NCBI RefSeq assembly: GCF_054482525.1
Contig: NZ_CM137006.1
Strand: one strand, 5' to 3'
Length of the DNA: 64,000 bases
Shown: positions 1 through 64,000 of the stretch, in pieces
Layout of the letters: the number at the start of each line of letters is the position of its first letter
Position numbering within the stretch: the stretch's first letter is position 1
Made by a program: the position numbers and the translations under genes
The notes under the pieces: generated by a model
Databases searched by the model: none
Seen by the model: the letters and a program-made list of their open reading frames with translations, nothing else
What the model was told of the DNA's origin: nothing

Positions 1-1158
1 GATCTCCACCAGCGCGCGCTGCAACAGGGGCTGGCGTCACATTTTGTCTACGGCTACGGCAAAGGCGGCAAAGAGAGCGTCAGCCATCAAAACTATCCGC
101 AGGTCATCAAACATACGCCGCGGATGACCGCGATGGCGAACATTGCGTTGTTTCGTCTGTTTAATCGCGATCTGTTTGGCAATTTCAATGAGTTATATCG
201 CACTATTACCCGCACACCGGGTCCGGTGGTCCTGCATTTTCATGTGCTGCACAGCTACTGGTTGAATCTAAAGAACGTAGTGCGTTTTTGTGAAAAGGTA
301 AAAAAACATAAACCGGATATCACACTGGTCTGGACGCTGCACGACCACTGGAGCGTTACCGGACGCTGCGCCTTTACCGACGGTTGCGAAGGCTGGAAAA
401 CGGGCTGCCAGAAATGCCCGACCTTAAATAATTATCCGCCGGTGAAGATTGATCGCGCACACCAACTGGTGGCGGGTAAACGCCAGTTATTCCGCGAGAT
501 GCTGGCACTGGGCTGTCAGTTTATTTCCCCCAGCCAGCATGTGGCTGATGCTTTCAATAGTCTGTACGGTCCAGGGCGTTGCCGGATTATCAATAATGGC
601 ATTGATATGGCAACCGAAGCGATTCTGGCGGACTTGCCTCCGGTGCGCGAAACCCAGGGCAAGCCGAAAATCGCGGTGGTGGCGCATGATCTGCGTTACG
701 ACGGCAAAACTAATCAGCAACTGGTGCGTGAGATGATGGCGCTGGGCGACAAAATCGAACTGCATACCTTTGGTAAGTTCTCGCCGTTCACCGCTGGCAA
801 CGTGGTTAATCACGGCTTTGAAACTGACAAGCGCAAGTTGATGAGCGCGCTCAATCAGATGGATGCGCTGGTATTCAGTTCTCGCGTCGATAACTACCCA
901 CTGATTTTGTGTGAGGCGTTATCAATTGGCGTGCCGGTGATTGCCACCCATAGCGATGCGGCGAGGGAAGTGCTGCAAAAATCCGGCGGTAAAACCGTCA
1001 GCGAAGAAGACGTGCTGCAACTGGTGCAGTTAAGCAAACCGGAAATCGCGCAGGCGATATTTGGTACCACGCTGGCTGAGTTCAGCCAACGCAGCCGCGC
1101 CGCCTACAGTGGACAACAGATGCTGGAGGAGTATGTCAACTTCTATCAGAATCTGTAG
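1..1158 (+). CDS. wcaC: Colanic acid biosynthesis glycosyltransferase WcaC (5' end truncated by window edge)
   Basis: Frame 1 is open from base 1 with no stop before the listed ORF 124..1158; GT4-like C-terminal domain; position immediately upstream of wcaD/wcaE/wcaF in conserved order. Confidence 0.85.
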   Translation, partial: DLHQRALQQGLASHFVYGYGKGGKESVSHQNYPQVIKHTPRMTAMANIALFRLFNRDLFGNFNELYRTITRTPGPVVLHFHVLHSYWLNLKNVVRFCEKVKKHKPDITLVWTLHDHWSVTGRCAFTDGCEGWKTGCQKCPTLNNYPPVKIDRAHQLVAGKRQLFREMLALGCQFISPSQHVADAFNSLYGPGRCRIINNGIDMATEAILADLPPVRETQGKPKIAVVAHDLRYDGKTNQQLVREMMALGDKIELHTFGKFSPFTAGNVVNHGFETDKRKLMSALNQMDALVFSSRVDNYPLILCEALSIGVPVIATHSDAAREVLQKSGGKTVSEEDVLQLVQLSKPEIAQAIFGTTLAEFSQRSRAAYSGQQMLEEYVNFYQNL

Positions 1159-2350
1159 CTACCTGCTGCTGCCGCTGATCTACCTGCTGGTTAACGTCAA
1201 AATCGCCCAGCTTGGCGAAAGTTTCCCCATCACCATCGTCACTTTTTTACCTGTCTTGTTACTGCTGTTTTTAGAACGCATCAGCGTTAAAAAATTGATG
1301 ATTGCCTTAGGGATTGGCGCGGGACTCACGGCGTTTAACTACCTGTTTGGTCAGTCGTTGGATGCCAGTAAATACGTCACTTCAACCATGCTGTTTGTCT
1401 ATATTGTGATCATTATTGGCATGGTGTGGAGTATTCGCTTTAAAACGATTTCGCCCCACAACCACCGCAAGATATTACGCTTTTTTTATCTGGTGGTCGG
1501 GTTGGTGGTGGCGCTGGCGGCGGTGGAGATGGCGCAAATTATCCTCACCGGCGGCAGCAGTATTATGGAATCGATTTCGAAATATCTGATTTACAGCAAC
1601 AGCTATGTGCTGAATTTCATCAAATTCGGCGGCAAGCGCACGACAGCACTTTATTTCGAACCGGCATTTTTCGCTCTGGCATTAATCTCAATTTGGCTCA
1701 GCATCAAACAGTTTGGTATCAAAACCCCTAAAACCGATGCTATGATTCTCGCAGGGATAATATTATCCGGATCGTTTTCAGGGGTTATGACCTTTATCCT
1801 GTTTTATTTGCTGGAGTGGGCATTTCAATATCTGAATAAAGAGGCGATTAAGAAAAAGTTACCGTTAGCATTGATTTCTCTGGCTGTATTCCTGGTTGGT
1901 GTGGTAATCGCGTTTCCTTATATTTCCACCCGTCTGGGCGATTTAGGTACGGAAGGATCGTCATCATATTATCGTATTGTCGGTCCGCTGGTGATGGTCG
2001 GTTATTCTTTGACCCATATTGACGGTGTAGTCAGATTTGGCTCACTTTATGAATATGTCGCATCATTCGGAATATTTAACGGTGCGGATGTCGGAAAAAC
2101 CATAGACAATGGTTTGTATCTGCTGATTATTTATTTTTCCTGGTTCGCAGTGTTTTTATCGCTGTGGTACATGGGGAAAGTGATAAAAATGATGATCAAC
2201 GCTTTTGGTGATAACCGCAATTTTCGCGTGCAATTATATCTTTTTACTCCGGTATCGCTGTTTTTTACCGGTTCGATATTTAGCCCGGAATATGCATTTT
2301 TAATCGTCTGTCCGTTTATTTTGCGAAAAGCGTTAAATATTACGAGGTAA
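1133..2350 (+). CDS. wcaD: Colanic acid polymerase WcaD (multi-pass membrane protein)
   Basis: ORF 1061..2350; internal Met at 1133 ([10 protein letters not shown]...) gives 405 aa; highly hydrophobic; synteny between wcaC and wcaE. Confidence 0.85.
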
Positions 2351-2354
2351 GAAC

Positions 2355-3101
2355 ATGTTGCTTAGCATAATCACTGTCGCGTTTCGTAACCTCGCAGGGA
2401 TAGTCAAAACACATGCCTCGCTGGCGCATCTGGCGCAGGCGGACGATATCAGCTTCGAATGGATTGTTGTCGATGGCGGTTCCAATGACGGCACCCGTGA
2501 GTACCTGGAAAATCTCAATGGTATCTATAACCTACGCTTTGTCAGCGAACCAGATAACGGTATCTACGACGCCATGAACAAGGGCATTGCGATGGCACAA
2601 GGCAAGTTCGCGTTGTTTCTCAACTCAGGTGATATTTTTCATCAGGATGCCGCAAATTTTGTCCGTAAGTTAAAAGTACAAAAAGATAACGTGATGATCA
2701 CTGGCGATGCGCTGCTGGATTTTGGCGACGGGCATAAAATTAAACGTAGCGCCAAACCGGGCTGGTATATTTATCACAGCCTGCCCGCCAGTCATCAGGC
2801 GATATTTTTCCCGGTATCCGGCTTGAAAAAATGGCGTTATGACCTGGAATATAAAGTTTCTTCTGATTACGCGCTGGCGGCTAAAATGTATAAAGCTGGT
2901 TATGCATTTAGAAAACTCAATGGCCTGGTGTCTGAATTTTCTATGGGTGGAGTATCTACCACCAATAATATGGAATTGTGTGCTGACGCCAAAAAAGTCC
3001 AACGACAAATATTACATGTGCCTGGCTTCTGGACTGAATTATCCTGGCATTTACGCCAACGTACTACCTCAAAGACGAAAGCCTTATATAACAAAAGCTG
3101 A
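2355..3101 (+). CDS. wcaE: Colanic acid biosynthesis glycosyltransferase WcaE (GT2)
   Basis: 248 aa; GT2 motifs ([19 protein letters not shown]); synteny. Confidence 0.88.
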
Positions 3102-3116
3102 ATATAAGGGAAAACG

Positions 3117-3665
3117 ATGCAGAATTTAAGTGGTTTCTCGGTACCGAAAGGGTTCCGGGGCGGCAACGCTATTAAAGTGCAATTGTGGTGGGCAGTACAG
3201 GCAACATTATTTGCCTGGTCGCCACAAGTATTGTATCGCTGGCGGGCATTTTTATTACTTTTATTCGGGGCAAAAATAGGAAAAAACGTAGTTATTCGTC
3301 CGTCAGTAAAAATTACCTATCCGTGGAAATTAACTTTAGGTGATTACGCGTGGGTCGGCGATGAGGTCAATTTATATACCCTCGGTGAAATAACCATTGG
3401 CGCACATTCGGTGATATCGCAAAAAAGTTATTTATGCACCGGGAGCCACGACCATGCAAGTCAACATTTCACCATTAACGCCACGCCTATTGTGATTGGC
3501 GAGAAATGCTGGCTGGCGACAGATGTTTTTGTTGCCCCTGGCGTCACGATCGGCGACGGCACCGTCGTGGGTGCACGAAGCAGTGTTTTTAAATCGCTTC
3601 CGGCAAATGTGGTTTGCCGGGGGAATCCCGCAGTGGTGATACGCGAACGCGTTGAAACTGAATAA
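3117..3665 (+). CDS. wcaF: Colanic acid biosynthesis acetyltransferase WcaF (hexapeptide-repeat)
   Basis: 182 aa; left-handed beta-helix acetyltransferase-like repeats (IGDGTVVGARS); synteny. Confidence 0.88.
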   Translation: MQNLSGFSVPKGFRGGNAIKVQLWWAVQATLFAWSPQVLYRWRAFLLLLFGAKIGKNVVIRPSVKITYPWKLTLGDYAWVGDEVNLYTLGEITIGAHSVISQKSYLCTGSHDHASQHFTINATPIVIGEKCWLATDVFVAPGVTIGDGTVVGARSSVFKSLPANVVCRGNPAVVIRERVETE

Positions 3666-3690
3666 ATTCAAAAATACAGAGGAATAAGAC

Positions 3691-4812
3691 ATGTCAAAAG
3701 TCGCTCTCATCACCGGTGTAACCGGACAAGACGGTTCTTACCTGGCAGAGTTTCTGCTGGAAAAAGGTTACGAGGTGCATGGTATTAAGCGTCGTGCATC
3801 GTCATTCAACACCGAGCGCGTGGATCACATTTATCAGGATCCGCACACCTGCAACCCGAAATTCCATCTGCATTATGGCGACCTGAGTGATACCTCCAAC
3901 CTGACGCGCATTTTGCGTGAAGTACAGCCGGATGAAGTGTACAACCTGGGTGCAATGAGCCACGTTGCAGTTTCTTTTGAGTCACCGGAATATACCGCAG
4001 ACGTTGATGCGATGGGTACGCTGCGCCTGCTGGAGGCGATCCGCTTCCTCGGTCTGGAAAAGAAAACCCGTTTCTATCAGGCTTCCACCTCTGAACTGTA
4101 CGGTCTGGTGCAGGAAATTCCGCAGAAAGAAACCACGCCGTTCTATCCACGCTCTCCGTATGCGGTCGCCAAACTGTATGCCTACTGGATCACCGTTAAC
4201 TACCGCGAATCCTACGGCATGTATGCCTGTAACGGTATTCTCTTCAACCATGAATCCCCGCGCCGCGGCGAAACCTTCGTTACCCGCAAAATCACCCGCG
4301 CAATCGCCAACATCGCTCAGGGGCTGGAGTCGTGCCTGTACCTCGGCAATATGGATTCCCTGCGCGACTGGGGCCATGCCAAAGACTACGTAAAAATGCA
4401 GTGGATGATGCTGCAACAGGAACAGCCGGAAGATTTCGTTATCGCGACCGGCGTTCAGTACTCCGTGCGTCAGTTCGTGGAAATGGCGGCAGCACAGCTG
4501 GGTATCAAACTGCGCTTTGAAGGCACGGGCGTTGAAGAGAAGGGCATTGTGGTTTCCGTCACCGGGCATGACGCGCCAGGCGTTAAACCGGGCGATGTGA
4601 TTATCGCCGTTGATCCGCGCTACTTCCGTCCGGCTGAAGTTGAAACGCTGCTCGGTGACCCGACCAAAGCGCACGAAAAACTGGGCTGGAAACCGGAAAT
4701 CACCCTCAGAGAGATGGTGTCTGAAATGGTGGCTAATGACCTCGAAGCGGCGAAAAAACACTCTCTGCTGAAATCTCACGGCTACGACGTGGCGATCGCG
4801 CTGGAGTCATAA
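3691..4812 (+). CDS. gmd: GDP-mannose 4,6-dehydratase (colanic acid copy)
   Basis: 373 aa; N-terminal Rossmann motif [12 protein letters not shown]; SDR-type YxxxK; followed by fcl. Confidence 0.95.
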
Positions 4813-4814
4813 GC

Positions 4815-5780
4815 ATGAGTAAACAACGCATTTTTATTGCTGGCCATCGCGGGATGGTCGGTTCCGCCATCAGGCGGCAGCTCGAACAGCGCGGTGATGT
4901 AGAGCTGGTATTACGCACCCGCGATGAACTGAACCTGCTGGACAGCCGCGCCGTGCATGATTTCTTTGCCAGCGAACGTATTGACCAGGTCTATCTGGCG
5001 GCGGCGAAAGTGGGCGGCATTGTTGCCAACAACACCTATCCGGCGGATTTCATCTACCAGAACATGATGATTGAGAGCAACATCATTCACGCCGCGCATC
5101 AGAACGACGTGAACAAACTGCTGTTTCTCGGATCGTCCTGTATCTACCCGAAACTGGCAAAACAGCCGATGGCAGAAAGCGAGTTATTGCAGGGTACGCT
5201 GGAGCCGACCAACGAGCCTTACGCCATTGCCAAAATCGCCGGGATCAAACTGTGCGAATCTTACAACCGCCAGTACGGACGCGATTACCGCTCAGTCATG
5301 CCGACCAACCTGTATGGCCCGCATGACAACTTCCACCCGAGTAATTCGCATGTGATCCCTGCATTGCTGCGTCGCTTCCACGAGGCGACGGCACAGAATG
5401 CACCGGACGTGGTGGTATGGGGCAGCGGTACACCGATGCGTGAATTCCTGCACGTCGATGATATGGCGGCGGCGAGCATTCATGTCATGGAGCTGGCGCA
5501 TGAAGTCTGGCTGGAGAACACCCAGCCGATGCTGTCGCACATTAACGTCGGCACGGACGTTGACTGCACTATCCGCGAGCTGGCTCAAACCATCGCCAAA
5601 GTGGTGGGTTACAAAGGTCGGGTGGTTTTTGATGCCAGCAAACCGGATGGTACGCCGCGCAAACTGCTGGATGTGACGCGCCTGCATCAGCTTGGCTGGT
5701 ATCACGAAATCTCACTGGAAGCGGGGCTTGCCAGCACTTACCAGTGGTTCCTTCAGAATCAAGACCGCTTTCGGGGGTAA
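4815..5780 (+). CDS. fcl: GDP-L-fucose synthase (GDP-4-keto-6-deoxymannose epimerase/reductase)
   Basis: 321 aa; [10 protein letters not shown] Rossmann motif; immediately downstream of gmd. Confidence 0.95.
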
Positions 5781-5782
5781 TG

Positions 5783-6262
5783 ATGTTTTTACGTCAGGAA
5801 GACTTTGCCACGGTAGTGCGCTCCACACCGCTTGTCTCTCTCGACTTTATTGTCGAGAACAGTCGCGGCGAGTTTCTGCTTGGCAAAAGAACCAACCGCC
5901 CGGCGCAGGGTTACTGGTTTGTGCCGGGAGGGCGCGTGCAGAAAGACGAAACGCTGGAAGCCGCATTTGAGCGGCTGACGATGGCGGAACTGGGGCTGCG
6001 TCTGCCGATAACAGCAGGCCAGTTTTACGGTGTCTGGCAGCACTTTTATGACGATAACTTCTCCGGCACGGATTTCACCACTCACTATGTGGTGCTCGGT
6101 TTTCGCTTCAGAGTCGCGGAAGAAGAGCTGTTACTGCCGGATGAGCAGCATGACGATTACCGCTGGCTGACGCCGGACGCGTTGCTCGCCAGTGACAATG
6201 TTCACGCTAACAGCCGCGCCTATTTTCTCGCTGAGAAGCGTGCCGGAGTACCCGGATTATGA
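5783..6262 (+). CDS. gmm: GDP-mannose mannosyl hydrolase (Nudix)
   Basis: ORF 5744..6262; tandem ATGs at 5780/5783 abut the fcl stop; Nudix-like region; 159-160 aa. Confidence 0.88.
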
Positions 6263-7482
6263 AAATACTGGTCTACGGCATTAACTACTCGCCGGAGTTA
6301 ACCGGCATCGGCAAATACACCGGAGAGATGGTGGAATGGCTTGCGGCACAAGGTCATGAGGTGCGGGTCATTACCGCACCGCCTTACTACCCGCAGTGGC
6401 AGGTGGGCGAGAACTATTCCGCCTGGCGGTACAAACGAGAAGAGGGGGCCGCTACGGTGTGGCGCTGCCCGCTGTACGTGCCAAAACAGCCGAGCACCCT
6501 GAAACGCCTGTTGCATCTCGGCAGTTTTGCCGTCAGCAGTTTTTTCCCGTTGATGGCGCAACGTCGCTGGAAGCCGGATCGCATTATCGGCGTAGTGCCA
6601 ACGCTGTTTTGCACGCCGGGAATGCGCCTGCTGGCGAAACTCTCTGGCGCGCGTACCGTGCTGCATATTCAGGATTACGAAGTGGATGCCATGCTGGGGC
6701 TGGGCCTTGCCGGAAAAGGCAAAGGCGGCAAAGTGGCACAGCTGGCAACGGCGTTCGAACGTAGCGGACTGCATAACGTCGATAACGTCTCCACGATTTC
6801 GCGTTCGATGATGAATAAAGCCATCGAAAAAGGCGTGGCGGCAGAAAACGTCATTTTCTTCCCCAACTGGTCAGAAATTGCCCGTTTTCAGCATGTCGCA
6901 GACGCCGATGTTGATGCCCTTCGTAACCAGCTTGGCCTGCCGGATAACAAAAAAATCATTCTTTACTCCGGCAATATTGGTGAAAAGCAGGGGCTGGAAA
7001 ACGTTATTGAAGCAGCCGAACGTCTGCGCGATGAACCGCTGATTTTTGCCATTGTTGGGCAGGGCGGCGGCAAAGCGCGGCTTGAAAAAATGGCGCAGCA
7101 GCGTGGACTGCACAACATGCAATTTTTTCCGCTGCAATCGTATGACGCTTTACCCGCACTGCTGAAGATGGGCGATTGCCATCTGGTGGTGCAAAAACGC
7201 GGCGCGGCAGATGCCGTATTGCCGTCGAAACTGACCAATATTCTGGCGGTAGGCGGTAACGCGGTGATTACCGCAGAGGCCCACACAGAACTGGGGCAGC
7301 TTTGCGAAACCTTTCCGGGCATTGCGGTTTGCGTAGAACCGGAATCGGTCGAGGCGCTGGTGGCGGGGATCCGTCAGGCGCTCCTGCTGCCCAAACACAA
7401 CACGGTGGCACGTGAATATGCCGAACGCACGCTCGATAAAGAGAACGTGTTACGTCAATTTATAAATGATATTCGGGGATAA
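6259..7482 (+). CDS. wcaI: Colanic acid biosynthesis glycosyltransferase WcaI (GT4)
   Basis: 407 aa; GT4 fold; synteny between gmm and cpsB. Confidence 0.88.
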
Positions 7483-7484
7483 TT

Positions 7485-8921
7485 ATGGCGCAGTCGAAAC
7501 TCTATCCAGTTGTGATGGCAGGTGGCTCCGGTAGCCGCTTATGGCCGCTTTCCCGCGTACTTTACCCCAAGCAGTTTTTATGCCTGAAAGGCGATCTCAC
7601 CATGCTGCAAACCACCATCTGCCGCCTGAACGGCGTGGAGTGCGAAAGCCCGGTGGTGATTTGCAATGAGCAGCACCGCTTTATTGTCGCGGAACAGCTG
7701 CGTCAACTGAACAAACTCACCGAGAACATTATTCTCGAACCGGCAGGGCGTAACACGGCACCTGCCATTGCGCTGGCGGCGCTGGCGGCAAAACGTCATA
7801 GCCCGGAGAGCGACCCGTTAATGCTGGTCTTGGCGGCGGATCATGTGATTGCCGATGAAGATGCGTTCCGCGCCGCCGTGCGTAACGCCATGCCATATGC
7901 CGAAGCGGGCAAGCTGGTGACCTTCGGCATTGTGCCGGATCTCCCTGAAACCGGTTATGGCTATATTCGTCGCGGTGAAGTGTCTGCTGGTGAGCAGGAT
8001 ACGGTGGCCTTTGAAGTGGCGCAGTTTGTCGAAAAACCGAATCTGGAAACCGCTCAGGCCTATGTGGCAAGCGGCGAATATTACTGGAACAGCGGTATGT
8101 TCCTGTTCCGCGCCGGACGCTATCTAGAAGAACTGAAAAAGTATCGTCCGGATATTCTCGATGCCTGTGAAAAAGCGATGAGCGCCGTCGATCCGGATCT
8201 CGATTTTATTCGCGTGGATGAAGAAGCGTTTCTGGCCTGCCCGGAAGAGTCGGTGGATTACGCGGTCATGGAACGTACGGCAGATGCCGTTGTGGTGCCG
8301 ATGGATGCGGGCTGGAGCGATGTCGGCTCCTGGTCCTCTTTATGGGAGATCAGCGCCCACACCGCCGAGGGCAACGTTTGCCACGGCGATGTGATTAATC
8401 ACAAAACTGAAAACAGCTATGTGTACGCCGAATCTGGTCTGGTCACCACCGTCGGGGTGAAAGATCTGGTGGTGGTGCAGACCAAAGATGCGGTGCTGAT
8501 TGCAGACCGTAACGCGGTACAGGATGTGAAAAAAGTGGTCGAGCAGATCAAAGCCGACGGTCGCCATGAGCATCGGGTGCATCGCGAAGTGTATCGTCCG
8601 TGGGGCAAATATGACTCTATCGACGCGGGCGACCGCTACCAGGTGAAACGCATCACCGTGAAACCGGGCGAGGGCTTGTCGGTACAGATGCACCATCACC
8701 GCGCGGAACACTGGGTGGTTGTCGCGGGAACGGCAAAAGTCACTATCGACGGTGATATCAAACTGCTTGGTGAAAACGAGTCCATTTATATTCCGCTGGG
8801 GGCGACGCACTGCCTGGAAAACCCGGGGAAAATTCCGCTCGATTTAATTGAAGTGCGCTCCGGGTCTTACCTCGAAGAGGATGATGTGGTGCGCTTCGCG
8901 GATCGCTACGGGCGGGTGTAG
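7485..8921 (+). CDS. cpsB: Mannose-1-phosphate guanylyltransferase (colanic acid copy)
   Basis: 478 aa; [15 protein letters not shown] nucleotidyltransferase motif; C-terminal cupin domain. Confidence 0.93.
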
Positions 8922-9022
8922 CAGTTGAATAATCAACCGGATTAATTCTCCGGTAAATAACGACAAAAACAAAATTGGCCGTTTCGGTCAGGGCCAACTA
9001 TTGCCTGAAAAAGGGTAACGAC

Positions 9023-10393
9023 ATGAAAAAATTAACCTGCTTTAAAGTCTACGATATTCGCGGGAAATTAGGCGAAGAACTGAATGAAGATATTGCCTGG
9101 CGTATTGGTCGCGCCTATGGCGAATTTCTTAAACCGAAAACCATTGTTTTAGGCGGTGATGTCCGCCTCACCAGCGAAACCTTAAAACTGGCGCTGGCAA
9201 AAGGTTTACAGGATGCGGGCGTCGATGTGCTGGATATTGGCATGTCCGGCACCGAAGAGATCTATTTCGCCACGTTCCATCTCAGCGTGGATGGCGGCAT
9301 TGAAGTTACCGCCAGCCATAACCCGATGGATTACAACGGCATGAAGCTGGTGCGCGAAGGGGCTCGCCCGATCAGCGGCGATACCGGACTGCGCGACGTC
9401 CAGCGTCTGGCAGAAGCCAATGACTTCCCTCCTGTCGATGAAACCAAACGCGGTCGCTATCAGCAAATCAATCTGCGTGACGCTTACGTTGATCACCTGT
9501 TCGGTTATATCAACGTCAAAAACCTCACGCCGCTCAAGCTGGTGATCAACTCCGGGAACGGCGCGGCGGGGCCGGTGGTGGACGCCATTGAAGCCCGCTT
9601 TAAAGCCCTCGGCGCACCCGTGGAATTGATCAAAGTGCACAACACGCCGGACGGGAATTTCCCCAACGGTATTCCTAACCCGCTGCTGCCGGAATGTCGC
9701 GACGACACCCGCAATGCGGTCATCAAACACGGCGCGGATATGGGCATTGCCTTTGATGGCGATTTTGACCGCTGTTTCCTGTTTGACGAAAAAGGGCAGT
9801 TTATCGAGGGCTACTACATTGTTGGCCTGCTGGCAGAAGCGTTCCTCGAAAAAAATCCCGGCGCGAAGATCATCCACGATCCACGTCTCTCCTGGAACAC
9901 CGTTGATGTGGTGACTGCCGCAGGCGGCACCCCGGTAATGTCGAAAACCGGACACGCCTTTATTAAAGAACGTATGCGCAAGGAAGACGCCATCTACGGT
10001 GGCGAAATGAGCGCCCACCATTACTTCCGTGATTTCGCTTACTGCGACAGCGGCATGATCCCGTGGCTGCTGGTCGCCGAACTGGTGTGCCTGAAAGGGA
10101 AAACGCTGGGCGAACTGGTGCGCGACCGGATGGCAGCGTTTCCGGCAAGCGGTGAGATCAACAGCAAACTGGCGCACCCCGTTGAGGCGATTAATCGCGT
10201 CGAACAGCATTTTAGCCGTGAGGCGCTGGCGGTGGATCGCACCGATGGCATCAGCATGACCTTTGCCGACTGGCGCTTTAACCTGCGCTCCTCCAACACC
10301 GAACCGGTGGTGCGGTTGAATGTGGAATCGCGCGGCGATGTACCGCTGATGGAAGCGCGAACGCGAACTCTGCTGACGTTGCTGAACGAGTAA
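9023..10393 (+). CDS. cpsG: Phosphomannomutase (colanic acid copy)
   Basis: ORF 8975..10393; start taken at MKKLTCFK (456 aa); phosphohexomutase active-site TASHNP. Confidence 0.93.
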
Positions 10394-10447
10394 TGTCGGA
10401 TCTTCCCTTACCCCACTGCGGGTAAGGGGCTAATAACAGGAACAACG

Positions 10448-11842
10448 ATGACAAATCTAAAAAAGCGCGAGCGAGCGAAAACCAATGCATCGTTAATCTC
10501 TATGGTGCAACGCTTTTCAGATATCACCATCATGTTTGCCGGACTATGGCTGGTTTGCGAAGTCAGCGGACTGTCATTCCTCTACATGCACCTGTTGGTG
10601 GCGCTGATTACGCTGGTGGTGTTCCAGATGCTGGGCGGCATCACCGATTTTTATCGCTCATGGCGCGGTGTTCGGGCAGCGACAGAATTTGCTCTGTTGC
10701 TACAAAACTGGACCTTAAGCGTGATTTTCAGCGCCGGATTGGTGGCGTTCAACAATGATTTCGACACGCAACTGAAAATCTGGCTGGCGTGGTATGGGCT
10801 GACCAGCATCGGACTGGTGGTTTGCCGTTCGTGTATTCGCATTGGGGCGGGCTGGCTGCGTAATCATGGCTATAACAAGCGCATGGTCGCGGTGGCGGGG
10901 GATTTAGCCGCCGGACAAATGCTGATGGAGAGCTTCCGTAATCAGCCGTGGTTAGGGTTTGAAGTGGTGGGTGTCTATCACGATCCGAAACCGGGCGGCG
11001 TTTCTAACGACTGGGCGGGTAACCTGCAACAGCTGGTCGAGGATGCGAAAGCGGGCAAGATTCACAACGTCTATATCGCGATGCAAATGTGCGACGGCGC
11101 GCGAGTGAAAAAGCTGGTCCATCAATTGGCGGACACCACCTGTTCGGTGCTGCTGATCCCCGATGTCTTTACCTTCAACATTCTCCATTCACGTCTTGAA
11201 GAGATGAACGGCGTTCCGGTGGTGCCGCTTTACGACACGCCGCTTTCCGGGGTTAACCGCCTGCTCAAACGTGCGGAAGACATTGTGCTGGCGACGCTTA
11301 TCCTGCTGCTGATCTCCCCGGTGCTGTGTTGCATTGCGCTGGCGGTAAAACTCAGTTCACCTGGGCCGGTTATTTTCCGCCAGACTCGCTACGGCATGGA
11401 CGGCAAGCCGATCAAAGTGTGGAAGTTCCGTTCCATGAAAGTGATGGAGAACGACAAAGTGGTGACCCAGGCGACGCAGAACGATCCGCGCGTCACCAAA
11501 GTGGGGAACTTTCTGCGCCGCACCTCGCTGGACGAATTGCCGCAGTTTATCAATGTGCTGACTGGCGGGATGTCGATTGTCGGGCCACGTCCGCACGCAG
11601 TGGCGCATAACGAACAATATCGCCAGCTCATTGAAGGCTACATGCTGCGCCATAAAGTGAAACCGGGCATTACCGGCTGGGCGCAGATTAATGGCTGGCG
11701 CGGCGAAACTGACACGCTGGAGAAAATGGAAAAACGCGTCGAGTTCGACCTTGAGTACATCCGCGAATGGAGCGTCTGGTTCGATATCAAAATCGTTTTC
11801 CTGACGGTATTCAAAGGCTTCGTTAACAAAGCGGCATATTGA
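10448..11842 (+). CDS. wcaJ: Undecaprenyl-phosphate glucose-1-phosphate transferase WcaJ (initiating transferase)
   Basis: 464 aa; N-terminal TM segments plus C-terminal bacterial sugar transferase domain; synteny. Confidence 0.92.
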   Translation: MTNLKKRERAKTNASLISMVQRFSDITIMFAGLWLVCEVSGLSFLYMHLLVALITLVVFQMLGGITDFYRSWRGVRAATEFALLLQNWTLSVIFSAGLVAFNNDFDTQLKIWLAWYGLTSIGLVVCRSCIRIGAGWLRNHGYNKRMVAVAGDLAAGQMLMESFRNQPWLGFEVVGVYHDPKPGGVSNDWAGNLQQLVEDAKAGKIHNVYIAMQMCDGARVKKLVHQLADTTCSVLLIPDVFTFNILHSRLEEMNGVPVVPLYDTPLSGVNRLLKRAEDIVLATLILLLISPVLCCIALAVKLSSPGPVIFRQTRYGMDGKPIKVWKFRSMKVMENDKVVTQATQNDPRVTKVGNFLRRTSLDELPQFINVLTGGMSIVGPRPHAVAHNEQYRQLIEGYMLRHKVKPGITGWAQINGWRGETDTLEKMEKRVEFDLEYIREWSVWFDIKIVFLTVFKGFVNKAAY

Positions 11843-11843
11843 T

Positions 11844-13322
11844 ATGAGCTTACGTGAAAAAACCATCAGCGGCGCGAAGTGGTCGGCGATTGCCACGGTG
11901 ATCATCATCGGCCTCGGGCTGGTGCAGATGACCGTGCTGGCGCGGATTATCGACAACCACCAGTTCGGTTTGCTTACCGTGTCGCTGGTGATCATCGCGC
12001 TGGCAGATACGCTTTCTGACTTCGGTATCGCTAACTCGATTATTCAGCGAAAAGAAATCAGCCACCTTGAACTCACCACGCTGTACTGGCTGAACGTCGG
12101 GCTGGGGATCGTGGTGTGCGTGGCGGTGTTTTTGTTGAGTGATCTCATCGGCGACGTGCTGAATAACCCGGACCTGGCACCGTTGATTAAAACATTGTCG
12201 CTGGCGTTTGTGGTGATCCCCCACGGGCAACAGTTCCGCGCGTTGATGCAGAAGGAACTGGAGTTCAACAAAATCGGCATGATCGAAACCAGCGCGGTGC
12301 TGGCGGGCTTCACTTTTACGGTGGTTAGCGCCCATTTCTGGCCGCTGGCGATGACTGCGATCCTCGGTTATCTGGTCAATAGTGCGGTAAGAACGCTGCT
12401 GTTTGGCTACTTTGGCCGCAAAATTTATCGCCCCGGTCTGCACTTCTCGCTGGCGTCGGTAGCACCGAACTTACGTTTTGGTGCCTGGCTGACGGCGGAC
12501 AGCATTATCAACTATCTCAATACCAACCTTTCAACGCTGGTGCTGGCGCGTATTCTCGGCGCGGGCGTGGCAGGGGGATACAACCTGGCGTACAACGTGG
12601 CCGTTGTGCCGCCGATGAAACTGAACCCAATCATCACCCGCGTGTTGTTTCCGGCATTTGCCAAAATTCAGGACGACACCGAAAAGCTGCGCGTCAACTT
12701 CTACAAGCTGCTGTCGGTGGTGGGGATTATCAACTTTCCGGCGCTGCTGGGGCTGATGGTGGTGTCGAATAACTTTGTACCGCTGGTCTTTGGTGAGAAG
12801 TGGAACAGCATTATTCCGGTGCTGCAATTGCTGTGTGTGGTGGGGCTGCTGCGCTCAGTGGGGAACCCGATTGGTTCGCTGCTGATGGCGAAAGCGCGGG
12901 TCGATATCAGCTTTAAATTCAACGTATTCAAAACCTTTCTGTTTATTCCGGCGATTGTTATTGGTGGGCAGATGGCGGGCGCGATCGGCGTCACGCTCGG
13001 CTTCCTGCTGGTGCAGATTATCAACACCATTCTGAGTTACTTCGTGATGATTAAACCGGTGCTCGGTTCCAGTTATCGCCAGTACATCCTGAGTTTATGG
13101 CTGCCGTTTTATCTCTCGCTGCCGACGCTGGTGGTCAGTTATGCGCTGGGCATTGTGCTGAAAGGGCAACTGGTGCTGGGGATGCTGCTGGCGGTGCAAA
13201 TAGCCGCAGGCGTGCTGGCGTTTGTGGTGATGATTGTGCTGTCGCGCCATCCGCTTGTGGTGGAAGTGAAGCGTCAGTTTTGTCGCAGCGAAAAAATGAA
13301 AATGCTTTTACGGGCGGGGTGA
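11844..13322 (+). CDS. wzxC: Colanic acid repeat-unit flippase WzxC
   Basis: 492 aa polytopic membrane protein of the polysaccharide-biosynthesis (Wzx) family; synteny. Confidence 0.9.
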   Translation: MSLREKTISGAKWSAIATVIIIGLGLVQMTVLARIIDNHQFGLLTVSLVIIALADTLSDFGIANSIIQRKEISHLELTTLYWLNVGLGIVVCVAVFLLSDLIGDVLNNPDLAPLIKTLSLAFVVIPHGQQFRALMQKELEFNKIGMIETSAVLAGFTFTVVSAHFWPLAMTAILGYLVNSAVRTLLFGYFGRKIYRPGLHFSLASVAPNLRFGAWLTADSIINYLNTNLSTLVLARILGAGVAGGYNLAYNVAVVPPMKLNPIITRVLFPAFAKIQDDTEKLRVNFYKLLSVVGIINFPALLGLMVVSNNFVPLVFGEKWNSIIPVLQLLCVVGLLRSVGNPIGSLLMAKARVDISFKFNVFKTFLFIPAIVIGGQMAGAIGVTLGFLLVQIINTILSYFVMIKPVLGSSYRQYILSLWLPFYLSLPTLVVSYALGIVLKGQLVLGMLLAVQIAAGVLAFVVMIVLSRHPLVVEVKRQFCRSEKMKMLLRAG

Positions 13323-13393
13323 GTTGTTGTTTTAGGCACTGGCAATAAAAACAACAACATAACCTCACCTGGCATCAAATTTATGAGGAAAAA

Positions 13394-14674
13394 ATGAAAT
13401 TACTTATTCTGGGCAACCACACTTGCGGCAATCGTGGCGACAGCGCCATCCTGCGAGGCTTACTTGATGCCATCAACATCCTCAATCCACATGCCGAAGT
13501 GGACGTGATGAGCCGCTATCCGGTCAGTTCTTCCTGGCTACTCAACCGCCCGGTAATGGGCGATCCGCTGTTCCTGCAAATGAAACAACATAACAGCGCG
13601 GCGGGCGTTGTCGGGCGCGTTAAAAAAGTCCTCCGTCGCCGCTACCAGCATCAGGTATTGCTCTCACGCGTCACCGACACTGGCAAGCTGCGTAATATCG
13701 CCATCGCCCAGGGATTCACCGACTTCGTGCGCCTGCTGTCAGGTTACGACGCCATTATTCAGGTCGGCGGATCGTTTTTTGTCGATCTCTACGGCGTGCC
13801 GCAGTTTGAACATGCGCTTTGCACGTTTATGGCGAAAAAGCCGCTGTTTATGATTGGTCACAGCGTCGGCCCCTTCCAGGATGAGCAATTTAACCAACTG
13901 GCGAACTACGTTTTCGGTCACTGTGACGCGCTGATCCTGCGCGAGTCGGTTAGCCTCGATCTAATGAAACGCAGCAATATCACCACTGCAAAAGTGGAAC
14001 ATGGCGTCGATACCGCGTGGCTGGTCGATCACCACACAGAAGATTTCACCGCCAGCTATGCCGTCCAACACTGGCTGGACGTTGCCGCACAACAGAAAAC
14101 GGTGGCAATTACCCTGCGCGAACTGGCACCGTTCGACAAACGTCTCGGCACCACTCAACAAGCGTATGAAAAAGCCTTTGCCGGGTTGGTCAATCGCATT
14201 CTCGACGAAGGGTATCAGGTGATTGCGCTCTCCACCTGTACGGGCATCGACAGCTATAACAAAGACGACCGCATGGTGGCGCTCAACCTGCGCCAGCACA
14301 TCAGCGATCCTGCCCGTTATCACGTAGTGATGGATGAACTCAACGATCTGGAAATGGGCAAAATTCTCGGTGCCTGTGAACTCACCGTCGGTACGCGCCT
14401 GCACTCGGCTATTATCTCGATGAACTTTGCCACTCCGGCAATTGCCATCAACTATGAACATAAATCCGCCGGGATTATGCAGCAGCTGGGGCTGCAAGAG
14501 ATGGCGATTGATATCCGTCATTTATTAGACGGCAGCCTGCAAGCGATGGTTGCGGATACCTTAGGCCAGCTTCCGGCGCTGAATGCGCGACTTAGTGAAG
14601 CCGTCAGTCGTGAGCGTCAGACAGGAATGCAGATGGTGCAGTCAGTGCTTGAGCGCATCGGGGAGGCGAAATGA
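13394..14674 (+). CDS. wcaK: Colanic acid pyruvyl transferase WcaK
   Basis: 426 aa; polysaccharide pyruvyl transferase-like; synteny. Confidence 0.88.
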   Translation: MKLLILGNHTCGNRGDSAILRGLLDAINILNPHAEVDVMSRYPVSSSWLLNRPVMGDPLFLQMKQHNSAAGVVGRVKKVLRRRYQHQVLLSRVTDTGKLRNIAIAQGFTDFVRLLSGYDAIIQVGGSFFVDLYGVPQFEHALCTFMAKKPLFMIGHSVGPFQDEQFNQLANYVFGHCDALILRESVSLDLMKRSNITTAKVEHGVDTAWLVDHHTEDFTASYAVQHWLDVAAQQKTVAITLRELAPFDKRLGTTQQAYEKAFAGLVNRILDEGYQVIALSTCTGIDSYNKDDRMVALNLRQHISDPARYHVVMDELNDLEMGKILGACELTVGTRLHSAIISMNFATPAIAINYEHKSAGIMQQLGLQEMAIDIRHLLDGSLQAMVADTLGQLPALNARLSEAVSRERQTGMQMVQSVLERIGEAK

Positions 14675-15891
14675 AGGTCGGCTTCTTTTTACTGAAATTC
14701 CCGCTGTCGTCAGAAACCTTCGTCCTCAACCAAATCACTGCGTTTATTGATATGGGCTTTGAGGTGGAGATTGTCGCGCTGCAAAAAGGCGACACCCAGA
14801 ACACCCACGCGGCATGGACGAAATACAACCTTGCCGCCAGAACCCGCTGGTTACAGGACGAACCTACGGGCAAAGTGGCGAAGCTGCGCCACCGCGCCAG
14901 CCAGACCTTACGCGGCATTCATCGTAAAAATACCTGGCAGGCGCTCAACCTCAAACGCTATGGTGCCGAGTCGCGGAACCTGATTTTGTCTGCCATTTGC
15001 GGCCAGGTCGCAACACCGTTTCGCGCCGATGTGTTCATCGCTCATTTTGGCCCGGCGGGGGTAACCGCAGCAAAACTACGGGAACTGGGTGTCATTCGCG
15101 GCAAAATCGCTACTATCTTCCACGGCATTGATATCTCCAGTCGGGAAGTGCTCAACCACTACACCCCCGAATATCAGCAACTGTTTCGCCGTGGCGATTT
15201 GATGCTACCGATAAGCGAGCTGTGGGCCGGAAGGCTGCAAAAAATGGGCTGCCCGAGGGAAAAAATCGCCGTATCGCGCATGGGCGTGGACATGACGCGC
15301 TTTAGCCCGCGTCCGGTGAAAGCGCCCGCAACGCCGCTGGAAATCATTTCCGTCGCACGCTTAACCGAGAAAAAAGGCCTGCATGTGGCGATTGAAGCCT
15401 GCCGTCAGTTGAAAGAGCAGGGCGTGGCATTTCGCTATCGCATCCTCGGCATTGGCCCGTGGGAACGACGCCTGCGCACCCTCATCGAACAATATCAACT
15501 GGAAGATGTGGTGGAGATGCCGGGCTTTAAACCGAGCCATGAAGTGAAAGCGATGCTCGATGACGCGGATGTCTTCCTGTTGCCATCGGTAACGGGTGCG
15601 GACGGTGATATGGAAGGTATTCCGGTGGCACTAATGGAAGCGATGGCGGTCGGCATTCCAGTAGTTTCCACTCTGCATAGCGGAATACCGGAACTGGTAG
15701 AGGCCGATAAATCCGGCTGGCTGGTGCCTGAGAACGATGCTCGCGCACTGGCGCAACGACTGGCGGCGTTTAGCCAACTGGACACCGACGAACTGGCTCC
15801 GGTCGTCAAACGCGCACGCGAAAAAGTCGAACACGATTTTAACCAGCAGGTGATCAATCGAGAACTCGCCAGCTTGCTGCAGGCTTTATAG
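14671..15891 (+). CDS. wcaL: Colanic acid biosynthesis glycosyltransferase WcaL (GT4)
   Basis: 406 aa; GT4 motif region ([28 protein letters not shown]); 4-bp overlap with wcaK. Confidence 0.88.
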
Positions 15892-15901
15892 AGGAGAACG
15901 C

Positions 15902-17296
15902 ATGCCATTTAAAAAACTCTCCCGACGCACCTTCCTGACGGCAAGCTCGGCGCTTGCCTTCCTCCATACCCCTTTCGCTCGCGCACTTCCCGACCAACAG
16001 AGCGTTAACATTAACGACTACAACCCTCACGACTGGATCGCCTCATTTAAACAAGCCTTCAGCGAAGGGCAAACAGTCGTCGTGCCTGCCGGATTGGTTT
16101 GCGACAATATCAACACCGGCATCTTCATTCCTCCTGGCAAAACGTTACACATCCTTGGAAGCCTGCGCGGCAACGGCAGAGGGCGATTTGTTTTACAGGA
16201 CGGCAGCCAGGTGACAGGGGAGGAGGGCGGCAGTATGCATAACATCACCCTGGATGTGCGTGGTTCTGACTGCACCATCAAAGGGTTGGCGATGAGCGGC
16301 TTTGGCCCGGTAACGCAGATTTATATCGGCGGCAAAAACAAACGGGTCATGCGCAACCTGACCATCGATAACTTGACCGTTAGCCACGCTAATTACGCCA
16401 TTTTACGCCAGGGATTTCATAACCAGATTATCGGTGCCAACATCACCAACTGTAAGTTCAGCGACTTACAGGGCGACGCCATTGAATGGAACGTGGCAAT
16501 TAACGACAGTGATATTTTGATTTCCGACCACATCATCGAGCGCATCAACTGTACTAACGGAAAAATCAACTGGGGCATTGGCATAGGCCTTGCGGGAAGT
16601 ACCTACAATAACAATTACCCGGAAGACCAGACAGTGAAAAATTTTGTTGTGGCGAATATCACGGGATCGGATTGTCGGCAGTTGATACATGTTGAAAATG
16701 GTAAACATTTTGTTATTCGTAATATCAAAGCCCGCAATATCACACCGGATTTCAGTAAGAAAGCAGGTATTGATAACGCCACAGTTGCTATTTATGGTTG
16801 TGACAACTTTGTGATTGATAATATTGAAATGATTAATAGTGCCGGGATGTTAATCGGCTATGGGGTAATTAAAGGCAAATATCTCTCGATACCGCAGAAT
16901 TTCCGGGTGAATAATATTCAACTGGATAATACTCATCTTGCTTATAAATTGCGCGGCATTCAAATCTCCGCCGGGAATGCTGTCTCCTTTGTGGCGCTGA
17001 CTAACATTGAGATGAAGCGTGCGTCGCTGGAGTTACACAACAAACCGCAACATCTTTTTATGCGTAATATCAATGTGATGCAGGAATCCTCAGTTGGACC
17101 CGCATTGAGCATGAACTTCGACATGCGCAAAGACGTACGAGGTGTCTTTATGGCGAAAAAAGAAACACTGCTATCTCTTGCAAATGTTCATGCGGTGAAT
17201 GAAAGAGGGCAAAGCTCTGTCGATATCGACAGGATTAATCACCATATTGTTAATGTGGAAAAGATTAACTTTAGATTGCCGGAACGGAGGGAGTAG
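15902..17296 (+). CDS. wcaM: Colanic acid biosynthesis protein WcaM (secreted, beta-helix-like)
   Basis: 464 aa; N-terminal signal/Tat-like ([13 protein letters not shown]); last gene of wca cluster by synteny. Confidence 0.88.
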
Positions 17297-17453
17297 ATTT
17301 GCGACCATTCATAAACTTACTGGATATAATGTTCTAAAAGATTATAATCCTCACACTAACTGTTAAAGCTGGGGCTGGGCAGCATTGACTACTCAGGGAA
17401 GGTACTCATCTTTATCTTGTGTTTCTTACGTAACAACCAGACTAAAGTGATTT

Positions 17454-18449
17454 ATGAACGATAACGTTTTGCTCATAGGAGCTTCCGGATTCGTAGGAAC
17501 CCGACTACTTGAAACGGCAATTGCTGACTTTAATATCAAGAACCTGGACAAACAGCAGAGCCACTTTTATCCAGAAATCACACAGATTGGCGATGTTCGT
17601 GATCAACAGACACTCGACCAGGCGTTAGCCGGTTTTGACACTGTTGTACTACTGGCAGCGGAACACCGCGATGATGTCAGTCCTACTTCTCTCTATTATG
17701 ATGTCAACGTTCAGGGTACCCGCAATGTACTGGCGGCCATGGAAAAAAATGGCGTTAAAAATATCATCTTTACCAGTTCCGTTGCTGTTTATGGTTTGAA
17801 CAAACACAACCCTGACGAAAACCATCCACACGACCCTTTCAACCACTACGGCAAAAGTAAGTGGCAGGCAGAGGAGGTGCTGCGTGAATGGTATAACAAA
17901 GCACCAACAGAACGTTCATTAACCATCATCCGTCCTACCGTTATCTTCGGTGAACGCAACCGCGGTAACGTCTATAACTTGCTGAAACAGATCGCTGGCG
18001 GCAAGTTTATGATGGTGGGCGCAGGGACTAACTATAAGTCCATGGCTTATGTTGGAAACATTGTTGAGTTTATTAAGTACAAACTGAAGAATGTTGCCGC
18101 AGGTTATGAGGTTTATAACTACGTTGATAAGCCAGACCTGAACATGAACCAGTTGGTTGCTGAAGTTGAACAAAGCCTGAACAAAAAGATCCCTTCTATG
18201 CACTTGCCTTACCCACTAGGAATGCTGGGTGGATATTGCTTTGATATCCTGAGCAAAATTACGGGCAAAAAATACGCTGTCAGCTCTGTGCGCGTGAAAA
18301 AATTCTGCGCAACTACACAGTTTGACGCAACGAAAGTGCATTCTTCAGGTTTTGTGGCACCGTATACGCTGTCGCAAGGTCTGGATCGAACTCTGCAGTA
18401 TGAATTCGTCCATGCCAAAAAAGACGACATAACGTTTGTTTCTGAGTAA
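17454..18449 (+). CDS. gne: NAD-dependent sugar 4-epimerase (Gne-type; UDP-GlcNAc/GalNAc-related epimerase)
   Basis: 331 aa; N-terminal Rossmann GASGFVG; SDR-like YGKSK; located between wcaM and galF, where K-12 as I recall it has no gene but other E. coli lineages carry gne. Confidence 0.75.
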   Translation: MNDNVLLIGASGFVGTRLLETAIADFNIKNLDKQQSHFYPEITQIGDVRDQQTLDQALAGFDTVVLLAAEHRDDVSPTSLYYDVNVQGTRNVLAAMEKNGVKNIIFTSSVAVYGLNKHNPDENHPHDPFNHYGKSKWQAEEVLREWYNKAPTERSLTIIRPTVIFGERNRGNVYNLLKQIAGGKFMMVGAGTNYKSMAYVGNIVEFIKYKLKNVAAGYEVYNYVDKPDLNMNQLVAEVEQSLNKKIPSMHLPYPLGMLGGYCFDILSKITGKKYAVSSVRVKKFCATTQFDATKVHSSGFVAPYTLSQGLDRTLQYEFVHAKKDDITFVSE

Positions 18450-18691
18450 TGCAGACGAGTCAGAGAAAAAAGGACCAGGTTAGACTACGATTATTCGGAA
18501 AGAGGTACTGATTAAATTATCAGTATGTGGATTTCCGAGTAATCCGAGTAACCCAGATGCTGATGGTGTGTAGTGTTATCGTAAGGTTTAATCAAAGTTA
18601 TGCGGAGCTAAGCTTTGGTATATAGCCATAACGTTTGGCTAACCTATGGCAATAATTTACGCACTATCAGCCACTTAGAGGTAGGAAAAGA

Positions 18692-19585
18692 ATGACGAAT
18701 TTAAAAGCAGTTATACCGGTAGCAGGTCTTGGGATGCATATGTTGCCTGCCACTAAGGCGATACCCAAAGAGATGCTACCGATCGTCGACAAGCCAATGA
18801 TTCAGTACATTGTTGACGAGATTGTGGCTGCAGGGATCAAAGAAATCCTCCTGGTAACTCATGCGTCCAAGAACGCGGTCGAAAACCACTTCGACACCTC
18901 TTATGAATTAGAATCTCTCCTTGAACAGCGCGTGAAGCGTCAGCTGCTGGCGGAAGTGCAGTCGATCTGTCCACCGGGAGTGACCATTATGAACGTGCGT
19001 CAGGGCGAACCTTTAGGTTTAGGCCACTCCATTTTGTGTGCGCGACCCGCCATTGGCGACAACCCATTTGTCGTGGTACTGCCAGACGTAGTGATCGACG
19101 ACGCCAGCGCCGACCCGCTGCGCTACAACCTTGCTGCCATGATTGCGCGCTTCAATGAAACGGGCCGTAGCCAGGTGCTGGCAAAACGTATGCCGGGTGA
19201 CCTTTCTGAATACTCCGTTATTCAGACCAAAGAGCCGCTGGATCGTGAAGGCAAAGTCAGCCGCATTGTTGAATTTATCGAAAAACCGGATCAGCCGCAG
19301 ACGCTGGACTCAGACATCATGGCCGTTGGTCGCTATGTGCTTTCTGCGGATATTTGGCCGGAACTTGAACGCACTCAACCTGGTGCATGGGGGCGTATTC
19401 AGCTGACTGATGCCATTGCTGAACTGGCGAAAAAACAGTCCGTTGATGCAATGCTGATGACCGGTGACAGTTACGATTGTGGCAAGAAAATGGGCTATAT
19501 GCAGGCGTTTGTGAAGTATGGACTGCGCAACCTGAAAGAAGGGGCGAAGTTCCGTAAAGGTATTGAAAAGCTGTTAAGCGAATAA
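18692..19585 (+). CDS. galF: UTP-glucose-1-phosphate uridylyltransferase regulatory subunit GalF
   Basis: 297 aa; nucleotidyltransferase motif [23 protein letters not shown]; flanks O-antigen cluster as expected. Confidence 0.95.
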
Positions 19586-19838
19586 TGAAAATCTGACCGG
19601 ATGTAACGGTTGATAAGAAAATTATAACGGCGGTGAGGATTCGTGGGGCTAATTGTACTCATTGCCTCATTCTTTCTTTATACCGTTCTAAATATGAGTA
19701 ACAATAACTTTTCAATAGGCATTTATTGTGGGAGGCTGAGATTTTCTCCATCTCTGAAGCGATTTGGTAAAACGTTCAGAGTTAAGCTTTTCGAACTAAC
19801 CATAACGGTTAATGCTAGTTACAACTAGGACATGCATG

Positions 19839-19877
19839 CAGTACGCTGGTAGCTGTTGAGCCAGGGGCGGTAGCGTG
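19839..19877 (+). promoter_or_regulatory. JUMPstart element with ops site (GGCGGTAGCGTG) for RfaH-dependent antitermination
   Basis: Sequence cagtacgctggtagctgttgagccaggggcggtagcgtg read directly; 39-bp JUMPstart consensus ending in the 12-bp ops motif, ~80 bp upstream of the first O-antigen gene. Confidence 0.85.
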
Positions 19878-19957
19878 AATTAAATGTTTATCCCATATTA
19901 CTTAACAAATTGTAAACTATCGTGCAAAATAAGACTTGTTAAGTACGTAGGCTCGTT

Positions 19958-21193
19958 ATGTTAAAAAACATCATCTATTTATTAAGCGTTCAAGGTGGCA
20001 ATTATATATTTCCATTGGTCACACTGCCTTATCTTGTCAGGATCCTTGAACCTACAGGATACGGGATATATGGGTATAGTTTTGCTGTGGTCCAATATTT
20101 TATATTATTTATTGATTACGGATTTAACTACTCAGCGCCCAAAATCATATCAATATCAAGGGAAAATACTGATTCCATAAGTAAAGTTTTTTGGAATGTA
20201 ACGTTTATCAAAATAATTGCAGCATCTCTTGGTTTGTTAATTATTTATTTAATTTCGGAATTGAATATCATTGATTACCAAATTAAATTTATCATTCTTG
20301 CATACATATCTGTCGTAGGAAATTTAATATATCCAGTATGGTTTTTTCAAGGGCTGGAAAAAATGTTAGGAATAGCGATAAGTATGTTTTCCGCACGCTT
20401 ACTTACACTATGTTTAACATTTTTATTGGTTAAAAGTGAAAAGGATCTTGGTATAGCGATAACAATACAATCATCAATAACAGTTATTGCAGGTATAATA
20501 TCTACATATTTTTTATTTTCTCTTAAAAAAATAATATGGGTACCACCATCCTTATCCAAAATGAAAGAGTTAATTTATGATGGATGGCATTACTTCATTT
20601 CCTCTGCAGCAATAAGCCTTTATACTACTAGTTCAACAATAATATTAGGTGCATTATCAGGAACAACTGCAGTGGGATATTTTATCGCTGCAGATAAAAT
20701 TAGGCTTGCACTACAAGGCGTTATTGGTCCTATAACCCAAGCTGTTTTTCCTAGAGTAACTTATATAATGAAGGATAATCATGACGATGGACTATTATTA
20801 GCCAGGAAAGTGTTTCGATGGCAATTTTCACTGATGTTCGTACTTTCCATATTTCTTTACTTTTTTGCAGACGATATAATTTTAATCATGTATGGAAAAA
20901 CGTATCATGAATCTTTAGAAATACTCAAGGTTTTAGCTTTTACTCCAGCAATAGTTACGGTAAGTAATTATATTGCAATTTTAGTAATGATCCCTATTGG
21001 TATGAAAAAAGAATTTACAAAAATTATTACTACCAGTGGATTAATAGGCCTACTGATAATTACTTATTTGACTAATGAATACTCAGGAGTTGGTACAGCA
21101 ATAGGAGTTATTTCAACTGAGTTTATAATAATGGCGAGATTTTACTTTTTGATTAAGAAAACAAATAAATTAAATAATTTAAATTTATTGTAG
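19958..21193 (+). CDS. wzx: O-antigen flippase Wzx
   Basis: 411 aa, ~12 predicted TM segments, polysaccharide biosynthesis protein family N-terminus; AT-rich; first gene after JUMPstart. Confidence 0.75.
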   Translation: MLKNIIYLLSVQGGNYIFPLVTLPYLVRILEPTGYGIYGYSFAVVQYFILFIDYGFNYSAPKIISISRENTDSISKVFWNVTFIKIIAASLGLLIIYLISELNIIDYQIKFIILAYISVVGNLIYPVWFFQGLEKMLGIAISMFSARLLTLCLTFLLVKSEKDLGIAITIQSSITVIAGIISTYFLFSLKKIIWVPPSLSKMKELIYDGWHYFISSAAISLYTTSSTIILGALSGTTAVGYFIAADKIRLALQGVIGPITQAVFPRVTYIMKDNHDDGLLLARKVFRWQFSLMFVLSIFLYFFADDIILIMYGKTYHESLEILKVLAFTPAIVTVSNYIAILVMIPIGMKKEFTKIITTSGLIGLLIITYLTNEYSGVGTAIGVISTEFIIMARFYFLIKKTNKLNNLNLL

Positions 21194-21201
21194 GGCTAAC
21201 A

Positions 21202-21927
21202 ATGAATAAACCAACTTTAACAATAGTTACCGTTGTGTACAATGGCGAAATGTATATCGAAGATACTATAAAAAGTGTCTTATCACAAAACTGCAATGAT
21301 GACATTGAATATATTATAATTGATGGTGCATCAACGGATAATACTCTAAATATTGTTAATTCTTACAAAAATGAAATTTCATATATCATTTCTGAAAATG
21401 ATAATGGTATATATGATGCAATGAATAAAGGTGTGTTAAAAGCATCTGGAAATTATATAGGATTTATAAACGCTGATGATTTTTATAATAAAGATGTATT
21501 ATGTCAAGTAATAAAAGTAATGAAAGAAAATAAATATGATGTTATTTATGGAAATATGTCTTTGGTAGAGGCTGATAGCTTGGATGTTATTCAGGTCCGG
21601 AGGCCTAAAGACTGGAAACTACATATAGATATGAATTTAAGCCATCCGGCCACATTTATTAGAAAAGATATCCACAGAGAAAATTTATTTAATACTAGCT
21701 ATAAAATTGCTTCTGATTATGATCTTTTGCTAAAATTGAAGAAACAAGGTTATATCTTTCATTATATTGATAAAAATATCTCTTCGATGAGAAATGCCGG
21801 CCTTAGCGCTAAAAATGTAAAATTAGCATTGGAGGAAGCGAGACAAATCCGAAAGAAAAGAAACGGGAAATTATATGCGGCGTTAGCAGATATTTACCTA
21901 TTTATGAGAAAAGTTATAAAAAGATGA
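21202..21927 (+). CDS. Glycosyltransferase family 2 (WcaE-like)
   Basis: 241 aa; motifs IIDGASTDNT and [11 protein letters not shown] shared with WcaE (2355..3101). Confidence 0.8.
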   Translation: MNKPTLTIVTVVYNGEMYIEDTIKSVLSQNCNDDIEYIIIDGASTDNTLNIVNSYKNEISYIISENDNGIYDAMNKGVLKASGNYIGFINADDFYNKDVLCQVIKVMKENKYDVIYGNMSLVEADSLDVIQVRRPKDWKLHIDMNLSHPATFIRKDIHRENLFNTSYKIASDYDLLLKLKKQGYIFHYIDKNISSMRNAGLSAKNVKLALEEARQIRKKRNGKLYAALADIYLFMRKVIKR

Positions 21928-23159
21928 TTAATAGAAACATAAAAATTAGTGCTTCATTTATTTCAATAATTTATTTGCCTTTTGCTTTATTATTAGCAAT
22001 GATTGAAATGATTAATGGGGCCAGATGGAGTGTTTATGTATGTTCATTTATGCTAGGGGTACTAGCATTTTTGTTAATACCTTATGAAAATTGGGATTTG
22101 ACTAGGCATTATGAAACATATTTATATGTTAGTCAAACATCACTAAACAAAGTTTTTGAAAATAGTGACAATAGATATATTACAATAAATACTGTTATTT
22201 ATTTATTTAAATCTTTAGGAATAAAAAAAGAATTTTTACCTTTTTTTTCAACATTTTTATCATATATTTTTTATTTTAATATATATGTTAATCACATTAA
22301 AAAATACAATCCGGAATTATCTCATAGATGTATATATTTATATATTCTAATAAGCGTAATCCCATTTTTTGCTATAGCTAGTTCATTGCGGCAATATCTT
22401 GCATTTAGTATTATGCTTTATATGATCATACAGTATTTCACCAGTGAAAATAATAGGTATAAGTCACAAAAAATTATATTCTCTGCAATTATTTCATGTT
22501 GTATTCATCCCAGCGCAATACTATTGCTAGGTGTTTTTTTTGTTAGCAAATTAATAAGACTTAACAAAACAATATTGTATTTAATAATATTAGTTCTAAT
22601 CCTTAACCATGATGGATTAATATCTTCTTTGCTATTTCAATTGATTAGGCCATTATTGGAAAGCTTAGGTTTTTACTTTCCCGAATATATGGACTCTGTA
22701 ACCATAGGCATAAGCAATAGCTTGCTGAGCACTAATGAATATATCTTGAATAAGATCATATTACCGTCAGTGTTTTTTATTTTTACTTTTATCTATTTAA
22801 TTTTATTTAATAAAAAAATGACGAGGCAAGAGTCACAAATCAAAAATTTTTGCAGTTTACTTCTTTTGCTGATATGCCTTTTATCGTTATCGCCTGATTT
22901 ATTTTATCGATTTTCCATTTTCTGGGTGTTATTATATAGTTATATATTTTTCTCCTACGATATTAATAAAATTAGCAAACTATGTAAGCATCTGATCTTC
23001 TTAATACTCATTACCGCATGTTCAATCATAAATTTGGCACAGGCAAATATGGGTAAAGATATTATTTATGTGTCTTGGTGCGATATATTGTATAAGCCCT
23101 CATTATTCCTATTCAATAAAGAAGTTAAATCAGCAGAATATATAAGAGTGAGTCAATAA
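21924..23159 (+). CDS. wzy: O-antigen polymerase Wzy (putative)
   Basis: 411 aa, very hydrophobic, multiple TM helices, no soluble-enzyme motifs, very AT-rich; typical of Wzy in O-antigen clusters. Confidence 0.6.
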   Translation: MINRNIKISASFISIIYLPFALLLAMIEMINGARWSVYVCSFMLGVLAFLLIPYENWDLTRHYETYLYVSQTSLNKVFENSDNRYITINTVIYLFKSLGIKKEFLPFFSTFLSYIFYFNIYVNHIKKYNPELSHRCIYLYILISVIPFFAIASSLRQYLAFSIMLYMIIQYFTSENNRYKSQKIIFSAIISCCIHPSAILLLGVFFVSKLIRLNKTILYLIILVLILNHDGLISSLLFQLIRPLLESLGFYFPEYMDSVTIGISNSLLSTNEYILNKIILPSVFFIFTFIYLILFNKKMTRQESQIKNFCSLLLLLICLLSLSPDLFYRFSIFWVLLYSYIFFSYDINKISKLCKHLIFLILITACSIINLAQANMGKDIIYVSWCDILYKPSLFLFNKEVKSAEYIRVSQ

Positions 23160-23160
23160 A

Positions 23161-24228
23161 ATGTCCATTGGAGTCTTTAAGCTGTATGAAAATAAAATAG
23201 GTGGCACTGAGAAAGCAGTTGAAAATCTAATTGATATATTAACTAAAAACAGCCTACAAGTGAGATGTTTTTCAGCAATAAACGCACAAGAGATACAAGT
23301 TAGAGAAGATAATCGGAAAACCTACTTATTCCAAGACAATACTGCATATGAAGAAAGCAAATTAAGGTTTTACATTAAATATTTGTTTTTTTTGAGTGCC
23401 AAAAGTAAAGACCTTGAATTAATAATTTCCACGGATATAGCTACATCATCATTATTGTTATTGATTGGTTTTTTTCGGTGTAATAAGAATAAAATTATTT
23501 GCTGGGAACATTATCCATTTGACAAGAATAGTATTTTTTGGAGAAAAGTATTTAAATTTCTTTTGTCTCTTAATAAAAAAGCTGTAGTAGTTTGTAATTC
23601 TCACAAGGAAAAAGATAAGTTTACTTTTTGTAAAAGGGTTGTAATTATACCAAATTCAATCAAAACGCAAAAATATAAGCGCATACATCAAGGAAAAGAA
23701 ACTCTTGATTTGATTTATATTGGTCGGATTGTTAAAGATAAAGGAGTTGAAAGGTTAATTAATGCAGTAATAAATCACCCGTCTACAAAAAAGTATGTTT
23801 TACACATTGTAGGAGGTGGTCAAGAGCTGGAGTATCTCAAATCTAAATATAAGAATAACAACCAAATACACTTTCATGGACCGAGTTTAAACACAGATGT
23901 TTTTTTGGCAAAAAGTGATGTTTTTGTATCCGGTTCATACTTTGAATGTTTTCCTGTTACAATACTTGAAGCTATGTCCTACGGATTACCTGTAATTTCA
24001 ATGGATATATCTGGAGGGACAAGTAGCGTGATTTCTTCATCGGGTGGCGGATTTGTGTGTCAATCTCAAATTGAATTTCAGGAAAAACTAACTTACTTTG
24101 AAGATAATGTTAAACGAACCGAACACGGAAATGCAGGATTCCTATTCGTGAATAGACATTATACAGAAGAAATAGTTAGTGCTCAGTGGATGAGTTTGAT
24201 CAATCGAGCCAATAGTCAAGAAAATTAA
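23161..24228 (+). CDS. Glycosyltransferase family 4 (GT1 fold)
   Basis: 355 aa; C-terminal motif FPVTILEAMSYGLPVIS typical of retaining GT4 enzymes. Confidence 0.75.
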   Translation: MSIGVFKLYENKIGGTEKAVENLIDILTKNSLQVRCFSAINAQEIQVREDNRKTYLFQDNTAYEESKLRFYIKYLFFLSAKSKDLELIISTDIATSSLLLLIGFFRCNKNKIICWEHYPFDKNSIFWRKVFKFLLSLNKKAVVVCNSHKEKDKFTFCKRVVIIPNSIKTQKYKRIHQGKETLDLIYIGRIVKDKGVERLINAVINHPSTKKYVLHIVGGGQELEYLKSKYKNNNQIHFHGPSLNTDVFLAKSDVFVSGSYFECFPVTILEAMSYGLPVISMDISGGTSSVISSSGGGFVCQSQIEFQEKLTYFEDNVKRTEHGNAGFLFVNRHYTEEIVSAQWMSLINRANSQEN

Positions 24229-24248
24229 GGTATTGGAGCTATTAAAGT

Positions 24249-25265
24249 ATGAGCATACTTGTGACTGGTGGGGCTGGCTATATTGGCTCACATGCTATAT
24301 TAACTTTATTGCAAAATGGATATGATGTTATATCGCTAGATAATTATTGCAATTCCTCTCCAAAATCTCTAGAACGAGTAGAGGAAATTTGCTTATCTAA
24401 GATAAAAAAATTACGTGGTGATATTAGAGATAGACATATATTAAAAAATATCTTTTCAAAATATAATGTTTCTACTGTAATGCATTTTGCGGGTTTAAAA
24501 TCTGTTAACGAGTCCATTAAAAAACCATTAGAATATTACGACACAAATCTTTTGGGGACTCTAATATTACTTGATGAAATGCAGAAAGCGAATATTTCTA
24601 ATCTAATTTTTAGTTCGTCTGCTACTGTCTATGGCAATCCTCATTATGTTCCAATATCTGAAAAACACCCTGTCGGTGAGGTGATCAATCCGTACGGTCG
24701 TTCAAAGTTTATGGTGGAACATATATTGCGTGATTTTTGTAACGCGAATAGCGACGCAAATATCACAATACTAAGATATTTTAATCCTGTAGGTGCTCAT
24801 AAGACTGGATTAATTGGAGAAGATCCTTTAGGAACTCCTAATAACCTGTTTCCCTATGTTGCGCAAGTCGCAATTGGAAAATTACCCTATCTAAATGTTT
24901 TTGGTAATAAATATATGACAAAAGATGGAACAGGTGTAAGAGATTATATCCATGTAGTCGATTTAGTTGAGGGGCATCTTGCCGCTTTAAAAAATCTCAA
25001 TAGAAACCGGGGGCTTAAAGTTTTTAATTTAGGCACTGGTCAAGGTTATAGTGTGTTAGATATCATCGACGCTTTTAAACTGGAAACAGGACGCGATATA
25101 CCTTTCCGTATCGTTTCTGAGCGAAATGGAGATGTGGCTGAATGTTGGTCCGATCCTTCCTTAGCAAACGAGCAGCTAAGTTGGGTTGCTAAAAGGACTC
25201 TTAATAATATGGTGGAAGATGCATGGAGATGGCAAACAATGAATCCAAATGGATATAAAGAGTAA
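24249..25265 (+). CDS. UDP-glucose/UDP-galactose 4-epimerase (GalE family) encoded inside the O-antigen cluster
   Basis: 338 aa; TGGAGYIGSH Rossmann motif, SSSATVYG and YGRSK catalytic motifs of GalE-type epimerases. Confidence 0.85.
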   Translation: MSILVTGGAGYIGSHAILTLLQNGYDVISLDNYCNSSPKSLERVEEICLSKIKKLRGDIRDRHILKNIFSKYNVSTVMHFAGLKSVNESIKKPLEYYDTNLLGTLILLDEMQKANISNLIFSSSATVYGNPHYVPISEKHPVGEVINPYGRSKFMVEHILRDFCNANSDANITILRYFNPVGAHKTGLIGEDPLGTPNNLFPYVAQVAIGKLPYLNVFGNKYMTKDGTGVRDYIHVVDLVEGHLAALKNLNRNRGLKVFNLGTGQGYSVLDIIDAFKLETGRDIPFRIVSERNGDVAECWSDPSLANEQLSWVAKRTLNNMVEDAWRWQTMNPNGYKE

Positions 25266-25333
25266 ATTGAAACAATTATAATCATCCATTTCATTGCTTA
25301 CTGTATTGTTATCTATATATATGAAAACAAAAA

Positions 25334-26341
25334 ATGAAAATATTATATGATGGGATTGTGAAAAGTTTACAATCATATGGTGGTATCACTGTATACTTTG
25401 AAGAAATCATTAAGAGATTAAAAAATGACGAATACAAATTCATTCAATTTAATGATAAAAATGAAAATCACAATGATGATCTCCATCGGCCATGCCGGTT
25501 TTTAGAACGATATAGATGTTTTGAAGCATTAAAAAGTGATTCAGATTACAGTATATTTCATTCTACATATTATCGGGTTCCGAAAGATGGGGAATATGCG
25601 GTTGTGACCACGGTCCACGATTTCACATATGAATTGTATATGAAAGGACTTCGGCGCAATGTTCATAGCTTACAAAAAAGATGGGCTGTGAAACATAGCG
25701 ATGCAATCATTTGTGTCTCTAATAATACAGCCAAGGATTTAATTAATTTCTTTAAGGTTGATGAAAAAAAGATACATGTTATTCATAATGGTGTATCGGA
25801 AGATTATAGACACTTAAATCTAGAAAAAGAAAATTTTGTGCTTTTTGTCGGTGCTCGTTCAGGATATAAAAATTTTGAGCTTGCAGTTAAAGCCGTTTCT
25901 AAACTTTTTGATACTAATCTTAAAATAGTCGGCGGAGGTGGTTTAAATAAAGCAGAAATGAAGTTACTATCTGAATATCTTCCAGAAAGATTCCAGTACT
26001 TAGGGAAGGTATCAAATGAAAAACTAAATATATTATATAATTCGGCTTATTGCTTAATCTATCCTTCAGAATATGAAGGGTTTGGAATTCCCTTGCTTGA
26101 GGCTATGCGAACTGGCTGTCCTGTGATAGCCGTAAATAGATCATCAATACCCGAGGTTGTGGGGGATAGTGCGATTTTAGTCGAAGAAGTATCAATTGAA
26201 AGTTTATTCTCAGCTTTATTAAGTGTAGAAGCTAACGCTAATGAATTAAAAAATAAAGGATTAGCGCAATCTAATAAATTTTCATGGGGGAAGTGTTTCT
26301 CCGAAACATATAATCTATATAAATCACTATCTAAGTTTTGA
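25334..26341 (+). CDS. Glycosyltransferase family 4
   Basis: 335 aa; [21 protein letters not shown] motif (E-x7-E). Confidence 0.78.
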
Positions 26342-26351
26342 GAGGTTATTT

Positions 26352-27473
26352 ATGTGTAAGAAAGCTTTAATTACAGGAATTACCGGGCAAGATGGTTCCT
26401 ACTTGGCAGAATTTCTGCTTAAAAAAGGCTATGAGGTTCATGGAATAAAACGTCGATCTTCCTTGTTTAATACTGACCGTATTGATCATATATATCAAGA
26501 CCCACACCATCGTAATTTAAAATTACAACTTCATTATGGTGATTTAACAGATACTTCTAATTTGACTCGGATATTATCTGAAGTTCAACCTGATGAAGTT
26601 TATAATCTTGGCGCAATGAGTCACGTAGCTGTTTCCTTCGAATCCCCAGAATATACAGCTGATGTTGATGCTATAGGTACTTTACGATTATTGGAAGCTA
26701 TTCGTTTTTTGGGATTAGAAAAAAAAACCCGATTTTATCAGGCGTCAACCTCTGAATTGTATGGATTAGTTCAGGAAGTTCCACAAAAAGAGACAACGCC
26801 GTTCTATCCTCGTTCACCTTATGCCGTAGCTAAACTGTATGCATATTGGATCACTGTAAACTATCGTGAGTCTTATGGAATGTATGCATGTAACGGTATT
26901 TTGTTCAATCATGAATCCCCACGTCGTGGGGAAACGTTTGTAACACGTAAAATCACACGTGCTATAGCTAATATATCGCAGGGAATAGAAAAATGCTTAT
27001 ATCTTGGCAACATGGATTCTTTACGCGATTGGGGGCATGCGAAAGATTATGTTCGTATGCAATGGATGATGCTTCAACAAGACCAGCCAGAAGACTTTGT
27101 TATTGCCACCGGCAAACAAATATCTGTACGTGAATTTGTCCGTATGTCTGCTAAAGAAGTTGGACTTGAACTTGAGTTTTCCGGTACTGGTGTTGATGAG
27201 ATTGCATTTGTTGTAAATAAAACATCAGATTGCGCCGTTGGTGTTAATATTGGTGATGTTATTGTTCGCGTTGACCCTCGTTATTTTCGACCAGCAGAAG
27301 TTGAAACTCTTCTTGGTGATCCAACAAAAGCAAAAAATGTCTTGGGTTGGGAGCCAGAGATTACAGTTGAAGAAATGTGTGCAGAAATGGTGGCTAGTGA
27401 TTTAGAAAAAGCTAAACAGCATGCACTTCTTAAAAGCCATGGTTTTGACGTGGCAGTCTCTTTGGAGCGTTAA
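26352..27473 (+). CDS. gmd: GDP-mannose 4,6-dehydratase (O-antigen copy, low GC)
   Basis: 373 aa; protein highly similar to colanic acid Gmd (3691..4812) but with divergent, AT-richer codon usage. Confidence 0.93.
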
Positions 27474-27476
27474 AGT

Positions 27477-28442
27477 ATGACCAAGAAGCGAATTTTTGTG
27501 GCTGGACATCGTGGGATGGTTGGTTCTGCTATTTGTCGTCAATTATTAGCACGTAATGATGTTGAGTTAATTGTCAAAACTCACAAAGAACTCGATTTGA
27601 CAGTTCAAAAGGATGTTGAATGTTTTTTTGAGCAAGAGAGAATAGATCAGGTTTACCTTGCAGCAGCAAAAGTAGGAGGAATTCATGCTAATAACACTTT
27701 TCCAGCTGAATTTATTTATCAGAACCTTCTTATTGAAAGCAATATTATTCACTCATCTTACAAAGCGGGCATAAAGAAACTATTATTCTTAGGGTCAAGT
27801 TGTATCTATCCAAAGTTTGCAGAACAGCCAATGAAAGAATCTGCACTTTTGACGGGAACTCTTGAGCCTACTAATGAGCCTTATGCTATTTCCAAAATAG
27901 CAGGTATAAAGCTATGTGAATCTTATAATCGCCAATATGGATGTGATTATCGCAGTGTAATGCCTACTAACTTATATGGTATGAATGATAATTTTCATCC
28001 CAATAACTCACATGTAATTCCAGCGCTTATGCGGCGTTTTCATGAAGCAAAGGAACTTGGTTTAAATGAAGTGGTTGTCTGGGGAACGGGAACTCCAAAA
28101 CGCGAGTTTTTATATGTTGATGATATGGCCGCTGCATCAGTATATGTGATGGAGCTTGATGATGAAATTTATAAAAAAAATACTCAACCAATGTTATCTC
28201 ATATTAACGTAGGTACTGGTGTTGATTGTTCCATACGTGAAATGGCAGAAACAATGGCTTTAGTTGTTGGCTATGATGGAAAAATTGTTTTTGATATAAC
28301 AAAACCAGATGGTTCGCCTCGTAAACTTATGGATGTTACACGCCTTGAGAATTTGGGTTGGAAATATCGTTATAATTTAAAACAAGGACTAGAATTAACA
28401 TATAAATGGTTTATAAATAATCTTGACTCATTTAGGAGTTAA
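27477..28442 (+). CDS. fcl: GDP-L-fucose synthase (O-antigen copy)
   Basis: 321 aa; paralogue of 4815..5780 with the same motifs. Confidence 0.93.
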
Positions 28443-28444
28443 TA

Positions 28445-28900
28445 TTGAACAAGAGATTAGAAACAGAGTTATTTAAATCAATAGTTGAACATACTCCACT
28501 AATCTCGATAGACCTTATTATAAGAAACGAAGATGGTAAGGCGCTGCTTGGTCAGCGCCTTAATCGTCCAGCACAAAATTATTGGTTTGTGCCGGGGGGA
28601 CGGATTCTTAAAGATGAGTCTTTCGAGAACGCATTCAAAAGAGTTACTTTAGAAGAATTGGGTGTTCAAATTAGCATTAATGAAGCAAAATTTCTTGGGA
28701 TTTATGAACATTTCTACAGCGACAATTTTTCTGGGACTTGTTTTTCAACTCATTATGTCGTACACGGATATGAGATTAGTTTGATGCCACATCAAATTAA
28801 CTATCCAACACTACAACATAGTACTTACAATTGGTTCGATATAGCCGAATTGTTAGCTAATTCCTCAGTTCATCAGTACACAAAAAATTATTTTAAGTGA
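28445..28900 (+). CDS. gmm: GDP-mannose mannosyl hydrolase (O-antigen copy; apparent TTG start)
   Basis: 151 aa; aligns with colanic acid Gmm (NRPAQ.YWFVPGG); no in-frame ATG near the start, TTG at 28445 just after the fcl stop. Confidence 0.8.
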   Translation: MNKRLETELFKSIVEHTPLISIDLIIRNEDGKALLGQRLNRPAQNYWFVPGGRILKDESFENAFKRVTLEELGVQISINEAKFLGIYEHFYSDNFSGTCFSTHYVVHGYEISLMPHQINYPTLQHSTYNWFDIAELLANSSVHQYTKNYFK

Positions 28901-28911
28901 AGGTTATTTAT

Positions 28912-30297
28912 ATGCTACTTCCTGTTGTAATGGCCGGTGGTTCTGGAACTAGATTGTGGCCACTTTCTCGAACACTATATCCGAAGCAATTCCTATCGTT
29001 AACTAGTCGTTTGACTATGCTACAAGAGACCTTAAGAAGGCTTGAAGGGGTTGAACATCGTCCTGCTCTGGTTATTTGTAATGAAGTTCATCGTTTTATC
29101 GTTGCAGAACAGATGCGTAATGTAAATTTAGCGAATAGTGGCATTTTACTAGAGCCGATAGGTCGTAATACAGCCCCCGCAGTTGCGCTTGCTGCTCTTA
29201 AAGCGATTTCATCAGGTGAGGATCCAATACTGCTTGTACTAGCAGCCGATCATGAAATACAAGACCAAAAGCGCTTTATATCGTCAATATTGGCTGCAAA
29301 AGAATTTGCAGAGGAAGGTAAGCTGGTAACTTTTGGTATTGTGCCAACCAAACCCGAAACTGGATATGGCTACATAAAAACCGGAGAAAATTTAAATGAA
29401 TATGGTTTTAAAGTTTCTGCTTTTGTTGAAAAGCCTGAGCTAGATGTGGCCAAAAAATATCTTGAAGATGGAGATTATCTTTGGAATAGTGGAATATTCA
29501 TGTTTAGGGCTTCTGTGTTTATTGATGAGTTGAATAAATTTAGACCAGACATACTAAAAATATGCCAACAAGCATTGAAGTCCTCTACACAAGATCTTGA
29601 TTTTATCCGTATAGATAATGACTCATTTAGTTGTTGCCCTGAAGAATCCATTGATTACGCTGTTATGGAGAAAACAACAGAGGCTGTGGTAGTTCCATTA
29701 AATGCCCACTGGAGCGATGTTGGTTCTTGGTCTGCATTATGGGAAATTAGCAGAAAAGATAAAAGTGGAAATGCAATTAGAGGAGATGTATTAATTCATG
29801 ATTCTTCTGACAGTTATCTTTACTCACAACATAGATTAATTGGTGTAGTAGGAGTTAAAGATTTAGTAGTTGTTGAAACTAAAGATGCTATTCTCGTTGC
29901 GCATAAAGATAAAGTTCAACAGGTAAAAAATATTGTAGAAAAACTTAAAGTTAATAACCGTACGGAATATCTGCAGCATCGTGAAATATTTAGGCCATGG
30001 GGCAGTCATGACTCTATAGCGGAAGGATCTCGATTTGAGGTTAAACATGTCGTTATTCATCCTGGACATAAAACTGCTAAACAGATTCATTACCATCGTA
30101 CTGAGCATTGGATTGTTGTTTCTGGAACAGCAAAAGTCCATTATGAAGATGAAATATTTCTTGTTTCTGAAAATGAATCAACTTATATACCAATAGGTGT
30201 ACCTCATTTTATTGAGAATCCAGGAAAGATCCCTTTGGAGATTATTGAGGTACGTTCAGGTGTCTACTTGGATGAAGATGATGTTGTTAGAATCTAA
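28912..30297 (+). CDS. manC: Mannose-1-phosphate guanylyltransferase (O-antigen copy)
   Basis: ORF 28897..30297; start chosen at [16 protein letters not shown] (ATG 28912) by alignment with CpsB; low-GC paralogue. Confidence 0.9.
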   Translation: MLLPVVMAGGSGTRLWPLSRTLYPKQFLSLTSRLTMLQETLRRLEGVEHRPALVICNEVHRFIVAEQMRNVNLANSGILLEPIGRNTAPAVALAALKAISSGEDPILLVLAADHEIQDQKRFISSILAAKEFAEEGKLVTFGIVPTKPETGYGYIKTGENLNEYGFKVSAFVEKPELDVAKKYLEDGDYLWNSGIFMFRASVFIDELNKFRPDILKICQQALKSSTQDLDFIRIDNDSFSCCPEESIDYAVMEKTTEAVVVPLNAHWSDVGSWSALWEISRKDKSGNAIRGDVLIHDSSDSYLYSQHRLIGVVGVKDLVVVETKDAILVAHKDKVQQVKNIVEKLKVNNRTEYLQHREIFRPWGSHDSIAEGSRFEVKHVVIHPGHKTAKQIHYHRTEHWIVVSGTAKVHYEDEIFLVSENESTYIPIGVPHFIENPGKIPLEIIEVRSGVYLDEDDVVRI

Positions 30298-30368
30298 AAT
30301 GATGCTGGATACTAATGCAACATTATTATTCGTAATGCTGTACTGACGTTATTTAATTATGATTATTA

Positions 30369-31127
30369 TTGGATGTTAAAATGAAAGTCAGTATTATTAC
30401 AGTGACTTATAATAGTGAAAAGACTTTAAGGGATACTTTAGAGTCAATAGAGTTGCAAACCTATAAAGATATAGAGTATATAATTATTGATGGTGGTTCT
30501 ACAGATAATACGTTAAAACTAATTAACGAAGTATCAACAAGAGTAACCAAATGTCTATCAGAAAGCGATAACGGTATCTATGATGCTTTAAATAAAGGTA
30601 TAAATTTATCTACGGGAGATATTATTGGATTCGTTCATTCTGATGACCTTTTAGCAAGACCTGATATTATTGAAACTATTGTAAGCCGTTTCCATGAGAC
30701 AAAAGCGGATGTTGTATACGGTGATTTGGTTTTTTTCGAAAAAAACCAAACTGATATAATCAAACGATACTGGCGTAGTGGTCCTTTTAAACGTTCTAAG
30801 CTATCATTAGGCTGGGCACCACCGCATCCATCTTTCTATATGAGGAGGGAATTATATAAAGACGATGGATATTTTGATTTATCCTATAGGATTGCTGCAG
30901 ACTATGATCAGATGGTCAGGATTTTGAAACGTGATGATATTAAAGTTATTTATGTTCCTCAAGTATTTGTAAAGATGAGATTGGGTGGGGAAAGTACCAG
31001 AATTGATAACGCGATATCAAGTACAAAGGAAATTGTAGAAGTTATGAAAAACCATAATGTAAATTGGAAAATTGCTATCATTATCAGAAAAATCTCAAAA
31101 CTAATGCAATTGTTTGCGCATAAATAA
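30369..31127 (+). CDS. Glycosyltransferase family 2 (WcaE-like), inserted between manC and manB
   Basis: 252 aa; IIDGGSTDNT and DNGIYDALNKG motifs; start may be the internal Met at 30381. Confidence 0.8.
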   Translation: MDVKMKVSIITVTYNSEKTLRDTLESIELQTYKDIEYIIIDGGSTDNTLKLINEVSTRVTKCLSESDNGIYDALNKGINLSTGDIIGFVHSDDLLARPDIIETIVSRFHETKADVVYGDLVFFEKNQTDIIKRYWRSGPFKRSKLSLGWAPPHPSFYMRRELYKDDGYFDLSYRIAADYDQMVRILKRDDIKVIYVPQVFVKMRLGGESTRIDNAISSTKEIVEVMKNHNVNWKIAIIIRKISKLMQLFAHK

Positions 31128-31151
31128 TTTTATTATTGGTAAGGTTTTTAT

Positions 31152-32522
31152 ATGAAAAAATTAACCTGCTTTAAAGCCTATGATATTCGCGGGAAATTAG
31201 GCGAAGAACTGAATGAAGATATTGCGTGGCGCATTGGTCGCGCCTATGGCGAATTTCTCAAACCGAAAACCATTGTGTTAGGCGGTGACGTCCGCCTCAC
31301 CAGCGAAACCTTAAAACTGGCGCTGGCGAGAGGTTTACAGGATGCGGGCGTCGATGTGCTGGATATCGGCATGTCCGGCACCGAAGAGATCTATTTCGCC
31401 ACGTTCCATCTCGGCGTGGATGGCGGCATTGAAGTTACCGCCAGCCATAATCCGATGGATTATAACGGCATGAAGCTGGTTCGCGAGGGGGCTCGCCCGA
31501 TCAGCGGAGATACCGGACTGCGCGACGTCCAGCGTCTGGCTGAAGCCAACGACTTTCCTCCCGTCGATGAAACCAAACGCGGTCGCTATCAGCAAATCAA
31601 CCTGCGTGACGCTTACGTTGATCACCTGTTCGGTTATATCAATGTCAAAAACCTCACGCCGCTCAAGCTGGTGATCAACTCCGGGAACGGCGCAGCGGGT
31701 CCGGTGGTGGACGCTATCGAAGCCCGCTTTAAAGCCCTCGGCGCACCTGTGGAATTGATCAAAGTGCACAACACGCCGGACGGCAATTTCCCCAACGGTA
31801 TTCCTAACCCGCTGCTGCCGGAATGTCGCGACGACACCCGCAATGCGGTCATTAAACACGGCGCGGATATGGGCATTGCCTTTGATGGCGATTTTGACCG
31901 CTGTTTCCTGTTTGACGAAAAAGGGCAGTTTATCGAGGGCTACTACATTGTCGGCCTGCTGGCAGAAGCGTTCCTCGAAAAAAATCCCGGCGCGAAGATC
32001 ATCCACGATCCACGTCTCTCCTGGAATACCGTTGATGTGGTGACCGCCGCGGGCGGCACACCGGTGATGTCGAAAACCGGACACGCCTTTATTAAAGAAC
32101 GTATGCGCAAGGAAGACGCCATCTACGGTGGCGAAATGAGCGCCCACCACTATTTCCGTGATTTCGCTTACTGCGACAGCGGCATGATCCCGTGGCTGCT
32201 GGTCGCCGAACTGGTGTGTCTGAAAGGAAAAACGCTGGGCGAACTGGTGCGCGACCGGATGGCAGCGTTTCCGGCAAGCGGTGAGATCAACAGCAAACTG
32301 GCGCAACCCGCTGAGGCGATTAATCGCGTCGAACAGCATTTTAGCCGTGAGGCGCTGGCGGTGGATCGCACCGATGGCATCAGCATGACCTTTGCCGACT
32401 GGCGCTTTAACCTGCGCTCCTCCAACACCGAACCGGTGGTGCGCCTGAATGTGGAATCGCGCGGTGATGTGCCGCTGATGGAAGAAAAGACAAAACTTAT
32501 CCTTGCGTTATTGAACAAGTAA
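31152..32522 (+). CDS. manB: Phosphomannomutase (O-antigen copy; mosaic, near-identical to cpsG over most of its length)
   Basis: 456 aa; spot comparisons of 60-bp blocks against 9023..10393 show 0-3 mismatches each; only the last ~40-50 bp diverge. Confidence 0.93.
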
Positions 32523-32685
32523 TTCAGTAATTTCATATAAATAAGTTTTAAAAGACGGAAAAGATGAGATATTCAGTGTGGTATAGCAAAGGTACTGCTA
32601 TTCACCATCTCTATGAGTGAGTTAACATCTATACCACATTTAAGCCGCACACTCGGCGGTGAACACCCCCTGACAGGAGTATACA

Positions 32686-34092
32686 ATGTCAAAGCAACAG
32701 ATCGGCGTCGTCGGTATGGCAGTGATGGGGCGCAACCTTGCGCTCAACATCGAAAGCCGTGGTTATACCGTCTCTATTTTCAACCGTTCCCGTGAAAAGA
32801 CGGAAGAAGTGATTGCCGAAAATCCAGGCAAGAAACTGGTTCCTTACTATACAGTGAAAGAGTTTGTTGAATCTCTGGAAACGCCTCGTCGCATCCTGTT
32901 AATGGTGAAAGCAGGTGCTGGCACGGATGCTGCTATTGATTCCCTCAAACCATACCTCGATAAAGGTGACATCATCATTGATGGTGGTAATACCTTCTTC
33001 CAGGACACCATTCGTCGTAACCGTGAGCTTTCTGCCGAAGGCTTTAACTTCATTGGTACCGGTGTTTCCGGTGGTGAAGAAGGCGCGCTGAAAGGTCCTT
33101 CCATTATGCCTGGTGGGCAGAAAGAAGCCTATGAACTGGTTGCACCGATCCTGACCAAAATCGCCGCAGTGGCTGAAGACGGTGAGCCATGCGTTACCTA
33201 TATCGGTGCCGATGGTGCAGGCCATTATGTGAAGATGGTTCACAACGGTATTGAATACGGCGATATGCAACTGATTGCTGAAGCCTATTCTCTGCTTAAA
33301 GGTGGCCTGAACCTCACCAACGAAGAACTGGCGCAGACCTTTACCGAGTGGAATAACGGTGAACTGAGCAGCTACCTGATCGACATCACCAAAGACATCT
33401 TCACTAAAAAAGATGAAGACGGTAACTACCTGGTTGATGTGATCCTGGATGAAGCGGCTAACAAAGGTACCGGTAAATGGACCAGCCAGAGCGCGCTGGA
33501 TCTCGGAGAACCGCTGTCGCTGATTACCGAGTCTGTGTTTGCACGTTATATCTCTTCTCTGAAAGATCAGCGCGTTGCCGCATCTAAAGTTCTCTCTGGT
33601 CCGCAAGCTCAGTCAGCAGGCGACAAGGCTGAGTTCATCGAAAAAGTTCGCCGTGCGCTGTATCTGGGCAAAATCGTTTCTTACGCTCAGGGCTTCTCTC
33701 AGCTGCGTGCTGCGTCTGAAGAATACAACTGGGATCTGAACTACGGCGAAATCGCGAAGATTTTCCGTGCTGGCTGCATCATCCGTGCGCAGTTCCTGCA
33801 GAAAATCACCGATGCATATGCCGAAAATCCGCAGATCGCTAACCTGCTGCTGGCTCCGTACTTCAAGCAAATTGCCGATGACTACCAGCAGGCGCTGCGT
33901 GATGTCGTTGCTTATGCAGTACAGAACGGTATCCCGGTTCCGACCTTCGCCGCTGCGGTTGCCTATTACGATAGCTACCGTGCCGCTGTTCTGCCTGCGA
34001 ACCTGATCCAGGCACAGCGTGACTATTTCGGTGCACATACTTATAAGCGCATTGATAAAGAAGGTGTGTTCCATACTGAATGGCTGGATTAA
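32686..34092 (+). CDS. gnd: 6-phosphogluconate dehydrogenase, decarboxylating
   Basis: 468 aa; N-terminal [19 protein letters not shown]-binding motif; canonical position after the O-antigen cluster. Confidence 0.96.
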
Positions 34093-34119
34093 TCTGATTT
34101 AACCAACAATAAAATTGAG

Positions 34120-34150
34120 GCCCGGCGTATATTGCACCGGGCTTTTTTTT
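34120..34150 (+). terminator. Rho-independent terminator downstream of gnd
   Basis: Stem gcccgg/ccgggc with 11-nt loop followed by T8 run, read directly. Confidence 0.7.
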
Positions 34151-34331
34151 GCCATTTATCTTATAGACTAAATTTCACTGCTTAATATTAACTTAATAAA
34201 TATCAGCTATTCTTATAAAGAAAATCTGAATTGTTTTTCGTTGCGTTGACCATCTTACAACGTAGCGTTAAAACTTTTAACTCTTATCAGGATGCTAAAA
34301 ACATCATGATTCACAGTTAAGTTAATTCTGA

Positions 34332-35507
<1,176 letters not shown>

Positions 35508-35649
35508 CATCTTGTTATCAGGGCTATTTACGCCCTGATTGTCTTTTGTTACTTCCTCAACAATTCATTATTTTTATCATTTATCCTATAGCATTCACGA
35601 GGATTATCGCTAAACTATGCGGACTTGGAAATTTCCGTCAGTTAGGGTA

Positions 35650-36630
35650 ATGATGAGAGTAGAAAATAATAATGTTTCTGGGCAAAACCATGACCCGGAA
35701 CAGATTGATTTGATTGATTTACTAATGCAGTTGTGGCGTGGCAAGATGACAATCATCATCTCTGTCATTGTTGCTATTGCCCTGGCTATAGGGTATCTGG
35801 CCGTTGCCAAAGAAAAGTGGACTTCCACAGCTATCGTTACTCAACCTGATGTGGGGCAAATCGCTGGCTATAACAATGCCATGAATGTTATCTATGGTCA
35901 GGCTGCACCGAAAGTGTCAGATTTGCAGGAGACGTTGATTGGTCGCTTCAGTTCTGCCTTCTCTGCATTAGCAGAAACGCTGGATAATCAGGAAGAACCA
36001 GAAAAACTTACCATCGAACCTTCTGTTAAGAACCAGCAATTACCATTGACTGTTTCTTATGTTGGGCAAACTGCAGAGGGCGCACAAATGAAGTTGGCCC
36101 AATACATTCAGCAAGTTGACGATAAAGTGAATCAAGAGCTAGAAAAGGATCTCAAAGACAACATTGCTCTGGGACGGAAAAACTTGCAGGACTCTTTAAG
36201 AACCCAGGAAGTGGTTGCGCAGGAGCAGAAAGATCTGCGCATCCGTCAGATTCAGGAAGCGTTGCAGTATGCGAATCAGGCGCAGGTGACAAAACCACAG
36301 GTTCAGCAGACTGAAGATGTGACGCAAGATACGTTGTTCCTTTTGGGGAGCGAAGCGCTGGAGTCGATGATTAAGCATGAGGCGACCCGTCCGTTGGTGT
36401 TCTCACCAAACTACTATCAGACTCGTCAAAACCTGCTGGATATCGAAAACTTAAAGGTTGATGATCTTGATATTCATGCTTACCGCTATGTGATGAAACC
36501 GACGTTACCTATTCGTCGCGATAGCCCGAAAAAGGCAATTACATTGATTCTGGCGGTGCTGCTGGGCGGCATGGTTGGCGCGGGGATTGTGTTGGGGCGT
36601 AACGCTCTGCGTAATTACAACGCGAAGTAA
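35650..36630 (+). CDS. wzzB: O-antigen chain-length determinant WzzB (polysaccharide co-polymerase)
   Basis: ORF 35617..36630; start taken at MRVENNNVSGQ (326 aa); N- and C-terminal TM segments with coiled-coil periplasmic domain. Confidence 0.9.
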   Translation: MMRVENNNVSGQNHDPEQIDLIDLLMQLWRGKMTIIISVIVAIALAIGYLAVAKEKWTSTAIVTQPDVGQIAGYNNAMNVIYGQAAPKVSDLQETLIGRFSSAFSALAETLDNQEEPEKLTIEPSVKNQQLPLTVSYVGQTAEGAQMKLAQYIQQVDDKVNQELEKDLKDNIALGRKNLQDSLRTQEVVAQEQKDLRIRQIQEALQYANQAQVTKPQVQQTEDVTQDTLFLLGSEALESMIKHEATRPLVFSPNYYQTRQNLLDIENLKVDDLDIHAYRYVMKPTLPIRRDSPKKAITLILAVLLGGMVGAGIVLGRNALRNYNAK

Positions 36631-36652
36631 TCTTTTCGGTTTTAAAGAAAAT

Positions 36653-36686
36653 GGGCAGGGTGGTGACACCTTGCCCGTTTTTTTTT
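36653..36686. terminator. Bidirectional Rho-independent terminator between convergent wzzB and hisI
   Basis: Hairpin gggcagggtg...caccttgccc followed by T9 on the plus strand and preceded by an A-rich run (T-run for the minus-strand transcript). Confidence 0.7.
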
Positions 36687-36814
36687 GCCGGCATGCGATG
36701 CTGGCGCATCTTATTCAGCCAAAATGTGCAGAGCGAATAGTAGGCCCGATAAGCTTGCGCATCGGGCAATGGCTCCGGAAGCGACAACAATATCGCATCC
36801 GCTTACCCCGCAAC

Positions 36815-37419
36815 TCACTGATGCCGTTTGCGCAGGTTCTCAATCACCGTCGTTAAATCCAGATCCTGATCCTGCAACAATACCAACAGGTGATACATCA
36901 AATCAGATGCCTCGTTGGTCAGCTCAAAGCGGTCATGTACCGTTGCTGCCAGCGCAGTTTCCACGCCTTCTTCGCCCACTTTCTGCGCAATGCGCTTGGT
37001 GCCGCTGGCATACAGTTTGGCGGTGTAGGAGGTTTCCGGGGCGGCAGATTTACGTTCGGCGAGCAGTTGTTCCAGTTGATAGAGGAACAGCCACTGGTGA
37101 GCGGTGTCACCGAAGCAGCTGCTGGTGCCTTTGTGGCAGGTCGGGCCGATGGGATTAGCCAGCACTAATAACGTGTCGTTGTCGCAGTCCGGGGCAATAC
37201 TCACTACGTTGAGGAAATTGCCCGACGTTTCGCCTTTGGTCCACAGTCGCTGTTTAGTGCGCGAGAAGAAGGTGACTTTGCCGCTTTCGATGGTTTTGTC
37301 TAAGGCTTCCGGGTTCATGTAGCCCAGCATTAACACTTCGCCGGATACCGCGTGTTGCACAATCACCGGCATCAGTCCGTCGGTTTTTTCCCAGTCCAGT
37401 TCGCGACGTTGTTGTTCTG

Positions 37420-37426
<7 letters not shown>
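36815..37426 (-). CDS. hisI: Bifunctional phosphoribosyl-AMP cyclohydrolase / phosphoribosyl-ATP pyrophosphatase
   Basis: 203 aa; last gene of the his operon by order. Confidence 0.95.
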
Positions 37427-39504
<2,078 letters not shown>

Positions 39505-39505
<1 letters not shown>

Positions 39506-40571
39506 TACAGCACTCCTTTCGACGAGGGCAGGGTGTCGCCTTCCACGCGGATGGCCTGGCGCAGGGTGCGACCAAAGGCTTTGAACAGGCTCTCTACACG
39601 GTGGTGATCGTTTTTACCTTTGGTTTTCAGGTGTAGCGTCACACCCATGGTGTAAGAGAGCGAACGGAAGAAGTGCTCGATCATTTCAGTGCTGAGATCG
39701 CCCACGCGCTGGTAGGTAAATTCAGCTTTATATTCCAGGTGCGGGCGACCAGAGATATCCAGTGCACAGCGGGCAAGGCATTCGTCCATCGGCAGCACAA
39801 AACCAAAGCGGCAAATACCGCGTTTGTCGCCAAGAGCAATTTTTAATGCTTCGCCCAGCGCCAGGCCGGTATCTTCGACGGTGTGGTGATCGTCGATATA
39901 GAGGTCGCCTTTAACGTTGATTTCCATCCGGAAACCGCCGTGGGTGGCGATCTGATCCAGCATGTGATCAAAGAATCCAACGCCGGTATTAATCTTGCTG
40001 CCACCTTCACGATCCAGCCACACCTGGACGTCAATTTGCGTCTCTTTGGTGTTGCGCACTACATGGGCGTAACGGTCTCGTTTAGTGAGTTGCTCGCCAA
40101 TCATTGGCCAGTTCAGGGTTTCGCGGTCGTAGCGTAAACCATTAATACCCATGTTTTCAGCCAGTTGAATATCGGTCGCGCGATCGCCAATCACATAACT
40201 GTTGGCGCGATCCATCGCTTGCTCAGCGAGATAACGCTCCACCAGTTTTACTTTCGGCTTACGGCAGTCGCACTCATCGGCGGGCAGGTGCGGACAAATC
40301 AGCACTTCATCAAACTGCACGCCTTGTGAGGTGAAGATCTGCATCATCAGGTTGTGCGGGCCATCGAAATCCGCCTGCGGGAAACTTTGTGTTCCCAGAC
40401 CATCCTGATTAGTGATCATCACCAGCTTGTAGCCCGCTTTTTGCAGCTTCAGCAGCTCCGGGATCACGCCAGGTTCAAAGGCGAGTTTGTCAAAACGGTC
40501 CACCTGAAAATCACTCGGCGGTTCGCTGATCAGGGTTCCATCGCGATCGATAAAAAGATACTTCTGACTCA

Positions 40572-40572
<1 letters not shown>
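39505..40572 (-). CDS. hisB: Bifunctional histidinol-phosphatase / imidazoleglycerol-phosphate dehydratase
   Basis: ORF 39505..40575; start at [14 protein letters not shown] (HAD motif), 355 aa. Confidence 0.95.
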
Positions 40573-42943
<2,371 letters not shown>

Positions 42944-42948
42944 GGCGA

Positions 42949-43848
42949 TCACTCCATCATCTTCTCAATCGGCAGGACCAGGATTGAACTGGCACCCAGC
43001 GCTTTCAGTTTTTCCATCGTTTCCCAGAACAGGGTTTCGCTACTGACCATGTGCATCGCTACGCGTTGTTGGTCACCCGCCAGCGGCAGAATGGTTGGGC
43101 GTTCGGCACCTGGCAGCAGGGCGATGACTTCATCCAGGCGTTCGGTCGGTGCGTGCATCATGATGTATTTTGATTCGCGCGCCTGGATAACACCCTGAAT
43201 ACGGGTCAGCAGTTTGTCGATCAGTTGCTGTTTGGATACTTCCATTTCGCCATCGCGCTGGATCAGGCAGGCTTTCGAGCGGTAGATAACTTCGACTTCG
43301 CGCAGGCCGTTAGCTTCCAGCGTGGCACCGGTGGAAACCAGATCACAAATCGCATCTGCCAGTCCGGCACGCGGGGCGACTTCGACAGAACCGTTCAGTA
43401 AGCAGGATTTAAAAGAGATGCCTTTCTGGTCGAGATAACGCTTGAGCAGGTGAGGATAAGAGGTGGCGATACGTTTACCGTTTAAGGAGAGTGGGCCATC
43501 CCAGGCTTCATCAACCGGCGTTGCCAGCGAAAGACGGCAACCGCCGAAATCCAGACGACGCAGGGTAAAGTAGCGCGGATCTTCACCCTGGGCGCGGCGG
43601 TTAAGCAGCTCTTCTTCCAGCACGTTTTCGCCGATAATCCCGAGGTCAACCACGCCGTCCATTACCAGACCGGGAATGTCGTCATCACGTACGCGCAGAA
43701 TATCAATCGGCATGTTTTCTGCCATCGCGATCAGGCGCTGGGTGTGAAGATTGATTTTAATGCCACAGCGCGCCAGCAATTCGCGTGAGTCATCACTTAA
43801 ACGGCCTGATTTCTGCATAGCTATGCGTAAACGAGTGTTGTCTGTCAT
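42949..43848 (-). CDS. hisG: ATP phosphoribosyltransferase
   Basis: ORF 42949..43887; start at [17 protein letters not shown], 299 aa. Confidence 0.95.
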
Positions 43849-43895
43849 TTTCTTATTCCTCTTTAAACCTGTCTGAACCGTTATCAACCGCGCAA

Positions 43896-43930
43896 TAAAA
43901 AAGCCCCCGGAAGATGATCTTCCGGGGGCT
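43896..43930 (-). terminator. his operon attenuator (leader terminator hairpin)
   Basis: Minus-strand reading gives gcccccggaag-loop-cttccgggggc followed by a U-run, between hisL and hisG. Confidence 0.8.
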
Positions 43931-43993
43931 TACTCATGCGTTCATGCACCACTGGAAGATCTGAATGTCTTCCAGCACACATCGCCTGAAAGA

Positions 43994-44044
43994 CTAGTCA
44001 GGATGATGGTGATGATGGTGGTGTTTAAATTGAACGCGTGTCAT
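43994..44044 (-). CDS. hisL: his operon leader peptide (MTRVQFKHHHHHHHPD)
   Basis: Reverse complement read directly: atg aca cgc gtt caa ttt aaa then 7 consecutive His codons, cct gac tag. Confidence 0.95.
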   Translation of the reverse strand: MTRVQFKHHHHHHHPD

Positions 44045-44294
44045 AAAAGTCTCTGTGAATGTTTATTCAACTGATGTCTTTTAACCTAAACCACTTTCAC
44101 GTTAGAAAGCAAGGGCTTTTTTATATATTTTATGGCGATGGATTTGTTTAATGAATGAGCGGGGAAAGGAGGGGGCTAAGAGGACTGACCTCTAAGCTGA
44201 CGGCACCAAAAATAGCGAAGCCTGGATTTTTCGACTCACTGACAATATCTTGATCTACAAACTAATTAATAAATAGTTAATTAACGCCCATCAT

Positions 44295-44312
44295 TGTACA
44301 ATGAAATGTACA
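44295..44312 (+). promoter_or_regulatory. yefM-yoeB operator: tandem TGTACA palindromes overlapping the promoter
   Basis: tgtacaatgaaatgtaca immediately upstream of the RBS gaggag and the yefM ATG. Confidence 0.65.
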
Positions 44313-44327
44313 AAAGAGGAGATTAAC

Positions 44328-44579
44328 ATGCGTACAATTAGCTACAGCGAAGCGCGTCAGAATTTGTCGGCAACAATGATGAAAGCCGTTGATGATCATG
44401 CCCCGATCCTTATTACTCGTCAGAATGGAGAGGCTTGTGTTCTGATGTCACTCGAAGAATACAACTCCCTGGAGGAGACGGCTTATCTACTGCGTTCCCC
44501 CGCTAACGCCCGGAGATTGATGGACTCAATCGATAGCCTGAAATCTGGCAAAGGAACGGAAAAGGACATCATTGAGTGA
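44328..44579 (+). CDS. yefM: Type II antitoxin YefM
   Basis: ORF 44301..44579; start at [17 protein letters not shown] gives 83 aa; 4-bp overlap with yoeB. Confidence 0.93.
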
Positions 44580-44830
44580 AACTAATCTGGTCTGAGGAAT
44601 CATGGGATGATTATCTGTACTGGCAGGAAACAGATAAGCGAATTGTTAAAAAGATCAATGAACTTATCAAAGATACCCGCAGAACGCCATTTGAAGGTAA
44701 GGGGAAGCCAGAACCCCTGAAACATAATTTGTCAGGTTTCTGGTCCCGACGCATTACAGAGGAGCACCGTCTGGTATACGCGGTTACCGACGATTCACTG
44801 CTCATTGCAGCATGTCGTTATCATTATTGA
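44576..44830 (+). CDS. yoeB: Type II toxin YoeB (ribosome-dependent mRNA interferase)
   Basis: 84 aa; RelE/YoeB fold C-terminal ...RYHY. Confidence 0.93.
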
Positions 44831-44912
44831 ACAGATTCATTCATAGAATGAATTGTCAGTTTTGATACGCTAGCGTAGCCTTATAGATCTAAGGTGTATC
44901 AGGAGATAACGG

Positions 44913-45737
44913 ATGAAAAAGGTCGCAATTGTCGGGTTAGGGTGGTTAGGCATGCCGCTGGCGATGTCACTTTCAGCGCGAGGCTGGCAAGTCACCGGGA
45001 GTAAAACCACACAAGATGGTGTCGAAGCGGCCCGAATGAGTGGCATTGATAGCTATCTGCTTCGCATGGAGCCTGAGTTAGTTTGCGATTCTGACGATCT
45101 GGATGCCCTGATGGATGCCGATGCGCTGGTCATTACGCTTCCGGCACGTCGTAGCGGCCCCGGCGATGAGTTCTATTTACAAGCGGTACAAGAGTTAGTG
45201 GATAGCGCGCTGGCCCATCGTATTCCCCGCATTATTTTTACCAGCTCAACATCTGTCTATGGCGACGCGCAAGGCACGGTGAAAGAAACCACCCCGCGTA
45301 ATCCGGTAACCAACAGTGGACGAGTATTAGAAGAACTCGAAGACTGGCTGCACAATTTACCCGGTACTTCGGTCGATATTCTGCGTCTTGCGGGCCTGGT
45401 CGGACCGGGGCGTCATCCCGGACGCTTCTTTGCCGGAAAAACCGCGCCTGATGGTGAACATGGTGTTAATTTAGTCCATTTAGAAGATGTTATTGGCGCT
45501 ATCACCCTGTTGTTACAGGCACCTAAAGGCGGACACATCTATAATATATGTGCGCCAGCTCACCCTGCGCGTAATGTTTTCTATCCGCAGATGGCCCGTT
45601 TACTGGGGCTGGAACCTCCGCAGTTCACAAATAGTCTGGACAGCGGCAAAGGTAAGATTATTGATGGCAGTCGGATTTGTAATGAACTGGGATTTGAATA
45701 CCAGTATCCCGATCCGCTGGTAATGCCGCTGGAGTAA
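44913..45737 (+). CDS. yeeZ: NAD(P)-binding Rossmann-fold protein YeeZ
   Basis: 274 aa; N-terminal VAIVGLGWLG; synteny. Confidence 0.85.
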   Translation: MKKVAIVGLGWLGMPLAMSLSARGWQVTGSKTTQDGVEAARMSGIDSYLLRMEPELVCDSDDLDALMDADALVITLPARRSGPGDEFYLQAVQELVDSALAHRIPRIIFTSSTSVYGDAQGTVKETTPRNPVTNSGRVLEELEDWLHNLPGTSVDILRLAGLVGPGRHPGRFFAGKTAPDGEHGVNLVHLEDVIGAITLLLQAPKGGHIYNICAPAHPARNVFYPQMARLLGLEPPQFTNSLDSGKGKIIDGSRICNELGFEYQYPDPLVMPLE

Positions 45738-45782
45738 ACGATCACGCCAGCAGGACGCCGCATACACTGCAAGGGGGCGTGT

Positions 45783-46712
45783 ATGAAACCACTGCTGGAT
45801 GTGTTGATGATCCTCGATGCCTTAGAAAAAGAAGGCAGTTTTGCGGCGGCGTCGGCCAAACTCTACAAGACGCCGTCCGCTCTGAGTTACACCGTTCACA
45901 AGCTGGAAAGCGACCTTAATATTCAATTGCTTGATCGTAGCGGACACCGCGCTAAATTCACCCGCACCGGGAAAATGTTATTAGAGAAAGGGCGGGAAGT
46001 TCTGCATACCGTGCGAGAACTGGAAAAGCAGGCGATCAAACTGCATGAAGGCTGGGAAAACGAGCTGGTGATTGGTGTGGACGACACCTTCCCTTTTTCT
46101 CTGCTTGCGCCACTCATTGAAGCTTTTTATCAACATCATAGTGTGACGCGCCTGAAGTTTATCAATGGTGTACTCGGTGGCTCCTGGGATGCCCTGACTC
46201 AGGGGCGAGCGGATATTATTGTTGGCGCGATGCATGAGCCACCATCTTCCAGTGAGTTTGGTTTCTCGCGGTTAGGCGATCTGGAACAAGTCTTTGCGGT
46301 CGCGCCACATCATCCGTTAGCCCTGGAAGAAGAACCGTTAAACCGTCGTATCATTAAACGATATCGGGCGATTGTGGTGGGGGATACTGCGCAGGCAGGC
46401 GCTTCTACGGCCTCACAACTTCTCGACGAACAAGAAGCCATTACCGTTTTCGATTTTAAAACCAAGCTGGAGCTGCAAATTAGCGGCCTTGGCTGCGGCT
46501 ATTTACCCCGTTATCTGGCGCAACGTTTTCTCGATAGTGGCGCGTTAATCGAGAAGAAAGTGGTCGCCCAAACTCTCTTTGAACCCGTCTGGATTGGCTG
46601 GAACGAACAGACCGCAGGGCTTGCCAGCGGCTGGTGGCGTGATGAAATTTTAGCAAATAGTGCGATCGCCGGTGTTTATGCAAAATCTGATGACGGAAAA
46701 TCAGCCATTTAA
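45783..46712 (+). CDS. yeeY: LysR-family transcriptional regulator YeeY
   Basis: 309 aa; N-terminal wHTH of LysR type; synteny. Confidence 0.85.
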   Translation: MKPLLDVLMILDALEKEGSFAAASAKLYKTPSALSYTVHKLESDLNIQLLDRSGHRAKFTRTGKMLLEKGREVLHTVRELEKQAIKLHEGWENELVIGVDDTFPFSLLAPLIEAFYQHHSVTRLKFINGVLGGSWDALTQGRADIIVGAMHEPPSSSEFGFSRLGDLEQVFAVAPHHPLALEEEPLNRRIIKRYRAIVVGDTAQAGASTASQLLDEQEAITVFDFKTKLELQISGLGCGYLPRYLAQRFLDSGALIEKKVVAQTLFEPVWIGWNEQTAGLASGWWRDEILANSAIAGVYAKSDDGKSAI

Positions 46713-46798
46713 AGAAAAATTATTATGACAAGCCTCTCATTCTCTTGTCATTTCCCCCCCATTTAGGCACAATGCGCCGCTGTCAAAAAATGACTAAA

Positions 46799-46830
46799 AA
46801 CCGACGTTTAATTAGCGTCGGTTATTTTTT
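46799..46830 (+). terminator. Rho-independent terminator downstream of yeeY
   Basis: Hairpin aaccgacg...cgtcggtt followed by T6. Confidence 0.6.
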
Positions 46831-46978
46831 GCTTCAAACCAATCATTCATACCAAGAGGCCGGGCTTCGTACCGGATAGATATTTACTAAAAATCGACAG
46901 TTGTTGTCGCTGAGGAATCCAAAAAAATGGGGCAATTTTTTGCTTACGCGACGGTTATCACCGTAAAGGAGAATGACC

Positions 46979-48337
46979 ATGTCGCATAACGTTACTCCAA
47001 ACACCTCTCGCGTGGAATTGCGTAAAACGCTTACGTTAGTTCCGGTTGTAATGATGGGTCTTGCCTATATGCAGCCGATGACGCTGTTTGATACATTTGG
47101 TATCGTTTCAGGCCTCACGGATGGTCATGTGCCGACAGCCTATGCGTTCGCATTGATTGCGATCCTGTTTACGGCTCTGAGCTACGGGAAGCTGGTTCGC
47201 CGCTATCCTTCTGCTGGCTCTGCATACACTTACGCCCAGAAATCCATTAGCCCGACTGTCGGCTTTATGGTGGGTTGGTCTTCTCTGCTCGACTATCTGT
47301 TCGCGCCGATGATCAACATTCTACTGGCGAAAATCTATTTTGAAGCTCTGGTGCCTTCCATTCCATCGTGGATGTTTGTGGTGGCGCTGGTGGCCTTTAT
47401 GACCGCCTTTAACCTGCGTAGTCTGAAATCCGTAGCGAACTTCAACACTGTAATCGTCGTGTTGCAGGTAGTGCTGATCGCGGTGATTCTGGGCATGGTT
47501 GTTTATGGCGTATTTGAAGGCGAAGGCGCGGGTACGCTGGCGAGCACTCGTCCGTTCTGGTCTGGCGATGCGCATGTTATCCCGATGATTACCGGGGCGA
47601 CAATCCTGTGCTTCTCCTTTACCGGCTTTGACGGCATCAGCAACCTGTCGGAAGAAACCAAAGATGCAGAGCGCGTGATCCCGCGTGCGATTTTCCTGAC
47701 CGCGCTGATCGGCGGCATGATCTTCATCTTTGCAACTTACTTCCTGCAGCTGTACTTCCCGGATATCTCTCGCTTTAAAGATCCGGATGCGTCACAGCCT
47801 GAAATCATGCTGTATGTTGCGGGTAAAGCGTTCCAGGTTGGCGCGCTGATCTTCTCCACCATTACCGTACTGGCGTCCGGTATGGCGGCGCACGCAGGCG
47901 TAGCGCGTCTGATGTACGTAATGGGTCGTGACGGCGTATTCCCGAAAAGCTTCTTCGGTTATGTACACCCGAAATGGCGTACTCCGGCGATGAACATCAT
48001 CCTGGTTGGCGCGATTGCCTTGCTGGCAATCAACTTCGACCTGGTAATGGCTACGGCGCTGATTAACTTTGGTGCGCTGGTGGCGTTCACCTTTGTTAAC
48101 CTGTCGGTTATCTCGCAGTTCTGGATCCGTGAGAAGCGTAATAAGACGCTGAAAGATCACTTCCAGTATCTGTTCCTGCCGATGTGTGGTGCGCTGACTG
48201 TAGGTGCGCTGTGGGTTAATCTGGAAGAAAGCTCAATGGTTCTGGGTCTGATCTGGGCTGCTATTGGTCTGATTTACCTGGCTTGCGTCACCAAGAGCTT
48301 CCGTAACCCGGTTCCGCAGTACGAAGACGTTGCATAA
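46979..48337 (+). CDS. plaP: Putrescine importer PlaP (APC-family amino acid/polyamine permease)
   Basis: ORF 46973..48337; start at MSHNVTPN, 452 aa; 12-TM permease. Confidence 0.9.
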
Positions 48338-48380
48338 TCTTACAAGCCGGATGACATAATCATCCGGTAAATCTCAAAAA

Positions 48381-48407
48381 GCCGGAGTTTGTCGCTCCGG
48401 TTTTTTT
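48381..48407. terminator. Bidirectional terminator between convergent plaP and sbcB
   Basis: Hairpin gccggag...ctccgg flanked by A5 upstream and T7 downstream; a second inverted repeat ccggatga/tcatccgg lies just before it. Confidence 0.7.
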
Positions 48408-48410
48408 GTT

Positions 48411-49838
48411 TCAGACGATCTCTTCCGCGTACTGCCAAAGTGCTTTTAACAGCGCCACTTTCTCTTTGTCATCGGCATATTGTTGTGCCAGCATCTGCAA
48501 TTCATCTGCATAGCCCTGCAAAAACTCTGGCGTGAAGACCTGGCGGCGGTGCTCCAGCCAGCGTTGCTGCTCGGCATAATCCAGCGTCCCCGGGAAGTTG
48601 CGCGCCCGATAATTGAACAACAGCTTTTCAATCCGTTTATCAACAAAAGTGATATCCAGTGCCGGTAAATTACGCGGCTCGGTTTCCAGCACAATTTTCA
48701 TTGCTGCACGATCGGCGTCACTGAAAAAGCCATTATAAAGCTGTGCATCCACGTTATCTGAAGGCGTAAACGGTTCGGCTTCCGCGAATATCGCCACCAC
48801 TTTTTCACGCACTTGCGGATTTTCACGCAGAATTTTCAGGTTATCGAGGCAATGCTGACGATTAATTCCCAGTCGGTCGGCATCTTCCGGGCGTAGCGTA
48901 TTCGCCTGGGCCAGCACCGGACATTTATTGATATGCACCAGTTTAACCGGAACGGCGGCGTTATCGCCAAGATCGGCTTTTGCGGTATATAGACGCTCGC
49001 GCAATGTGTCGCTATCCAGTTCCAGTAATGGCGAAATGTCTCCTGCCAAATCCACCATAATTACGGCATTGCGATTTTCAGGATGCCACGCCAGCGGTGC
49101 CACCCAGCTTGTATTGCCGCGCCATGCCCCAAACATTCCGGAAACGTGAACCAGGGGTTTCATCTGCGGAACATCAATCAACGCCATCAGTTTGTGTTTA
49201 TTACGATGGGTAAAGAGATAATCAAACAGGCGTGGCTGACGCGTTTTTACCAGTTTTGCCATCGCAATAGTGGCGTACACATCAGCCATCGCATCGTGGG
49301 CGTTGCTATGTTCAATACCATTCGCTTTGGTTAAATGCTCAAGGCGAAAGCTCGGTAGACCGTCATCATTTTCAGGCCAGTTTATTCCTTCCGGGCGCAG
49401 GGCATAGCAGGCACGCATAACATCCAGTAAATCCCAGCGCGAGTTATCATGCTGCCAGCTCCAGGCGTAAGGATCGTAGAAATTACGATAAAAAACGTTG
49501 CGTGTGACTTCGTCGTCGAAACGCACATTGTTGTAGCCCAGAATACAGGTCTTCGGTACGGTAAAAAGCGAGTGAATACGGGCGGCAAATGCGGCTTCGT
49601 TTTCTCCTTTCGCCCGAGCTTCCTGCGGGGTAATACCGGTAATTAATACTGCTCCAGGCTGGGGTAAATAGTCATCCGCGGGCTTGCAGTAAAAGACTTC
49701 GGGTTCGCCGATGACATTGAATTCGTCATCGGTGCGAATGGCTGCGAACTGTGCAGGGCGATCTAACGCGGGGTGCGTGCCAAAGGTTTCGTAATCGTGA
49801 AACAAAAAGGTAGATTGTTGCTTACCGTCATTCATCAT
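48411..49838 (-). CDS. sbcB: Exodeoxyribonuclease I
   Basis: ORF 48411..49886; start at MMNDGKQQSTFLFHDYETFG (DEDDh exonuclease motif), 475 aa. Confidence 0.94.
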   Translation of the reverse strand: MMNDGKQQSTFLFHDYETFGTHPALDRPAQFAAIRTDDEFNVIGEPEVFYCKPADDYLPQPGAVLITGITPQEARAKGENEAAFAARIHSLFTVPKTCILGYNNVRFDDEVTRNVFYRNFYDPYAWSWQHDNSRWDLLDVMRACYALRPEGINWPENDDGLPSFRLEHLTKANGIEHSNAHDAMADVYATIAMAKLVKTRQPRLFDYLFTHRNKHKLMALIDVPQMKPLVHVSGMFGAWRGNTSWVAPLAWHPENRNAVIMVDLAGDISPLLELDSDTLRERLYTAKADLGDNAAVPVKLVHINKCPVLAQANTLRPEDADRLGINRQHCLDNLKILRENPQVREKVVAIFAEAEPFTPSDNVDAQLYNGFFSDADRAAMKIVLETEPRNLPALDITFVDKRIEKLLFNYRARNFPGTLDYAEQQRWLEHRRQVFTPEFLQGYADELQMLAQQYADDKEKVALLKALWQYAEEIV

Positions 49839-50046
49839 TAGGTTAAATCCGTTATTTCTGCTATCTGCCAGAGTATCAAATATCACCGTGCTAATCAGCT
49901 TTAGCGCGACAATTTGACAGCGAGTGGCAACAAATCATGTCAGATAAAAATGAGAGGGTAGTCACATTTTCTTGCACTTTATTCCAGCCAGTTCATAAGT
50001 ATTTCCGTAAAAAGAACAGCTATTTGAAACTCCTGAGGGTTTGCTG

Positions 50047-51213
50047 TTGAAACGCCGTCTTATTATTGCTGCTTCTTTGTTCGTTTTTAACTTATCGTCT
50101 GGTTTTGCGGCGGAAAACATTCCTTTTTCACCTCAGCCTCCAGAGATTCATGCCGGGTCCTGGGTATTGATGGATTACACCACCGGACAGATCCTCACCG
50201 CGGGTAATGAGCATCAACAGCGCAATCCCGCCAGCCTGACAAAGCTGATGACGGGCTATGTCGTGGATCGCGCTATCGATAGTCATCGCATTACGCCAGA
50301 CGATATTGTCACCGTGGGGCGCGATGCGTGGGCGAAAGATAATCCAGTGTTTGTCGGTTCTTCACTGATGTTTTTGAAAGAGGGCGATCGCGTATCGGTA
50401 CGTGATTTAAGCCGTGGTTTAATTGTGGATTCCGGAAATGACGCTTGTGTTGCTCTGGCTGACTATATTGCCGGTGGGCAACGGCAGTTTGTTGAAATGA
50501 TGAACAACTATGCCGAGAAGCTGCATCTCAAGGATACGCATTTTGAAACAGTGCATGGTCTGGATGCACCTGGCCAGCATAGCTCGGCTTATGATTTAGC
50601 CGTGCTTTCTCGCGCTATCATCCACGGCGAGCCCGAGTTTTATCATATGTACAGTGAGAAAAGCCTCACCTGGAACGGTATCACCCAGCAAAACCGTAAC
50701 GGGTTATTGTGGGATAAGACCATGAATGTTGACGGCCTGAAAACGGGTCATACTTCTGGTGCCGGGTTTAATCTTATTGCTTCGGCTGTAGACGGGCAGC
50801 GTCGCCTCATTGCAGTGGTAATGGGTGCTGACAGCGCAAAAGGTCGTGAGGAAGAGGCAAGAAAATTACTGCGTTGGGGGCAACAAAACTTTACTACGGT
50901 GCAAATTTTGCACCGTGGGAAAAAGGTCGGAACGGAACGCATCTGGTATGGCGATAAAGAAAATATCGACCTGGGAACGGAACAAGAGTTCTGGATGGTG
51001 CTACCGAAAGCCGAAATTCCACATATCAAAGCCAAATATACCCTTGATGGTAAAGAACTCACCGCGCCAATTAGCGCCCATCAGCGGGTAGGGGAAATTG
51101 AACTTTACGACCGTGATAAACAGGTGGCGCACTGGCCGCTGGTTACCCTGGAATCTGTCGGGGAAGGCAGCATGTTTTCCCGCCTGAGTGATTATTTCCA
51201 CCATAAGGCCTGA
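50047..51213 (+). CDS. dacD: D-alanyl-D-alanine carboxypeptidase DacD (PBP6b)
   Basis: ORF 50041..51213 with TTG starts; SxxK (ASLTK), SGN and KTG motifs; signal peptide. Confidence 0.9.
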   Translation: MKRRLIIAASLFVFNLSSGFAAENIPFSPQPPEIHAGSWVLMDYTTGQILTAGNEHQQRNPASLTKLMTGYVVDRAIDSHRITPDDIVTVGRDAWAKDNPVFVGSSLMFLKEGDRVSVRDLSRGLIVDSGNDACVALADYIAGGQRQFVEMMNNYAEKLHLKDTHFETVHGLDAPGQHSSAYDLAVLSRAIIHGEPEFYHMYSEKSLTWNGITQQNRNGLLWDKTMNVDGLKTGHTSGAGFNLIASAVDGQRRLIAVVMGADSAKGREEEARKLLRWGQQNFTTVQILHRGKKVGTERIWYGDKENIDLGTEQEFWMVLPKAEIPHIKAKYTLDGKELTAPISAHQRVGEIELYDRDKQVAHWPLVTLESVGEGSMFSRLSDYFHHKA

Positions 51214-51299
51214 CCTTTCTTTTGCAGCAGACTGGCAGGAGTGCGAGTCTGCTCGCATAATCAACACTCATTCCTTGTGGTTTTAATATTGCAACTATA

Positions 51300-51315
51300 C
51301 TGTATATAAAAACAG
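51300..51315 (+). promoter_or_regulatory. LexA (SOS) box CTGTATATAAAAACAG upstream of sbmC
   Basis: Perfect CTGT-N8-ACAG palindrome 17 bp upstream of the sbmC ATG. Confidence 0.85.
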
Positions 51316-51331
51316 TATTAATGGAGGCGTC

Positions 51332-51802
51332 ATGAACTACGAGATTAAGCAGGAAGATAAACGTACCGTTGCAGGTTTCCATCTCGTTGGCCCGTGGGAA
51401 CAGACGGTAAAGAAAGGCTTTGAGCAGTTGATGATGTGGGTAGATAGCAAAAATATTGTGCCGAAGGAGTGGGTTGCTGTCTATTACGACAATCCAGATG
51501 AAACACCCGCCGAAAAATTACGCTGCGACACCGTCGTGACGGTACCGAATAACTTTACACTCCCCGAAAGTGAGGGCGTCATTCTGACAGAAATTTCAGG
51601 TGGTCAGTATGCGGTGGCGGTGGCTCGTGTAGTCGGTGATGATTTTGCTAAACCCTGGTATCAGTTCTTTAATAGCCTCTTGCAGGACAGTGCTTATGAA
51701 ATGTTGCCAAAGCCCTGCTTCGAGGTTTACTTGAACAATGGCGCAGAAGAGGGGTACTGGGATATCGAAATGTATGTTGCGGTGCAGCCAAAACATCACT
51801 AA
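51332..51802 (+). CDS. sbmC: DNA gyrase inhibitor SbmC (GyrI)
   Basis: 156 aa; GyrI-like small-molecule-binding domain; preceded by LexA box. Confidence 0.93.
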
Positions 51803-52001
51803 TTCATCTCAGGGCGGTGTGTTAACGCGATGACCACTCTTTTTTTTGAAAGCGAAAAGAGTAAGATGCGCCTTTCAATTTTTTCGCTCCTGCCGGGAAA
51901 TTACACTGTTCCCGGTTTGTCCGTCGGATAATTCAGAGGCGCGCCTTCTGGCCGACAGATGTGTTATGAGCGCTTTTAATCTTCATTAACGGAGTTTCTG
52001 C

Positions 52002-53060
52002 GTGCGTGCCGATAAGTCATTAAGCCCGTTTGAAATCCGGGTATACCGCCATTACCGCATTGTGCATGGTACTCGGGTCGCGCTGGCATTCCTGCTCACT
52101 TTTCTCATTATCCGCCTGTTTACTATCCCGGAAAGCACCTGGCCGCTGGTCACCATGGTGGTGATTATGGGGCCAATCTCGTTCTGGGGGAACGTTGTCC
52201 CTCGTGCCTTCGAACGTATTGGCGGTACGGTGTTGGGGTCGATTTTAGGTCTTATCGCTCTGCAACTGGAGTTAATCTCGTTACCGCTGATGTTAGTCTG
52301 GTGCGCGGCGGCCATGTTCCTTTGCGGTTGGCTGGCGCTGGGCAAGAAACCGTATCAAGGTTTATTGATTGGGGTGACGCTGGCAATTGTTGTGGGTTCC
52401 CCGACAGGTGAAATTGATACGGCGTTATGGCGAAGCGGCGATGTGATCCTCGGCTCTTTACTGGCAATGTTGTTTACCGGTATCTGGCCACAACGGGCGT
52501 TCATCCACTGGCGCATTCAACTGGCAAAAAGTCTGACCGAGTATAATCGGGTCTATCAATCTGCATTCTCACCGAACTTGCTCGAACGCCCGCGTCTGGA
52601 AAGCCATCTACAAAAACTCCTGACCGATGCCGTGAAAATGCGTGGGCTGATTGCGCCCGCCAGCAAAGAAACTCGTATTCCAAAATCGATATATGAAGGT
52701 ATCCAGACCATTAACCGCAATCTGGTTTGTATGCTGGAGTTGCAAATCAATGCATACTGGGCCACGCGCCCCAGCCATTTCGTGTTATTGAACGCGCAAA
52801 AACTTCGTGATACCCAGCACATGATGCAGCAAATACTGCTGAGCCTTGTTCATGCGCTGTACGAAGGTAATCCGCAGCCGGTTTTTGCCAATACGGAAAA
52901 ATTGAACGATGCTGTGGAAGAGCTGCGTCAGTTGCTGAATAACCACCATGACCTGAAGGTTGTGGAAACACCAATCTATGGTTATGTGTGGCTGAACATG
53001 GAAACGGCACATCAGCTTGAGTTGCTATCGAGTCTGATTTGCCGGGCCTTGCGCAAATAA
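52002..53060 (+). CDS. yeeA: Inner membrane protein YeeA (FUSC-like)
   Basis: 352 aa; several TM segments; apparent GTG start; synteny. Confidence 0.85.
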   Translation: MRADKSLSPFEIRVYRHYRIVHGTRVALAFLLTFLIIRLFTIPESTWPLVTMVVIMGPISFWGNVVPRAFERIGGTVLGSILGLIALQLELISLPLMLVWCAAAMFLCGWLALGKKPYQGLLIGVTLAIVVGSPTGEIDTALWRSGDVILGSLLAMLFTGIWPQRAFIHWRIQLAKSLTEYNRVYQSAFSPNLLERPRLESHLQKLLTDAVKMRGLIAPASKETRIPKSIYEGIQTINRNLVCMLELQINAYWATRPSHFVLLNAQKLRDTQHMMQQILLSLVHALYEGNPQPVFANTEKLNDAVEELRQLLNNHHDLKVVETPIYGYVWLNMETAHQLELLSSLICRALRK

Positions 53061-53231
53061 TTCCTGAACTTCAGAATCATCTTGCTGCTGCTTCGATTCA
53101 GCAAGGATAAAGGGTATGATAGTGATAAGGGATAAAAGCATTGTCATCTGCGGCAGCTATGAGTAATGTTGGCCCTAACGAATAGCGGTTGCTTAAACGA
53201 ATCCGACTCTCACATTATCAGGGGTATAAAA

Positions 53232-53561
53232 ATGGAAACTACCAAGCCTTCATTCCAGGACGTACTGGAATTTGTTCGTCTGTTCCGTCGTAAGAACAAA
53301 CTGCAACGTGAAATTCAGGACGTTGAGAAAAAGATCCGTGACAACCAGAAGCGCGTCCTGCTGCTGGACAACCTGAGCGATTACATCAAGCCGGGGATGA
53401 GCGTTGAAGCAATCCAGGGCATCATCGCCAGCATGAAAGGTGACTATGAAGATCGTGTTGACGATTACATCATCAAAAATGCCGAGCTCTCCAAAGAACG
53501 CCGCGATATCTCCAAAAAGCTGAAAGCTATGGGCGAAATGAAAAACGGCGAAGCGAAGTAA
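53232..53561 (+). CDS. yeeX: DUF496 protein YeeX
   Basis: ORF 53166..53561; start at [11 protein letters not shown], 109 aa. Confidence 0.85.
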
Positions 53562-53661
53562 TTCCTGTTTTATTCAATGAGGGTTGCCCGGCAACCCTCA
53601 TTGCTCATTGATTCTTTTCTGTGTATCACCGTCATCATTCCCATCTGATAACCTATTGAAA

Positions 53662-53934
53662 TTAGCGACAGCCTTCTTCTGTATGCAGCAAGGCAAAAAG
53701 TTCTGCAACTCCATTGTTATTAACCGCACTGGTTACTAACACATTGTGCGCTCCAGCTTCCCGTAACCAACTTTTCACCAAAGATATTTGTTCCATGCTG
53801 GCTAAATCTGCTTTGGTGACTACTCCAATAACAGGGCGATTCATTGACGAGGTAAAGCCTGGCGAAAAAGGGGACCACGGTGTGTCCGCATTAAGCACCA
53901 GGGCGATAATGTCTGCTTCGCAGGCGCTGACCAA
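53662..53934 (-). pseudogene. Fragment of an EutP/PduV-family GTPase (C-terminal part only)
   Basis: 90 aa ORF with G4-like TKADL and [13 protein letters not shown] segments but no P-loop; flanked by short ORFs without recognisable domains. Confidence 0.45.
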
Positions 53935-54429
53935 CAGAGCACTGTAGAGGCTGCGGTTTTATCTGTGAGGACTGGCAGCAAGATTTCCAGCCTCTTGACG
54001 GTGGGCCTGTGCAATCGTTATCAGATGCGTATAGCGATTATTCAGTGCTGCTATTGATAGCAGCTGAAAGCGAGATATCCGTACCAGAATGGCTCCCTCA
54101 TTCTGAGGGAACGACGGTAATTGTGATTGCAGAACACAATGCCCGTTTGCTGACTGGTCCGGCTGGTGGGGCTGTGGCATTGATCCATTATCTGAATGAA
54201 ATCTGTCATTCCAGAGAAACCGCTGTCAATGACGCATTTTGTCGGACGTTAACACGAGGAAGTCTGGCTATTCCGCAATGCCATCTTCTTTCGTAATGGA
54301 TTGAGAATGCTGGATTTTTAATTATATTACGCGCAGTATTAATCGCGTAAATGTTTTGCGGTCAGCAACGGTGGGGGATCCATTGTTCTGTTCAATGAAT
54401 ACCATCATACAATTGAATCAGGAGTCGGT

Positions 54430-54975
54430 ATGATGATTTTGGTGACGGGGGGCGCACGGAGCGGGAAAAGTCGCCACGCAGAGGCGCTTATTGGGGACTC
54501 TTCACAGGTTCTGTATATCGCCACCTCGCAAATCCTTGATGATGAGATGGCTGCACGGATAGAACATCATCGGCAAGGCCGCCCGGCGCACTGGCGCACG
54601 GTGGAGCGCTGGCAACATCTTGATGAATTAATTCATGCAGACATTAACCCGAATGAGGCTGTGTTGCTGGAATGCGTTACCACAATGGTGACTAATCTGT
54701 TGTTTGATTATGGCGGCGATAAAGACCCTGATGAATGGGATTATCAGGCGATGGAACAGGCGATTAATGCTGAGATTCAGTCGTTGATTGCTGCCTGCCA
54801 ACGTTGCCCCGCAAAGGTTGTATTAGTGACTAACGAAGTGGGAATGGGGATTGTGCCGGAGAGTCGTCTGGCACGACATTTTCGTGATATTGCCGGGCGG
54901 GTAAATCAGCAGTTGGCCGCTGCGGCAAATGAAGTATGGCTGGTGGTTTCGGGTATTGGAGTAAAAATCAAATGA
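54430..54975 (+). CDS. cobU: Adenosylcobinamide kinase / adenosylcobinamide-phosphate guanylyltransferase
   Basis: 181 aa; P-loop [12 protein letters not shown]. Confidence 0.94.
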
Positions 54976-55715
54976 GTAAATTATTTTGGGCGATGCTCTC
55001 ATTTATTACGCGTCTGCCTGTACCGCGTCGCTGGTCCCAGGGACTGGATTTCGAGCATTATTCTCGCGGTATTATTACTTTTCCTTTGATTGGATTATTG
55101 CTTGGCGCGATTAGCGGGCTGGTCTTCATGGTGCTGCAGGCATGGTGTGGCGTACCACTGGCGGCACTGTTTAGCGTACTTGTGCTGGCGCTGATGACCG
55201 GGGGATTCCATCTGGACGGCCTCGCTGATACCTGTGATGGCGTATTTTCTGCACGTAGCCGCGATCGCATGTTGGAAATCATGCGTGATAGCCGTTTAGG
55301 CACCCACGGCGGTCTGGCATTGATTTTTGTGGTACTGGCAAAGATTCTGGTGTTAAGCGAGTTGGCTCTGCGTGGCGAACCGATCCTTGCATCGCTGGCG
55401 GCAGCATGTGCGGTCAGCCGCGGGACTGCCGCATTATTGATGTATCGTCATCGTTATGCGCGGGAAGAAGGGCTTGGCAATGTGTTCATTGGCAAAATTG
55501 ATGGGCGACAAACCTGCGTCACACTCGGCTTAGCCGCTATTTTTGCTGCCGTATTATTGCCGGGTATGCATGGTGTGGCTGCTATGGTGGTGACGATGGT
55601 GGTGATTTTCATCCTCGGTCAGCTTCTCAAACGTACGCTGGGCGGGCAAACGGGCGATACGCTGGGTGCAGCCATAGAGCTTGGTGAACTGGTCTTCCTG
55701 CTGGCACTGCTATAA
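54972..55715 (+). CDS. cobS: Cobalamin (5'-phosphate) synthase
   Basis: ORF 54936..55715; start at MSKLFWAML overlapping the cobU stop (ATGA), 247 aa, membrane protein. Confidence 0.93.
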
Positions 55716-55726
55716 AGAGACGTGAC

Positions 55727-56806
55727 ATGCAAATACTTGCCGATTTACTGAATACGATCCCAGCCATCGATCCTGCCGCTATGTCGCGTGCACAACGGCA
55801 TATTGACGGGTTACTCAAACCTGTTGGTAGCCTGGGAAAGCTGGAGGCGCTTGCCATACAACTGGCAGGAATGCCGGGGTTGAATGGCATACCGCATGTG
55901 GGCAAAAAAGCGATACTGGTTATGTGTGCCGATCACGGCGTCTGGGAGGAAGGGGTCGCTATTTCTCCAAAAGAAGTGACAGCCATACAGGCTGAAAATA
56001 TGACCCGCGGAACAACCGGCGTGTGTGTGCTGGCAGCACAAGCGGGCGCTAACGTCCACGTAATTGATGTTGGTATTGATACTGCTGAGCCTATCCCCGG
56101 GCTTATCAACATGCGTGTCGCACGAGGTAGCAGCAATATTGCTTCAGCTCCGGCAATGAGTCGCCGTCAGGCTGAAAAGTTGCTTTTGGACGTCATATGT
56201 TATACGCGGGAGCTGGCAAAAAACGGTGTCACGCTGTTTGGTGTAGGTGAACTGGGGATGGCAAACACGACACCGGCAGCGGCAATAGTCAGCACAATCA
56301 CTGGCCGGGATCCTGAAGAAGTGGTTGGGATTGGCGCAAACCTGCCGACAGATAAACTGGCTAATAAAATTGATGTTGTGCGTCGGGCGATTACGTTGAA
56401 TCAACCAAATCCTCGGGATGGTGTTGATGTCCTGGCAAAAGTGGGTGGATTTGATTTGGTCGGAATAGCTGGAGTGATGTTAGGTGCTGCTTCCTGCGGT
56501 TTACCCGTGTTGCTGGATGGATTTCTTTCTTATGCTGCTGCGCTCGCAGCCTGCCAGATGTCTCCTGCAATCAAACCGTATCTCATTCCTTCTCACTTGT
56601 CGGCAGAAAAAGGCGCGCGTATAGCGCTGTCGCATTTGGGGCTGGAGCCTTATCTCAATATGGATATGCGTTTAGGTGAGGGGAGTGGTGCAGCTCTGGC
56701 GATGCCCATCATCGAAGCTGCTTGTGCGATATACAACAATATGGGCGAACTTGCTGCCAGTAATATTGTTCTACCGGGGAATACGACTTCTGATTTGAAC
56801 AGCTAA
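55727..56806 (+). CDS. cobT: Nicotinate-nucleotide--dimethylbenzimidazole phosphoribosyltransferase
   Basis: 359 aa; synteny cobU-cobS-cobT. Confidence 0.94.
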
Positions 56807-56870
56807 AAACGAAAAGTCTGATAAAAGCTATACTTATCGGATAGTATTCGCGACTTAGGAAAGGGACATG

Positions 56871-57803
56871 ATGCGTCGTGTAAATATTCTTTGCTCATTT
56901 GCTCTACTTTTTGCCAGCCATAATAGCCTGGCGGTAACTTATCCATTACCTCCAGAGGGTAGCCGTTTAGTGGGACAGTCGCTTACTGTAACTGTTCCTG
57001 ATCACAATACCCAGCCGCTGGAGACTTTTGCCGCACAATACGGGCAAGGGTTAAGTAACATGCTGGAAGCGAATCCGGGCGCTGATGTTTTCTTGCCGAA
57101 GTCAGGCTCGCAACTCACCATTCCGCAGCAACTGATTTTGCCCGCCACTGTTCGTAAAGGGATTGTGGTTAACGTCGCTGAGATGCGTCTTTATTACTAC
57201 CCACCAGACAGTAATACTGTGGAAGTCTTTCCTATTGGTATCGGCCAGGCTGGGCGAGAAACCCCGCGTAACTGGGTGACTACCGTTGAACGTAAACAAG
57301 AAGCACCAACCTGGACGCCAACGCCGAACACCCGGCGCGAATATGAGAAACGAGGGGAGAGTTTGCCCGCATTTGTTCCTGCGGGGCCTGATAATCCCAT
57401 GGGGCTGTATGCGATTTATATTGGCAGGCTATATGCCATCCACGGTACCAATGCCAATTTTGGTATTGGGCTCCGGGTAAGTCAGGGCTGTATTCGTCTG
57501 CGCAATGACGATATCAAATATCTGTTTGATAATGTTCCTGTAGGTACTCGTGTACAAATTATTGATCAGCCAGTGAAATACACAACGGAACCGGATGGAT
57601 CAAAGTGGCTGGAAGTTCATGAGCCGCTGTCGCGCAATCGTGCTGAATATGAGTCTGACCGAAAAGTGCCATTGCCGGTAACCCCATCTTTGCGGGCGTT
57701 TATCAACGGGCAAGAAGTTGATGTGAATCGCGCAAATGCTGCGTTGCAACGTCGATCGGGAATGCCTGTGCAAATTAGTTCTGGTTCAAGACAGATGTTT
57801 TAA
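56871..57803 (+). CDS. ldtA: L,D-transpeptidase LdtA (ErfK)
   Basis: ORF 56868..57803; signal peptide; YkuD domain with catalytic HGT...SQGCIRL. Confidence 0.92.
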
Positions 57804-57825
57804 GAGCGTTGGTAATTAGAAAGCA

Positions 57826-57853
57826 AAAAGCCTGCTTGAAAGCAGGCTTTTTT
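57826..57853. terminator. Bidirectional terminator between ldtA and asnV
   Basis: Hairpin aagcctgctt-gaa-agcaggctt with T6 downstream and A5 upstream. Confidence 0.7.
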
Positions 57854-57858
57854 GAATT

Positions 57859-57934
57859 TGGCTCCTCTGACTGGACTCGAACCAGTGACATACGGATTAA
57901 CAGTCCGCCGTTCTACCGACTGAACTACAGAGGA
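57859..57934 (-). tRNA. asnV: tRNA-Asn (GUU)
   Basis: 76-nt sequence whose reverse complement is TCCTCTGTAGTTCAGTCGGTAGAACGGCGGACTGTTAATCCGTATGTCACTGGTTCGAGTCCAGTCAGAGGAGCCA; cloverleaf with GTT anticodon and CCA end. Confidence 0.95.
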
Positions 57935-58055
57935 ATCGTGTGAACGGGGCGCATATTAATGGCAGTGCATGGTGATGTCAAAGGGTGAAATGCATTTTTT
58001 TGTTTGTTTGCTGTCAATTTCAACAAAGTGGTGAGCTTTCAATCTTATTGGGTAA

Positions 58056-58072
58056 TGAACCATCGTGGTGCA
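58056..58072 (+). promoter_or_regulatory. Putative NtrC enhancer site upstream of nac
   Basis: tgaaccatcgtggtgca resembles the TGCACC-N5-GGTGCA NtrC consensus, ~120 bp upstream of the sigma-54 promoter. Confidence 0.45.
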
Positions 58073-58189
58073 TACCCTCCTTTTATAGGGCAGGGGAACG
58101 CGACAGCTGATAAAAAGAGCCAATGACGAATCTATCATAATCTCTTATTTGACAGTTGGTTAGCTTGTACATCAACGCCAAAATAAAAC

Positions 58190-58205
58190 TGGCAAGCATC
58201 TTGCA
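58190..58205 (+). promoter_or_regulatory. Sigma-54 (-24/-12) promoter of nac
   Basis: TGGCAAGCATCTTGCA matches the TGGCAC-N5-TTGCA consensus; ~55 bp upstream of the nac ATG. Confidence 0.85.
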
Positions 58206-58260
58206 ATCTGGTTGTAAGTAATGGCGGCACTTGGGCCGATTCTTATAAACCGGAGGCAAC

Positions 58261-59178
58261 ATGAACTTCAGACGCCTGAAATACTTCGTAAAAATTGTAG
58301 ATATTGGTAGCCTGACCCAGGCTGCTGAAGTATTGCATATCGCACAACCAGCGCTCAGTCAGCAGGTTGCCACACTGGAAGGTGAGTTAAATCAACAACT
58401 TTTGATTCGCACAAAACGGGGCGTTACGCCAACTGACGCCGGAAAAATTCTCTATACCCATGCGCGGGCCATTTTACGTCAGTGTGAGCAGGCCCAACTG
58501 GCGGTGCATAACGTTGGTCAGGCATTATCGGGGCAAGTCTCGATTGGCTTTGCACCAGGAACCGCTGCGTCATCCATCACCATGCCCTTATTACAGGCGG
58601 TTCGCGCTGAATTTCCGGAGGTCGTTATCTATCTTCATGAAAATAGCGGTGCAGTGCTTAACGAAAAACTGATAAATCACCAACTCGATATGGCGGTGAT
58701 TTATGAGCATTCCCCTGTGGCTGGTGTATCCAGTCAGGCTTTACTGAAAGAAGATCTTTTTCTGGTAGGAACTCAAGATTGCCCGGGGCAAAGCGTTGAT
58801 GTTAATGCTATCGCGCAAATGAACCTCTTTCTCCCCAGTGATTACAGTGCTGTTAGACTTCGTGTTGATGAGGCTTTTTCCCTACGGCGACTCACGGCAA
58901 AAGTCATTGGTGAAATTGAGTCTATTGCCACGCTTACCGCAGCGATTGCCAGCGGCATGGGCGTTGCAGTATTACCCGAATCGGCCGCGCGTTCGTTATG
59001 TGGCGCAGTAAACGGATGGATGTCACGCATTACCACACCTTCCATGAGTCTCTCTTTGTCATTAAATTTACCCGCCAGAGCGAACTTATCACCACAGGCG
59101 CAAGCAGTGAAAGAGTTGTTAATGTCAGTGATGAGTTCTCCAGTGATGGAAAAAAGGCAGTGGCAATTGGTGAGCTAA
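58261..59178 (+). CDS. nac: Nitrogen assimilation control protein Nac (LysR family)
   Basis: 305 aa; LysR wHTH; sigma-54 promoter upstream; synteny with cbl. Confidence 0.92.
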   Translation: MNFRRLKYFVKIVDIGSLTQAAEVLHIAQPALSQQVATLEGELNQQLLIRTKRGVTPTDAGKILYTHARAILRQCEQAQLAVHNVGQALSGQVSIGFAPGTAASSITMPLLQAVRAEFPEVVIYLHENSGAVLNEKLINHQLDMAVIYEHSPVAGVSSQALLKEDLFLVGTQDCPGQSVDVNAIAQMNLFLPSDYSAVRLRVDEAFSLRRLTAKVIGEIESIATLTAAIASGMGVAVLPESAARSLCGAVNGWMSRITTPSMSLSLSLNLPARANLSPQAQAVKELLMSVMSSPVMEKRQWQLVS

Positions 59179-59279
59179 GCATTATATCGGGATGGAATAA
59201 GATGCGGGTTTTTATTATTTGTTATGCCGGGCATTAGACTTTAACAATAACGGGAAATCTGAACTGCCCGGAGTTTACC

Positions 59280-60230
59280 GTGAATTTCCAACAACTAAAG
59301 ATAATCCGCGAGGCTGCACGTCAGGATTACAACCTGACAGAGGTTGCGAATATGCTTTTTACCTCACAGTCCGGCGTCAGCCGTCATATTCGGGAACTGG
59401 AGGATGAACTTGGCATCGAAATATTTGTTCGACGAGGTAAGCGACTGCTGGGCATGACTGAACCGGGCAAAGCATTACTGGTCATTGCAGAACGTATTCT
59501 GAATGAAGCCAGTAATGTTCGTCGGCTTGCAGACCTGTTTACCAACGATACGTCTGGCGTTCTCACTATTGCAACGACGCATACTCAGGCACGTTATAGC
59601 TTGCCTGAGGTCATTAAAGCTTTTCGCGAACTTTTCCCGGAGGTTCGGCTGGAGCTAATCCAGGGTACACCACAGGAAATTGCGACGTTGTTGCAAAATG
59701 GCGAAGCTGATATTGGTATCGCCAGCGAGCGTTTAAGTAATGACCCGCAGCTCGTCGCCTTCCCGTGGTTTCGTTGGCACCATAGTTTGCTTGTTCCACT
59801 CGATCATCCCTTGACGCAAATTACACCGTTGACGCTGGAATCAATAGCGAAGTGGCCGTTAATTACTTACCGACAGGGAATTACGGGGCGCTCACGTATT
59901 GATGACGCATTTGTCCGCAAAGGTTTGCTGGCAGATATTGTATTAAGTGCGCAGGATTCTGATGTCATTAAAACCTATGTTGCTCTTGGGCTGGGGATTG
60001 GATTAGTTGCCGAACAATCCAGCGGCGAACAAGAGGAAGAGAATTTAATCCGTCTGGATACGCGGCATCTTTTCGATGCCAATACTGTATGGTTGGGACT
60101 GAAGCGAGGGCAACTTCAACGTAACTATGTCTGGCGCTTTCTGGAACTTTGTAATGCAGGACTGTCAGTTGAGGATATCAAGCGCCAGGTGATGGAGAAC
60201 AGTGAAGAGGAAATTGATTATCAGATATAG
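59280..60230 (+). CDS. cbl: CysB-like transcriptional activator Cbl (LysR family)
   Basis: 316 aa; LysR family; immediately downstream of nac. Confidence 0.92.
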   Translation: MNFQQLKIIREAARQDYNLTEVANMLFTSQSGVSRHIRELEDELGIEIFVRRGKRLLGMTEPGKALLVIAERILNEASNVRRLADLFTNDTSGVLTIATTHTQARYSLPEVIKAFRELFPEVRLELIQGTPQEIATLLQNGEADIGIASERLSNDPQLVAFPWFRWHHSLLVPLDHPLTQITPLTLESIAKWPLITYRQGITGRSRIDDAFVRKGLLADIVLSAQDSDVIKTYVALGLGIGLVAEQSSGEQEEENLIRLDTRHLFDANTVWLGLKRGQLQRNYVWRFLELCNAGLSVEDIKRQVMENSEEEIDYQI

Positions 60231-60267
60231 CAAAAAGCCCGCTATAAAAGCGGGCTTTTCAGAAATT

Positions 60268-60343
60268 TGGCTCCTCTGACTGGACTCGAACCAGTGACAT
60301 ACGGATTAACAGTCCGCCGTTCTACCGACTGAACTACAGAGGA
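60268..60343 (-). tRNA. asnU: tRNA-Asn (GUU)
   Basis: Identical 76-nt sequence to 57859..57934. Confidence 0.95.
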
Positions 60344-60503
60344 ATCGCTGTTGAGGCACATCTTAACGGCGAAAAATCTTTTGTCAAACCCGATTTTTAA
60401 ATTTCCCAACTGTTTGCCGTTTCTATCAACAGTTTGTTGCATTTGCAGACAATTTGTTGGCGAAAATCTTTGCAGCTTTGCTGATTCTCCCTCATTATTT
60501 GAA

Positions 60504-61991
60504 ATGTGGTTTCACTTTCTGCAATTAAGGTCGGCTTTGAATATCTCCTCTGCTTTACGCCAGGTTGTTCACGGCACTCGCTGGCACGCTAAACGCAAGA
60601 GCTACAAAGTGTTGTTCTGGCGCGAGATAACCCCGCTTGCTGTTCCTATCTTCATGGAGAATGCCTGTGTCCTGTTGATGGGGGTTCTGAGCACTTTTCT
60701 GGTCAGCTGGCTGGGAAAAGATGCGATGGCCGGCGTGGGATTGGCGGACAGCTTCAATATGGTCATTATGGCTTTTTTTGCAGCTATCGATCTTGGTACT
60801 ACTGTCGTTGTGGCATTTAGTCTCGGTAAGCGGGATCGACGACGAGCGAGGGTGGCGACGCGGCAGTCATTGGTGATCATGACGTTGTTTGCCGTACTGT
60901 TGGCAACGCTTATTCATCATTTTGGCGAACAAATTATTGATTTCGTCGCGGGTGATGCCACGACAGAAGTTAAAGCACTGGCGTTGACTTATCTGGAGCT
61001 GACGGTACTCAGTTATCCAGCAGCTGCCATCACTTTGATTGGTAGCGGGGCACTTCGTGGTGCAGGGAATACGAAAATACCGCTACTGATTAACGGTAGC
61101 CTGAATATTCTTAATATTATTATTAGCGGCATATTGATTTACGGCCTTTTCTCCTGGCCGGGACTGGGATTTGTCGGGGCTGGGTTGGGGTTAACCATTT
61201 CTCGTTATATTGGCGCAGTGGCAATTTTGTGGGTGCTGGCGATTGGTTTTAATCCTGCGCTAAGGATTTCGTTAAAGAGCTATTTTAAACCGCTGAATTT
61301 TAGCATTATCTGGGAAGTCATGGGGATTGGTATTCCAGCGAGTGTCGAATCAGTATTATTTACCAGTGGTCGGTTATTAACCCAAATGTTCGTTGCCGGG
61401 ATGGGGACCAGTGTTATTGCCGGGAATTTTATCGCGTTTTCAATTGCGGCTCTTATCAACTTACCCGGAAGTGCGCTCGGCTCTGCTTCTACGATCATTA
61501 CAGGCCGAAGGTTGGGGGTAGGGCAGATAGCGCAAGCAGAGATTCAGTTGCGGCATGTGTTCTGGCTGTCCACTCTTGGATTAACGGCCATCGCCTGGCT
61601 AACGGCTCCCTTTGCCGGGGTTATGGCATCGTTTTACACCCAGGATCCACAGGTTAAACATGTCGTTGTAATTCTGATTTGGCTAAATGCTTTATTTATG
61701 CCTATTTGGTCTGCCTCATGGGTGCTACCCGCTGGATTTAAGGGTGCTCGCGATGCCCGTTACGCCATGTGGGTTTCTATGTTGAGCATGTGGGGTTGCC
61801 GGGTTGTAGTCGGTTATGTGCTGGGAATCATGCTTGGTTGGGGTGTGGTTGGTGTCTGGTTGGGAATGTTTGCCGACTGGGCTGTGCGGGCCGTGCTGTT
61901 TTACTGGCGAATGGTTACTGGACGTTGGCTATGGAAATACCCTCGACCCGAGCCGCAAAAGTGTGAAAAAAAGCCAGTTGTGTCGGAATAA
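60504..61991 (+). CDS. yeeO: MATE-family efflux transporter YeeO
   Basis: ORF 60351..61991; start taken at MWFHFLQLRS (495 aa) because the longer ORF begins 8 bp after the tRNA; 12-TM MATE topology. Confidence 0.88.
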   Translation: MWFHFLQLRSALNISSALRQVVHGTRWHAKRKSYKVLFWREITPLAVPIFMENACVLLMGVLSTFLVSWLGKDAMAGVGLADSFNMVIMAFFAAIDLGTTVVVAFSLGKRDRRRARVATRQSLVIMTLFAVLLATLIHHFGEQIIDFVAGDATTEVKALALTYLELTVLSYPAAAITLIGSGALRGAGNTKIPLLINGSLNILNIIISGILIYGLFSWPGLGFVGAGLGLTISRYIGAVAILWVLAIGFNPALRISLKSYFKPLNFSIIWEVMGIGIPASVESVLFTSGRLLTQMFVAGMGTSVIAGNFIAFSIAALINLPGSALGSASTIITGRRLGVGQIAQAEIQLRHVFWLSTLGLTAIAWLTAPFAGVMASFYTQDPQVKHVVVILIWLNALFMPIWSASWVLPAGFKGARDARYAMWVSMLSMWGCRVVVGYVLGIMLGWGVVGVWLGMFADWAVRAVLFYWRMVTGRWLWKYPRPEPQKCEKKPVVSE

Positions 61992-62044
61992 ACGACAAAA
62001 TGCAGATTATTTCAGCAAACGATTTCAAATTTAAAAAACAGGCT

Positions 62045-62073
62045 TTGACATTGTGGATGGGCATCGCTAATAT
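62045..62073 (+). promoter_or_regulatory. Sigma-70 promoter of asnW (TTGACA-17 bp-TAATAT, GC-rich discriminator)
   Basis: ctttgacattgtggatgggcatcgctaatattcgcctcg read directly ~20 bp upstream of the tRNA. Confidence 0.7.
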
Positions 62074-62091
62074 TCGCCTCGTTCTCACGAT

Positions 62092-62167
62092 TCCTCTGTA
62101 GTTCAGTCGGTAGAACGGCGGACTGTTAATCCGTATGTCACTGGTTCGAGTCCAGTCAGAGGAGCCA
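62092..62167 (+). tRNA. asnW: tRNA-Asn (GUU)
   Basis: Third identical copy, opposite orientation to the other two. Confidence 0.95.
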
Positions 62168-62328
62168 AATTCAAGTTTTCATGCTTATCTGTACGTCTCT
62201 ATTTGTTTACGATTCAGTAAGTTAGCGTGAAAATCCTTCCCAGTGCGTATCTGGTTTTCTCTCTGCATCGGGATAATTTGGTGGTCAGATCTGGGGTCAG
62301 TTTGGTTCGATTCTGGAGTGACCCCCAA

Positions 62329-63591
62329 ATGTCTTTAAACGATTCTAAAATCCGCAAGTTAAAACCCTCTTCCCGTCCGGTAAAACTCTCCGACTCTCAC
62401 GGTCTGTATCTGCTCGTCAATCCGGGCGGTTCACGCATCTGGTATCTCAAATATCGTTTCAACGGAAAAGAATCCAGAGTCAGTCTTGGCGCATACCCGC
62501 TTGTCTCACTGGCAGAAGCCAGGCAACAGCGCGACGGTATCCGTAAGTTACTGGCGCAGAATATCAACCCGGCGCAGCAGCGCATGGCGGAGGAAGCGGC
62601 CTGCTCCCCTGAAAAGTGCTTTAAGGCAGTGGCGCTGGCCTGGCACAAAACCAACAAAAAATGGTCGGCTGATTATGCCGCCCGTATTCTCGCCAGTATG
62701 GAAAACCATATCTTCCCGGCGATTGGTCATCTGCCCGTTGCCACTCTTAAAACGCAGGATTTCACTGCTTTGTTGCGGGTTATCGAGGATAAAGGCTTTC
62801 TGGAAGTCGCGTCCCGAACCCGGCAGCAACTCAGCAACATCATGCGCTATGCCGTTCAGCAGGGGCTTACCGAAAGCAATCCGGCGCAGCATCTGGATGG
62901 CGTTGTCGCCTCACCCGTAAAGAACCACTACCCCGCGTTACTGCTGGAGCGGTTGCCCGAACTGCTTGGCCGCATCGGTGACTATCAGCAGGGCCGGGAG
63001 TTAACACGGCTGGCGGTGGTGCTGACGTTGCACCTGTTTATCCGTTCCAGCGAACTGCGTTTCGCCCGCTGGAGCGAGATCGATTTCAGGCACAAAATCT
63101 GGACCATCCCCGCCACCCGCGAGGCAATCGACAAAGTACGGTTTTCGGGGCGTGGCGCAAAAATACGTACCCCGCATATCGTGCCGCTCTCCCGCCAGGC
63201 GATTGCCATTCTGAAACAGATACAGGAGCTTTCCGGCCATCTGGATCTGGTGTTTCCCGGTGATCATAACTCGTACAAGCCAATGAGTGAAAACACCACC
63301 AACCGGGCGCTACGCCTGATGGGGTATGATACGAAAACTGAAATCTGCGGGCATGGACTCAGGGCGATGGCCTGTAGCGCCCTGGTGGAATCGGAGCTGT
63401 GGTCACGCGATACGGTGGAGCGGCAAATGAGCCACCAGGAGCGTAACAGCGTGCGGGCAGCCTATGTGCATAAAGCGGAGCATCTGGAGGCCAGAAAGGC
63501 CATGATGCAGTGGTGGTCGGATTATCTGGATGTGTGCCGCGAGGGGTATGTTGCGCCGTACATTTATGCCCGGCAGCATAAGGCAGCCTGA
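62329..63591 (+). CDS. P4-type tyrosine integrase (phage integrase family) adjacent to tRNA-Asn
   Basis: ORF 62227..63591; start at MSLNDSKIRKLKP (420 aa); N-terminal P4-integrase-like domain; C-terminal catalytic region with R...HxxR...Y context (HGLRAMACS..., RAAYVH). Confidence 0.9.
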   Translation: MSLNDSKIRKLKPSSRPVKLSDSHGLYLLVNPGGSRIWYLKYRFNGKESRVSLGAYPLVSLAEARQQRDGIRKLLAQNINPAQQRMAEEAACSPEKCFKAVALAWHKTNKKWSADYAARILASMENHIFPAIGHLPVATLKTQDFTALLRVIEDKGFLEVASRTRQQLSNIMRYAVQQGLTESNPAQHLDGVVASPVKNHYPALLLERLPELLGRIGDYQQGRELTRLAVVLTLHLFIRSSELRFARWSEIDFRHKIWTIPATREAIDKVRFSGRGAKIRTPHIVPLSRQAIAILKQIQELSGHLDLVFPGDHNSYKPMSENTTNRALRLMGYDTKTEICGHGLRAMACSALVESELWSRDTVERQMSHQERNSVRAAYVHKAEHLEARKAMMQWWSDYLDVCREGYVAPYIYARQHKAA

Positions 63592-64000
63592 ATCAGAAAT
63601 AGCGGAAATCATTAAAAATGTAAAAGCAGATCCTGATTGACCGGGATCTGCTTATTGTATTGAGAAGTATTACCATTTTTCTGTTATTATCAATCGGAAA
63701 GTATCTAAAAATATTTGTCCCCAAATAATTTTGGTGAAAACCAATCAATAAACCATTTATCAATAGGTAAGTACCGGAAATTATTCCAGTAGAATATTTT
63801 CAGGCGATTGCCTATTAATAAATACATTATTGATAGATAAGTGCCTTCTGTGATTTGCCCGCAAATCACAGAAGATGAAAACCTATCAATACGGGATATT
63901 TTCACGGAAATACCAATTAATACTCCAGAATATCTCCTGACCATATACTCTGAAACCTGTAAGAACTGCATCAGATATTGAGAGACCATATAGATATAAG

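Follow-up and report, generated by a model that had tools for sequence, protein, structure and literature searches.

Escherichia coli K-12 is not known to have a second gmd and fcl or an O-antigen manB, as its rfb cluster is rhamnose-based, and colanic-acid-like manB genes were reportedly found in O-antigen clusters by Jensen and Reeves in 2001. The colanic-acid (wca/cps) cluster of K-12, following the descriptions by Stevenson et al. (1996) and Andrianopoulos et al. (1998) as cited in PMC7685785 and PMC12595478, has the gene order gmd-fcl-gmm-wcaI-cpsB-cpsG, which is also that of the locus studied here, and its gmd, fcl and cpsG are documented members of the RcsB regulon in K-12 data (PMC2731931). 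Other E. coli O-antigen clusters with a gmd of their own include those of O86, O90 and O127, and such clusters are fucose-, colitose- or perosamine-containing (PMC7685785). In O157, O184 and O156, a second gmd-fcl-gmm-manC set lies beside gnd, as in O11. The O11 cluster itself was published by Li et al. (2011, FEMS Immunol Med Microbiol 61:258, as cited in PMC7685785), and its RefSeq-annotated counterpart in PCN033 shares sequence, genes, gene order and position between galF and gnd with the cluster studied here.

The stretch of 64,000 nucleotides analysed here (the window) runs from the colanic-acid (wca) genes through galF, the O-antigen cluster and gnd to his in an E. coli O11 strain. Its first position falls within the wca operon, near wcaC, and the wca promoter and RcsAB box lie outside the window. 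Assignment to O11 was made from the O11-type wzx and wzy found between galF and gnd: positions 19600–32600 are 100% identical to PCN033 (NZ_CP006632.1), in which RefSeq names both genes "O11 family". Over 49 kb, PCN033 differs from the window by 7 SNPs, and its RefSeq record annotates both of the gene sets described below. Two gmd(-fcl) places were found in about 782 of the 4844 matching records, and among complete E. coli genomes such double loci occur in about 14%. The two-set arrangement is real, ordinary, and already annotated and published, and none of the findings on this locus is new.

Layout of the two GDP-L-fucose gene sets

Both sets lie on the plus strand with intact open reading frames, at the places given in the first-pass annotation of this DNA. 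The colanic-acid set starts with gmd (3691–4812, GDP-mannose 4,6-dehydratase; GC3 0.63; annotated as gmd by RefSeq in PCN033), which matched TIGR01472 with 587 bits (cut-off 415), followed by fcl (4815–5780, GDP-L-fucose synthase; NF047922, 548.9 bits, cut-off 500) and gmm, also termed nudD or wcaH (5783–6262, GDP-mannose mannosyl hydrolase; NF011963, 326 bits, cut-off 146). In the first-pass annotation, the range of this gmm began at an over-extended GTG at 5744; the RefSeq start at 5783 is used here. Downstream lie wcaI (6259–7482), named fucosyltransferase WcaI by RefSeq and assigned to colanic acid by TIGR04007 (900.5 bits, cut-off 800), manC/cpsB (7485–8921, mannose-1-phosphate guanylyltransferase; NF012004, 1115.6 bits, cut-off 859; TIGR01479, 811 bits) and manB/cpsG (9023–10393, phosphomannomutase; NF011943, 1052.9 bits, cut-off 801). 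Scores above the cut-offs of the WcaI and CpsB equivalog models and the CpsG subfamily model add to the likeness with the K-12 colanic cluster. This resident set of gmd, fcl, gmm, cpsB and cpsG, with its E. coli-like codon usage, lies within the wca operon and would supply colanic acid, which is presumably made only while the Rcs phosphorelay is active.

The second set follows the O11-specific wzx, GT2, wzy, GT, galE and GT4 genes (19958–26341, plus strand; GC 0.26–0.36; "O11 family" wzx and wzy in RefSeq). It comprises gmd (26352–27473; TIGR01472, 584.7 bits; GC3 0.25), fcl (27477–28442; NF047922, 537.7 bits, cut-off 500; GC3 0.23), gmm with a TTG start (28445–28900, coordinates identical to the RefSeq CDS; NF011963, 194.8 bits, cut-off 146), manC (28912–30297; TIGR01479, 740.5 bits, cut-off 373) and a GC-rich, cpsG-type manB (31152–32522; NF011943, 1052.7 bits; GC3 0.64 versus 0.23–0.30 in its neighbours). 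One glycosyltransferase gene interrupts each set, at a different position: wcaI between gmm and manC in the former, and a WcaE/WbdO-like GT2 gene (30381–31127, plus strand; 65 bits with the WcaE model, below its cut-off) between manC and manB in the latter.

Each of the ten pathway proteins exceeded the curated cut-off of an NCBIfam model for its expected enzyme, and both Gmd copies matched TIGR01472 over model positions 1–341 of 342. The O-antigen ManC did not reach the CpsB equivalog model (NF012004) and is a ManC but no CpsB orthologue, because its 670.3 bits fall below 859. Both Gmd copies have T, E, Y and K aligned with Thr133, Glu135, Tyr157 and Lys161 (E. coli numbering), which we take, after the published structure, to be the SDR catalytic residues. 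Likewise, both Fcl copies retain Ser107, Cys109, Tyr136, Lys140 and His179. The GGxGxRLWP and FVEKP motifs are found in both ManC copies, and each ManB copy contains the phosphoserine motif TASHNP at residue 96 and the metal motif DGDxDR at residue 245. The pathways, initially described as complete, are so from mannose-6-phosphate onward, since manA is located elsewhere (PMC7685785).

Divergence and origin of the two sets

Amino-acid and nucleotide identities between the two copies are 83.1 and 69.5% for Gmd, 70.9 and 62.7% for Fcl, 48.6 and 50.9% for Gmm, and 58.8 and 57.4% for ManC, versus 97.4 and 95.5% for ManB. At third codon positions, identity is 29–35% in the first four pairs and 90% in manB. 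GC3 ranges from 0.61 to 0.68 among the colanic genes and from 0.23 to 0.30 among the O-set genes, except for the O-set manB (0.64), and the codon adaptation index, with the his and gnd genes of the window as reference, is 0.59–0.76 in the colanic versus 0.42–0.47 in the O set. A second reference, the table of Sharp and Li (1987), yielded indicative values with the same ranking. The first-pass annotation had proposed these pairwise comparisons together with its claims, which fared as follows: the difference in codon usage (manB apart) and the nucleotide divergence outside manB (51–70% identity in four pairs) were borne out, and gmd, fcl and gmm lack the nucleotide-level near-identity by which a recent duplication would have been recognised. 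High protein similarity, also claimed, was found for Gmd and ManB and, moderately, for Fcl, but not for ManC and Gmm.

Neighbour-joining trees (Kimura distances, 200 bootstraps, 16–18 taxa) grouped the O-set Gmd, Fcl and ManC with sequences from O184, O156, E69 and Kosakonia, and then Vibrionaceae, and kept them apart from the resident colanic copies. The O11-type clade received bootstrap values of 89% (Gmd), 99% (Fcl) and 100% (ManC). The split setting the colanic copies apart received 68% for Gmd, whose deep nodes have modest support, and 89% for Fcl; for ManC it received 97% with Vibrio ezurae left unplaced and 62% otherwise. Outgroups were picked by similarity to the O-set Fcl, and E. coli was the only genus to contribute colanic-acid orthologues. 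The scan of genome contigs for relatives is biased to sequences like the O-set Fcl, because its peptide patterns came from that protein, and it is silent on the distribution of colanic-type Fcl. The O-set Fcl is 80% identical to that of Kosakonia and 77% to that of Vibrio ezurae, compared with 71% to the resident colanic copy.

A duplication of the colanic genes within the E. coli lineage, followed by divergence in place, would account for the order gmd-fcl-gmm-...-manC-...-manB common to both sets and for the nearly identical manB copies. We nevertheless rejected it as scarcely credible: third positions are saturated in the other four genes, GC3 values of 0.24 and 0.63 would have had to arise under the mutation bias of a single genome, and the two ManC proteins are 59% identical to each other, whereas both are nearer to Vibrionaceae ManC (62–66%). 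Moreover, the trees set the two sets apart, and the low-GC module is also present in other genera. Separate evolutionary origins, as first suggested from codon usage and divergence, are supported by the trees, by the saturated synonymous sites and by a GC3 gap that one genome could not produce. The gmd-fcl-gmm-manC genes were very probably acquired horizontally within a low-GC O-antigen module, GT4-gmd-fcl-gmm-manC-GT2-manB, of which O184, O156, Kosakonia and Vibrionaceae carry variants. Gmd and Fcl of O157 belong to a colanic-acid-related lineage, unlike the O11 copies, which belong to another.

The manB mosaic, direct repeats and deletions

Nucleotides 1–1332 of the O-antigen manB (31152–32483) are 96.7% identical to those of cpsG (9023–10354), with unrelated flanks; the homology sets in right with the ATG and breaks off around nt 1333. 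The first-pass annotation had rightly singled out manB as the exception to the nucleotide-level divergence and left the cause unexplained. Conservation of the phosphomannomutase protein, without recombination, would fit a conserved enzyme, the ManB proteins of Photobacterium loci being 74–75% identical. However, identity extends to the third positions, GC3 rises abruptly between GT2 (0.26) and manB (0.64), and the similarity is confined to a segment that opens exactly with the ATG and closes around nt 1333. Furthermore, the O156 sister module, with fcl-manC 94–98% identical to those of O184, uses an AT-rich, unrelated phosphomannomutase that is just 21% identical, whereas the manB of O184 is cpsG-like. 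On the strength of the synonymous-site identity, protein conservation was discarded as an explanation with next to no probability.

Comparison of four O-antigen manB with five cpsG sequences (176 variable sites) revealed a common pool of polymorphism in nt 1–1333, with no fixed difference between the two groups, and nine fixed differences in nt 1334–1353, and the last ~40 nt of the O-antigen manB are locus-specific. A very recent gene conversion from the cpsG of the same strain would be in line with the equal length and the 95.5% identity of the two genes, but they differ at 62 positions, 44 of them in nt 1–1332, and the strain's own cpsG is no nearer than those of other strains (94.5–95.5%). 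Closest are the O-antigen manB genes of O7 and O184 strains (96.0–96.3%), which share the C-terminus KTKLILxLLNK with that of O11. Given these relatives and the 62 differences, such a conversion was rejected as very unlikely. The near-identity is instead ascribed to exchange with cpsG: the O-antigen manB is not a foreign gene but a cpsG-type one, which continues to trade sequence with cpsG across loci and strains over nt 1–1333.

A GT2 gene occupies the same place in the O184, O156, Kosakonia, Vibrio, Photobacterium frigidiphilum and Grimontia modules. It is conceivable, although we regard it as rather doubtful, that gmd-fcl-gmm-manC-GT2(-manB) represents a horizontally mobile, self-contained fucosylation cassette with a WcaE/WbdO-type GT2 fucosyltransferase of its own, common to O-antigen loci of Vibrionaceae and enterobacteria, and that its 3' manB has been overwritten repeatedly by cpsG in E. 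coli, the manB body anchoring the installation and swapping of O-modules beside gnd.

Together, the manB copies constitute a pair of direct repeats of 1.33 kb, 22.1 kb apart, with 9023–10354 as the upstream and 31152–32483 as the downstream arm. Homologous recombination between them removes wcaJ through the O-antigen cluster and leaves a single chimeric manB. A synthetic junction query, consisting of cpsB-cpsG nt 1–1332, the 3' end of the O-antigen manB and gnd, was covered to at least 80% in 509 genomes, and deletions were counted only from the top single-place matches. The natural isolates H86 and H88 carry the predicted deletion, with the order wcaI-cpsB-chimeric manB-gnd. The listed matches that rank after the first four mostly represent O75-family clusters, which have colanic-like cpsB and cpsG by gnd and no deletion. 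Of note, H87 and H89 gave similar junction matches, as judged by match pattern alone.

The same manB–cpsG deletion has been published for O14 strains (Jensen & Reeves 2004, as cited in PMC7685785) and in the long-term evolution experiment (PMC4173774; bioRxiv 10.64898/2026.06.14.732165). E. coli B (REL606), O157, O14 and Salmonella resemble the present locus in the nucleotide identity of their manB/cpsG pairs (~95–96%), in the spacing of the direct repeats (~22–23 kb) and in the product, cpsB-chimeric manB-gnd. The O11 cluster duplicates gmd, fcl, gmm, manC and manB, whereas REL606 (O7) duplicates only manC and manB.

Expression and GDP-fucose supply

The O set is part of a series of closely spaced genes on one strand, preceded by a JUMPStart-like element of 39 nt (19839–19877, plus strand) in the galF-wzx intergenic region, which in our judgement resembles the published JUMPStart consensus. 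This element holds the ops sequence GGCGGTAGCGT at 19866–19876, on the coding strand and 82 nt upstream of wzx, as the sole match to the pattern GGCGGTAGnnT in the window (0.32 expected by chance). A promoter and terminator scan of 17200–34400 returned counts at or below chance. From this arrangement, we infer that the O set is transcribed together with the rest of the O11 operon, starting between galF and wzx, with ops pointing to RfaH-dependent antitermination. With the O operon behind JUMPStart/ops, the fucosyltransferase(s) of the O-unit would receive GDP-fucose irrespective of colanic-acid induction, so that a supply independent of Rcs control, as the first-pass annotation had suggested, is plausible.

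The GT2 at 30381–31127 is a candidate fucosyltransferase by sequence, being 29.7% identical to the GT2 at 15509–16255 of an O157 locus, which we take to be WbdO from gene order, and 28.9% to WcaE. Together, fcl and the two WcaE/WbdO-like GT2 genes, at 21202–21927 and 30381–31127, suggest that the O11 O-unit contains L-fucose.

The two sets might instead be redundant, with one of them decaying or silent and no functional partition, as the IS1 inside the O-antigen gmd of one O11 strain and the loss of the O set by deletion in nature and in the laboratory (PMC4173774) could indicate. Against this, both sets are intact and retain their catalytic residues, the O11 gmd-fcl is retained with at least 99% identity in 65 genomes, 65 genomes match the 13-kb O11 cluster query over 80% or more of its length, and conservation of the module extends to other serogroups and genera, which makes redundancy improbable. 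We consider it very probable that the locus as a whole is explained by a resident wca set and a horizontally acquired O11 set, with a manB that exchanges sequence with cpsG and an O operon driven through ops.

The locus would then be a textbook example of an O-antigen cluster that brings its own nucleotide-sugar supply instead of relying on a conditional host pathway. Its manB repeats, so similar and 22 kb apart, also make the region prone to deletions that take out half of the colanic genes along with the O antigen, and such deletions bear on serotyping, rough variants, phage and serum resistance, and read mapping.

Layout, integrity and divergence of the two gene sets

The ORF listing and composition of the window showed polysaccharide genes running on one strand, after which come gnd, ugd, wzzB and the his operon. 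A 13-kb query (19600–32600) matched E. coli PCN033, among other strains, at 100% identity, and in their RefSeq annotation wzx and wzy are labelled "O11 family"; across 49 kb, the window differed from PCN033 by 7 SNPs. The colanic-acid genes were ordered wcaD-E-F-gmd-fcl-gmm-wcaI-cpsB-cpsG-wcaJ-wzxC-wcaK-L-M, with gne, galF, the O11 cluster and gnd downstream of wcaM. The colanic-acid set comprises gmd (3691–4812), fcl (4815–5780), gmm (5783–6262), manC (cpsB; 7485–8921) and manB (cpsG; 9023–10393), with wcaI (6259–7482) separating gmm from manC. The O-antigen set comprises gmd (26352–27473), fcl (27477–28442), gmm (28445–28900), manC (28912–30297) and manB (31152–32522), with a GT2 gene (30381–31127) separating manC from manB.

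Both sets were intact, and the two GDP-L-fucose gene sets described in the first-pass annotation were borne out. Each of the ten pathway proteins exceeded a curated NCBIfam threshold for its expected enzyme; the O-set ManC did so with the general ManC model while failing the CpsB equivalog (670 against 859 bits). The Gmd and Fcl catalytic residues and the ManB and ManC motifs were conserved in each copy. The pathways, previously called complete, are so from mannose-6-phosphate onward, since manA lies elsewhere (PMC7685785). Amino acid and nucleotide identities between the copies were 83.1% and 69.5% (Gmd), 70.9% and 62.7% (Fcl), 48.6% and 50.9% (Gmm), 58.8% and 57.4% (ManC), and 97.4% and 95.5% (ManB), respectively. 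The nucleotide divergence outside manB thus stands as first described, whereas "highly similar" proteins was an overstatement for ManC and Gmm. Third-position identity was saturated at 29–35% for the gmd, fcl, gmm and manC pairs, compared with 90% for manB. Codon usage also differed as claimed, with a codon adaptation index, referenced to the window's own his and gnd genes, of 0.59–0.76 for the colanic and 0.42–0.47 for the O set. GC3 was 0.61–0.68 in the colanic and 0.23–0.30 in the O set, except for the O-set manB (0.64).

Several further features of the region were recorded. The GlcNAc-PP-undecaprenol 4-epimerase gene gne/gnu (17454–18449) is flanked by wcaM and galF, and the AT-rich galE of the O11 cluster (24249–25265) represents another duplicated sugar-nucleotide function. 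The colanic-acid cluster is compositionally mixed, since wcaD, wcaE, wcaF and wcaM (1133–3665 and 15902–17296) have a GC content of 0.43–0.48, compared with 0.54–0.56 for the core genes. Among the window and loci L002–L005, the intergenic regions cpsB–cpsG (8922–9022 in the window; 101, 192 or 280 nt) and wzxC–wcaK (13323–13393; 71 to 371 nt) vary in length with the strain, which points to small repeat elements having been inserted or deleted.

Origin of the O-antigen set

A GC3 gap of 0.4 is impossible between genes under one genome's mutation bias, which argues for a separate origin of the O set. In a scan using one genome per species, the O-set Fcl was 80% identical to that of Kosakonia, 77% to Vibrio ezurae and 73–75% to Photobacterium, Grimontia and Enterovibrio, compared with 71% to the resident paralogue. 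These loci keep the gmd-fcl-gmm-manC order at 38–40% GC, with a GT2 gene after manC in most and manB in some. The two ManC copies share 59%, and Vibrionaceae ManC was 62–66% identical to the O-set and 59–66% to the colanic protein. In neighbour-joining trees (200 bootstraps), the O11 O set, O184, O156, "E69" and Kosakonia formed a clade supported at 89 (Gmd), 99 (Fcl) and 100% (ManC). The split separating the colanic copies from this clade plus Vibrionaceae received 68% (Gmd) and 89% (Fcl), and for ManC 97% with Vibrio ezurae left unplaced, otherwise 62%. Composition, closer relatives in other genera and trees all agree with the separate evolutionary origins initially proposed; no donor species could be named from the one-genome-per-species scan and these trees.

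The O157 O-antigen Gmd and Fcl (19989–22075 in the E. coli O157:H7 F6321 locus) grouped with the colanic-acid lineage at 100% bootstrap rather than with that of O11, O184 and O156, so the second gmd/fcl sets of E. coli do not all share one origin, and serogroups used different sources. In CP089930.1, a species-representative genome (titled E. coli strain E69; locus positions 5876–10576), the Gmd, Fcl and ManC encoded by a gmd-fcl-gmm-manC-GT2 block paired with O156-module proteins in the trees (bootstrap 86–100%).

Exchange and deletion at manB

Similarity between the O-set manB and cpsG began exactly at the ATG and collapsed past approximately nt 1333 of 1371, with 96.7% identity inside the block and unrelated flanks. 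Four O-antigen manB genes (O11, O184, O157 and O7/REL606) were compared with five cpsG; of 176 variable sites, none within nt 1–1333 was a fixed locus difference, and all nine fixed differences fell within nt 1334–1353. These nine make the O-antigen C-terminus distinct from that of cpsG; it reads KTKLILxLLNK in O11, O184 and O7, with another variant in O157. Fresh conversion of the O11 manB from its own cpsG was rejected, as its identity to that cpsG (95.5%) did not exceed its identity to other strains' cpsG, which places the exchange at the population level. This pattern matches that reportedly described by Jensen & Reeves (2001) for Salmonella. The gene is also swappable independently of the module: the O156 fcl-to-manC segment is 94–98% identical to O184, whose manB is cpsG-like, whereas the last gene of the O156 module (24713–26137 in the E. 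coli PSJ-29 locus) encodes a 475-residue phosphomannomutase, AT-rich (GC3 0.26) and only 21% identical to CpsG-type ManB. In O75-family clusters (hits H90–H115), colanic-acid-like cpsB and cpsG copies adjoin wzx and gnd, and manC is also of colanic type in that serogroup.

Arranged as direct repeats, the two manB bodies lie 22,129 bp from each other and share perfectly matching runs as long as 132 bp. Deletions were searched for with a synthetic junction query placing cpsB-manB directly before gnd; its raw count of 509 genomes was inflated by O75-type clusters and is unusable as a deletion count. The two genomes inspected, human clinical isolates FDAARGOS_1249 and 127, have the order wcaI-cpsB-manB-gnd and a single chimeric manB (L086, 7524–8894; L087, 7615–8985), wcaJ through the whole O-antigen cluster being gone. 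Upstream flanks were cpsG-type (ungapped identity 98% in FDAARGOS_1249, 74% in isolate 127), the C-terminus was O-antigen-type in both, and downstream flanks matched at 96% and 85%, respectively. A manB–cpsG deletion has also been published for O14 strains, as cited in PMC7685785 (Jensen & Reeves 2004), and the deletion recurred in 10 of 12 long-term evolution populations, seven times via manB–cpsG recombination (PMC4173774; bioRxiv 10.64898/2026.06.14.732165).

Prevalence, a possible fucosylation cassette and the proposed GDP-fucose supply

The O-set gmd and fcl, queried against 5426 complete E. coli genomes, matched 4843; the hits fell at 5626 places across 4844 records, no genome having more than two, hence approximately 782 records (14%) carry two gmd(-fcl) loci. 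Best-place identity was at least 99% in 65 (O11), 95–99% in eight and 80–90% in 131. In O11 strain STLEFF_29 (NZ_CP058879.1, 3022465–3025332; hit H26), IS1A lies inside the O-antigen gmd, the remaining gmd-fcl being 100% identical to the window. The two-set finding is real, correctly read and ordinary: the arrangement is already known, both sets being present in the RefSeq annotation and covered by published O-antigen genetics and manB/cpsG work.

The two O11 GT2 proteins (30381–31127 and 21202–21927) each show 29–31% identity with WcaE and with the O157 GT2, which we take to be WbdO; a DNGIYDA(L/M)NKG-type motif is common to them and this group of GT2 fucosyltransferases. Among loci L007–L012, those of Kosakonia, Vibrio, Photobacterium frigidiphilum and Grimontia have a GT2 homologue (50–57% amino acid identity) after manC, and two other Photobacterium loci have a weaker one (42%) after manB. 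The gmd-to-GT2 block may be mobile, as a fucosylation cassette that carries its own candidate WcaE/WbdO-like fucosyltransferase.

The sole ops match in the window, GGCGGTAGCGT (19866–19876), lies in the galF–wzx interval, as part of a 39-nt JUMPStart-like sequence. Downstream of it, the O11 genes share a strand, no gap between them exceeding 84 nt, and 24 nt separate the GT2 stop from the manB start. In K-12, the RcsB regulon includes the colanic-acid gmd, fcl and cpsG (PMC2731931). Judged from these sequence features and that regulon, the O set would likely supply GDP-fucose independently of Rcs, as first proposed; this is the standard explanation, with L-fucose presumed in the O11 unit.

Follow-up and report, generated by a model that had tools for sequence, protein, structure and literature searches.

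The window analysed here, a 64,000-nt stretch of contig NZ_CM137006.1 (RefSeq assembly GCF_054482525.1), carries an epimerase gene between wcaM and galF, upstream of an O-antigen gene cluster. The locus raises two linked questions: whether the enzyme is a Gne, which would supply UDP-GalNAc, or a Gnu, which would act on a lipid-linked sugar, and what its gene says about the sugar that begins the O unit encoded downstream. The initial annotation had described an NAD-dependent, gne-type epimerase gene inserted into an interval that is empty in K-12.

The open reading frame (17454..18449, + strand) starts with ATG and encodes 331 amino acids in the ORF listing of the window, and the RefSeq annotation of PCN033 uses the identical start codon. 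It lies between wcaM, the last colanic acid gene, on the left (15902..17296, +; NCBIfam NF007517, 1021 bits against a cut-off of 808) and galF on the right (18692..19585, +; TIGR01105, 689 bits against a cut-off of 659), which is where the initial annotation had placed it. The corresponding wcaM–galF gap of K-12 MG1655 consists of 174 non-coding bp, in agreement with the statement of the initial annotation that K-12 has no gene here. We take the ORF to be a genuine gene, since megablast recovers the 1395-bp wcaM–galF interval, 95–100% identical, from 1314 (∼24%) of the 5426 complete genomes of E. coli. PCN033 matches at 100%, and genomes of O157:H7 and O55:H7 match at 99.0%. The interval has at least two forms: the short K-12 form is present in 3311 of the 5426 genomes (61%), and the remaining ∼800 were assigned to neither.

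That the product is an NAD-dependent epimerase was borne out by a match to PF01370 (NAD-dependent epimerase/dehydratase; 2e-30) and by the motif scan and the alignment with K-12 GalE, in which all cofactor and catalytic SDR motifs are intact. The NAD-binding GxxGxxG motif reads GASGFVG (residues 9–15; codons at 17478..17498, +), its G9, G12 and G15 aligning with G7, G10 and G13 of GalE, and the catalytic YxxxK motif reads YGKSK (residues 132–136; codons at 17847..17861, +). Ser109, which sits in FTSS ahead of YGKSK, Tyr132 and Lys136 fall in invariant columns with Ser124, Tyr149 and Lys153 of GalE. Hydropathy analysis predicted no transmembrane segment in the protein, the highest 19-residue Kyte–Doolittle mean (1.45) corresponding to the Rossmann β1 strand, and a hydrophobic-moment search found no strong amphipathic helix.

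At the level of the family, 330 of the 331 residues are shared with the same-locus protein of O157:H7 TW14359, so the proposed membership of the Z3206 family holds; the single difference is T53 here and A53 there. The two loci have the same wcaM–gnu–galF order and the same protein length, and the interval DNA is 99.0% identical, but the downstream cluster is that of O157 in one and O11 in the other. The RefSeq product name is the same for the gene here and for its O157 and PCN033 counterparts. Profile searches gave a different picture of the relatives. In the NCBIfam scan no model was matched at or above its cut-off: the best-scoring relative, HpnA (hopanoid-associated epimerase), reached 95.5 bits against a cut-off of 367.65, and the GalE model TIGR01179 reached 71.7 bits against 262.3 (E = 4.7e-20), covering residues 5–170 only. 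Pfam 3Beta_HSD matched at 1.9e-27, and the nearest PDB entries by sequence search were human NSDHL (6jkg, 1.7e-17) and an uncharacterised SDR (8rdg). The same search found no solved Gnu-family structure in the PDB, which is a general gap for the family and not peculiar to this window. With every NCBIfam model below cut-off, the protein is assigned to its family through near-identity to a single characterised enzyme. An unrelated SDR family among the best hits had been named as the outcome that would speak against the initial annotation, and here the result is divided: the protein belongs to the Z3206 family, but in the HMM and PDB searches it comes closest to SDRs of HpnA-like and 3-beta-HSD-like type and not to GalE or Gne.

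Those neighbours (HpnA, 3Beta_HSD and NSDHL) are the argument for assigning the protein some other SDR activity, such as that of a 4-keto reductase or a sterol- or hopanoid-type dehydrogenase, misnamed through homology transfer. Their scores are nevertheless far under the family cut-offs, as the HpnA value illustrates, and with 99.7% identity to the biochemically characterised O157 enzyme another activity is all but precluded. We consider the chance of such a misnaming to be negligible.

The choice between Gnu and Gne depends on what is known of the O157 enzyme. The galE homologue found just upstream of the O-antigen genes in O157 originally received the name gne, on the assumption that WecA transfers GalNAc-1-P (PMC3682973). 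According to Rush 2010, as far as that work is reported in PMC3682973, the O157 enzyme is inactive on UDP-GlcNAc and instead converts UndPP-GlcNAc to UndPP-GalNAc. Because it works on UndPP-GlcNAc and not on UDP-GlcNAc, the gene was renamed gnu (clade D; PMC3682973), and gne was reserved for the GalE-like clade A (PMC3682973; Cunneen, Liu, Wang, Reeves 2013). The same study found gnu at the same locus in E. coli, Salmonella, Citrobacter, Cronobacter, Edwardsiella and Serratia. Judged from its near-identity to the O157 protein, the ORF at 17454..18449 is very probably gnu, encoding the E. coli GlcNAc-PP-undecaprenol 4-epimerase, a clade D extended SDR, and acting in the first-sugar pathway of O11. 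Its specificity for UndPP-GlcNAc, not UDP-GlcNAc, is taken from the literature and would apply here by that likeness. As such, gnu in this window is an already known, routinely annotated gene and brings no new biology.

The 2002 reading, which the initial annotation follows, would make the protein a true Gne, a soluble UDP-GlcNAc 4-epimerase forming UDP-GalNAc, with WecA then transferring the sugar to UndP. It can draw on the first name of the gene (gne in Wang 2002, as cited in later papers), on the remote relationship of this SDR epimerase to GalE (TIGR01179, E = 4.7e-20) and on the title of Guo 2007, by which the identical protein of O86 would act on UDP-hexoses. Still, the GalE-model score is far under its cut-off, the protein is only 27% identical to the GalE-like protein of the O11 cluster, and with this GalE-like protein, which has Cys in the place of Tyr299, the cluster already possesses a clade A epimerase of its own; we regard a true Gne at 17454..18449 as very unlikely. 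The label ‘gne-type’ is outdated for this gene, given that the O157 enzyme is Gnu by the literature and the GalE model is matched at 71.7 bits, below 262.3. The distinction has practical consequences: a gne label would predict the wrong pathway, in which UDP-GalNAc is made and WecA transfer follows, and would hide the clade A candidate at 24249..25265.

This second epimerase is probably the real Gne-type candidate of the window. The fifth gene of the cluster (24249..25265, +) encodes a 338-aa GalE-like clade A protein that scores 427.5 bits against TIGR01179 (cut-off 262.3). Its product is 51% identical to K-12 GalE and, in the alignment, has Cys at the gatekeeper Tyr299 position. A small residue at the gatekeeper position of GalE and human GALE opens the pocket to N-acetylated substrates, and structures of Y299C GalE (1lrj, 1lrk and 1lrl) were among the PDB search matches. 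These features point to a UDP-GlcNAc/UDP-Glc 4-epimerase, and a clade A gene within an O-antigen cluster has been held to be probably gne (PMC3682973).

With gnu outside the cluster and the gne candidate inside it, the window has a pair like those of E. coli O86 (gne1 upstream of galF, gne2 in the cluster) and O125, where a clade D gene likewise lies outside and a GalE-like gene inside. The arrangement differs in that gne2 of O86 is the first gene after galF, whereas the GalE-like gene here is the fifth. As enzymes, Gnu and clade A Gne/GalE (Y. enterocolitica O:8 Gne, E. coli GalE) have in common the extended SDR fold, the GxxGxxG motif, the Ser/YxxxK triad and epimerisation at C4. They differ in the carrier, which according to the literature is UDP for Gne/GalE and undecaprenyl diphosphate for Gnu, and their identity is 27–32%, mainly in the N-terminal domain, with Gnu not reaching the GalE HMM cut-off.

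The cluster downstream of galF (19958..32522, +) contains, by the PCN033 annotation and the ORF lists, wzx, a GT2 gene, wzy, a further glycosyltransferase gene, the GalE-like gene, a GT4 gene, gmd, fcl, gmm, manC, another GT2 gene and manB. It encodes four glycosyltransferases and the GDP-Man and GDP-Fuc pathways, with no initial-transferase gene. A comparison of the window with PCN033 gave 5 SNPs across 33.4 kb, all of them outside gnu. Serology places PCN033 in O11, and a published account finds its cluster similar to that of the O11 type strain G1207. By this sequence correspondence, the cluster is the serogroup O11 locus.

The association of gnu with GalNAc-initiated O antigens, which the initial annotation had proposed, is well founded in the literature. 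In Cunneen 2013 (PMC3682973), the presence or absence of gnu agreed with the chemistry of the O unit for 104 of the 115 E. coli serogroups, O11 not being among the serogroups of Table S2, and the Liu 2019 review, like structural papers after it, treats gnu upstream of galF as marking GalNAc as first sugar. For O11 itself, a synthesis paper (after Li et al. 2011) describes a pentasaccharide with β-D-GalNAc at the reducing end, followed by α-L-Fuc and α-D-Man; the remainder comprises a second, α-linked 2-acetamido sugar and one more α-linked sugar. In that description, the reducing-end β-D-GalNAc is the only β-linked residue of the unit. From this reducing-end residue we infer that GalNAc is the biological first sugar of O11, and the GalNAc predicted earlier for the downstream cluster is supported to that extent. 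Initiation by WecA followed by Gnu fits the gene content, since there are five sugars, four glycosyltransferases and no initial-transferase gene.

An intact gnu might nonetheless be dispensable here, having hitch-hiked with flanking DNA by recombination, while the O11 unit starts on GlcNAc. Precedents are not lacking, with 10 cases of gnu or gne present without predicted need (PMC3682973); gnu also lies outside the JUMPstart-controlled operon, and the O11 unit contains a further N-acetylhexosamine. Co-occurrence across genomes speaks against it. The O11 wzy gene is present in 65 complete E. coli genomes, and in 65 of 65 the order gnu–galF–wzx(O11) is contiguous, gnu making up 26.6% of the length of the query used; these genomes stem from many hosts and backgrounds. 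In addition, the only β-linked, reducing-end residue of the O11 unit, as published, is GalNAc, and the reading frame is unbroken and keeps every catalytic motif. A dispensable gnu appears highly improbable. Under its proper name, gnu in front of galF serves as a useful marker of a GalNAc-initiated O unit (here O11); it aids in fixing the biological repeat unit, and glycoengineering makes use of it.

In the proposed pathway, WecA, encoded elsewhere in the ECA cluster, would make UndPP-GlcNAc, as described in the literature. Gnu would then invert C4 of this lipid-linked sugar to give UndPP-GalNAc, a step reported for the O157 enzyme and expected here from the 99.7% identity. By analogy with GalE, inversion may proceed through transient oxidation to a 4-keto intermediate, which would then be reduced again from its opposite side; such a GalE-type, NAD-dependent 4-keto route is favoured on account of the conserved Ser/Tyr/Lys triad and glycine-rich loop. 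Gnu, an extended SDR, would hold its NAD and work in the cytoplasm as a peripheral enzyme, and because no transmembrane segment is predicted, it would have to reach its lipid substrate peripherally. The four O11 glycosyltransferases would extend UndPP-GalNAc, after which Wzx would flip and Wzy polymerise the units. The WecP and Gne pair of Aeromonas hydrophila O34 arrives at the same first intermediate, UndPP-GalNAc, by the reverse order of steps: in Aeromonas the nucleotide sugar is epimerised by Gne and WecP transfers GalNAc-1-P, whereas in E. coli WecA transfers GlcNAc-1-P and epimerisation follows on the lipid.

How the gene came to lie in this interval is a separate matter. When the K-12 interval was compared with the window by blastn, homology stopped at 17310, 14 bp past the wcaM stop codon, and restarted at 18675, 17 bp before the galF ATG. 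The segment between these points (17311..18674, 1364 bp) is without a K-12 counterpart, and 142 unrelated bp occupy its place in K-12. Gnu is the only + strand ORF in 17311..18674, where one overlapping antisense ORF is also listed. An O157 genome and another of O11 align with K-12 over the stretches of the query that the window also matches (1–114 and 257–374), which points to the same gnu-segment junctions in all three. Both junctions are sharp and repeat-free: no terminal inverted repeats or target-site duplications were found at 17310/18675, and repeats across the interval were of chance-level length (10–17 nt). In composition, gnu (45.0% GC, GC3 48.5%) resembles its neighbours wcaM and galF, whereas the O11 genes, at a GC3 of ∼24%, are quite distinct.

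The earlier description of the gene as ‘inserted’ is accordingly not demonstrated, as 1364 bp replace 142 bp, no flanking repeats are present and the composition is not strongly foreign. We prefer to regard the two versions of the interval as allelic alternatives, either of which may be the older. A mobile insertion (IS, transposon or cassette) was considered and rejected because the repeat search returned no terminal inverted repeats or target-site duplications; there is also no transposase or integrase ORF, and the K-12 spacer is replaced, not interrupted. Separately, one of the ∼800 genomes with neither form shows a loss at this locus. In the gut commensal E. coli G6/7 (NZ_CP060061.1), an IS1A at 1349..3237 of the extracted locus takes the place of the wcaM 3′ end and gnu, the gnu–galF spacer being kept, an IS1-associated deletion of gnu.

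Expression signals set gnu apart from the O-unit genes. A consensus scan of the 157-bp wcaM–gnu spacer located a candidate sigma-70 promoter (17321..17348, +; TGGATA-16-TATAAT), identified by consensus match only (10 of 12 positions), and a terminator scan found no convincing terminator between gnu and galF. Transcription of gnu would, on this match, start from its own promoter at ∼17321..17348. The Rfam scan of both spacers returned a sole match, the JUMPstart/ops element downstream of galF (19839..19877, +; RF01707, 57 bits, E = 8e-12), which begins the RfaH-dependent O-unit operon and includes the ops sequence GGCGGTAG at 19866, between galF and wzx. Because JUMPstart is located after galF, gnu lies outside the RfaH-dependent operon, a placement that the literature also gives for enterobacterial gnu genes.

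These observations could be combined into a broader scenario, in which the sharp junctions, common to the window and to the O157 and O11 genomes compared, would mark the gnu form and the K-12 form as two old alternative spacer alleles that move with the O-antigen cluster through homologous recombination. Gnu, on its own promoter outside JUMPstart/RfaH control, would then have first-sugar epimerisation regulated apart from the O-unit operon, possibly drawing on the UndPP-GlcNAc pool common to ECA synthesis. We regard this scenario as a whole as unlikely and put it forward tentatively.

Several minor features of the window were also recorded. Within gnu, an antisense ORF of 94 aa with a GTG start (17919..18203, −) is unsupported and presumably spurious. 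A second exact copy of GGCGGTAG, an ops-like octamer, occurs at 7245 (+) in the colanic acid coding region and is probably a chance match. Across 13394..25265, GC3 falls stepwise, from ∼63% in wcaK/wcaL to 55% in wcaM, 48.5% in gnu, 56% in galF and ∼24% in the O11 genes. Two complete GDP-mannose/GDP-fucose gene sets (gmd, fcl, gmm, manC/cpsB and manB/cpsG) are present, one at ∼3700..10400 in the colanic acid cluster and one at 26352..32522, a low-GC copy (GC3 ∼24%) in the O11 cluster. Towards the end of the window (∼57900..63600) lie three tRNA-Asn genes, one of them adjoined by a tyrosine recombinase/integrase gene, in what we take to be the usual asn-tRNA hotspot of island integration.

Follow-up and report, generated by a model that had tools for sequence, protein, structure and literature searches.

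An AT-rich gene block between galF and gnd attributed to the Escherichia coli O11 O-antigen cluster

Results

Organization and base composition of the locus

The window, that is, the whole stretch of 64,000 nucleotides analyzed here, contains twelve ORFs between galF (18692–19585) and gnd (32686–34092). According to the ORF list all twelve are intact and co-oriented on the plus strand, as are the two flanking genes. galF, which scores 689 bits with NCBIfam TIGR01105 (cut-off 659), constitutes the conserved 5' flank, and gnd (NF006765, 775 bits) the conserved 3' flank. The gene order given in a first-pass annotation of this DNA, and its reading as an O-antigen cluster, are borne out: the ORF positions are exact, and NCBIfam, Pfam and RefSeq agree. 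NCBIfam matches above the curated cut-off were obtained for galF, the in-cluster GalE-family gene (PRK10675), gmd, fcl, gmm, manC, manB and gnd, and in the flanks also for wcaL, wcaM, ugd and wzzB.

The region from 19586 through 31151 (11,566 bp) has a GC content of 33.2%, with values of 0.24–0.41 in 500-bp windows, compared with 52.6% on the colanic-acid side (1–17296), 55.1% in manB and 47.5% in the window as a whole. The earlier figure of about 11.5 kb for the low-GC block is thus accurate. The block is real, but it stops before manB, at 31151, and not at 32522 as had been proposed.

A JUMPstart element is located at 19839–19877 on the plus strand (Rfam RF01707, score 57 bits, gathering score 35, E = 5.9e-11). 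It includes an ops site, GGCGGTAG, at 19866–19873, which is the single exact match in the window. Positioned upstream of wzx, the element constitutes an RfaH-dependent antitermination signal for a long operon. Promoter and terminator scans at both cluster ends gave results no better than shuffled sequences, and no terminators were found there.

Traits of the Wzx/Wzy pathway include a nearby wzzB (35653–36630, plus strand, RefSeq coordinates; NF012015, 609 bits, cut-off 267) and the lack of any ABC transporter gene (wzm/wzt) among the twelve cluster genes. The chain-length regulator encoded by wzzB works with Wzy, and the gene lies outside the cluster coordinates.

Flippase and polymerase

wzx (19958–21193) encodes the O-unit flippase, of the O11 type by its RefSeq name, with a match to Pfam Polysacc_synt (4.7e-57). 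The protein has at least eight strong hydrophobic segments and a GRAVY value of 0.83, a polytopic hydropathy profile, and is 67% identical in amino acids to its Salmonella O:16 orthologue. wzy (21924–23159) encodes the O-antigen polymerase, also of the O11 type and a member of the EpsG family (Pfam, 7.5e-12). In keeping with the earlier reading of this gene as a polymerase, Wzy is a polytopic membrane protein with a GT-C fold and not a soluble enzyme. A search of NCBIfam revealed no HMM match for Wzx or Wzy, as expected for hypervariable proteins, while Pfam matched both. A Foldseek search with Wzy returned no significant match; as of a 2025 review, no experimental structure of a Wzy was available.

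GDP-fucose pathway genes

Four genes of the AT-rich block belong to the GDP-fucose pathway. These are gmd (26352–27473; TIGR01472, 585 bits, cut-off 415), fcl for GDP-L-fucose synthase (27477–28442; NF047922, 538 bits against 500), gmm for GDP-mannose mannosyl hydrolase (28445–28900 in RefSeq coordinates, with a TTG start; NF011963, 195 bits against 146) and manC for mannose-1-phosphate guanylyltransferase/mannose-6-phosphate isomerase (28912–30297; TIGR01479, 740 bits against 373). The manC start was taken from RefSeq; the longest ORF begins at 28897. These genes are only 49–70% identical to their colanic-acid paralogues. The phosphomannomutase gene manB (31152–32522; NF011943, 1053 bits) is 95.5% identical in nucleotides to the colanic-acid cpsG of the same window (9023–10393). 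manB is therefore a high-GC, resident-type near-copy of cpsG that lies outside the imported AT-rich block.

Two epimerases

Immediately upstream of galF, at 17454–18449 on the plus strand, is a gene that had been called gne. Its RefSeq product name in strain PCN033, read with the Cunneen et al. 2013 nomenclature, identifies it as gnu, for an Und-PP-GlcNAc 4-epimerase. The product matches SDR epimerase families only below the NCBIfam cut-offs, and is 94.3% identical in amino acids to its positional counterpart in Salmonella O:16. [quoted passage not shown] The gene falls outside the cluster coordinates but belongs to the system in function, since its product sets GalNAc as the initiating sugar.

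The second enzyme, encoded within the cluster (24249–25265), is a GalE-family UDP-hexose 4-epimerase (PRK10675, 449 bits). The family assignment of the first-pass annotation, which described a GalE-type epimerase, is hence upheld; the function is more likely that of a Gne. Among solved structures human GALE is the nearest (8.6e-127), with E. coli GalE behind it. Cys299 of the in-cluster enzyme aligns with the gatekeeper Cys307 of human GALE, a position occupied by Tyr299 in E. coli GalE, and the cysteine is also present in the Salmonella O:16 orthologue. This gatekeeper suggests that the enzyme is probably a Gne that would interconvert UDP-GlcNAc and UDP-GalNAc, and possibly also UDP-Glc and UDP-Gal. 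Cunneen et al. regard location inside a polysaccharide cluster as a criterion for Gne, and consider GalE and Gne not yet reliably separable by sequence alone.

Glycosyltransferases

Four glycosyltransferases are encoded in the cluster. GT2a (21202–21927) and GT2b (30381–31127) are WcaE/WrtF-like GT-A enzymes for which WrtF is the best PDB match (9OMH series; E about 1e-22 and 9.8e-25, respectively). The two are paralogues (36% identity, E = 4e-44) and are 29–31% identical to the WcaE of the same window, with GT2a at 31%. In WrtF, the residues described as conserved among GT2 fucosyltransferases are Asp66, His142, Asn143, Asp167 and Phe/Tyr191 (PMC12595478). Both O11 enzymes keep Asp66 (guanine-binding), Gly68, Ile69, His142 and Asp167, and both, together with their two Salmonella orthologues, replace Asn143 by Pro and Phe191 by Met. 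The donor-site motif is NADD in GT2a and HSDD in GT2b; NXDD-type enzymes were flagged as worth studying in the WrtF paper (PMC12595478). The predicted donor of GT2a and GT2b is a GDP-sugar, and both are probably alpha-L-fucosyltransferases. Because two of the five reported conserved residues are replaced, the donor may instead be GDP-mannose or another sugar nucleotide.

GT4a (23161–24228) and GT4b (25334–26341) are retaining GT-B enzymes. GT4a has weak NCBIfam matches to WaaB, PglH and PglJ, and PDB matches to WbnH (1.5e-11) and WaaB (2.6e-8). GT4b has weak NCBIfam matches that include PglJ and PglH, matches MshA-like enzymes and WbnH (2.2e-11) in the PDB, and is 70% identical in amino acids to its Salmonella O:16 orthologue. 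Assignment of a donor or acceptor from these matches was rejected, as they are too weak (about 1e-11 for WbnH and about 1e-8 for WaaB, with NCBIfam scores far below the curated cut-offs).

Assignment to O11

The 12,937 bp cluster differs from that of E. coli PCN033 (NZ_CP006632) by two mismatches, an identity that rounds to 100.0%. Of 5,426 complete genomes of E. coli, 65 carry it at near-100% identity along all 12.9 kb. In PCN033 the RefSeq labels of wzx and wzy read "O11 family O-antigen flippase/polymerase", and the exact proteins of the cluster carry O11 names in public collections. The working threshold for membership in O11 was an identity of at least about 97–98% of wzx and wzy to O11 reference strains; Wzx is identical to the PCN033 copy and Wzy is one residue apart. 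Over the 64-kb window the two sequences are collinear, with only 8 SNPs, which implies that the window comes from a very close relative of PCN033. Agglutination placed this strain in O11, and its cluster has been matched to that of the O11 type strain G1207 (HQ388393; PMC4578781). The tie of the present cluster to G1207 runs through PCN033 and the RefSeq naming.

The AT-rich block flanked by galF and gnd is thus, almost certainly, the Wzx/Wzy-dependent O-antigen gene cluster of E. coli O11 (genotype Og11). The serogroup had been left unassigned at first reading; near-identity to a serotyped strain and the O11-family labels of wzx and wzy allow it to be assigned. The fucose expected at that stage is consistent with this assignment, as wzx and wzy match a serogroup whose cluster has a complete GDP-L-fucose pathway.

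Variants and alternative readings

The two cluster sites that differ from PCN033 both change the protein: Y124H in Wzy and Y107C in GT4a (SNP at 23480). The two positions hold Tyr in other O11 alleles and Phe in Salmonella O16. In public collections the Wzy H124 allele occurs on one contig only, and the GT4a C107 allele, a minority one, circulates on 22 contigs. Wzy residue 124 ends a helix (104–128) and adjoins a Lys-Lys pair, which by the positive-inside rule would put it on the cytoplasmic face, at a distance from catalysis in the periplasm. It is outside the set of invariant or near-invariant positions (P53, D58, H195 and R329; Y114, R156 and Y255). An enrichment of SNPs inside the cluster was considered and rejected: two of the eight SNPs of the window fall in 20% of its length, and the density of 2 in 12.9 kb matches that of 8 in 64 kb.

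These variants bear on two alternatives to an ordinary O11 cluster. One is that the provisional serogroup OX19 is encoded here and not O11, with the split between the two presumably due to a small change in the cluster or to a modification gene elsewhere. The Og11 genotype is common to both groups, which are among the sets with 98–99.9% identical clusters, and their sera do not cross-react (DebRoy et al. 2016, PMC4732683); the sequence therefore fixes the genotype, and the serological phenotype is less certain. The two missense differences from a serotyped O11 strain may be counted in favor of OX19 as well. However, the window is collinear with that same O11 strain at the low SNP count given above, residue 124 lacks conservation in the Wzy family, and the records of the reference center are far richer in O11 than in OX19 (527 against 28 cultures; PMC4732683), so that OX19 is considered very unlikely. 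The other alternative is an O11-type cluster that is functionally impaired through Y124H and Y107C, with a rough, semi-rough or altered polymer as the outcome. The non-synonymous nature of both changes, the aromatic residues found at both sites in other O11 alleles and in Salmonella O16, and the rarity of H124 would agree with impairment. Against it are the twelve intact ORFs, a SNP density equal to that of the window, the position of residue 124 outside the conserved set and on the inferred cytoplasmic side, and the circulation of C107; we regard impairment as highly improbable. It is also conceivable, as a long shot, that H124 and C107 together change the polymerization linkage or the addition of one sugar, altering the antigen in a manner that bears on the O11/OX19 split. 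O118 and O151 are thought to be separated in this manner by a single Wzy substitution.

A new, unassigned serogroup, as suggested by the title of the first-pass annotation, could be argued only from the lack of a name at that stage and from the NCBIfam search, which left wzx and wzy without an HMM match. This reading is refuted by the near-100% match over 12.9 kb to the 65 complete genomes whose wzx and wzy bear O11-family annotation, and by the public O11 names of the exact proteins; its probability is next to nil.

Discussion

The cluster described here, read as that of O11, is an already known one: a published and catalogued locus that was correctly read. O11 has been sequenced, structurally characterized and included in standard in silico serotyping, and the block is a textbook example of a horizontally acquired O-antigen cluster. 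The forward value of the analysis lies in the function predictions for two uncharacterized GT2 enzymes with NADD and HSDD motifs, and in the Gne-type gatekeeper, which suggests correcting the "GalE" annotation of the in-cluster epimerase.

The gene content allows an assembly pathway to be proposed, in which the roles of WecA, WaaL and RfaH are those of the established pathway. Transcription would be carried through the operon by RfaH-dependent antitermination from JUMPstart/ops. WecA, encoded elsewhere, would make Und-PP-GlcNAc, which Gnu would epimerize to Und-PP-GalNAc, the first sugar. The in-cluster manB, manC, gmd and fcl products are expected to provide GDP-L-fucose, with Gmm trimming the GDP-mannose pool, and the Cys-gatekeeper epimerase of the Gne type would supply UDP-GalNAc and/or UDP-Gal. 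The four cytoplasmic glycosyltransferases would then complete an O unit of probably five sugars: the two inverting WcaE/WrtF-like GT2 enzymes probably add alpha-L-Fuc from GDP-Fuc, and the two retaining GT4 enzymes probably add alpha-linked GalNAc, Gal or Glc. Wzx would flip the unit across the inner membrane, the GT-C-fold Wzy would polymerize it in the periplasm with the chain length set by WzzB, and WaaL would ligate the polymer to lipid A-core. We infer the donor and acceptor of each glycosyltransferase, as well as the size and composition of the unit, from established pathway knowledge. As judged from the genes, a sugar content of L-Fuc, GalNAc and possibly Gal would be consistent with this scheme.

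Comparison with known systems places the individual enzymes in recognizable families. Wzy is only 6–14% identical in sequence to GT-C glycosyltransferases that use lipid-linked donors (ALG12, AftA/AftB, AglB/STT3/PglB, ArnT and the PMTs). The in-cluster epimerase, named GalE in RefSeq, resembles the Gne-type epimerases of E. coli O86 and Y. enterocolitica O:8 in being a GalE-clade enzyme encoded within an O-antigen cluster, and shares its small gatekeeper residue with human GALE, which accepts N-acetylated substrates. WrtF of R. tropici (PDB 9OMH), the best solved-structure match of both GT2 enzymes, belongs with WbdO (E. coli O157) and WcaE to the GT2 L-fucosyltransferases; for the colanic-acid WcaE this follows PMC12595478, which cites Scott et al. 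2019 (PMC6445743) on its function. The guanine-binding motif D-x-G-I-Y-D-A-x-N-K-G, His142 and the catalytic base Asp167 of these enzymes are kept in the O11 proteins. The "DxD" position differs, with NADD/HSDD in O11 as opposed to GADD in WrtF and N(A/S)GD in WbdO and WcaE.

At the level of the whole cluster, the present sequence has the same locus and the same twelve genes as E. coli O11 (G1207/HQ388393; PCN033), in an identical order as seen in PCN033, from which it departs at the protein level by the substitutions in Wzy and GT4a. The closest relatives of Wzy outside E. coli are in the Salmonella serovars Saphra, Hull and Hvittingfoss, and the Salmonella enterica O:16 locus of these serovars (L002) was found through an exact-protein look-up. 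It is collinear gene for gene, including gnu upstream of galF, is likewise low in GC (0.28–0.39), and shares with O11 the Cys gatekeeper of the epimerase and the active-site pattern of the GT2 enzymes. The eleven AT-rich genes are 50–85% identical in amino acids and 57–77% in nucleotides between the two clusters, the most diverged being gmm (50% in amino acids), Wzy (56%) and GT4a (56%). The flanking gnu and galF are less diverged (94% in amino acids, 80–82% in nucleotides). The collinear Salmonella O:16 cluster agrees with the pairing in Li et al. 2011 (PMID 21205000), which covers the O11 cluster and structure jointly with Salmonella O16.

Gene content and base composition of the galF-gnd interval

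The interval between galF (18692-19585), which forms the 5' flank, and gnd (32686-34092), which forms the 3' flank, contains twelve co-oriented, tightly packed open reading frames on the + strand (19586-32522). The GalE-family gene (PRK10675, 449 bits), gmd, fcl, gmm, manC and manB score above the NCBIfam curated cut-offs, and galF, gnd, ugd, wzzB, wcaL and wcaM were confirmed in the flanks by the same profiles. The order of genes proposed in the first-pass annotation was thus recovered as named from the ORF list, NCBIfam and Pfam. Its low-GC block is also real, as the 11,566 bp of 19586-31151 have a GC content of 33.2%, compared with 52.6% for the upstream colanic-acid genes, 55.1% for manB and 47.5% for the whole window. 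The lowest value among the cluster genes is that of wzy (26%). The overall interpretation as an O-antigen cluster is supported with three corrections, which concern the serogroup (O11), the epimerase gene upstream of galF (gnu) and the epimerase within the cluster (probably Gne).

A JUMPstart element with an ops site (19839-19877; Rfam RF01707, 57 bits, gathering score 35) lies 81 bp upstream of wzx. Scans for consensus promoters and terminators were uninformative. The GC content is already 0.41-0.47 at 16500-18500, over the 3' part of wcaM and gnu, and returns to ~0.53 in galF; the 5' compositional boundary is therefore stepped rather than sharp.

At the other side, the end of the imported block is placed between the glycosyltransferase gene GT2b and manB (31152-32522), since manB has 55% GC and closely resembles the colanic-acid cpsG (9023-10393; 95.5% DNA and 97.4% amino acid identity), unlike gmd, fcl, gmm and manC, whose identity to the colanic paralogues is only 49-70%. 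From its sequence, manB looks like a resident-type copy, or the product of gene conversion between both loci. The colanic-acid cpsG is located 22 kb upstream within the window, and the identity of the pair falls to 73% over the final ~70 nt; RefSeq names the O-antigen copy cpsG as well. An antisense ORF of 334 amino acids (31335-32339, - strand) inside manB has a counterpart in the colanic copy (9206-10210), and most likely results from the high-GC codon pattern without being a gene.

Assignment to serogroup O11

The serogroup, left unassigned in the first-pass annotation, can be identified from sequence as O11. Of 5,426 complete E. coli genomes, 65 match the 12,937-bp query across 80% or more of its length, with 99.9-100% identity for the best matches, and all matching genomes are annotated with an "O11 family O-antigen flippase" and an "O11 family O-antigen polymerase". 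Public collections contain proteins identical to those of the window under O11 names. The strain with the most similar cluster is PCN033, which is collinear with the entire 64-kb window with 8 SNPs. The O11 serotype of PCN033 was set by agglutination, and its authors matched its cluster to that of the O11 type strain G1207 (GenBank HQ388393; PMC4578781). The near-identity to PCN033, together with the O11-named proteins, leads to the assignment.

The O11 cluster is already known, catalogued and routine in in-silico serotyping. Li et al. 2011 (PMID 21205000) is cited as having described the O11 cluster and polysaccharide alongside Salmonella O16. The provisional group OX19 has a cluster 98-99.9% identical to that of O11 and shows no cross-reaction with O11 serum (DebRoy et al. 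2016, PMC4732683), so the sequence fixes the Og11 genotype more firmly than the serological phenotype. A full-length (411 aa) "O11 family O-antigen flippase" is recorded for Escherichia fergusonii within the protein cluster of the Wzx of the window, which suggests that the O11 cluster is also present outside E. coli. In E. coli STLEFF_29 (NZ_CP058879), gmd of the O11 cluster is interrupted by IS1A (6767-8665 of locus L004); the colanic-acid gmd may compensate, the O antigen may be made without fucose, or the strain may be rough.

Over its far end, the window and PCN033 are collinear and differ by 3 SNPs. According to the PCN033 annotation, a tRNA-Asn gene is directly followed there by a tyrosine recombinase/integrase (~62092-63591), an arrangement typical of the left edge of a genomic island at an asn tRNA, and further tRNA-Asn genes are located at ~60268-60343 and ~57859-57934. 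The same annotation places a yefM-yoeB type II toxin-antitoxin pair (~44328-44830) next to the his operon leader, its ordinary location in E. coli.

Two epimerases

The gene at 17454-18449, upstream of galF, had been called gne; by its RefSeq product name (Und-PP-GlcNAc 4-epimerase) and its position, it is gnu in current nomenclature. A location just 5' of galF is a marker for O units that start with GalNAc (Cunneen et al. 2013; E. coli review).

The in-cluster epimerase (24249-25265) does belong to the GalE family, as proposed, but is probably Gne and not GalE proper. Its closest match is human GALE (8.6e-127), followed by E. coli GalE (about 1e-114), and its gatekeeper residue, Cys299, aligns with Cys307 of human GALE and is kept in the Salmonella orthologue. 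The same position in E. coli GalE is occupied by Tyr299, which excludes N-acetylated substrates. The enzyme would thus most likely supply UDP-GalNAc, and possibly UDP-Gal too. According to Cunneen et al. 2013, gne is well indicated by a GalE-clade gene within an O-antigen cluster, although sequence alone does not decide.

Glycosyltransferases and the predicted O unit

The two GT2 proteins, GT2a (21202-21927) and GT2b (30381-31127), are paralogues (36% identity, E = 4e-44), with 31% and 29% identity, respectively, to the colanic-acid WcaE of the window. Among solved structures, the 9OMH series matches both best (E = 1e-22 and 1e-25, respectively); it corresponds to WrtF, a characterised alpha-L-fucosyltransferase of family GT2 (PMC12595478). 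Residues Asp66, His142, Asn143, Asp167 and Phe/Tyr191 are conserved in known GT2 fucosyltransferases; in WrtF, Asp66 is hydrogen-bonded to guanine and Asp167 is the base (PMC12595478). In a MAFFT alignment that included both O11 proteins and both Salmonella orthologues, Asp66, Gly68, Ile69, His142 and Asp167 are kept in all four, whereas Asn143 is replaced by Pro and Phe191 by Met. The "DxD" position reads NADD in GT2a and HSDD in GT2b. Support for placing them in the fucosyltransferase group is only partial. GDP-sugars are the predicted donors of both enzymes, and GDP-L-Fuc is the most likely one, given that the entire GDP-Fuc pathway is encoded in the cluster and no other fucosyltransferase-type family was identified there. 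In the same alignment, the WcaE of the window (2355-3101) has Gln in place of Asn143, a residue described as conserved in all five GT2 fucosyltransferases, WcaE among them (PMC12595478); this may reflect an alignment or allele difference.

The GT4 proteins, GT4a (23161-24228) and GT4b (25334-26341), are distant relatives (24% identity) with only remote matches among characterised enzymes (WbnH, about 1e-11; WaaB, about 1e-8). WecA and Gnu would initiate the O unit and the four transferases would then add sugars, so that a unit of five sugars is the simplest expectation. The two inverting GT2 enzymes are predicted to form two alpha-L-Fuc (or beta-D-hexose) linkages and the two retaining GT4 enzymes two alpha-D linkages, and Gne would provide a second GalNAc. 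The first-pass annotation predicted L-Fuc, and probably Gal and GalNAc, in the unit; the gene content agrees with L-Fuc, GalNAc and possibly Gal. Reportedly, a chemical structure has been published for the O11 repeat.

Wzx and Wzy

Neither Wzx (19958-21193) nor Wzy (21924-23159) matched an NCBIfam profile. In Pfam, Wzx falls in Polysacc_synt (4.7e-57) and Wzy in EpsG, a family of Wzy-type polymerases (7.5e-12). Only four relatives of Wzy were returned when 5.8 billion proteins were searched with a word index, and 80 when 1.84 billion representatives were scanned exhaustively with HMMER; few detectable relatives are usual for Wzy. The first-pass annotation had proposed checking Wzy for a soluble fold, and the protein is not soluble: it has 8 or more 19-residue segments of strong hydrophobicity (Kyte-Doolittle) and a GRAVY of +0.71, a value that is negative for all glycosyltransferases and pathway enzymes of the cluster, and its AlphaFold2 model, computed from a 63-sequence alignment, is all-helical and very confident (mean pLDDT 93.8, pTM 0.93). 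A Foldseek search of the model against the PDB gave nothing significant; as of 2025, no experimental structure of a Wzy was available, according to a 2025 review. Residues P53, D58, H195 and R329 are invariant across the family.

Two of the 8 SNPs relative to PCN033 fall within the cluster, and both are missense: Y124H in Wzy (position 22293) and Y107C in GT4a (position 23480). Both residues are Tyr in other O11 alleles and Phe in Salmonella O16. In public collections, the H124 allele is found in a single contig and the C107 allele in 22. The change in Wzy is probably benign, because residue 124 is unconserved in the family and, in the AlphaFold2 model, lies at the end of helix 104-128 beside a Lys-Lys pair.

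Comparison with the Salmonella O:16 locus

Beyond E. coli, the nearest Wzy relatives (56% identity) are those of the Salmonella serovars Saphra, Hull and Hvittingfoss, which are O:16 serovars in the Kauffmann-White scheme, as the title of Li et al. would suggest. The Salmonella locus is collinear with the window gene for gene, including the epimerase upstream of galF, and the cluster is AT-rich in both species. The proteins of the eleven AT-rich genes are 50-85% identical (gmm, 50%; wzy and GT4a, 56%; gmd, 85%), and those of gnu and galF (94%) and manB (88%) are closer. At the nucleotide level, divergence is greater in the cluster genes (57-77% identity) than in the flanking housekeeping genes (80-82%). 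Such a pattern is usual for an old cluster, inherited laterally, that E. coli and Salmonella have in common.

Follow-up and report, generated by a model that had tools for sequence, protein, structure and literature searches.

The original 39-bp JUMPstart reportedly goes back to Hobbs and Reeves in 1994, and we take its definition to be a length of about 39 nt with two GGTAGC repeats, the second of which lies within the ops element; the O11 locus described below carries both repeats. A 12-nt ops is found in the leader of all RfaH-controlled operons (Zuber et al. 2018, PMC5995543), where RNA polymerase pauses at C9/U11 and the non-template strand of ops forms a hairpin in which T6 is flipped out and G5 touches RfaH. 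Substitutions in C3-G8 lower or abolish RfaH recruitment and G12C abolishes the pause, recruitment needing bases 3-8 and the pause depending on the T11/G12 region; once activated, RfaH excludes NusG and recruits 30S to leaders without a Shine-Dalgarno sequence (PMC5995543). In CFT073, eight operons each load RfaH at one ops in the leader, and an O-antigen operon headed by wzx is among them (Hustmyer et al. 2022, PMC9765446). There the RfaH ChIP signal begins at ops and is maintained along the operon, RNAP travelling ratios in ΔrfaH fall to 0.1-0.34 of wild type, the RfaH targets all lie under H-NS-StpA filaments, and ops-like sites in coding regions fail to load RfaH (PMC9765446).

We analyzed a 64-kb window (the whole stretch of DNA under study) which contains the E. 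coli O11 O-antigen locus, with positions 19586-21200 being 100% identical to PCN033, SCU-102 and 19KM1776, and with the locus carried by 65 of 5426 complete E. coli genomes. Direct reading of the plus strand at 19839-19877 gives the 39-nt sequence CAGTACGCTGGTAGCTGTTGAGCCAGGGGCGGTAGCGTG, which ends in an exact ops 12-mer (GGCGGTAGCGTG, 19866-19877) that has no other exact copy in the window and is also the only match there to the degenerate ops consensus GGCGGTAGNNTG. The Rfam JUMPstart model RF01707 (gathering score 35 bits) matches exactly the same 39 positions with 57.0 bits (E = 1.9e-10 for the whole window), and the cmscan alignment covers the full model, positions 1-38 of 38. The original prediction had named a 39-bp JUMPstart at this place with an exact ops motif, and it was borne out to the base by both the sequence and the RF01707 coordinates, with the motif search returning GGCGGTAGCGTG and no core mismatch appearing on re-inspection. 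The sense strand, non-template for the operon, carries the ops, which fits the 12-nt consensus GGCGGTAGnnTG. The element sits in the untranslated 372-nt spacer between galF and wzx, 80 nt from the wzx ATG on the same strand and outside any conserved coding ORF; PGAP places no annotation in this spacer, and the small ORFs around JUMPstart occur at chance level only. Identification as a JUMPstart with a consensus ops is thus supported by every available sequence test, and we consider it very probable that 19839-19877 is the JUMPstart/ops leader and RfaH loading site of the O11 O-antigen (rfb/wb) operon (Table 1).

Table 1. Coordinates of the JUMPstart/ops element and of the surrounding features in the window
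Feature	Coordinates	Strand	Evidence
JUMPstart, presumed transcribed leader of O11 operon	19839..19877	+	RF01707, 57 bits; sole cross-genus conserved segment
ops GGCGGTAGCGTG (G1=19866, T6=19871, T11=19876, G12=19877)	19866..19877	+	exact match
Predicted ops pause position U11, RNA polymerase pause and RfaH loading	19876	+	inferred from in vitro mapping, PMC5995543
JUMPstart hairpin CUGGU (19846-19850)/GCCAG (19860-19864), 9-nt loop	19846..19864	+	RF01707 structure line
First GGTAGC direct repeat of JUMPstart	19848..19853	+	sequence reading
Second GGTAGC direct repeat, within ops	19869..19874	+	sequence reading
galF-proximal spacer, common to most E. coli serogroups	19586..19645	+	alignments; BLAST query 1-61, ~97%
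O11-specific upstream leader/promoter region	19646..19838	+	megablast
O11-specific 80-nt leader, ops to wzx start	19878..19957	+	between-serogroup homology ends here
O11 O-antigen operon, presumed RfaH-dependent transcription unit	19958..32522	+	ORFs, PGAP annotation of PCN033
galF, upstream housekeeping flank	18692..19585	+	ORFs, PGAP annotation of PCN033

The gene order comes from the ORFs of the window, labelled after what PGAP annotates in the identical region of PCN033. To the left of the spacer lie the colanic-acid genes up to wcaM (15902-17296), followed by an epimerase gene (17454-18449) and galF. On its right, wzx (19958-21193, Pfam Polysacc_synt) heads a row of 12 co-oriented genes separated by short gaps, in the order wzx, GT2, wzy, GT, galE, GT4, gmd, fcl, gmm, manC, GT2 and manB, with gnd, ugd, wzzB and the his operon beyond manB. 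These 12 genes span 12,565 bp (12.6 kb) at 35% GC overall and 33% for 19958-31127, compared with roughly 50-52% in the flanks, in agreement with the earlier expectation of a long AT-rich operon behind the element. No terminator-like site is predicted between galF and wzx; in and around the operon such sites are no more frequent than in shuffled sequences, and the two plus-strand sites within 19958-31127 are both weak. The Shine-Dalgarno sequence of wzx is likewise weak: it consists of no more than AGG, and its SD:anti-SD energy is -2.6 kcal/mol versus -8.2 for galF and -9.1 for wcaM.

The last gene of the operon, manB (31152-32522), differs in composition from the rest of the O11 cluster (55% vs. 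33% GC) and shares 96.6% identity across 1333 nt with the colanic-acid cpsG (9023-10355) located 22 kb upstream, with which it forms a long direct repeat; PGAP gives the name cpsG to both copies. This near-identity suggests gene conversion, while the gmd-fcl pair of O11 is only ~68% identical to its colanic-acid counterpart. Directly upstream of the colanic-acid cpsG, Rfam reports an algC RNA motif (RF02929, 78 bits, 8969-9018, plus strand), and the same Rfam scan reports no RF02929 match upstream of the nearly identical O11 manB. Elsewhere in the window the scan finds a His operon leader (130 bits, 43895-44018, minus strand), the sRNA STnc240 (46758-46832, plus strand) and three tRNA genes with identical Rfam scores (57862-57934 and 60271-60343 on the minus strand, 62092-62164 on the plus strand), all of them ordinary features of this chromosomal region.

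Conservation of the element was followed both within E. coli and across genera. The galF-to-first-gene spacers that we aligned, from K-12 (O16), O103, O157, NCTC86, CFT073 (O6) and several others, all carry JUMPstart ~220-280 nt past the galF stop codon. All other E. coli O-antigen and group 1 capsule leaders examined (9/9), among them the group 1 capsule leader upstream of wzi, exceed the RF01707 threshold with 40-61 bits, and 5424 of the 5426 complete E. coli genomes contain a relative of a 53-mer centered on JUMPstart, at a median of 2 places per genome. A cross-genus scan with the pattern CCAGGGGCGGTAGCGTG, using one genome per prokaryotic species, yielded at least 120 ops-bearing loci. 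Among the matches listed, most of those from Enterobacterales and Aeromonas also have the 5' half of JUMPstart, and alignments of the O11 spacer to loci of other genera span query positions 254-292, which correspond to 19839-19877. The first ORFs downstream in other genera, again among the matches listed, encode Wza, RmlB, WbaP/AmsG-like sugar transferases and Wzx-type flippases, as well as ABC-2 exporters and a MurJ-like flippase, which fits the name JUMPstart because the element precedes many polysaccharide gene starts. Across the ops loci listed, no O11-type leader was found in another genus: JUMPstart is the only part that is matched, and no donor lineage emerged.

The same comparison turned up several variants of this arrangement. 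In a set of loci from Pantoea, Enterobacter, Acerihabitans and Pluralibacter (L020, L037, L040, L049, L085, L091, L111, L113 and L114), an exact ops follows another conserved upstream sequence, CCTTATGGGCATCGGTTAACGG, in place of the 5' half of JUMPstart, and wherever enough downstream sequence is present a long ORF, reaching ~880 aa at most, begins 15-33 nt downstream. The one such ORF that was scanned, of 884 aa in L040, is ClpB/ClpV-like AAA+ (Pfam AAA_2, ClpB_D2-small). The combination of CCTTATGGGCATCGGTTAACGG, ops and a ClpV-like gene resembles tssH of CFT073, a type VI secretion target of RfaH (PMC9765446). In an rfbB-type leader of E. coli 0H18 (L006, spacer position 341) we observed a natural ops variant, GGCGGTAGCATG, whose G10A change concerns a non-consensus position, one of the two marked 'nn', and leaves the element at 56 bits in Rfam. 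Within the window itself, a second copy of the 8-mer GGCGGTAG lies at 7245-7252 (plus strand) in the coding sequence of wcaI, on the sense strand (context 7245-7263, GGCGGTAGGCGGTAACGCG); we rejected it as an ops site, as its positions 11-12 read GG instead of TG and it stands in translated sequence.

How the 39-mer came to be there, and why it is conserved, could be read in other ways. One would make it a chance GC-rich motif without function, and the shorter motifs do leave some room for this: the degenerate 12-mer is expected 0.11 times per shuffled window and turned up in 11 of 100 shuffles, the ops 12-mer taken alone is weakly significant and moderately improbable, and GGCGGTAG, with two copies in the window (one of them that in wcaI) against 1.34 expected, is not significant. 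The JUMPstart call is significant because it is the whole 39-nt element that matches, rather than the 12-mer or the 8-mer, and the E-value of the full model, the constant syntenic position in every E. coli leader examined and a cross-genus conservation confined to exactly 19839-19877 leave a functionless coincidence with a vanishingly small probability; chance occurrence of the element is effectively refuted. A different proposal accepts the conservation and holds that the 39-mer is kept chiefly as a recombination anchor for swaps of O-antigen clusters, from galF/JUMPstart to gnd, with regulation being secondary. It draws on BLAST comparisons between serogroups, in which homology stops at window positions 19876-19884, just past ops and 0-7 nt from the 3' end of JUMPstart, and on the fact that the 39-mer forms an island of identity with O11-specific DNA on either side. 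However, a length of 39 bp is borderline for exchange by RecA, serogroup-specific DNA in O11 has its left junction at ~19646 and not at JUMPstart, and in many genera the element stands ahead of operons that are unrelated (wza, wzi, ABC-2 exporters), while base-by-base functional data already account for the conservation of ops (PMC5995543). We thus regard a role chiefly in recombination as very improbable.

The 39-mer might instead act mainly as RNA, and its CUGGU/GCCAG hairpin would then control, without RfaH, how stable the mRNA is or how wzx is translated. Rfam does model JUMPstart as RNA that has a stem of 5 bp, and in the cmscan alignment to RF01707 all five pairs are intact in O11, each being standard or G-U; among the matches listed, moreover, the 5' half is kept beyond ops in most Enterobacterales loci, which points to selection on more than ops. 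Marolda and Valvano are also said to have placed JUMPstart in a leader stem-loop in 1998. Folding speaks against such a role, as neither the presumed leader (19712-19975; z = -1.14) nor the isolated 39-mer (z = -1.19) folds exceptionally well compared with shuffles, the minimum free energy (MFE) structure of the 39-mer does not contain the Rfam stem, and the stem is invariant across the E. coli sequences compared and hence carries no covariation information. The published ops mechanism, furthermore, is recognition of the non-template strand at the DNA level (PMC5995543), and ops without the 5' half of JUMPstart exists ahead of ClpV-like genes. An RfaH-independent RNA element is, on balance, unlikely, if less so than a recombination anchor, and RfaH loading at ops is the reading that we carry forward. 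One feature of the O11 variant is that its 5' tail UACGCUG (19842-19848) can pair with the 3' end of ops, UAGCGUG (19871-19877), and this pairing is the MFE structure of the isolated O11 39-mer. An E. albertii locus (L014) shares the variant, and the K-12-type tail, with two differing positions, is by eye apparently unable to form the pairing, which is probably fortuitous.

The original prediction also held that JUMPstart defines the 5' limit of the transcription unit, a statement which is only loosely right: JUMPstart marks a transcribed leader, because ops must be transcribed in order to work, but it is not the 5' limit. A promoter, TTGTTT-17-GAYAAT, is conserved in the CFT073 allele and, at a like position, in the K-12, O157, L007 and L009 alleles, where its -10 hexamer ends 40-81 nt upstream of JUMPstart, and this position fits the O7 promoter and 173-nt leader that Marolda and Valvano reportedly described in 1998. 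It is absent from the O11 allele, whose aligned positions read CCATCT...AACGTT. A rough sigma-70 position weight matrix (PWM) scan recovers this promoter in K-12, O157, L007 and L009; its best O11 site (TTTATA-17-AACAAT, 19677-19705) scores 8.9 bits, below the mean best score of 10.3 in shuffles, and no promoter was called. Consensus promoter counts in the spacer and the whole operon likewise stayed at or below the shuffle expectation, with none supported upstream of JUMPstart. With no PWM candidate beating shuffles, the O11 transcription start site (TSS) is not callable from sequence, and nothing relevant came up when the literature was searched for TSS data on the galF-JUMPstart region. A promoter-like TTAACA-17-CAAAAT is present at 19902-19930, downstream of ops; were this the only active promoter, ops would go untranscribed, which counts against RfaH loading as the best explanation.

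The region between galF and JUMPstart is itself specific to the serogroup. Its 193 nt at 19646-19838 have a megablast match in exactly 65 of the 5426 genomes, the same number that carry the O11 wzx, and are ~70% identical to the K-12-type allele by BLAST. It follows that O11-specific DNA starts at ~19646, which is 193 nt upstream of JUMPstart rather than at JUMPstart, and the alignments thereby present JUMPstart as a conserved island inside O11-specific DNA. Since this O11-specific leader lacks the common promoter, JUMPstart is no proxy for the transcription start or for a recombination junction. Initiation in O11 could come from a weak or atypical promoter or from galF read-through, the latter being possible because no terminator is predicted between galF and wzx. 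Our tentative reading, which we hold at somewhat under an even chance, is that the O11 cluster brought its own leader (19646-19838), conserved only at JUMPstart, and that a different, unrecognized promoter or read-through from galF initiates transcription; under read-through, RfaH would load 250-290 nt past the galF stop codon. If true, O-antigen transcription could begin differently from one serogroup to another under a shared control of elongation. The O11-specific leader without the common promoter is the sole non-routine observation made here, and it concerns initiation, not JUMPstart.

This leader segment almost coincides with a 61-aa ORF (19643-19828, plus strand), which has a GTG start and a hydrophobic N-terminus and ends 11 nt before JUMPstart. 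We rejected it as a gene: it has only a self-match among 5.8 billion proteins and carries no PGAP annotation, and is probably a chance ORF.

Although rfaH itself is not in the window, it is present in 5425 of the 5426 complete E. coli genomes, and since the 65 locus-bearing genomes belong to this set, at most one of them could be without it. Because rfaH is core in E. coli, and because the O6 operon of CFT073 is RfaH-bound and polar in ΔrfaH, the case for RfaH dependence of the O11 operon by analogy is strong, and on grounds of homology only, RfaH-dependent anti-termination would be its best-supported function. Pausing, RfaH binding and RfaH dependence in O11 are here what we infer from identical ops sites elsewhere. 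In the proposed sequence of events, transcription would start within the galF-wzx spacer upstream, or read through from galF, and RNA polymerase transcribing 19866-19877 would pause at U11. The exposed non-template strand would fold into a small hairpin presenting G5/T6, to which RfaH would bind; its C-terminal domain would then refold, and RfaH would be kept on the polymerase across the whole operon. Bound RfaH would exclude NusG, blocking Rho-dependent termination, and would suppress pausing. It may also ease the passage of the polymerase through H-NS filaments on DNA of 33% GC and recruit the ribosome to the wzx start with its weak Shine-Dalgarno sequence. The expected outcome is expression of promoter-distal genes as far as manB, 12.6 kb away.

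On this reading, the O11 locus would have the standard elongation control of E. coli O-antigen, capsule, core-LPS, hemolysin and conjugation operons, and rfaH and ops would be points at which O11 extra-intestinal pathogenic strains, PCN033 among them, could predictably be attenuated. The element is already known, being catalogued (RF01707) and standing at its canonical position in a serogroup locus that has been sequenced and annotated, and the significance of the finding beyond correct annotation is small.

Set against the closest known systems, the functional bases of the O11 JUMPstart/ops, as read from the sequence, show no departure from the known form. The nearest counterpart is the O6 operon of CFT073, which shares with O11 the order galF-JUMPstart-wzx-wzy-...-manB-gnd, with wzx first, and is likewise AT-rich; its JUMPstart is identical to that of O11 in ops, stem and the 3' 20 nt, whereas its upstream leader is of the K-12 type with TTGTTT-17-GACAAT, which O11 is without. 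Compared with K-12 and CFT073, the O11 JUMPstart has four substitutions, at positions 5 and 7 in the 5' tail and at positions 19 and 20 in the loop, none of which falls in the stem (19846-19850/19860-19864) or in ops. In the K-12 rfb (O16) and O7 wb clusters, JUMPstart lies ~255-260 nt past the galF stop codon, similar to O11, with the same ops and 60 bits in Rfam. Their first gene, however, is rmlB/rfbB, with homology between rmlB-type clusters running past JUMPstart, and the 193 nt upstream of JUMPstart in O11 retain ~70% identity to theirs without the promoter hexamers. Relative to RF01707, the O11 element shares the consensus hairpin and the 3' GGCGGUAGCGUG and differs by one inserted loop base from the 38-position model, which is nothing material. 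With respect to the consensus ops of Zuber et al. (2018, PMC5995543), all of the tested bases C3-G8, T11 and G12 match, the O11 site having C3, G4, G5, T6, A7 and G8 together with T11/G12. The distance from ops to the ATG is 80 nt in O11, compared with 40-67 nt reported for wzx, kps and rfa operons (PMC9765446). Finally, related known ops sites are those of the waaQ, hly, kps and tra operons, in which the 5' half of JUMPstart is different or absent and the cargo is other, with the full 39-mer, in contrast to these sites, being common only to O-antigen and capsule loci.

Follow-up and report, generated by a model that had tools for sequence, protein, structure and literature searches.

The DNA analysed here, a 64-kb stretch referred to below as the window, contains the colanic acid gene cluster, the O11 O-antigen gene cluster and the his operon. 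Over the 13 kb compared, the O-antigen region is 100% identical to the chromosome of E. coli PCN033, a strain of serogroup O11 whose O-antigen cluster matches that of O11 G1207 (HQ388393). The wzx and wzy genes of the window carry the label 'O11 family' in the PCN033 annotation. [quoted passage not shown]

The cluster is of the Wzx/Wzy type. It encodes four glycosyltransferases and a GDP-L-fucose pathway of its own, and a gnu gene lies upstream. The order of its open reading frames is wzx, GT2, wzy, GT4-like, galE-like, GT4, gmd, fcl, gmm, manC, GT2, manB. The two family 2 (GT2) genes are here called GT2-a and GT2-b. The genes discussed are:

2355..3101, + strand: wcaE of the colanic acid cluster (TIGR04009, 511.8 bits)
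17454..18449, + strand: gnu, UndPP-GlcNAc 4-epimerase, upstream of galF (annotation; role from Yersinia gnu)
19958..21193, + strand: wzx, O11 family flippase (annotation, domain search)
21202..21927, + strand: GT2-a, 241 aa, ATG start, between wzx and wzy (Pfam PF00535)
21924..23159, + strand: wzy, O11 family polymerase, EpsG family (annotation, domain search)
23161..24228, + strand: GT4-like glycosyltransferase, 355 aa, counterpart of Salmonella wdaE
24249..25265, + strand: in-cluster GalE-like 4-epimerase, galE/gne (annotation, domain search)
25334..26341, + strand: GT4, 335 aa, directly upstream of gmd, counterpart of Salmonella wdaF
26352..30297, + strand: GDP-L-fucose supply genes, the whole block gmd-fcl-gmm-manC
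26352..27473, + strand: gmd (annotation)
27477..28442, + strand: fcl (annotation)
28445..28900, + strand: gmm (annotation)
28912..30297, + strand: manC (annotated start; the longest open reading frame runs from GTG 28897)
30381..31127, + strand: GT2-b, 248 aa, between manC and manB (Pfam PF00535)
31152..32522, + strand: manB (annotated cpsG)

The position of gnu upstream of galF implies an O unit initiated with GalNAc. The manB gene has a GC content of 55%, compared with 33% in the remainder of the O-antigen cluster.

Gene calls and family membership

The first-pass annotation proposed that the O-antigen cluster contains two GT2 genes resembling wcaE. Both open reading frames are present, and both match Pfam PF00535 (Glycos_transf_2), with E = 8e-29 for GT2-a and E = 1e-29 for GT2-b. 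The second gene had been placed at 30369..31127. The reading frame is correct but the start is not: TTG 30369 is an in-frame alternative farther upstream, which is probably not used, because the RefSeq annotation of the identical PCN033 and all homologues begin at ATG 30381 (MKVSIIT..., 248 aa).

The resemblance to WcaE is genuine but more distant than the name suggests. Both proteins contain the two motifs described below, and are 29–31% identical to WcaE over about 190–220 residues (BLASTP: 31% and E = 4e-29 for GT2-a; 29% and E = 5e-16 for GT2-b). The best NCBIfam match of both is TIGR04009 (wcaE), with scores of 100.1 bits for GT2-a and 65.5 bits for GT2-b. These are far under the equivalog cut-off of 369.2 bits, while the true WcaE of the window scores 511.8 bits. 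Orthology with WcaE is therefore rejected, and the proteins are related to it at the level of paralogues.

A clade of GT2 L-fucosyltransferases has recently been defined, which includes WrtF, WbdO of E. coli O157, Bf4306 of B. fragilis, WcaE of colanic acid and GtfD of M. avium. WrtF is an α-(1→4)-L-fucosyltransferase with a GT-A fold from Rhizobium tropici CIAT 899, for which both structure and activity have been reported (Forrester et al., PNAS 2025, PMC12595478). The same paper counts WcaE and O157 WbdO as GT2 fucosyltransferases; in its account, the activity of WbdO and Bf4306 was shown biochemically, and the evidence for WcaE is less direct and comes from a knockout (PMC12595478). WbdO is described as the GT2 α-1,4-L-fucosyltransferase of E. 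coli O157 by Melamed and Brockhausen (2023). On the basis of sequence, GT2-a and GT2-b are members of this clade, themselves uncharacterised.

GT2-a and GT2-b are 36% identical to each other (BLASTP, E = 4e-44). In a neighbour-joining tree they form two separate branches (bootstrap 93% and 100%), apart from the WcaE-type branch. Bootstrap replicates put WrtF on the GT2-a/b side in 37% of cases and on the side of WcaE in 20%. Because this support is poor, the position of WrtF in the tree is not used as evidence, and the argument that proven fucosyltransferases bracket the O11 proteins (WrtF lying beside the GT2-b branch) has been dropped.

Motifs, fold and signature residues

A six-frame scan of the 64 kb gave exactly three matches to D.GIYDA[MLI]NKG, in WcaE (2553..2585), GT2-a (21400..21432) and GT2-b (30567..30599). 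The pattern [IV][IV]DG[GA]S.D.T is present in the same three genes, so that the sharing of both motifs seen at first pass is confirmed. In the O11 proteins the motifs, placed by alignment, are:

21316..21345, + strand: GT2-a motif IIDGASTDNT, nucleotide-binding β2 region
21400..21432, + strand: GT2-a motif D-x-GIYDA-x-NKG, equivalent to WrtF D66-R-G68-I69-Y70-D-A-I73-N-K-G
30483..30512, + strand: GT2-b motif IIDGGSTDNT
30567..30599, + strand: GT2-b motif DNGIYDALNKG

The GT2-b motif DNGIYDALNKG is invariant across the 23 family members aligned, and D-x-G-I-Y does not vary in either of the two alignments of relatives (23 and 25 sequences). It had also been noted that the cluster lacks a GT11-type α-1,2-fucosyltransferase motif. 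The motif H.RR.D[YF] of these enzymes (WbsJ, WbwK and FutC type) occurs in none of the six frames of the 64-kb window, and no open reading frame of the O-antigen cluster is a GT11 gene, every one being assigned to another family. A GT11 or other classical fucosyltransferase in the window is therefore rejected.

For both proteins the closest solved structure by sequence is WrtF (E about 1e-24 and 1e-22; PDB 9OMH-9OMN). Structure prediction, suggested at first pass as a check, agrees with this. The AlphaFold models (pLDDT 94.6 for GT2-a and 90.3 for GT2-b) both have a GT-A fold and a short C-terminal helical region. When they were searched against the PDB using Foldseek, the top 15 matches of each model were all WrtF chains (E = 7e-21 to 2e-17), with TM 0.72–0.82 (0.77–0.82 for GT2-a) over about 225–235 aligned columns. 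WrtF is of the same size class and shares this layout of GT-A domain and short helical C-terminus. WbdN of O157, whose donor is UDP-Glc, lacks the DNGIYDA(M/L)NKG motif by alignment, and has D-D in the β2 region where WrtF and the O11 proteins have D-G. Searches by family, sequence and fold found no assignment of either protein to a GT2 subfamily with a donor other than fucose.

The motif can be mapped onto the structure of WrtF. Here Asp66 hydrogen-bonds to N1 and N2 of guanine, with Gly68 and Ile69 stacked against the base; the fucose is contacted by Ile69, Tyr70 and Ile73, and Asn143 touches its axial O4; the variants N143A and F191A retain 5% and 10% activity respectively (PMC12595478). 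The binding mode of GDP-fucose that is competent for turnover was left open by the authors (PMC12595478). Residues D66, G68, I69, Y70, H142 and D167 (WrtF numbering) are retained in both O11 proteins, and by alignment are not found in WbdN. The guanine-binding Asp is seen as D67-N-G-I-Y in GT2-a and D63-N-G-I-Y in GT2-b, and the equivalents of His142 and Asp167 are H148 and D172 in GT2-a, and H149 and D174 in GT2-b. At position 73 GT2-a has Met, the same as WcaE and WbdO.

Two of the five signature residues differ, in both O11 proteins, from those of the five reference fucosyltransferases. Asn143 is not conserved, being replaced by Pro in both proteins and in all close relatives; by alignment, WcaE and WbdO have Gln at this position. 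Nor is Phe/Tyr191 conserved: both have Met (...MR.GG), as does WbdN. The 'DxD' site reads NADD in GT2-a and HSDD in GT2-b, which is neither GADD nor N(A/S)GD, although as in the fucosyltransferase clade its first position is not Asp. The WrtF authors mention, without data, an NXDD class for related GT2 fucosyltransferases (PMC12595478). Compared with WrtF itself, which has GADD, the O11 proteins are just 25–31% identical. WrtF belongs to a polymerising O-polysaccharide pathway and uses a glucose acceptor, and its acceptor-binding C-terminal region is divergent from theirs.

WbdO provides a second comparison. It is a 248-aa GT2 protein with the same type of D-x-GIYDA-x-NKG motif, and the O-antigen cluster that encodes it includes a gmd and fcl of its own but no GT11 gene. 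However, it is only 30–31% identical to the O11 proteins and lies in the WcaE-type branch (NAGD, His-Gln, Tyr191).

The conserved guanine-binding Asp argues for a GDP-sugar donor, yet the O11 cluster also makes GDP-mannose. Pro143 and Met191 are compatible with fucose, because there are GT2-b relatives with both substitutions that are tightly linked to GDP-fucose genes. The first-pass suggestion that both proteins are candidates for the fucosyl or an adjacent transfer step is thus supported by WrtF as the best match in both sequence and fold, by the location of the motif at the guanine and fucose contacts and, for GT2-b, by the GDP-fucose gene module described next. It was a well-founded guess, and not a surprising one.

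GT2-b and the manC-GT2-manB module

GT2-b lies between manC and manB, downstream of gmd and fcl, and a WbyK-like GT4 precedes gmd. This is the placement of wbyL in Yersinia. Full-length comparison gives 53% identity between GT2-b and the Yersinia protein in the WbyL position (P0210, 247 aa), which is found in the context GT4-gmd-fcl-manC-GT2-manB-wzz (loci L082/L083). The GT4 at 25334..26341 and its positional counterpart in Yersinia, the GT4 WbyK, share 52.5% identity, again at full length. A review of Yersinia gives the order gmd, fcl, manC, wbyL, manB, and predicts WbyL to be an α-L-Fuc-(1→3)-GlcNAc transferase and WbyK an α-D-Man-(1→3)-L-Fuc transferase. WbyQ, which occurs in Yersinia together with gnu, is predicted to be an α-L-Fuc-(1→3)-GalNAc transferase. 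The order GT4, gmd, fcl, manC, GT2, manB is therefore common to Yersinia and O11, with the difference that in O11 gmm is inserted between fcl and manC. O11 has gnu, as do the Yersinia WbyQ modules, and the sequence comparison of GT2-b is with WbyL alone. The functions of WbyL and WbyQ, proteins of the Yersinia pseudotuberculosis complex, are themselves predictions.

The manC-GT2-manB module recurs in Citrobacter freundii and in four further E. coli types, O36 and O41 among them. More widely, among 80 relatives of GT2-b in other genomes, 14 have gmd, fcl, gmm, manC or manB as an immediate neighbour (≤102 bp away), and the arrangements are of several kinds. The taxa represented by these 14 include Yersinia, Vibrio, Aeromonas, Legionella, Nitrospirae, Campylobacteraceae, Paracoccaceae and a CPR bacterium, and all 14 have the same motif set. 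For 62 of the 80 there is no gmd or fcl within 10 kb. The branch has at least 582 genome matches, in many phyla.

On the basis of these comparisons, GT2-b is most likely a WbyL-like enzyme, a predicted α-L-fucosyltransferase acting on the first lipid-linked HexNAc, and we have good confidence that the sugar it transfers is L-fucose. It could be argued that its position between manC and manB, which are both GDP-mannose genes, instead reflects GDP-mannose, and that it is a GDP-mannose-dependent β-mannosyltransferase or a user of some other GDP-6-deoxyhexose. The guanine-binding Asp is blind to which GDP-sugar is bound, and the residue in place of the fucose-O4-contacting Asn143 is Pro. However, relatives elsewhere abut gmd or fcl and not manC: one is placed between gmd and fcl (L006), six are upstream of gmd (L022, L023, L033, L043, L050 and L075) and one is upstream of fcl (L052). 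In addition, the positions that in WrtF lie against the ring of fucose (I69, Y70 and a hydrophobic residue at 73) are invariant in the GT2-b family, and in Yersinia a Fuc-(1→3)-HexNAc linkage is assigned, by comparison, to WbyL, and to WbyQ with gnu. We regard this alternative reading of GT2-b as improbable.

A further explanation is that neither GT2 transfers fucose, which would be added as β-L-fucose by a GT4-type enzyme, with the GT2s adding β-D-hexoses. Assignments across the O11 cluster are predictions, and the GT4 at 25334..26341 directly adjoins gmd; but its similarity to the Yersinia α-D-Man-(1→3)-L-Fuc enzyme suggests that it acts on fucose and is not the transferase for it, and both GT2s are nearest to proven fucosyltransferases. 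GT4 enzymes are retaining, so that fucose transferred by them would be the rare β-L- and not the usual α-L-fucose. This explanation is very improbable, and it is very likely that at least one of GT2-a and GT2-b is the O11 fucosyltransferase.

GT2-a and the assembly of the O unit

GT2-a belongs to the same clade as GT2-b, with a less certain donor. It is 68% identical to its closest homologue in Salmonella enterica (P0002), a glycosyltransferase represented by fragments from serovar Hvittingfoss (O16). GT2-b is 63% identical to its closest Salmonella homologue (P0139), which is nearly identical to the published O39 WdaG sequence. The Salmonella O16 cluster has the same gene order as O11 (wzx, wdaD, wzy, wdaE, epimerase, wdaF, gmd, fcl, gmm, manC, wdaG, manB), in a different species and with diverged sequences; the relationship of E. 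coli O11 to Salmonella O16 is the topic of Li et al. 2011 (PMID 21205000). GT2-a is the counterpart of O16 wdaD, a name matched by gene order only, and GT2-b that of O16/O39 wdaG. The Salmonella pangenome supplements contain the gene names wdaD–wdaG and no assignments of reactions or linkages.

GT2-a is probably a GDP-sugar-dependent inverting transferase with a late role in building the O unit; the sugar that it adds may be a second α-L-fucose or a different one. That it transfers L-fucose is close to evenly balanced, leaning slightly against. If it does not, GT2-b would be the sole fucosyltransferase, and GT2-a an inverting GT2 that adds a different last or side-branch sugar, either β-D-Man from GDP-mannose or β-D-Gal, GalNAc or Glc. 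We treat this as a serious possibility, though one we would not at present favour. Other donors are on hand, because the cluster encodes GDP-mannose synthesis and a GalE-like epimerase. The gene for GT2-a sits between wzx and wzy, away from gmd, fcl and manC; and the pangenome supplement gives wdaD for Salmonella O16 only, while wdaF and wdaG are common to O16 and O39. The Pro and Met at positions 143 and 191 point the same way, except that the same substitutions occur in the GT2-b relatives tightly linked to GDP-fucose genes, which leaves room for fucose as the donor of GT2-a.

The gene neighbourhoods of GT2-a relatives can be read in both directions. GDP-fucose pathway genes are present in the clusters of 7 of the 9 contexts examined (gmd and fcl in six; gmd alone, at the locus edge, in L088), in favour of fucose. 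Neither gmd nor fcl lies within 10 kb of the relatives in L087 and L093 (the latter from Francisella), and L087 holds the nearest non-enterobacterial relative (55% identical). The test is confounded, since most clusters with a GT2-a relative also carry a GT2-b-like gene. Also in favour of fucose, GT2-a retains D66, G68, I69, Y70 and the Met at 73 of WcaE and WbdO, has the NxDD variant, and has WrtF as its best fold match (TM up to 0.82).

That both proteins are α-L-fucosyltransferases is a tentative reading, to which we give rather less than even weight. They would then represent two uncharacterised and very widespread branches that bind GDP-fucose in a mode unlike that of WrtF, because Asn143 and Phe191 are missing and the 'DxD' site is NADD or HSDD.

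The comparisons establish the identity of the genes, their family and fold, the placement of the motif on the WrtF structure and a conserved neighbourhood, and from these we infer a donor, acceptor, linkage and order of action for the O11 enzymes. GT2-b would transfer fucose from GDP-β-L-fucose to O3 of the sugar first linked to the lipid (UndPP-GalNAc or UndPP-GlcNAc); it is placed at this step because the same is predicted for the 53%-identical WbyL, and for WbyQ on GalNAc. The WbyK-like GT4 at 25334..26341 would next add an α-D-hexose, probably mannose, to O3 of that fucose. GT2-a, with the same guanine-binding and fucose-contact residues, would act late, as an inverting transferase dependent on a GDP-sugar. 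We consider the explanation as a whole, namely that both proteins belong to the inverting GT2 L-fucosyltransferase clade and that GT2-b is a fucosyltransferase, to be reasonably likely.

These findings do not overturn current understanding, and the O11 cluster itself is already published. They do provide a testable order of O-unit assembly for O11, and candidate enzymes for making fucosylated glycans chemoenzymatically. A productive donor-binding mode that is not captured by the WrtF structures might be revealed with the help of the NADD and HSDD variants. There is also a gain for annotation: thousands of database entries described as 'glycosyltransferase family 2 protein' carry D-x-G-I-Y-D-A-x-N-K-G, and those that lie inside a manC-GT2-manB module may provisionally be read as GDP-fucose-dependent transferases. 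On the matter of names, it is worth adding that the gene for WbdO is called wcaE in the Sakai annotation.

The O11 locus and its two family 2 glycosyltransferases

The chromosome of E. coli PCN033 is 100% identical to positions 19600..32600 of the window, and at least 80% of this region is present in 65 complete E. coli genomes. PCN033 belongs to serogroup O11, and its O-antigen cluster matches that of the O11 strain G1207 (GenBank HQ388393); the O11 cluster was published with that of Salmonella enterica O16 (Li et al., 2011, PMID 21205000). The RefSeq gene order in PCN033 is gnu, galF, wzx, GT2, wzy, glycosyltransferase, galE, GT4, gmd, fcl, gmm, manC, GT2, manB (cpsG), gnd, ugd, with wzx labelled "O11 family flippase" and wzy "O11 family polymerase". 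The colanic acid cluster lies upstream (wcaE at 2355..3101), and wzz and the his operon lie downstream. The GC content of the O-antigen cluster is 33%, against about 50–53% in the flanks. The genes discussed here are:

21202..21927, + strand: GT2-a, family 2 glycosyltransferase of 241 residues, between wzx and wzy
30381..31127, + strand: GT2-b, family 2 glycosyltransferase of 248 residues, between manC and manB
31152..32522: manB, 55% GC against 33% across the rest of the cluster (19958..31127)

The manB protein is 98% identical to its counterpart in another E. coli O type (locus L084), and the gene carries the annotation of colanic acid cpsG; a recombination junction seems to lie here, at the cluster's 3' end. 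Long antisense ORFs over manB (31335..32339 and 32168..32536) are probably high-GC by-products.

Both GT2 reading frames picked out by the first-pass annotation exist, the start of GT2-b being moved from a TTG at 30369 to the annotated ATG at 30381. All 22 aligned relatives have an N-terminus matching this ATG (MK(V/I)(S/T)IIT in 21, one shorter), which together with the annotation indicates that the four residues from the TTG are probably not translated. Both proteins match PF00535 strongly, and are 36% identical to each other (BLASTP, E = 4e-44). Against the WcaE of the window, GT2-a shows 31% identity (E = 4e-29) and GT2-b 29% (E = 5e-16). The two motifs said to be shared with WcaE, [IV][IV]DG[GA]S.D.T and D.GIYDA[MLI]NKG, were indeed found, each at exactly three sites in six frames of the window: WcaE, GT2-a and GT2-b. 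The description "WcaE-like" holds at the level of a shared subfamily but not as orthology, which is ruled out by the scores against the WcaE equivalog model TIGR04009 (100.1 bits for GT2-a and 65.5 for GT2-b, cut-off 369.2). The reported lack of a GT11 motif was borne out, with no H.RR.D[YF] in six frames of the 64-kb window.

Structural match to WrtF and departures from its clade

For both proteins the best sequence match in the PDB is a 279-residue "Glycosyltransferase" (entries 9OMH–9OMN; E about 1e-24 for GT2-b and 1e-22 for GT2-a, over about 210 residues), which a text search on the entry codes identifies as the Rhizobium tropici protein WrtF, described as "a GT-A fold fucosyltransferase". 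The structure prediction proposed as a check gave the same answer. AlphaFold models were confident (pLDDT 90.3 for GT2-b, 94.6 for GT2-a), and in Foldseek the top 15 PDB matches to each were all WrtF chains, outranking chondroitin polymerase, SpsA, TarP/TarS and others (GT2-b: E = 7.5e-20, TM 0.72–0.76; GT2-a: E = 6.9e-21, TM 0.77–0.82, rmsd 2.2 Å over 233 columns).

WrtF transfers L-fucose from GDP-β-L-fucose onto glucose in an α-(1→4) linkage (Forrester et al., 2025, PMC12595478). Its Asp66 hydrogen bonds to guanine N1 and the C2 amine, which is also bound by the Val39 carbonyl; Gly68 and Ile69 stack on the guanine, and Ile69, Tyr70 and Ile73 pack on the fucose ring and its C6 methyl (PMC12595478). 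In the alignment, WrtF E-P-D66-R-G68-I69-Y70-D-A-I73-N-K-G corresponds to [13 protein letters not shown] in GT2-a and E-S-D-N-G-I-Y-D-A-L-N-K-G in GT2-b, and V38-V39-D-G-G-S corresponds to I-I-D-G-(A/G)-S. In a proven GT2 fucosyltransferase, therefore, the two motifs are the parts that bind the nucleotide and contact the fucose. WbdN, a GT2 of the fucose-containing O157 cluster, has instead N-L-G-V-A and D-D at the two sites. The donor of WbdN is UDP-glucose.

Four further GT2 fucosyltransferases are named in the WrtF paper, namely Bf4306, O157 WbdO, WcaE and M. avium GtfD; the evidence is direct and biochemical for the first two and less direct for the others (PMC12595478). WbdO, which carries the gene name wcaE in the Sakai annotation, is 35% identical to WcaE and 30–31% to the O11 proteins. 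Asp66, His142, Asn143, Asp167 and Phe191 (Phe or Tyr) are conserved in each of these five proteins, and the "DxD" position is GADD or N(A/S)GD (PMC12595478). By alignment, GT2-a and GT2-b retain Asp66, His142 and Asp167, but in both, Pro replaces Asn143 and Met replaces Phe191, so that two defining residues differ; the "DxD" position is NADD in GT2-a and HSDD in GT2-b. In WrtF, N143A keeps 5% activity and F191A 10% (PMC12595478). Judged by motifs, clade membership of the O11 proteins is incomplete. A rough tree places the relatives of GT2-a and of GT2-b in separate groups (93% and 100% bootstrap), distinct from the WcaE/WbdO-type group, with poor support for the placement of WrtF among them.

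The window contains two complete GDP-L-fucose pathways (gmd, fcl/wcaG, gmm, manC, manB), one in the colanic acid cluster (3691..10393) with WcaE, and one of far lower GC in the O-antigen cluster (26352..32522) with GT2-a and GT2-b. Four E. coli manC-GT2-manB clusters also have a second clade member: L084 (6368..7117), L085 (2698..3435), L095 (O41, 5421..6170) and L096 (O36, 2698..3507). These are of WcaE/WbdO type and not GT2-a type: most have N(A/S)GD at the "DxD" position, they carry His-Gln, and in three of the four residue 191 is Phe/Tyr. A pair of clade members in one fucose cluster thus looks like a recurrent feature. In L096 (strain E06), gmd is split by an IS5-like element of the ISKpn26 family (5821..8144), wzy is frameshifted (3518..4774) and wzzB has an internal stop; this O-antigen cluster is probably inactivated.

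GT2-b and the GDP-fucose genes

The GT2-b family is very tight (246–250 residues, 66 invariant columns): its members in Enterobacterales, Vibrionaceae, Acinetobacter and Marinomonas share more than 50% identity. The module gmd-fcl-gmm-manC-GT2(248 aa)-manB is found also in E. coli O36 and O41, two further E. coli types and Citrobacter freundii. A scan using one genome per species gave at least 582 relatives, the best 80 of which were examined for neighbours. In 14 of these 80 the gene adjoins gmd, fcl, gmm, manC or manB, with gaps of 2–102 bp, and in 18 one of these genes lies within the locus examined, which spans up to 10 kb on either side. The arrangements vary (after manC, between gmd and fcl, before gmd, before fcl), and the 14 range from Yersinia, Vibrio, Aeromonas and Legionella to Nitrospirae, Campylobacteraceae, Paracoccaceae and a Paceibacterota genome. 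For adjacency that recurs in such varied arrangements there is hardly another explanation than functional coupling to the synthesis of GDP-fucose. Since all 14 have the motif set D.GIYDA, (H/N)(S/A)DD, H-P and MR.GG, Pro143 and Met191 are compatible with this coupling.

Yersinia protein P0210 (Y. mollaretii according to its source) is encoded in a locus that reads GT4, gmd, fcl, manC, GT2, manB, wzz. A review of Yersinia pseudotuberculosis O-antigens gives gmd, fcl, manC, wbyL, manB for Y. mollaretii and serotype O:1b, and predicts that WbyL forms α-L-Fuc-(1→3)-D-GlcNAc and WbyK α-D-Man-(1→3)-L-Fuc; where the first sugar is GalNAc, wbyQ and gnu replace wbyL. GT2-b is 53% identical to WbyL, itself of predicted function, and the GT4 that immediately precedes gmd in O11 (25334..26341) shares 52.5% full-length identity with the GT4 in the WbyK position. 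O11 also carries gnu.

A second small GT2 in three distant clusters, about 250 residues long (L087, 16788..17552; L091, 13890..14642; L092, 15083..15826), loosely GT2-b-like and clearly so only in L087 (35% identical), adjoins the gene for the initiating phosphoglycosyl transferase (Bac_transf or Glycos_transf_4), which fits action on the first lipid-linked sugar. A GT2-annotated gene fragment on a 93.6-kb E. coli plasmid (NZ_CP048012.1, 12207..12460; match H45) has 68.5% DNA identity to the 5' third of GT2-b.

GT2-a and the proposed O unit

The closest Salmonella enterica homologue of GT2-a is 68% identical, and related fragments come from serovar Hvittingfoss (O16). In the O16 cluster the genes run wzx, wdaD, wzy, wdaE, epimerase, wdaF, gmd, fcl, gmm, manC, wdaG, manB, with wdaD at the GT2-a position; wdaF and wdaG occur also in Salmonella O39. 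Of nine contexts examined for GT2-a, gmd and/or fcl are present in seven (O11, Salmonella O16, C. freundii L086, Vibrio owensii L088, L090, L091 and L092), and two lack both (L087 and Francisella L093). L090, a 14-kb metagenomic contig (Logan SRR19733623), has gmd, fcl and relatives of all four O11 transferases and of Wzy in the O11 order (50%, 33%, 44%, 41% and 40% identity), together with genes for a CMP-activated sugar (HMGL-like, HAD, CTP_transf_3). The L087 cluster resembles L090, and within 10 kb there is neither gmd nor fcl.

A GT2-b-like gene is usually present in these clusters too, so the association with gmd and fcl does not isolate the GT2-a donor. In GT2-a every guanine and fucose contact residue is preserved, position 73 being Met as in WcaE and WbdO, and on sequence grounds this favours a GDP-sugar. 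GDP-fucose (giving α-L-Fuc) or GDP-mannose (giving β-D-Man) are possible donors, and a UDP-sugar is still conceivable.

We propose that WecA would make UndPP-GlcNAc, which Gnu would convert to UndPP-GalNAc. GT2-b would then add α-L-fucose from GDP-β-L-fucose to O3 of the first sugar, and the WbyK-like GT4 an α-D-hexose, probably mannose, to O3 of that fucose. The last two residues would come from the GT4-like enzyme at 23161..24228 and GT2-a, before flipping by Wzx and polymerisation by Wzy. GT4 enzymes are retaining, and an α-L-fucoside thus needs one of the inverting GT2s. The original suggestion, that the two GT2s are candidates for transfer of fucose or an adjacent sugar, is supported by the WrtF match, the motif mapping, the neighbourhood of GT2-b and the absence of GT11.

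This is an ordinary finding that would not surprise a specialist. The O11 cluster has been published and many sequenced genomes carry it, and GT2 fucosyltransferases are an established kind (WcaE in 2019, WbdO in 2023, WrtF in 2025). The O11 proteins are uncharacterised members of this kind, on branches without a biochemically studied representative. They are of modest interest for their NxDD and HSDD donor-site variants; the WrtF authors suggest that NXDD enzymes may show the productive GDP-fucose binding mode (PMC12595478).

Elsewhere in the window, the PCN033 annotation places a yefM-yoeB toxin-antitoxin pair (44328..44830) between the his operon leader and yeeZ. Three tRNA-Asn genes are present (57859..57934, 60268..60343 and 62092..62167), and the tyrosine-type integrase gene directly after the third (62329..63591) suggests a genomic island at an asn tRNA just past the window end.

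Follow-up and report, generated by a model that had tools for sequence, protein, structure and literature searches.

A mosaic manB with a colanic-acid-like body and a foreign 3' tail at the end of an Escherichia coli O11 O-antigen cluster

The manB gene at the 3' end of an E. coli O11 O-antigen cluster is a mosaic. Its body resembles cpsG, the phosphomannomutase gene of the colanic-acid (wca) cluster, and is joined near the 3' end to a short AT-rich tail of foreign type. We analyzed it in a window of 64,000 nucleotides (contig NZ_CM137006.1 of NCBI RefSeq assembly GCF_054482525.1), the features of which are listed in Table 1. Very probably, manB is a functional gene that was overwritten by cpsG-type sequence a long time ago, has continued to exchange its body since then, and forms a deletion-prone repeat together with cpsG. 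Colanic-acid-like manB genes in O-antigen clusters and deletions between manB and cpsG are already known. The case is therefore nothing new in kind, and its significance lies chiefly in annotation and genome stability.

The position of manB between galF and gnd, and that of the second copy, cpsG, in the wca cluster, were taken from the map of open reading frames (ORFs) and from the way in which identical or near-identical genomes are annotated. Over 19600-32700, the O-antigen region shows 100% identity to that of E. coli PCN033 and SCU-102. PGAP labels wzx and wzy of the PCN033/SCU-102 type 'O11 family', and the cluster is present in 65 complete genomes. For the GT2 gene upstream of manB, a profile search returned weak matches only, all to the GT2 family.

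Table 1. Features of the window around the cpsG/manB pair (positions are those of the window)
Feature	Position	Strand	Remarks
wca (colanic-acid) genes	up to ~17300		
cpsB	7485-8921		upstream neighbour of cpsG
cpsG, phosphomannomutase gene of the colanic-acid cluster	9023..10393	+	ORF and NF011943; between cpsB and wcaJ
Proximal copy of the direct repeat	9023-10355	+	cpsG nt 1-1333
Segment lost by a cpsG x manB crossover	10356..31151	+	wcaJ, wzxC, wcaK, wcaL, wcaM, gne/gnu-type epimerase gene, galF, O11 wzx to GT2
wcaJ	10448-11842		downstream neighbour of cpsG
gne/gnu-type epimerase gene	17454-18449		
galF	18692-19585		
Low-GC O11 cluster	19958-31127		wzx, GT2, wzy, GT, galE, GT4, gmd, fcl, gmm, manC, GT2
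GT2 glycosyltransferase gene	30369..31127	+	last low-GC O-cluster gene before manB
manB, phosphomannomutase gene	31152..32522	+	456 aa, intact; 3' end of the O11 cluster; ORF and NCBIfam NF011943
Colanic-acid-like tract, distal copy of the direct repeat	31152..32484	+	manB nt 1-1333; ungapped against 9023-10355
AT-rich 3' tail of manB	32485..32522	+	includes the stop codon
manB-gnd intergenic region	32523..32685	+	common to several O-groups along with the tail
gnd, ugd, wzz, then his operon (minus strand)	beyond manB		

The two ORFs are of equal length (1371 nt, 456 aa each) and align without gaps. From nt 1 to nt 1333, manB differs from the resident cpsG at 45 sites, corresponding to 96.6% identity, whereas 17 of the remaining 38 nt (nt 1334-1371) are mismatched. 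In a maximum-chi-square analysis, nt 1333 was the last position before the breakpoint (Fisher p = 2e-14), which corresponds to 32484/32485 in manB and 10355/10356 in cpsG. When both genes were compared by BLAST with 600-nt flanks, the homology started with the ATG and ended with nt 1333, and the flanks were unrelated on both sides. According to the list of codons, nt 1-1333 contain 40 codons with silent differences and five in which the amino acid is changed. The body of manB has a GC content of 0.558 (GC3 0.65), compared to 0.33 in the tail, 0.32 in the upstream GT2 gene, 0.37 in manC, and 0.32-0.39 in the neighbours overall. A nucleotide identity to cpsG above 95% and a host-like GC content amid low-GC neighbours are hallmarks of a colanic-acid-like manB, and the resident gene displays both.

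These results agree with the initial annotation in that manB is a mosaic with boundaries at the ATG and nt 1333, and in that it is GC-rich, unlike the genes around it. The pairwise alignment proposed there as a check revealed no uniform divergence of 20-30%. Several details had to be adjusted. Mismatches per 60-nt block are indeed few, but they range from 0 to 5 and not from 0 to 3. The tail is divergent and AT-rich as described, but it comprises 38 nt instead of about 40-50 bp. The 3' breakpoint is abrupt, yet the tract in front of it cannot be called near-identical, because 96.6% is ordinary allelic divergence in E. coli. Finally, a breakpoint had been assigned to the start of manB, where the homology does begin; the GT2 gene invoked for this assignment is merely the last low-GC gene that is specific to the O-unit.

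The product of manB matched the NCBIfam model NF011943 ('phosphomannomutase CpsG'), a member family of the alpha-D-phosphohexomutase superfamily, over residues 1-456 of 456 with 1052.7 bits (cut-off 801). The cpsG product gave 1052.9 bits, likewise over its full length. The motifs TASHNP (position 96), DGDFDR (245), and GEMSAHHY (327) are present in the manB product. In this superfamily, TASHNP is the catalytic phosphoserine loop, DGDFDR the metal-binding loop, and GEMSAHH the sugar-binding loop. Judged by its sequence, manB most likely supplies mannose-1-phosphate for the synthesis of GDP-fucose in the O11 unit, and it should be interchangeable with cpsG. In PCN033, PGAP gave manB the name cpsG. 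Annotation pipelines name O-antigen manB 'cpsG', and short-read assemblies or variant callers can mix up both copies.

Neither this strain nor O11 is alone in having the junction at nt 1333, which is older than this strain. The manB genes of O7, O43, and O125ac carry the same AT-rich tail, which starts at the same nucleotide as in O11, and manB with an O11-type tail and the downstream intergenic region was found in 433 of 5,426 complete genomes. Tail and intergenic region are 93.5-100% identical to those of the window in the further O11, O125ac, and O43 clusters that were compared. Two further kinds of tail exist. In O157, manB ends in KLMEKKTKALLKLLSE, has its junction about 12 nt earlier, and differs from O11 in the third codon. 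In O75, a third kind of tail (QVMVIHTQEILSILTS) is combined with a different 5' end. These different tails and 5' codons indicate at least three separate origins. The tail had been suggested to be a leftover of the original O-cluster gene; the distinct tails in O11/O7-type, O157, and O75 clusters fit this suggestion, and the 38 nt are accordingly consistent with a remnant of a different manB lineage.

We propose that the low-GC manB of the O-antigen cluster was at some point overwritten by cpsG-type sequence from its start codon to nt 1333, so that the last 38 nt would be all that is left of the original gene. The overwrite would have taken place long before this strain arose, as the junction is found next to gnd in O7, O11, O43, and O125ac and in a Citrobacter genome. 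Since then, the body would have been subject to homologous recombination and gene conversion with cpsG and with other manB alleles within E. coli. As there is no homology before the ATG or after nt 1333, such exchange could not run beyond either point. That the transfer went from cpsG to manB is suggested by the GC content and by the published interpretation.

A degenerate pattern of the tail peptide was scanned over species-representative genomes and had two matches. One of them, in a metagenome-assembled genome of Candidatus Firestonebacteria, was dismissed as a source of the tail: it is a chance match without manB homology. The other lies in Citrobacter braakii ATCC 51113, where a gene with a homologous tail is located directly upstream of gnd. 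Its tail agrees with the O11 tail at 25 of 35 positions and with the cpsG tail at 13 of 35, the manB-gnd intergenic region can be aligned too, and the body is 81% identical to E. coli. We considered this gene as an unconverted ancestor and rejected it, since it is a high-GC deletion hybrid; the genome holds the hybrid only, so the value of 81% refers to the body of the hybrid. A low-GC, unconverted manB with this tail was not found in the scan of the species-representative genomes.

Between the two genera, tail and intergenic region have diverged by about 20-30%, roughly as much as the body (19%). On these grounds, a manB bearing the tail ('EEKTKLIL') next to gnd might predate the split of Escherichia and Citrobacter. 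In that case, nt 1333 would be an ancient and stable boundary of concerted evolution instead of the scar of a discrete replacement; the body would have been homogenised continuously with cpsG in both genera, and the 38-nt tail would have stayed clear of this process over tens of millions of years. We regard this reading as tentative, with the balance leaning against it. If it is true, the cpsG/manB pair is a natural system for the limits of conversion tracts and the lifetime of homology boundaries.

The exchange of the body was analyzed in a small sample of 16 sequences, one manB and one cpsG from each of eight genomes. Four of these are O11, and the others are O43, O7, O125ac, and O157; differences between pairs were scored over nt 13-1333. 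Within a genome, manB and cpsG differed at 38-54 sites (mean 45.9), and between genomes at 36-62 sites (mean 47.6). The mean numbers of differing sites were 43.9 for pairs of manB and 45.5 for pairs of cpsG. Copies from the same genome were not closer to each other than copies from different genomes (45.9 vs. 47.6, permutation p = 0.12, eight genomes), and homogenisation is visible at the level of the species, not of the genome. The 16 sequences have 162 polymorphic sites, of which none separates manB from cpsG as a fixed difference and 66 vary in both genes. The four-gamete test was failed by 1,943 of the 3,828 pairs of informative sites, and at least 42 recombination events are required (Rmin). 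Even within the tail class of O11, O7, O43, and O125ac, manB alleles differ at up to 61 sites. The alleles of the two genes thus belong to a single mosaic pool in E. coli and are about 3-4% apart. Continued exchange of the body with cpsG and with other manB alleles would unite the paralogs in such a pool, and we infer that it is this exchange, and not repeated fresh replacement, that maintains it.

The tails themselves lend some weight to a different explanation, in which cpsG replaced manB several times in the past, independently and once per tail class, and no exchange between manB and cpsG followed. The shared polymorphisms would then go back to separate captures of cpsG alleles and to inter-strain recombination confined to manB. 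Indeed, the three tail classes (O11/O7-type, O157, and O75) differ in their 5' codons, and the divergence of manB among O11 strains coincides with that of tail, intergenic region, and gnd, which fits crossovers during the transfer of O-clusters and not local conversion. However, one tail class alone spans 61 differences, and 66 shared polymorphisms with no fixed difference are hard to obtain from a single capture without later exchange with cpsG. Moreover, gene conversion was the process that Iguchi 2011 proposed for manB of O157 (PMC3158064). True conversion between manB and cpsG and repeated independent replacements are inseparable given the frequent inter-strain recombination at each locus. 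We nevertheless consider independent replacements without later exchange improbable, and favour an old overwrite followed by continued exchange.

The initial annotation had seen in manB the signature of gene conversion between the two loci of this genome. Accordingly, either in this strain or just before it arose, in its immediate ancestor, the resident cpsG would have overwritten manB as far as nt 1333. With a distance of 22 kb, the copies have the same orientation, and the homology ends sharply at the ATG and at nt 1333, as would be expected from such an event. The sequence differences do not bear it out: the 45 sites that separate the resident pair are not fewer than those between manB and foreign cpsG genes (36-62), and the cpsG of the O125ac strain, with 36 differences, is nearer to manB than the resident one. 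The manB body matches cpsG in nearly all E. coli genomes that possess this gene: matches were obtained at 5,712 places in 4,677 E. coli genomes, so that about 1,000 genomes should have two copies. Among the matches listed, the identities were 95.4-97.7%, and the resident cpsG (96.6%) ranked mid-range. A recent conversion tract between the resident copies was sought by sliding window, KS test, and longest identical run, and none was found. The mismatches are evenly spread (KS p = 0.22) and thus give no sign of a recent tract, and an identical run as long as the longest one (132 nt) can be accounted for by chance (p = 0.35). There is also no conversion tract with an identifiable donor in this genome. 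In addition, the manB allele occurs at an identity of at least 99% in 56 genomes, and the junction is common to other O-groups. Recent conversion within this genome is thus effectively refuted, and we consider it highly improbable. The idea that the resemblance is an artefact of repeat collapse in the assembly, or convergence under purifying selection on the enzyme, has nothing to recommend it beyond both genes encoding the same enzyme, and it is already refuted with next to no probability left, because the 45 differences are for the most part synonymous while all other synonymous sites agree, because gmd-fcl, the other duplicated pathway genes, are under similar constraint and only 68% identical between the O-cluster and the wca cluster, and because dozens of complete genomes have the arrangement independently.

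In the account that we prefer, manB would behave like gnd, as flanking DNA of species-level diversity in which replacements of the O-cluster cross over. In the O11 strains 48 and ES7, identity to the window is 99.3-99.9% from wzx to GT2 and 96.3-97.1% from the ATG of manB onward, and the lower identity persists through the tail, the intergenic region, and gnd. The manB of the O11 strain MRY15-117 is 99.85% identical to that of the window. Hence, the O11 genes from wzx to GT2 are 99.3-100% identical, and in two of the three other O11 strains manB diverges to the degree typical of flanking genes in the species. The last GT2 gene is 99.6-100% identical to that of the window in O125ac and in all three further O11 clusters. 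Since identity drops exactly at manB, the gene belongs to the conserved 3' arm, where crossovers take place when O-clusters are replaced. For O-antigen switching, manB therefore represents conserved flanking DNA for cluster swaps.

The clusters of O11, O125ac, and O43 have a 3' module in common, gmd-fcl-gmm-manC-GT2-manB. Comparing the O43 strain PEC408 (locus L005, 23718-29885) with positions 26352-32522 of the window, we observed a stepwise rise in identity toward the 3' end: 82% in gmd, 86% in fcl, 91% in gmm, 96.4% in manC, and 96.8% in GT2. This resembles the divergence gradients described in Salmonella, which adjoin serogroup-specific regions (PMC3715488). Among the three other O11 genomes, two have a cpsG annotated as frameshifted next to an intact manB, namely strain 48 (locus L004, 22897-24266) and MRY15-117 (locus L009, 5737-7108). 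This could be explained by decay that redundancy permits or by homopolymer sequencing errors. In ES7, wzy is split by IS1 and manC has an internal stop (locus L010, 20090-22102 and 27855-29240), and this strain is therefore probably O-rough.

The colanic-acid-like tract and its counterpart in cpsG constitute a direct repeat of 1,333 nt with a spacing of 22,129 bp, and this length far exceeds the minimum of homology for a RecA-type deletion. In a repeat search over positions 1-40000 of the window, they were the only direct repeat of at least 100 nt with high identity (96%). An unequal homologous crossover between the copies would remove everything from wcaJ through the O-antigen genes and leave a single cpsG::manB hybrid, and deletion products of this kind are known from other strains. 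The expectation that a direct repeat of 1.3 kb would serve as a substrate for deletions has been confirmed by the E. coli long-term evolution experiment (PMC4173774) and by genomes with natural deletions. In that experiment, manB and cpsG are 96% identical, and seven rearrangements arose when they recombined with each other; the cpsG-manB interval was lost in 10 of 12 populations, and the equivalent deletion in REL606, of 23,293 bp, was recurrent (PMC4173774). A chimeric CpsG-ManB protein resulting from the deletion was described in a 2026 preprint (bioRxiv 10.64898/2026.06.14.732165).

To find natural deletions, we searched E. coli genomes with a synthetic cpsB-manB-gnd query. Among the matches listed, eleven extended over the query from base 1 onward in genomes with one matching place each, and four of them were checked by annotation. 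FDAARGOS_1249, VREC0864, the O157:H7 strain 7.1_Anguil, and the O75 strain JNEC-KY173 each have a single cpsG::manB hybrid in the stretch from cpsB to gnd. All four are devoid of wcaJ-wcaM, galF, and the O-antigen genes; in some of them, perB or wzx stands before gnd. For 7.1_Anguil, the alleles of the O157:H7 strain F8952 were used as parental references. The hybrid is of the cpsG type at 43 of 43 diagnostic sites up to nt 1113 and of the manB type at 25 of 25 from nt 1123, indicating one clean crossover between nt 1113 and nt 1123. In this way, the distal part of the colanic-acid genes is lost in one step together with the entire O-antigen cluster, which gives rise to rough, untypeable variants. 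The evolution experiment provides examples of such losses, as do a few sequenced isolates, O157:H7 among them.

The C. braakii locus (NZ_NAEW01000002.1; locus L012, 11419-13375, minus strand) consists of cpsB, a cpsG-like gene with a manB-type tail, and gnd-ugd-wzz-his. Such an order of genes would be expected if a cpsG x manB deletion had taken out the distal part of the colanic-acid genes together with the entire O-antigen cluster. In the O75 cluster of E. coli D2 (locus L016, 8557-11434), both manC and manB are colanic-acid-like, PGAP names them cpsB and cpsG, and wzx is located between manB and gnd. Together, the two genes form a longer repeat with the wca cluster, of about 2.7 kb. Some E. 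coli genomes have up to six places that match manB; the cpsG-manB interval might be amplified in tandem there, as a duplication that mirrors the deletion.

The closest known system is that of REL606 (E. coli B, O7-type rfb), which, like the O11 strain, has a direct cpsG/manB pair with 96% identity and a spacing of about 22-23 kb (Raeside et al. 2014, PMC4173774); deletions were observed in REL606 and not in this O11 strain. In place of REL606, we compared the manB of the wild O7 strain PCP07083. It agrees with O11 in its AT-rich tail and in the position of the junction at nt 1333, but its 5' end is different and two codons shorter, and it follows directly after manC, whereas a GT2 gene separates manC and manB in O11. 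The O157 manB is similar to that of O11 in several respects: a high-GC body more than 95% identical to cpsG lies in a low-GC O-cluster, natural deletion hybrids exist, and divergence between strains exceeds that of the rest of the cluster, for which gene conversion was proposed (PMC3158064). Replacement of the O157 manB by the colanic-acid gene goes back to Samuel et al. 2004 (J Bacteriol 186:6536), as cited in Iguchi 2011 (PMC3158064). With its own tail, earlier junction, and different third codon, the O157 gene is unlike that of O11, which points to an independent origin. In Salmonella enterica, Jensen and Reeves reportedly described, in 2001, many O-groups with a manB nearly identical to the colanic-acid one. 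These genes reportedly have a higher GC content than manC and are subspecies-specific, not O-group-specific; they would be of the same kind as the O11 manB, in a different species. In Reeves 2013 (PMC3715488) and a 2019 FEMS review (PMC7685785), there is nothing specific on manB mosaicism or the O11 cluster.

Chi sites (GCTGGTGG) were looked for in both copies as a possible cause of the boundaries, and none was found; the nearest are located at 7356 and 10612. According to a scan of the window, cpsG, manB, and the low-GC O-cluster are free of Chi sites. Across the whole window, Chi sites are in excess, with nine compared to 1.9 expected, and eight of the nine are on the plus strand.
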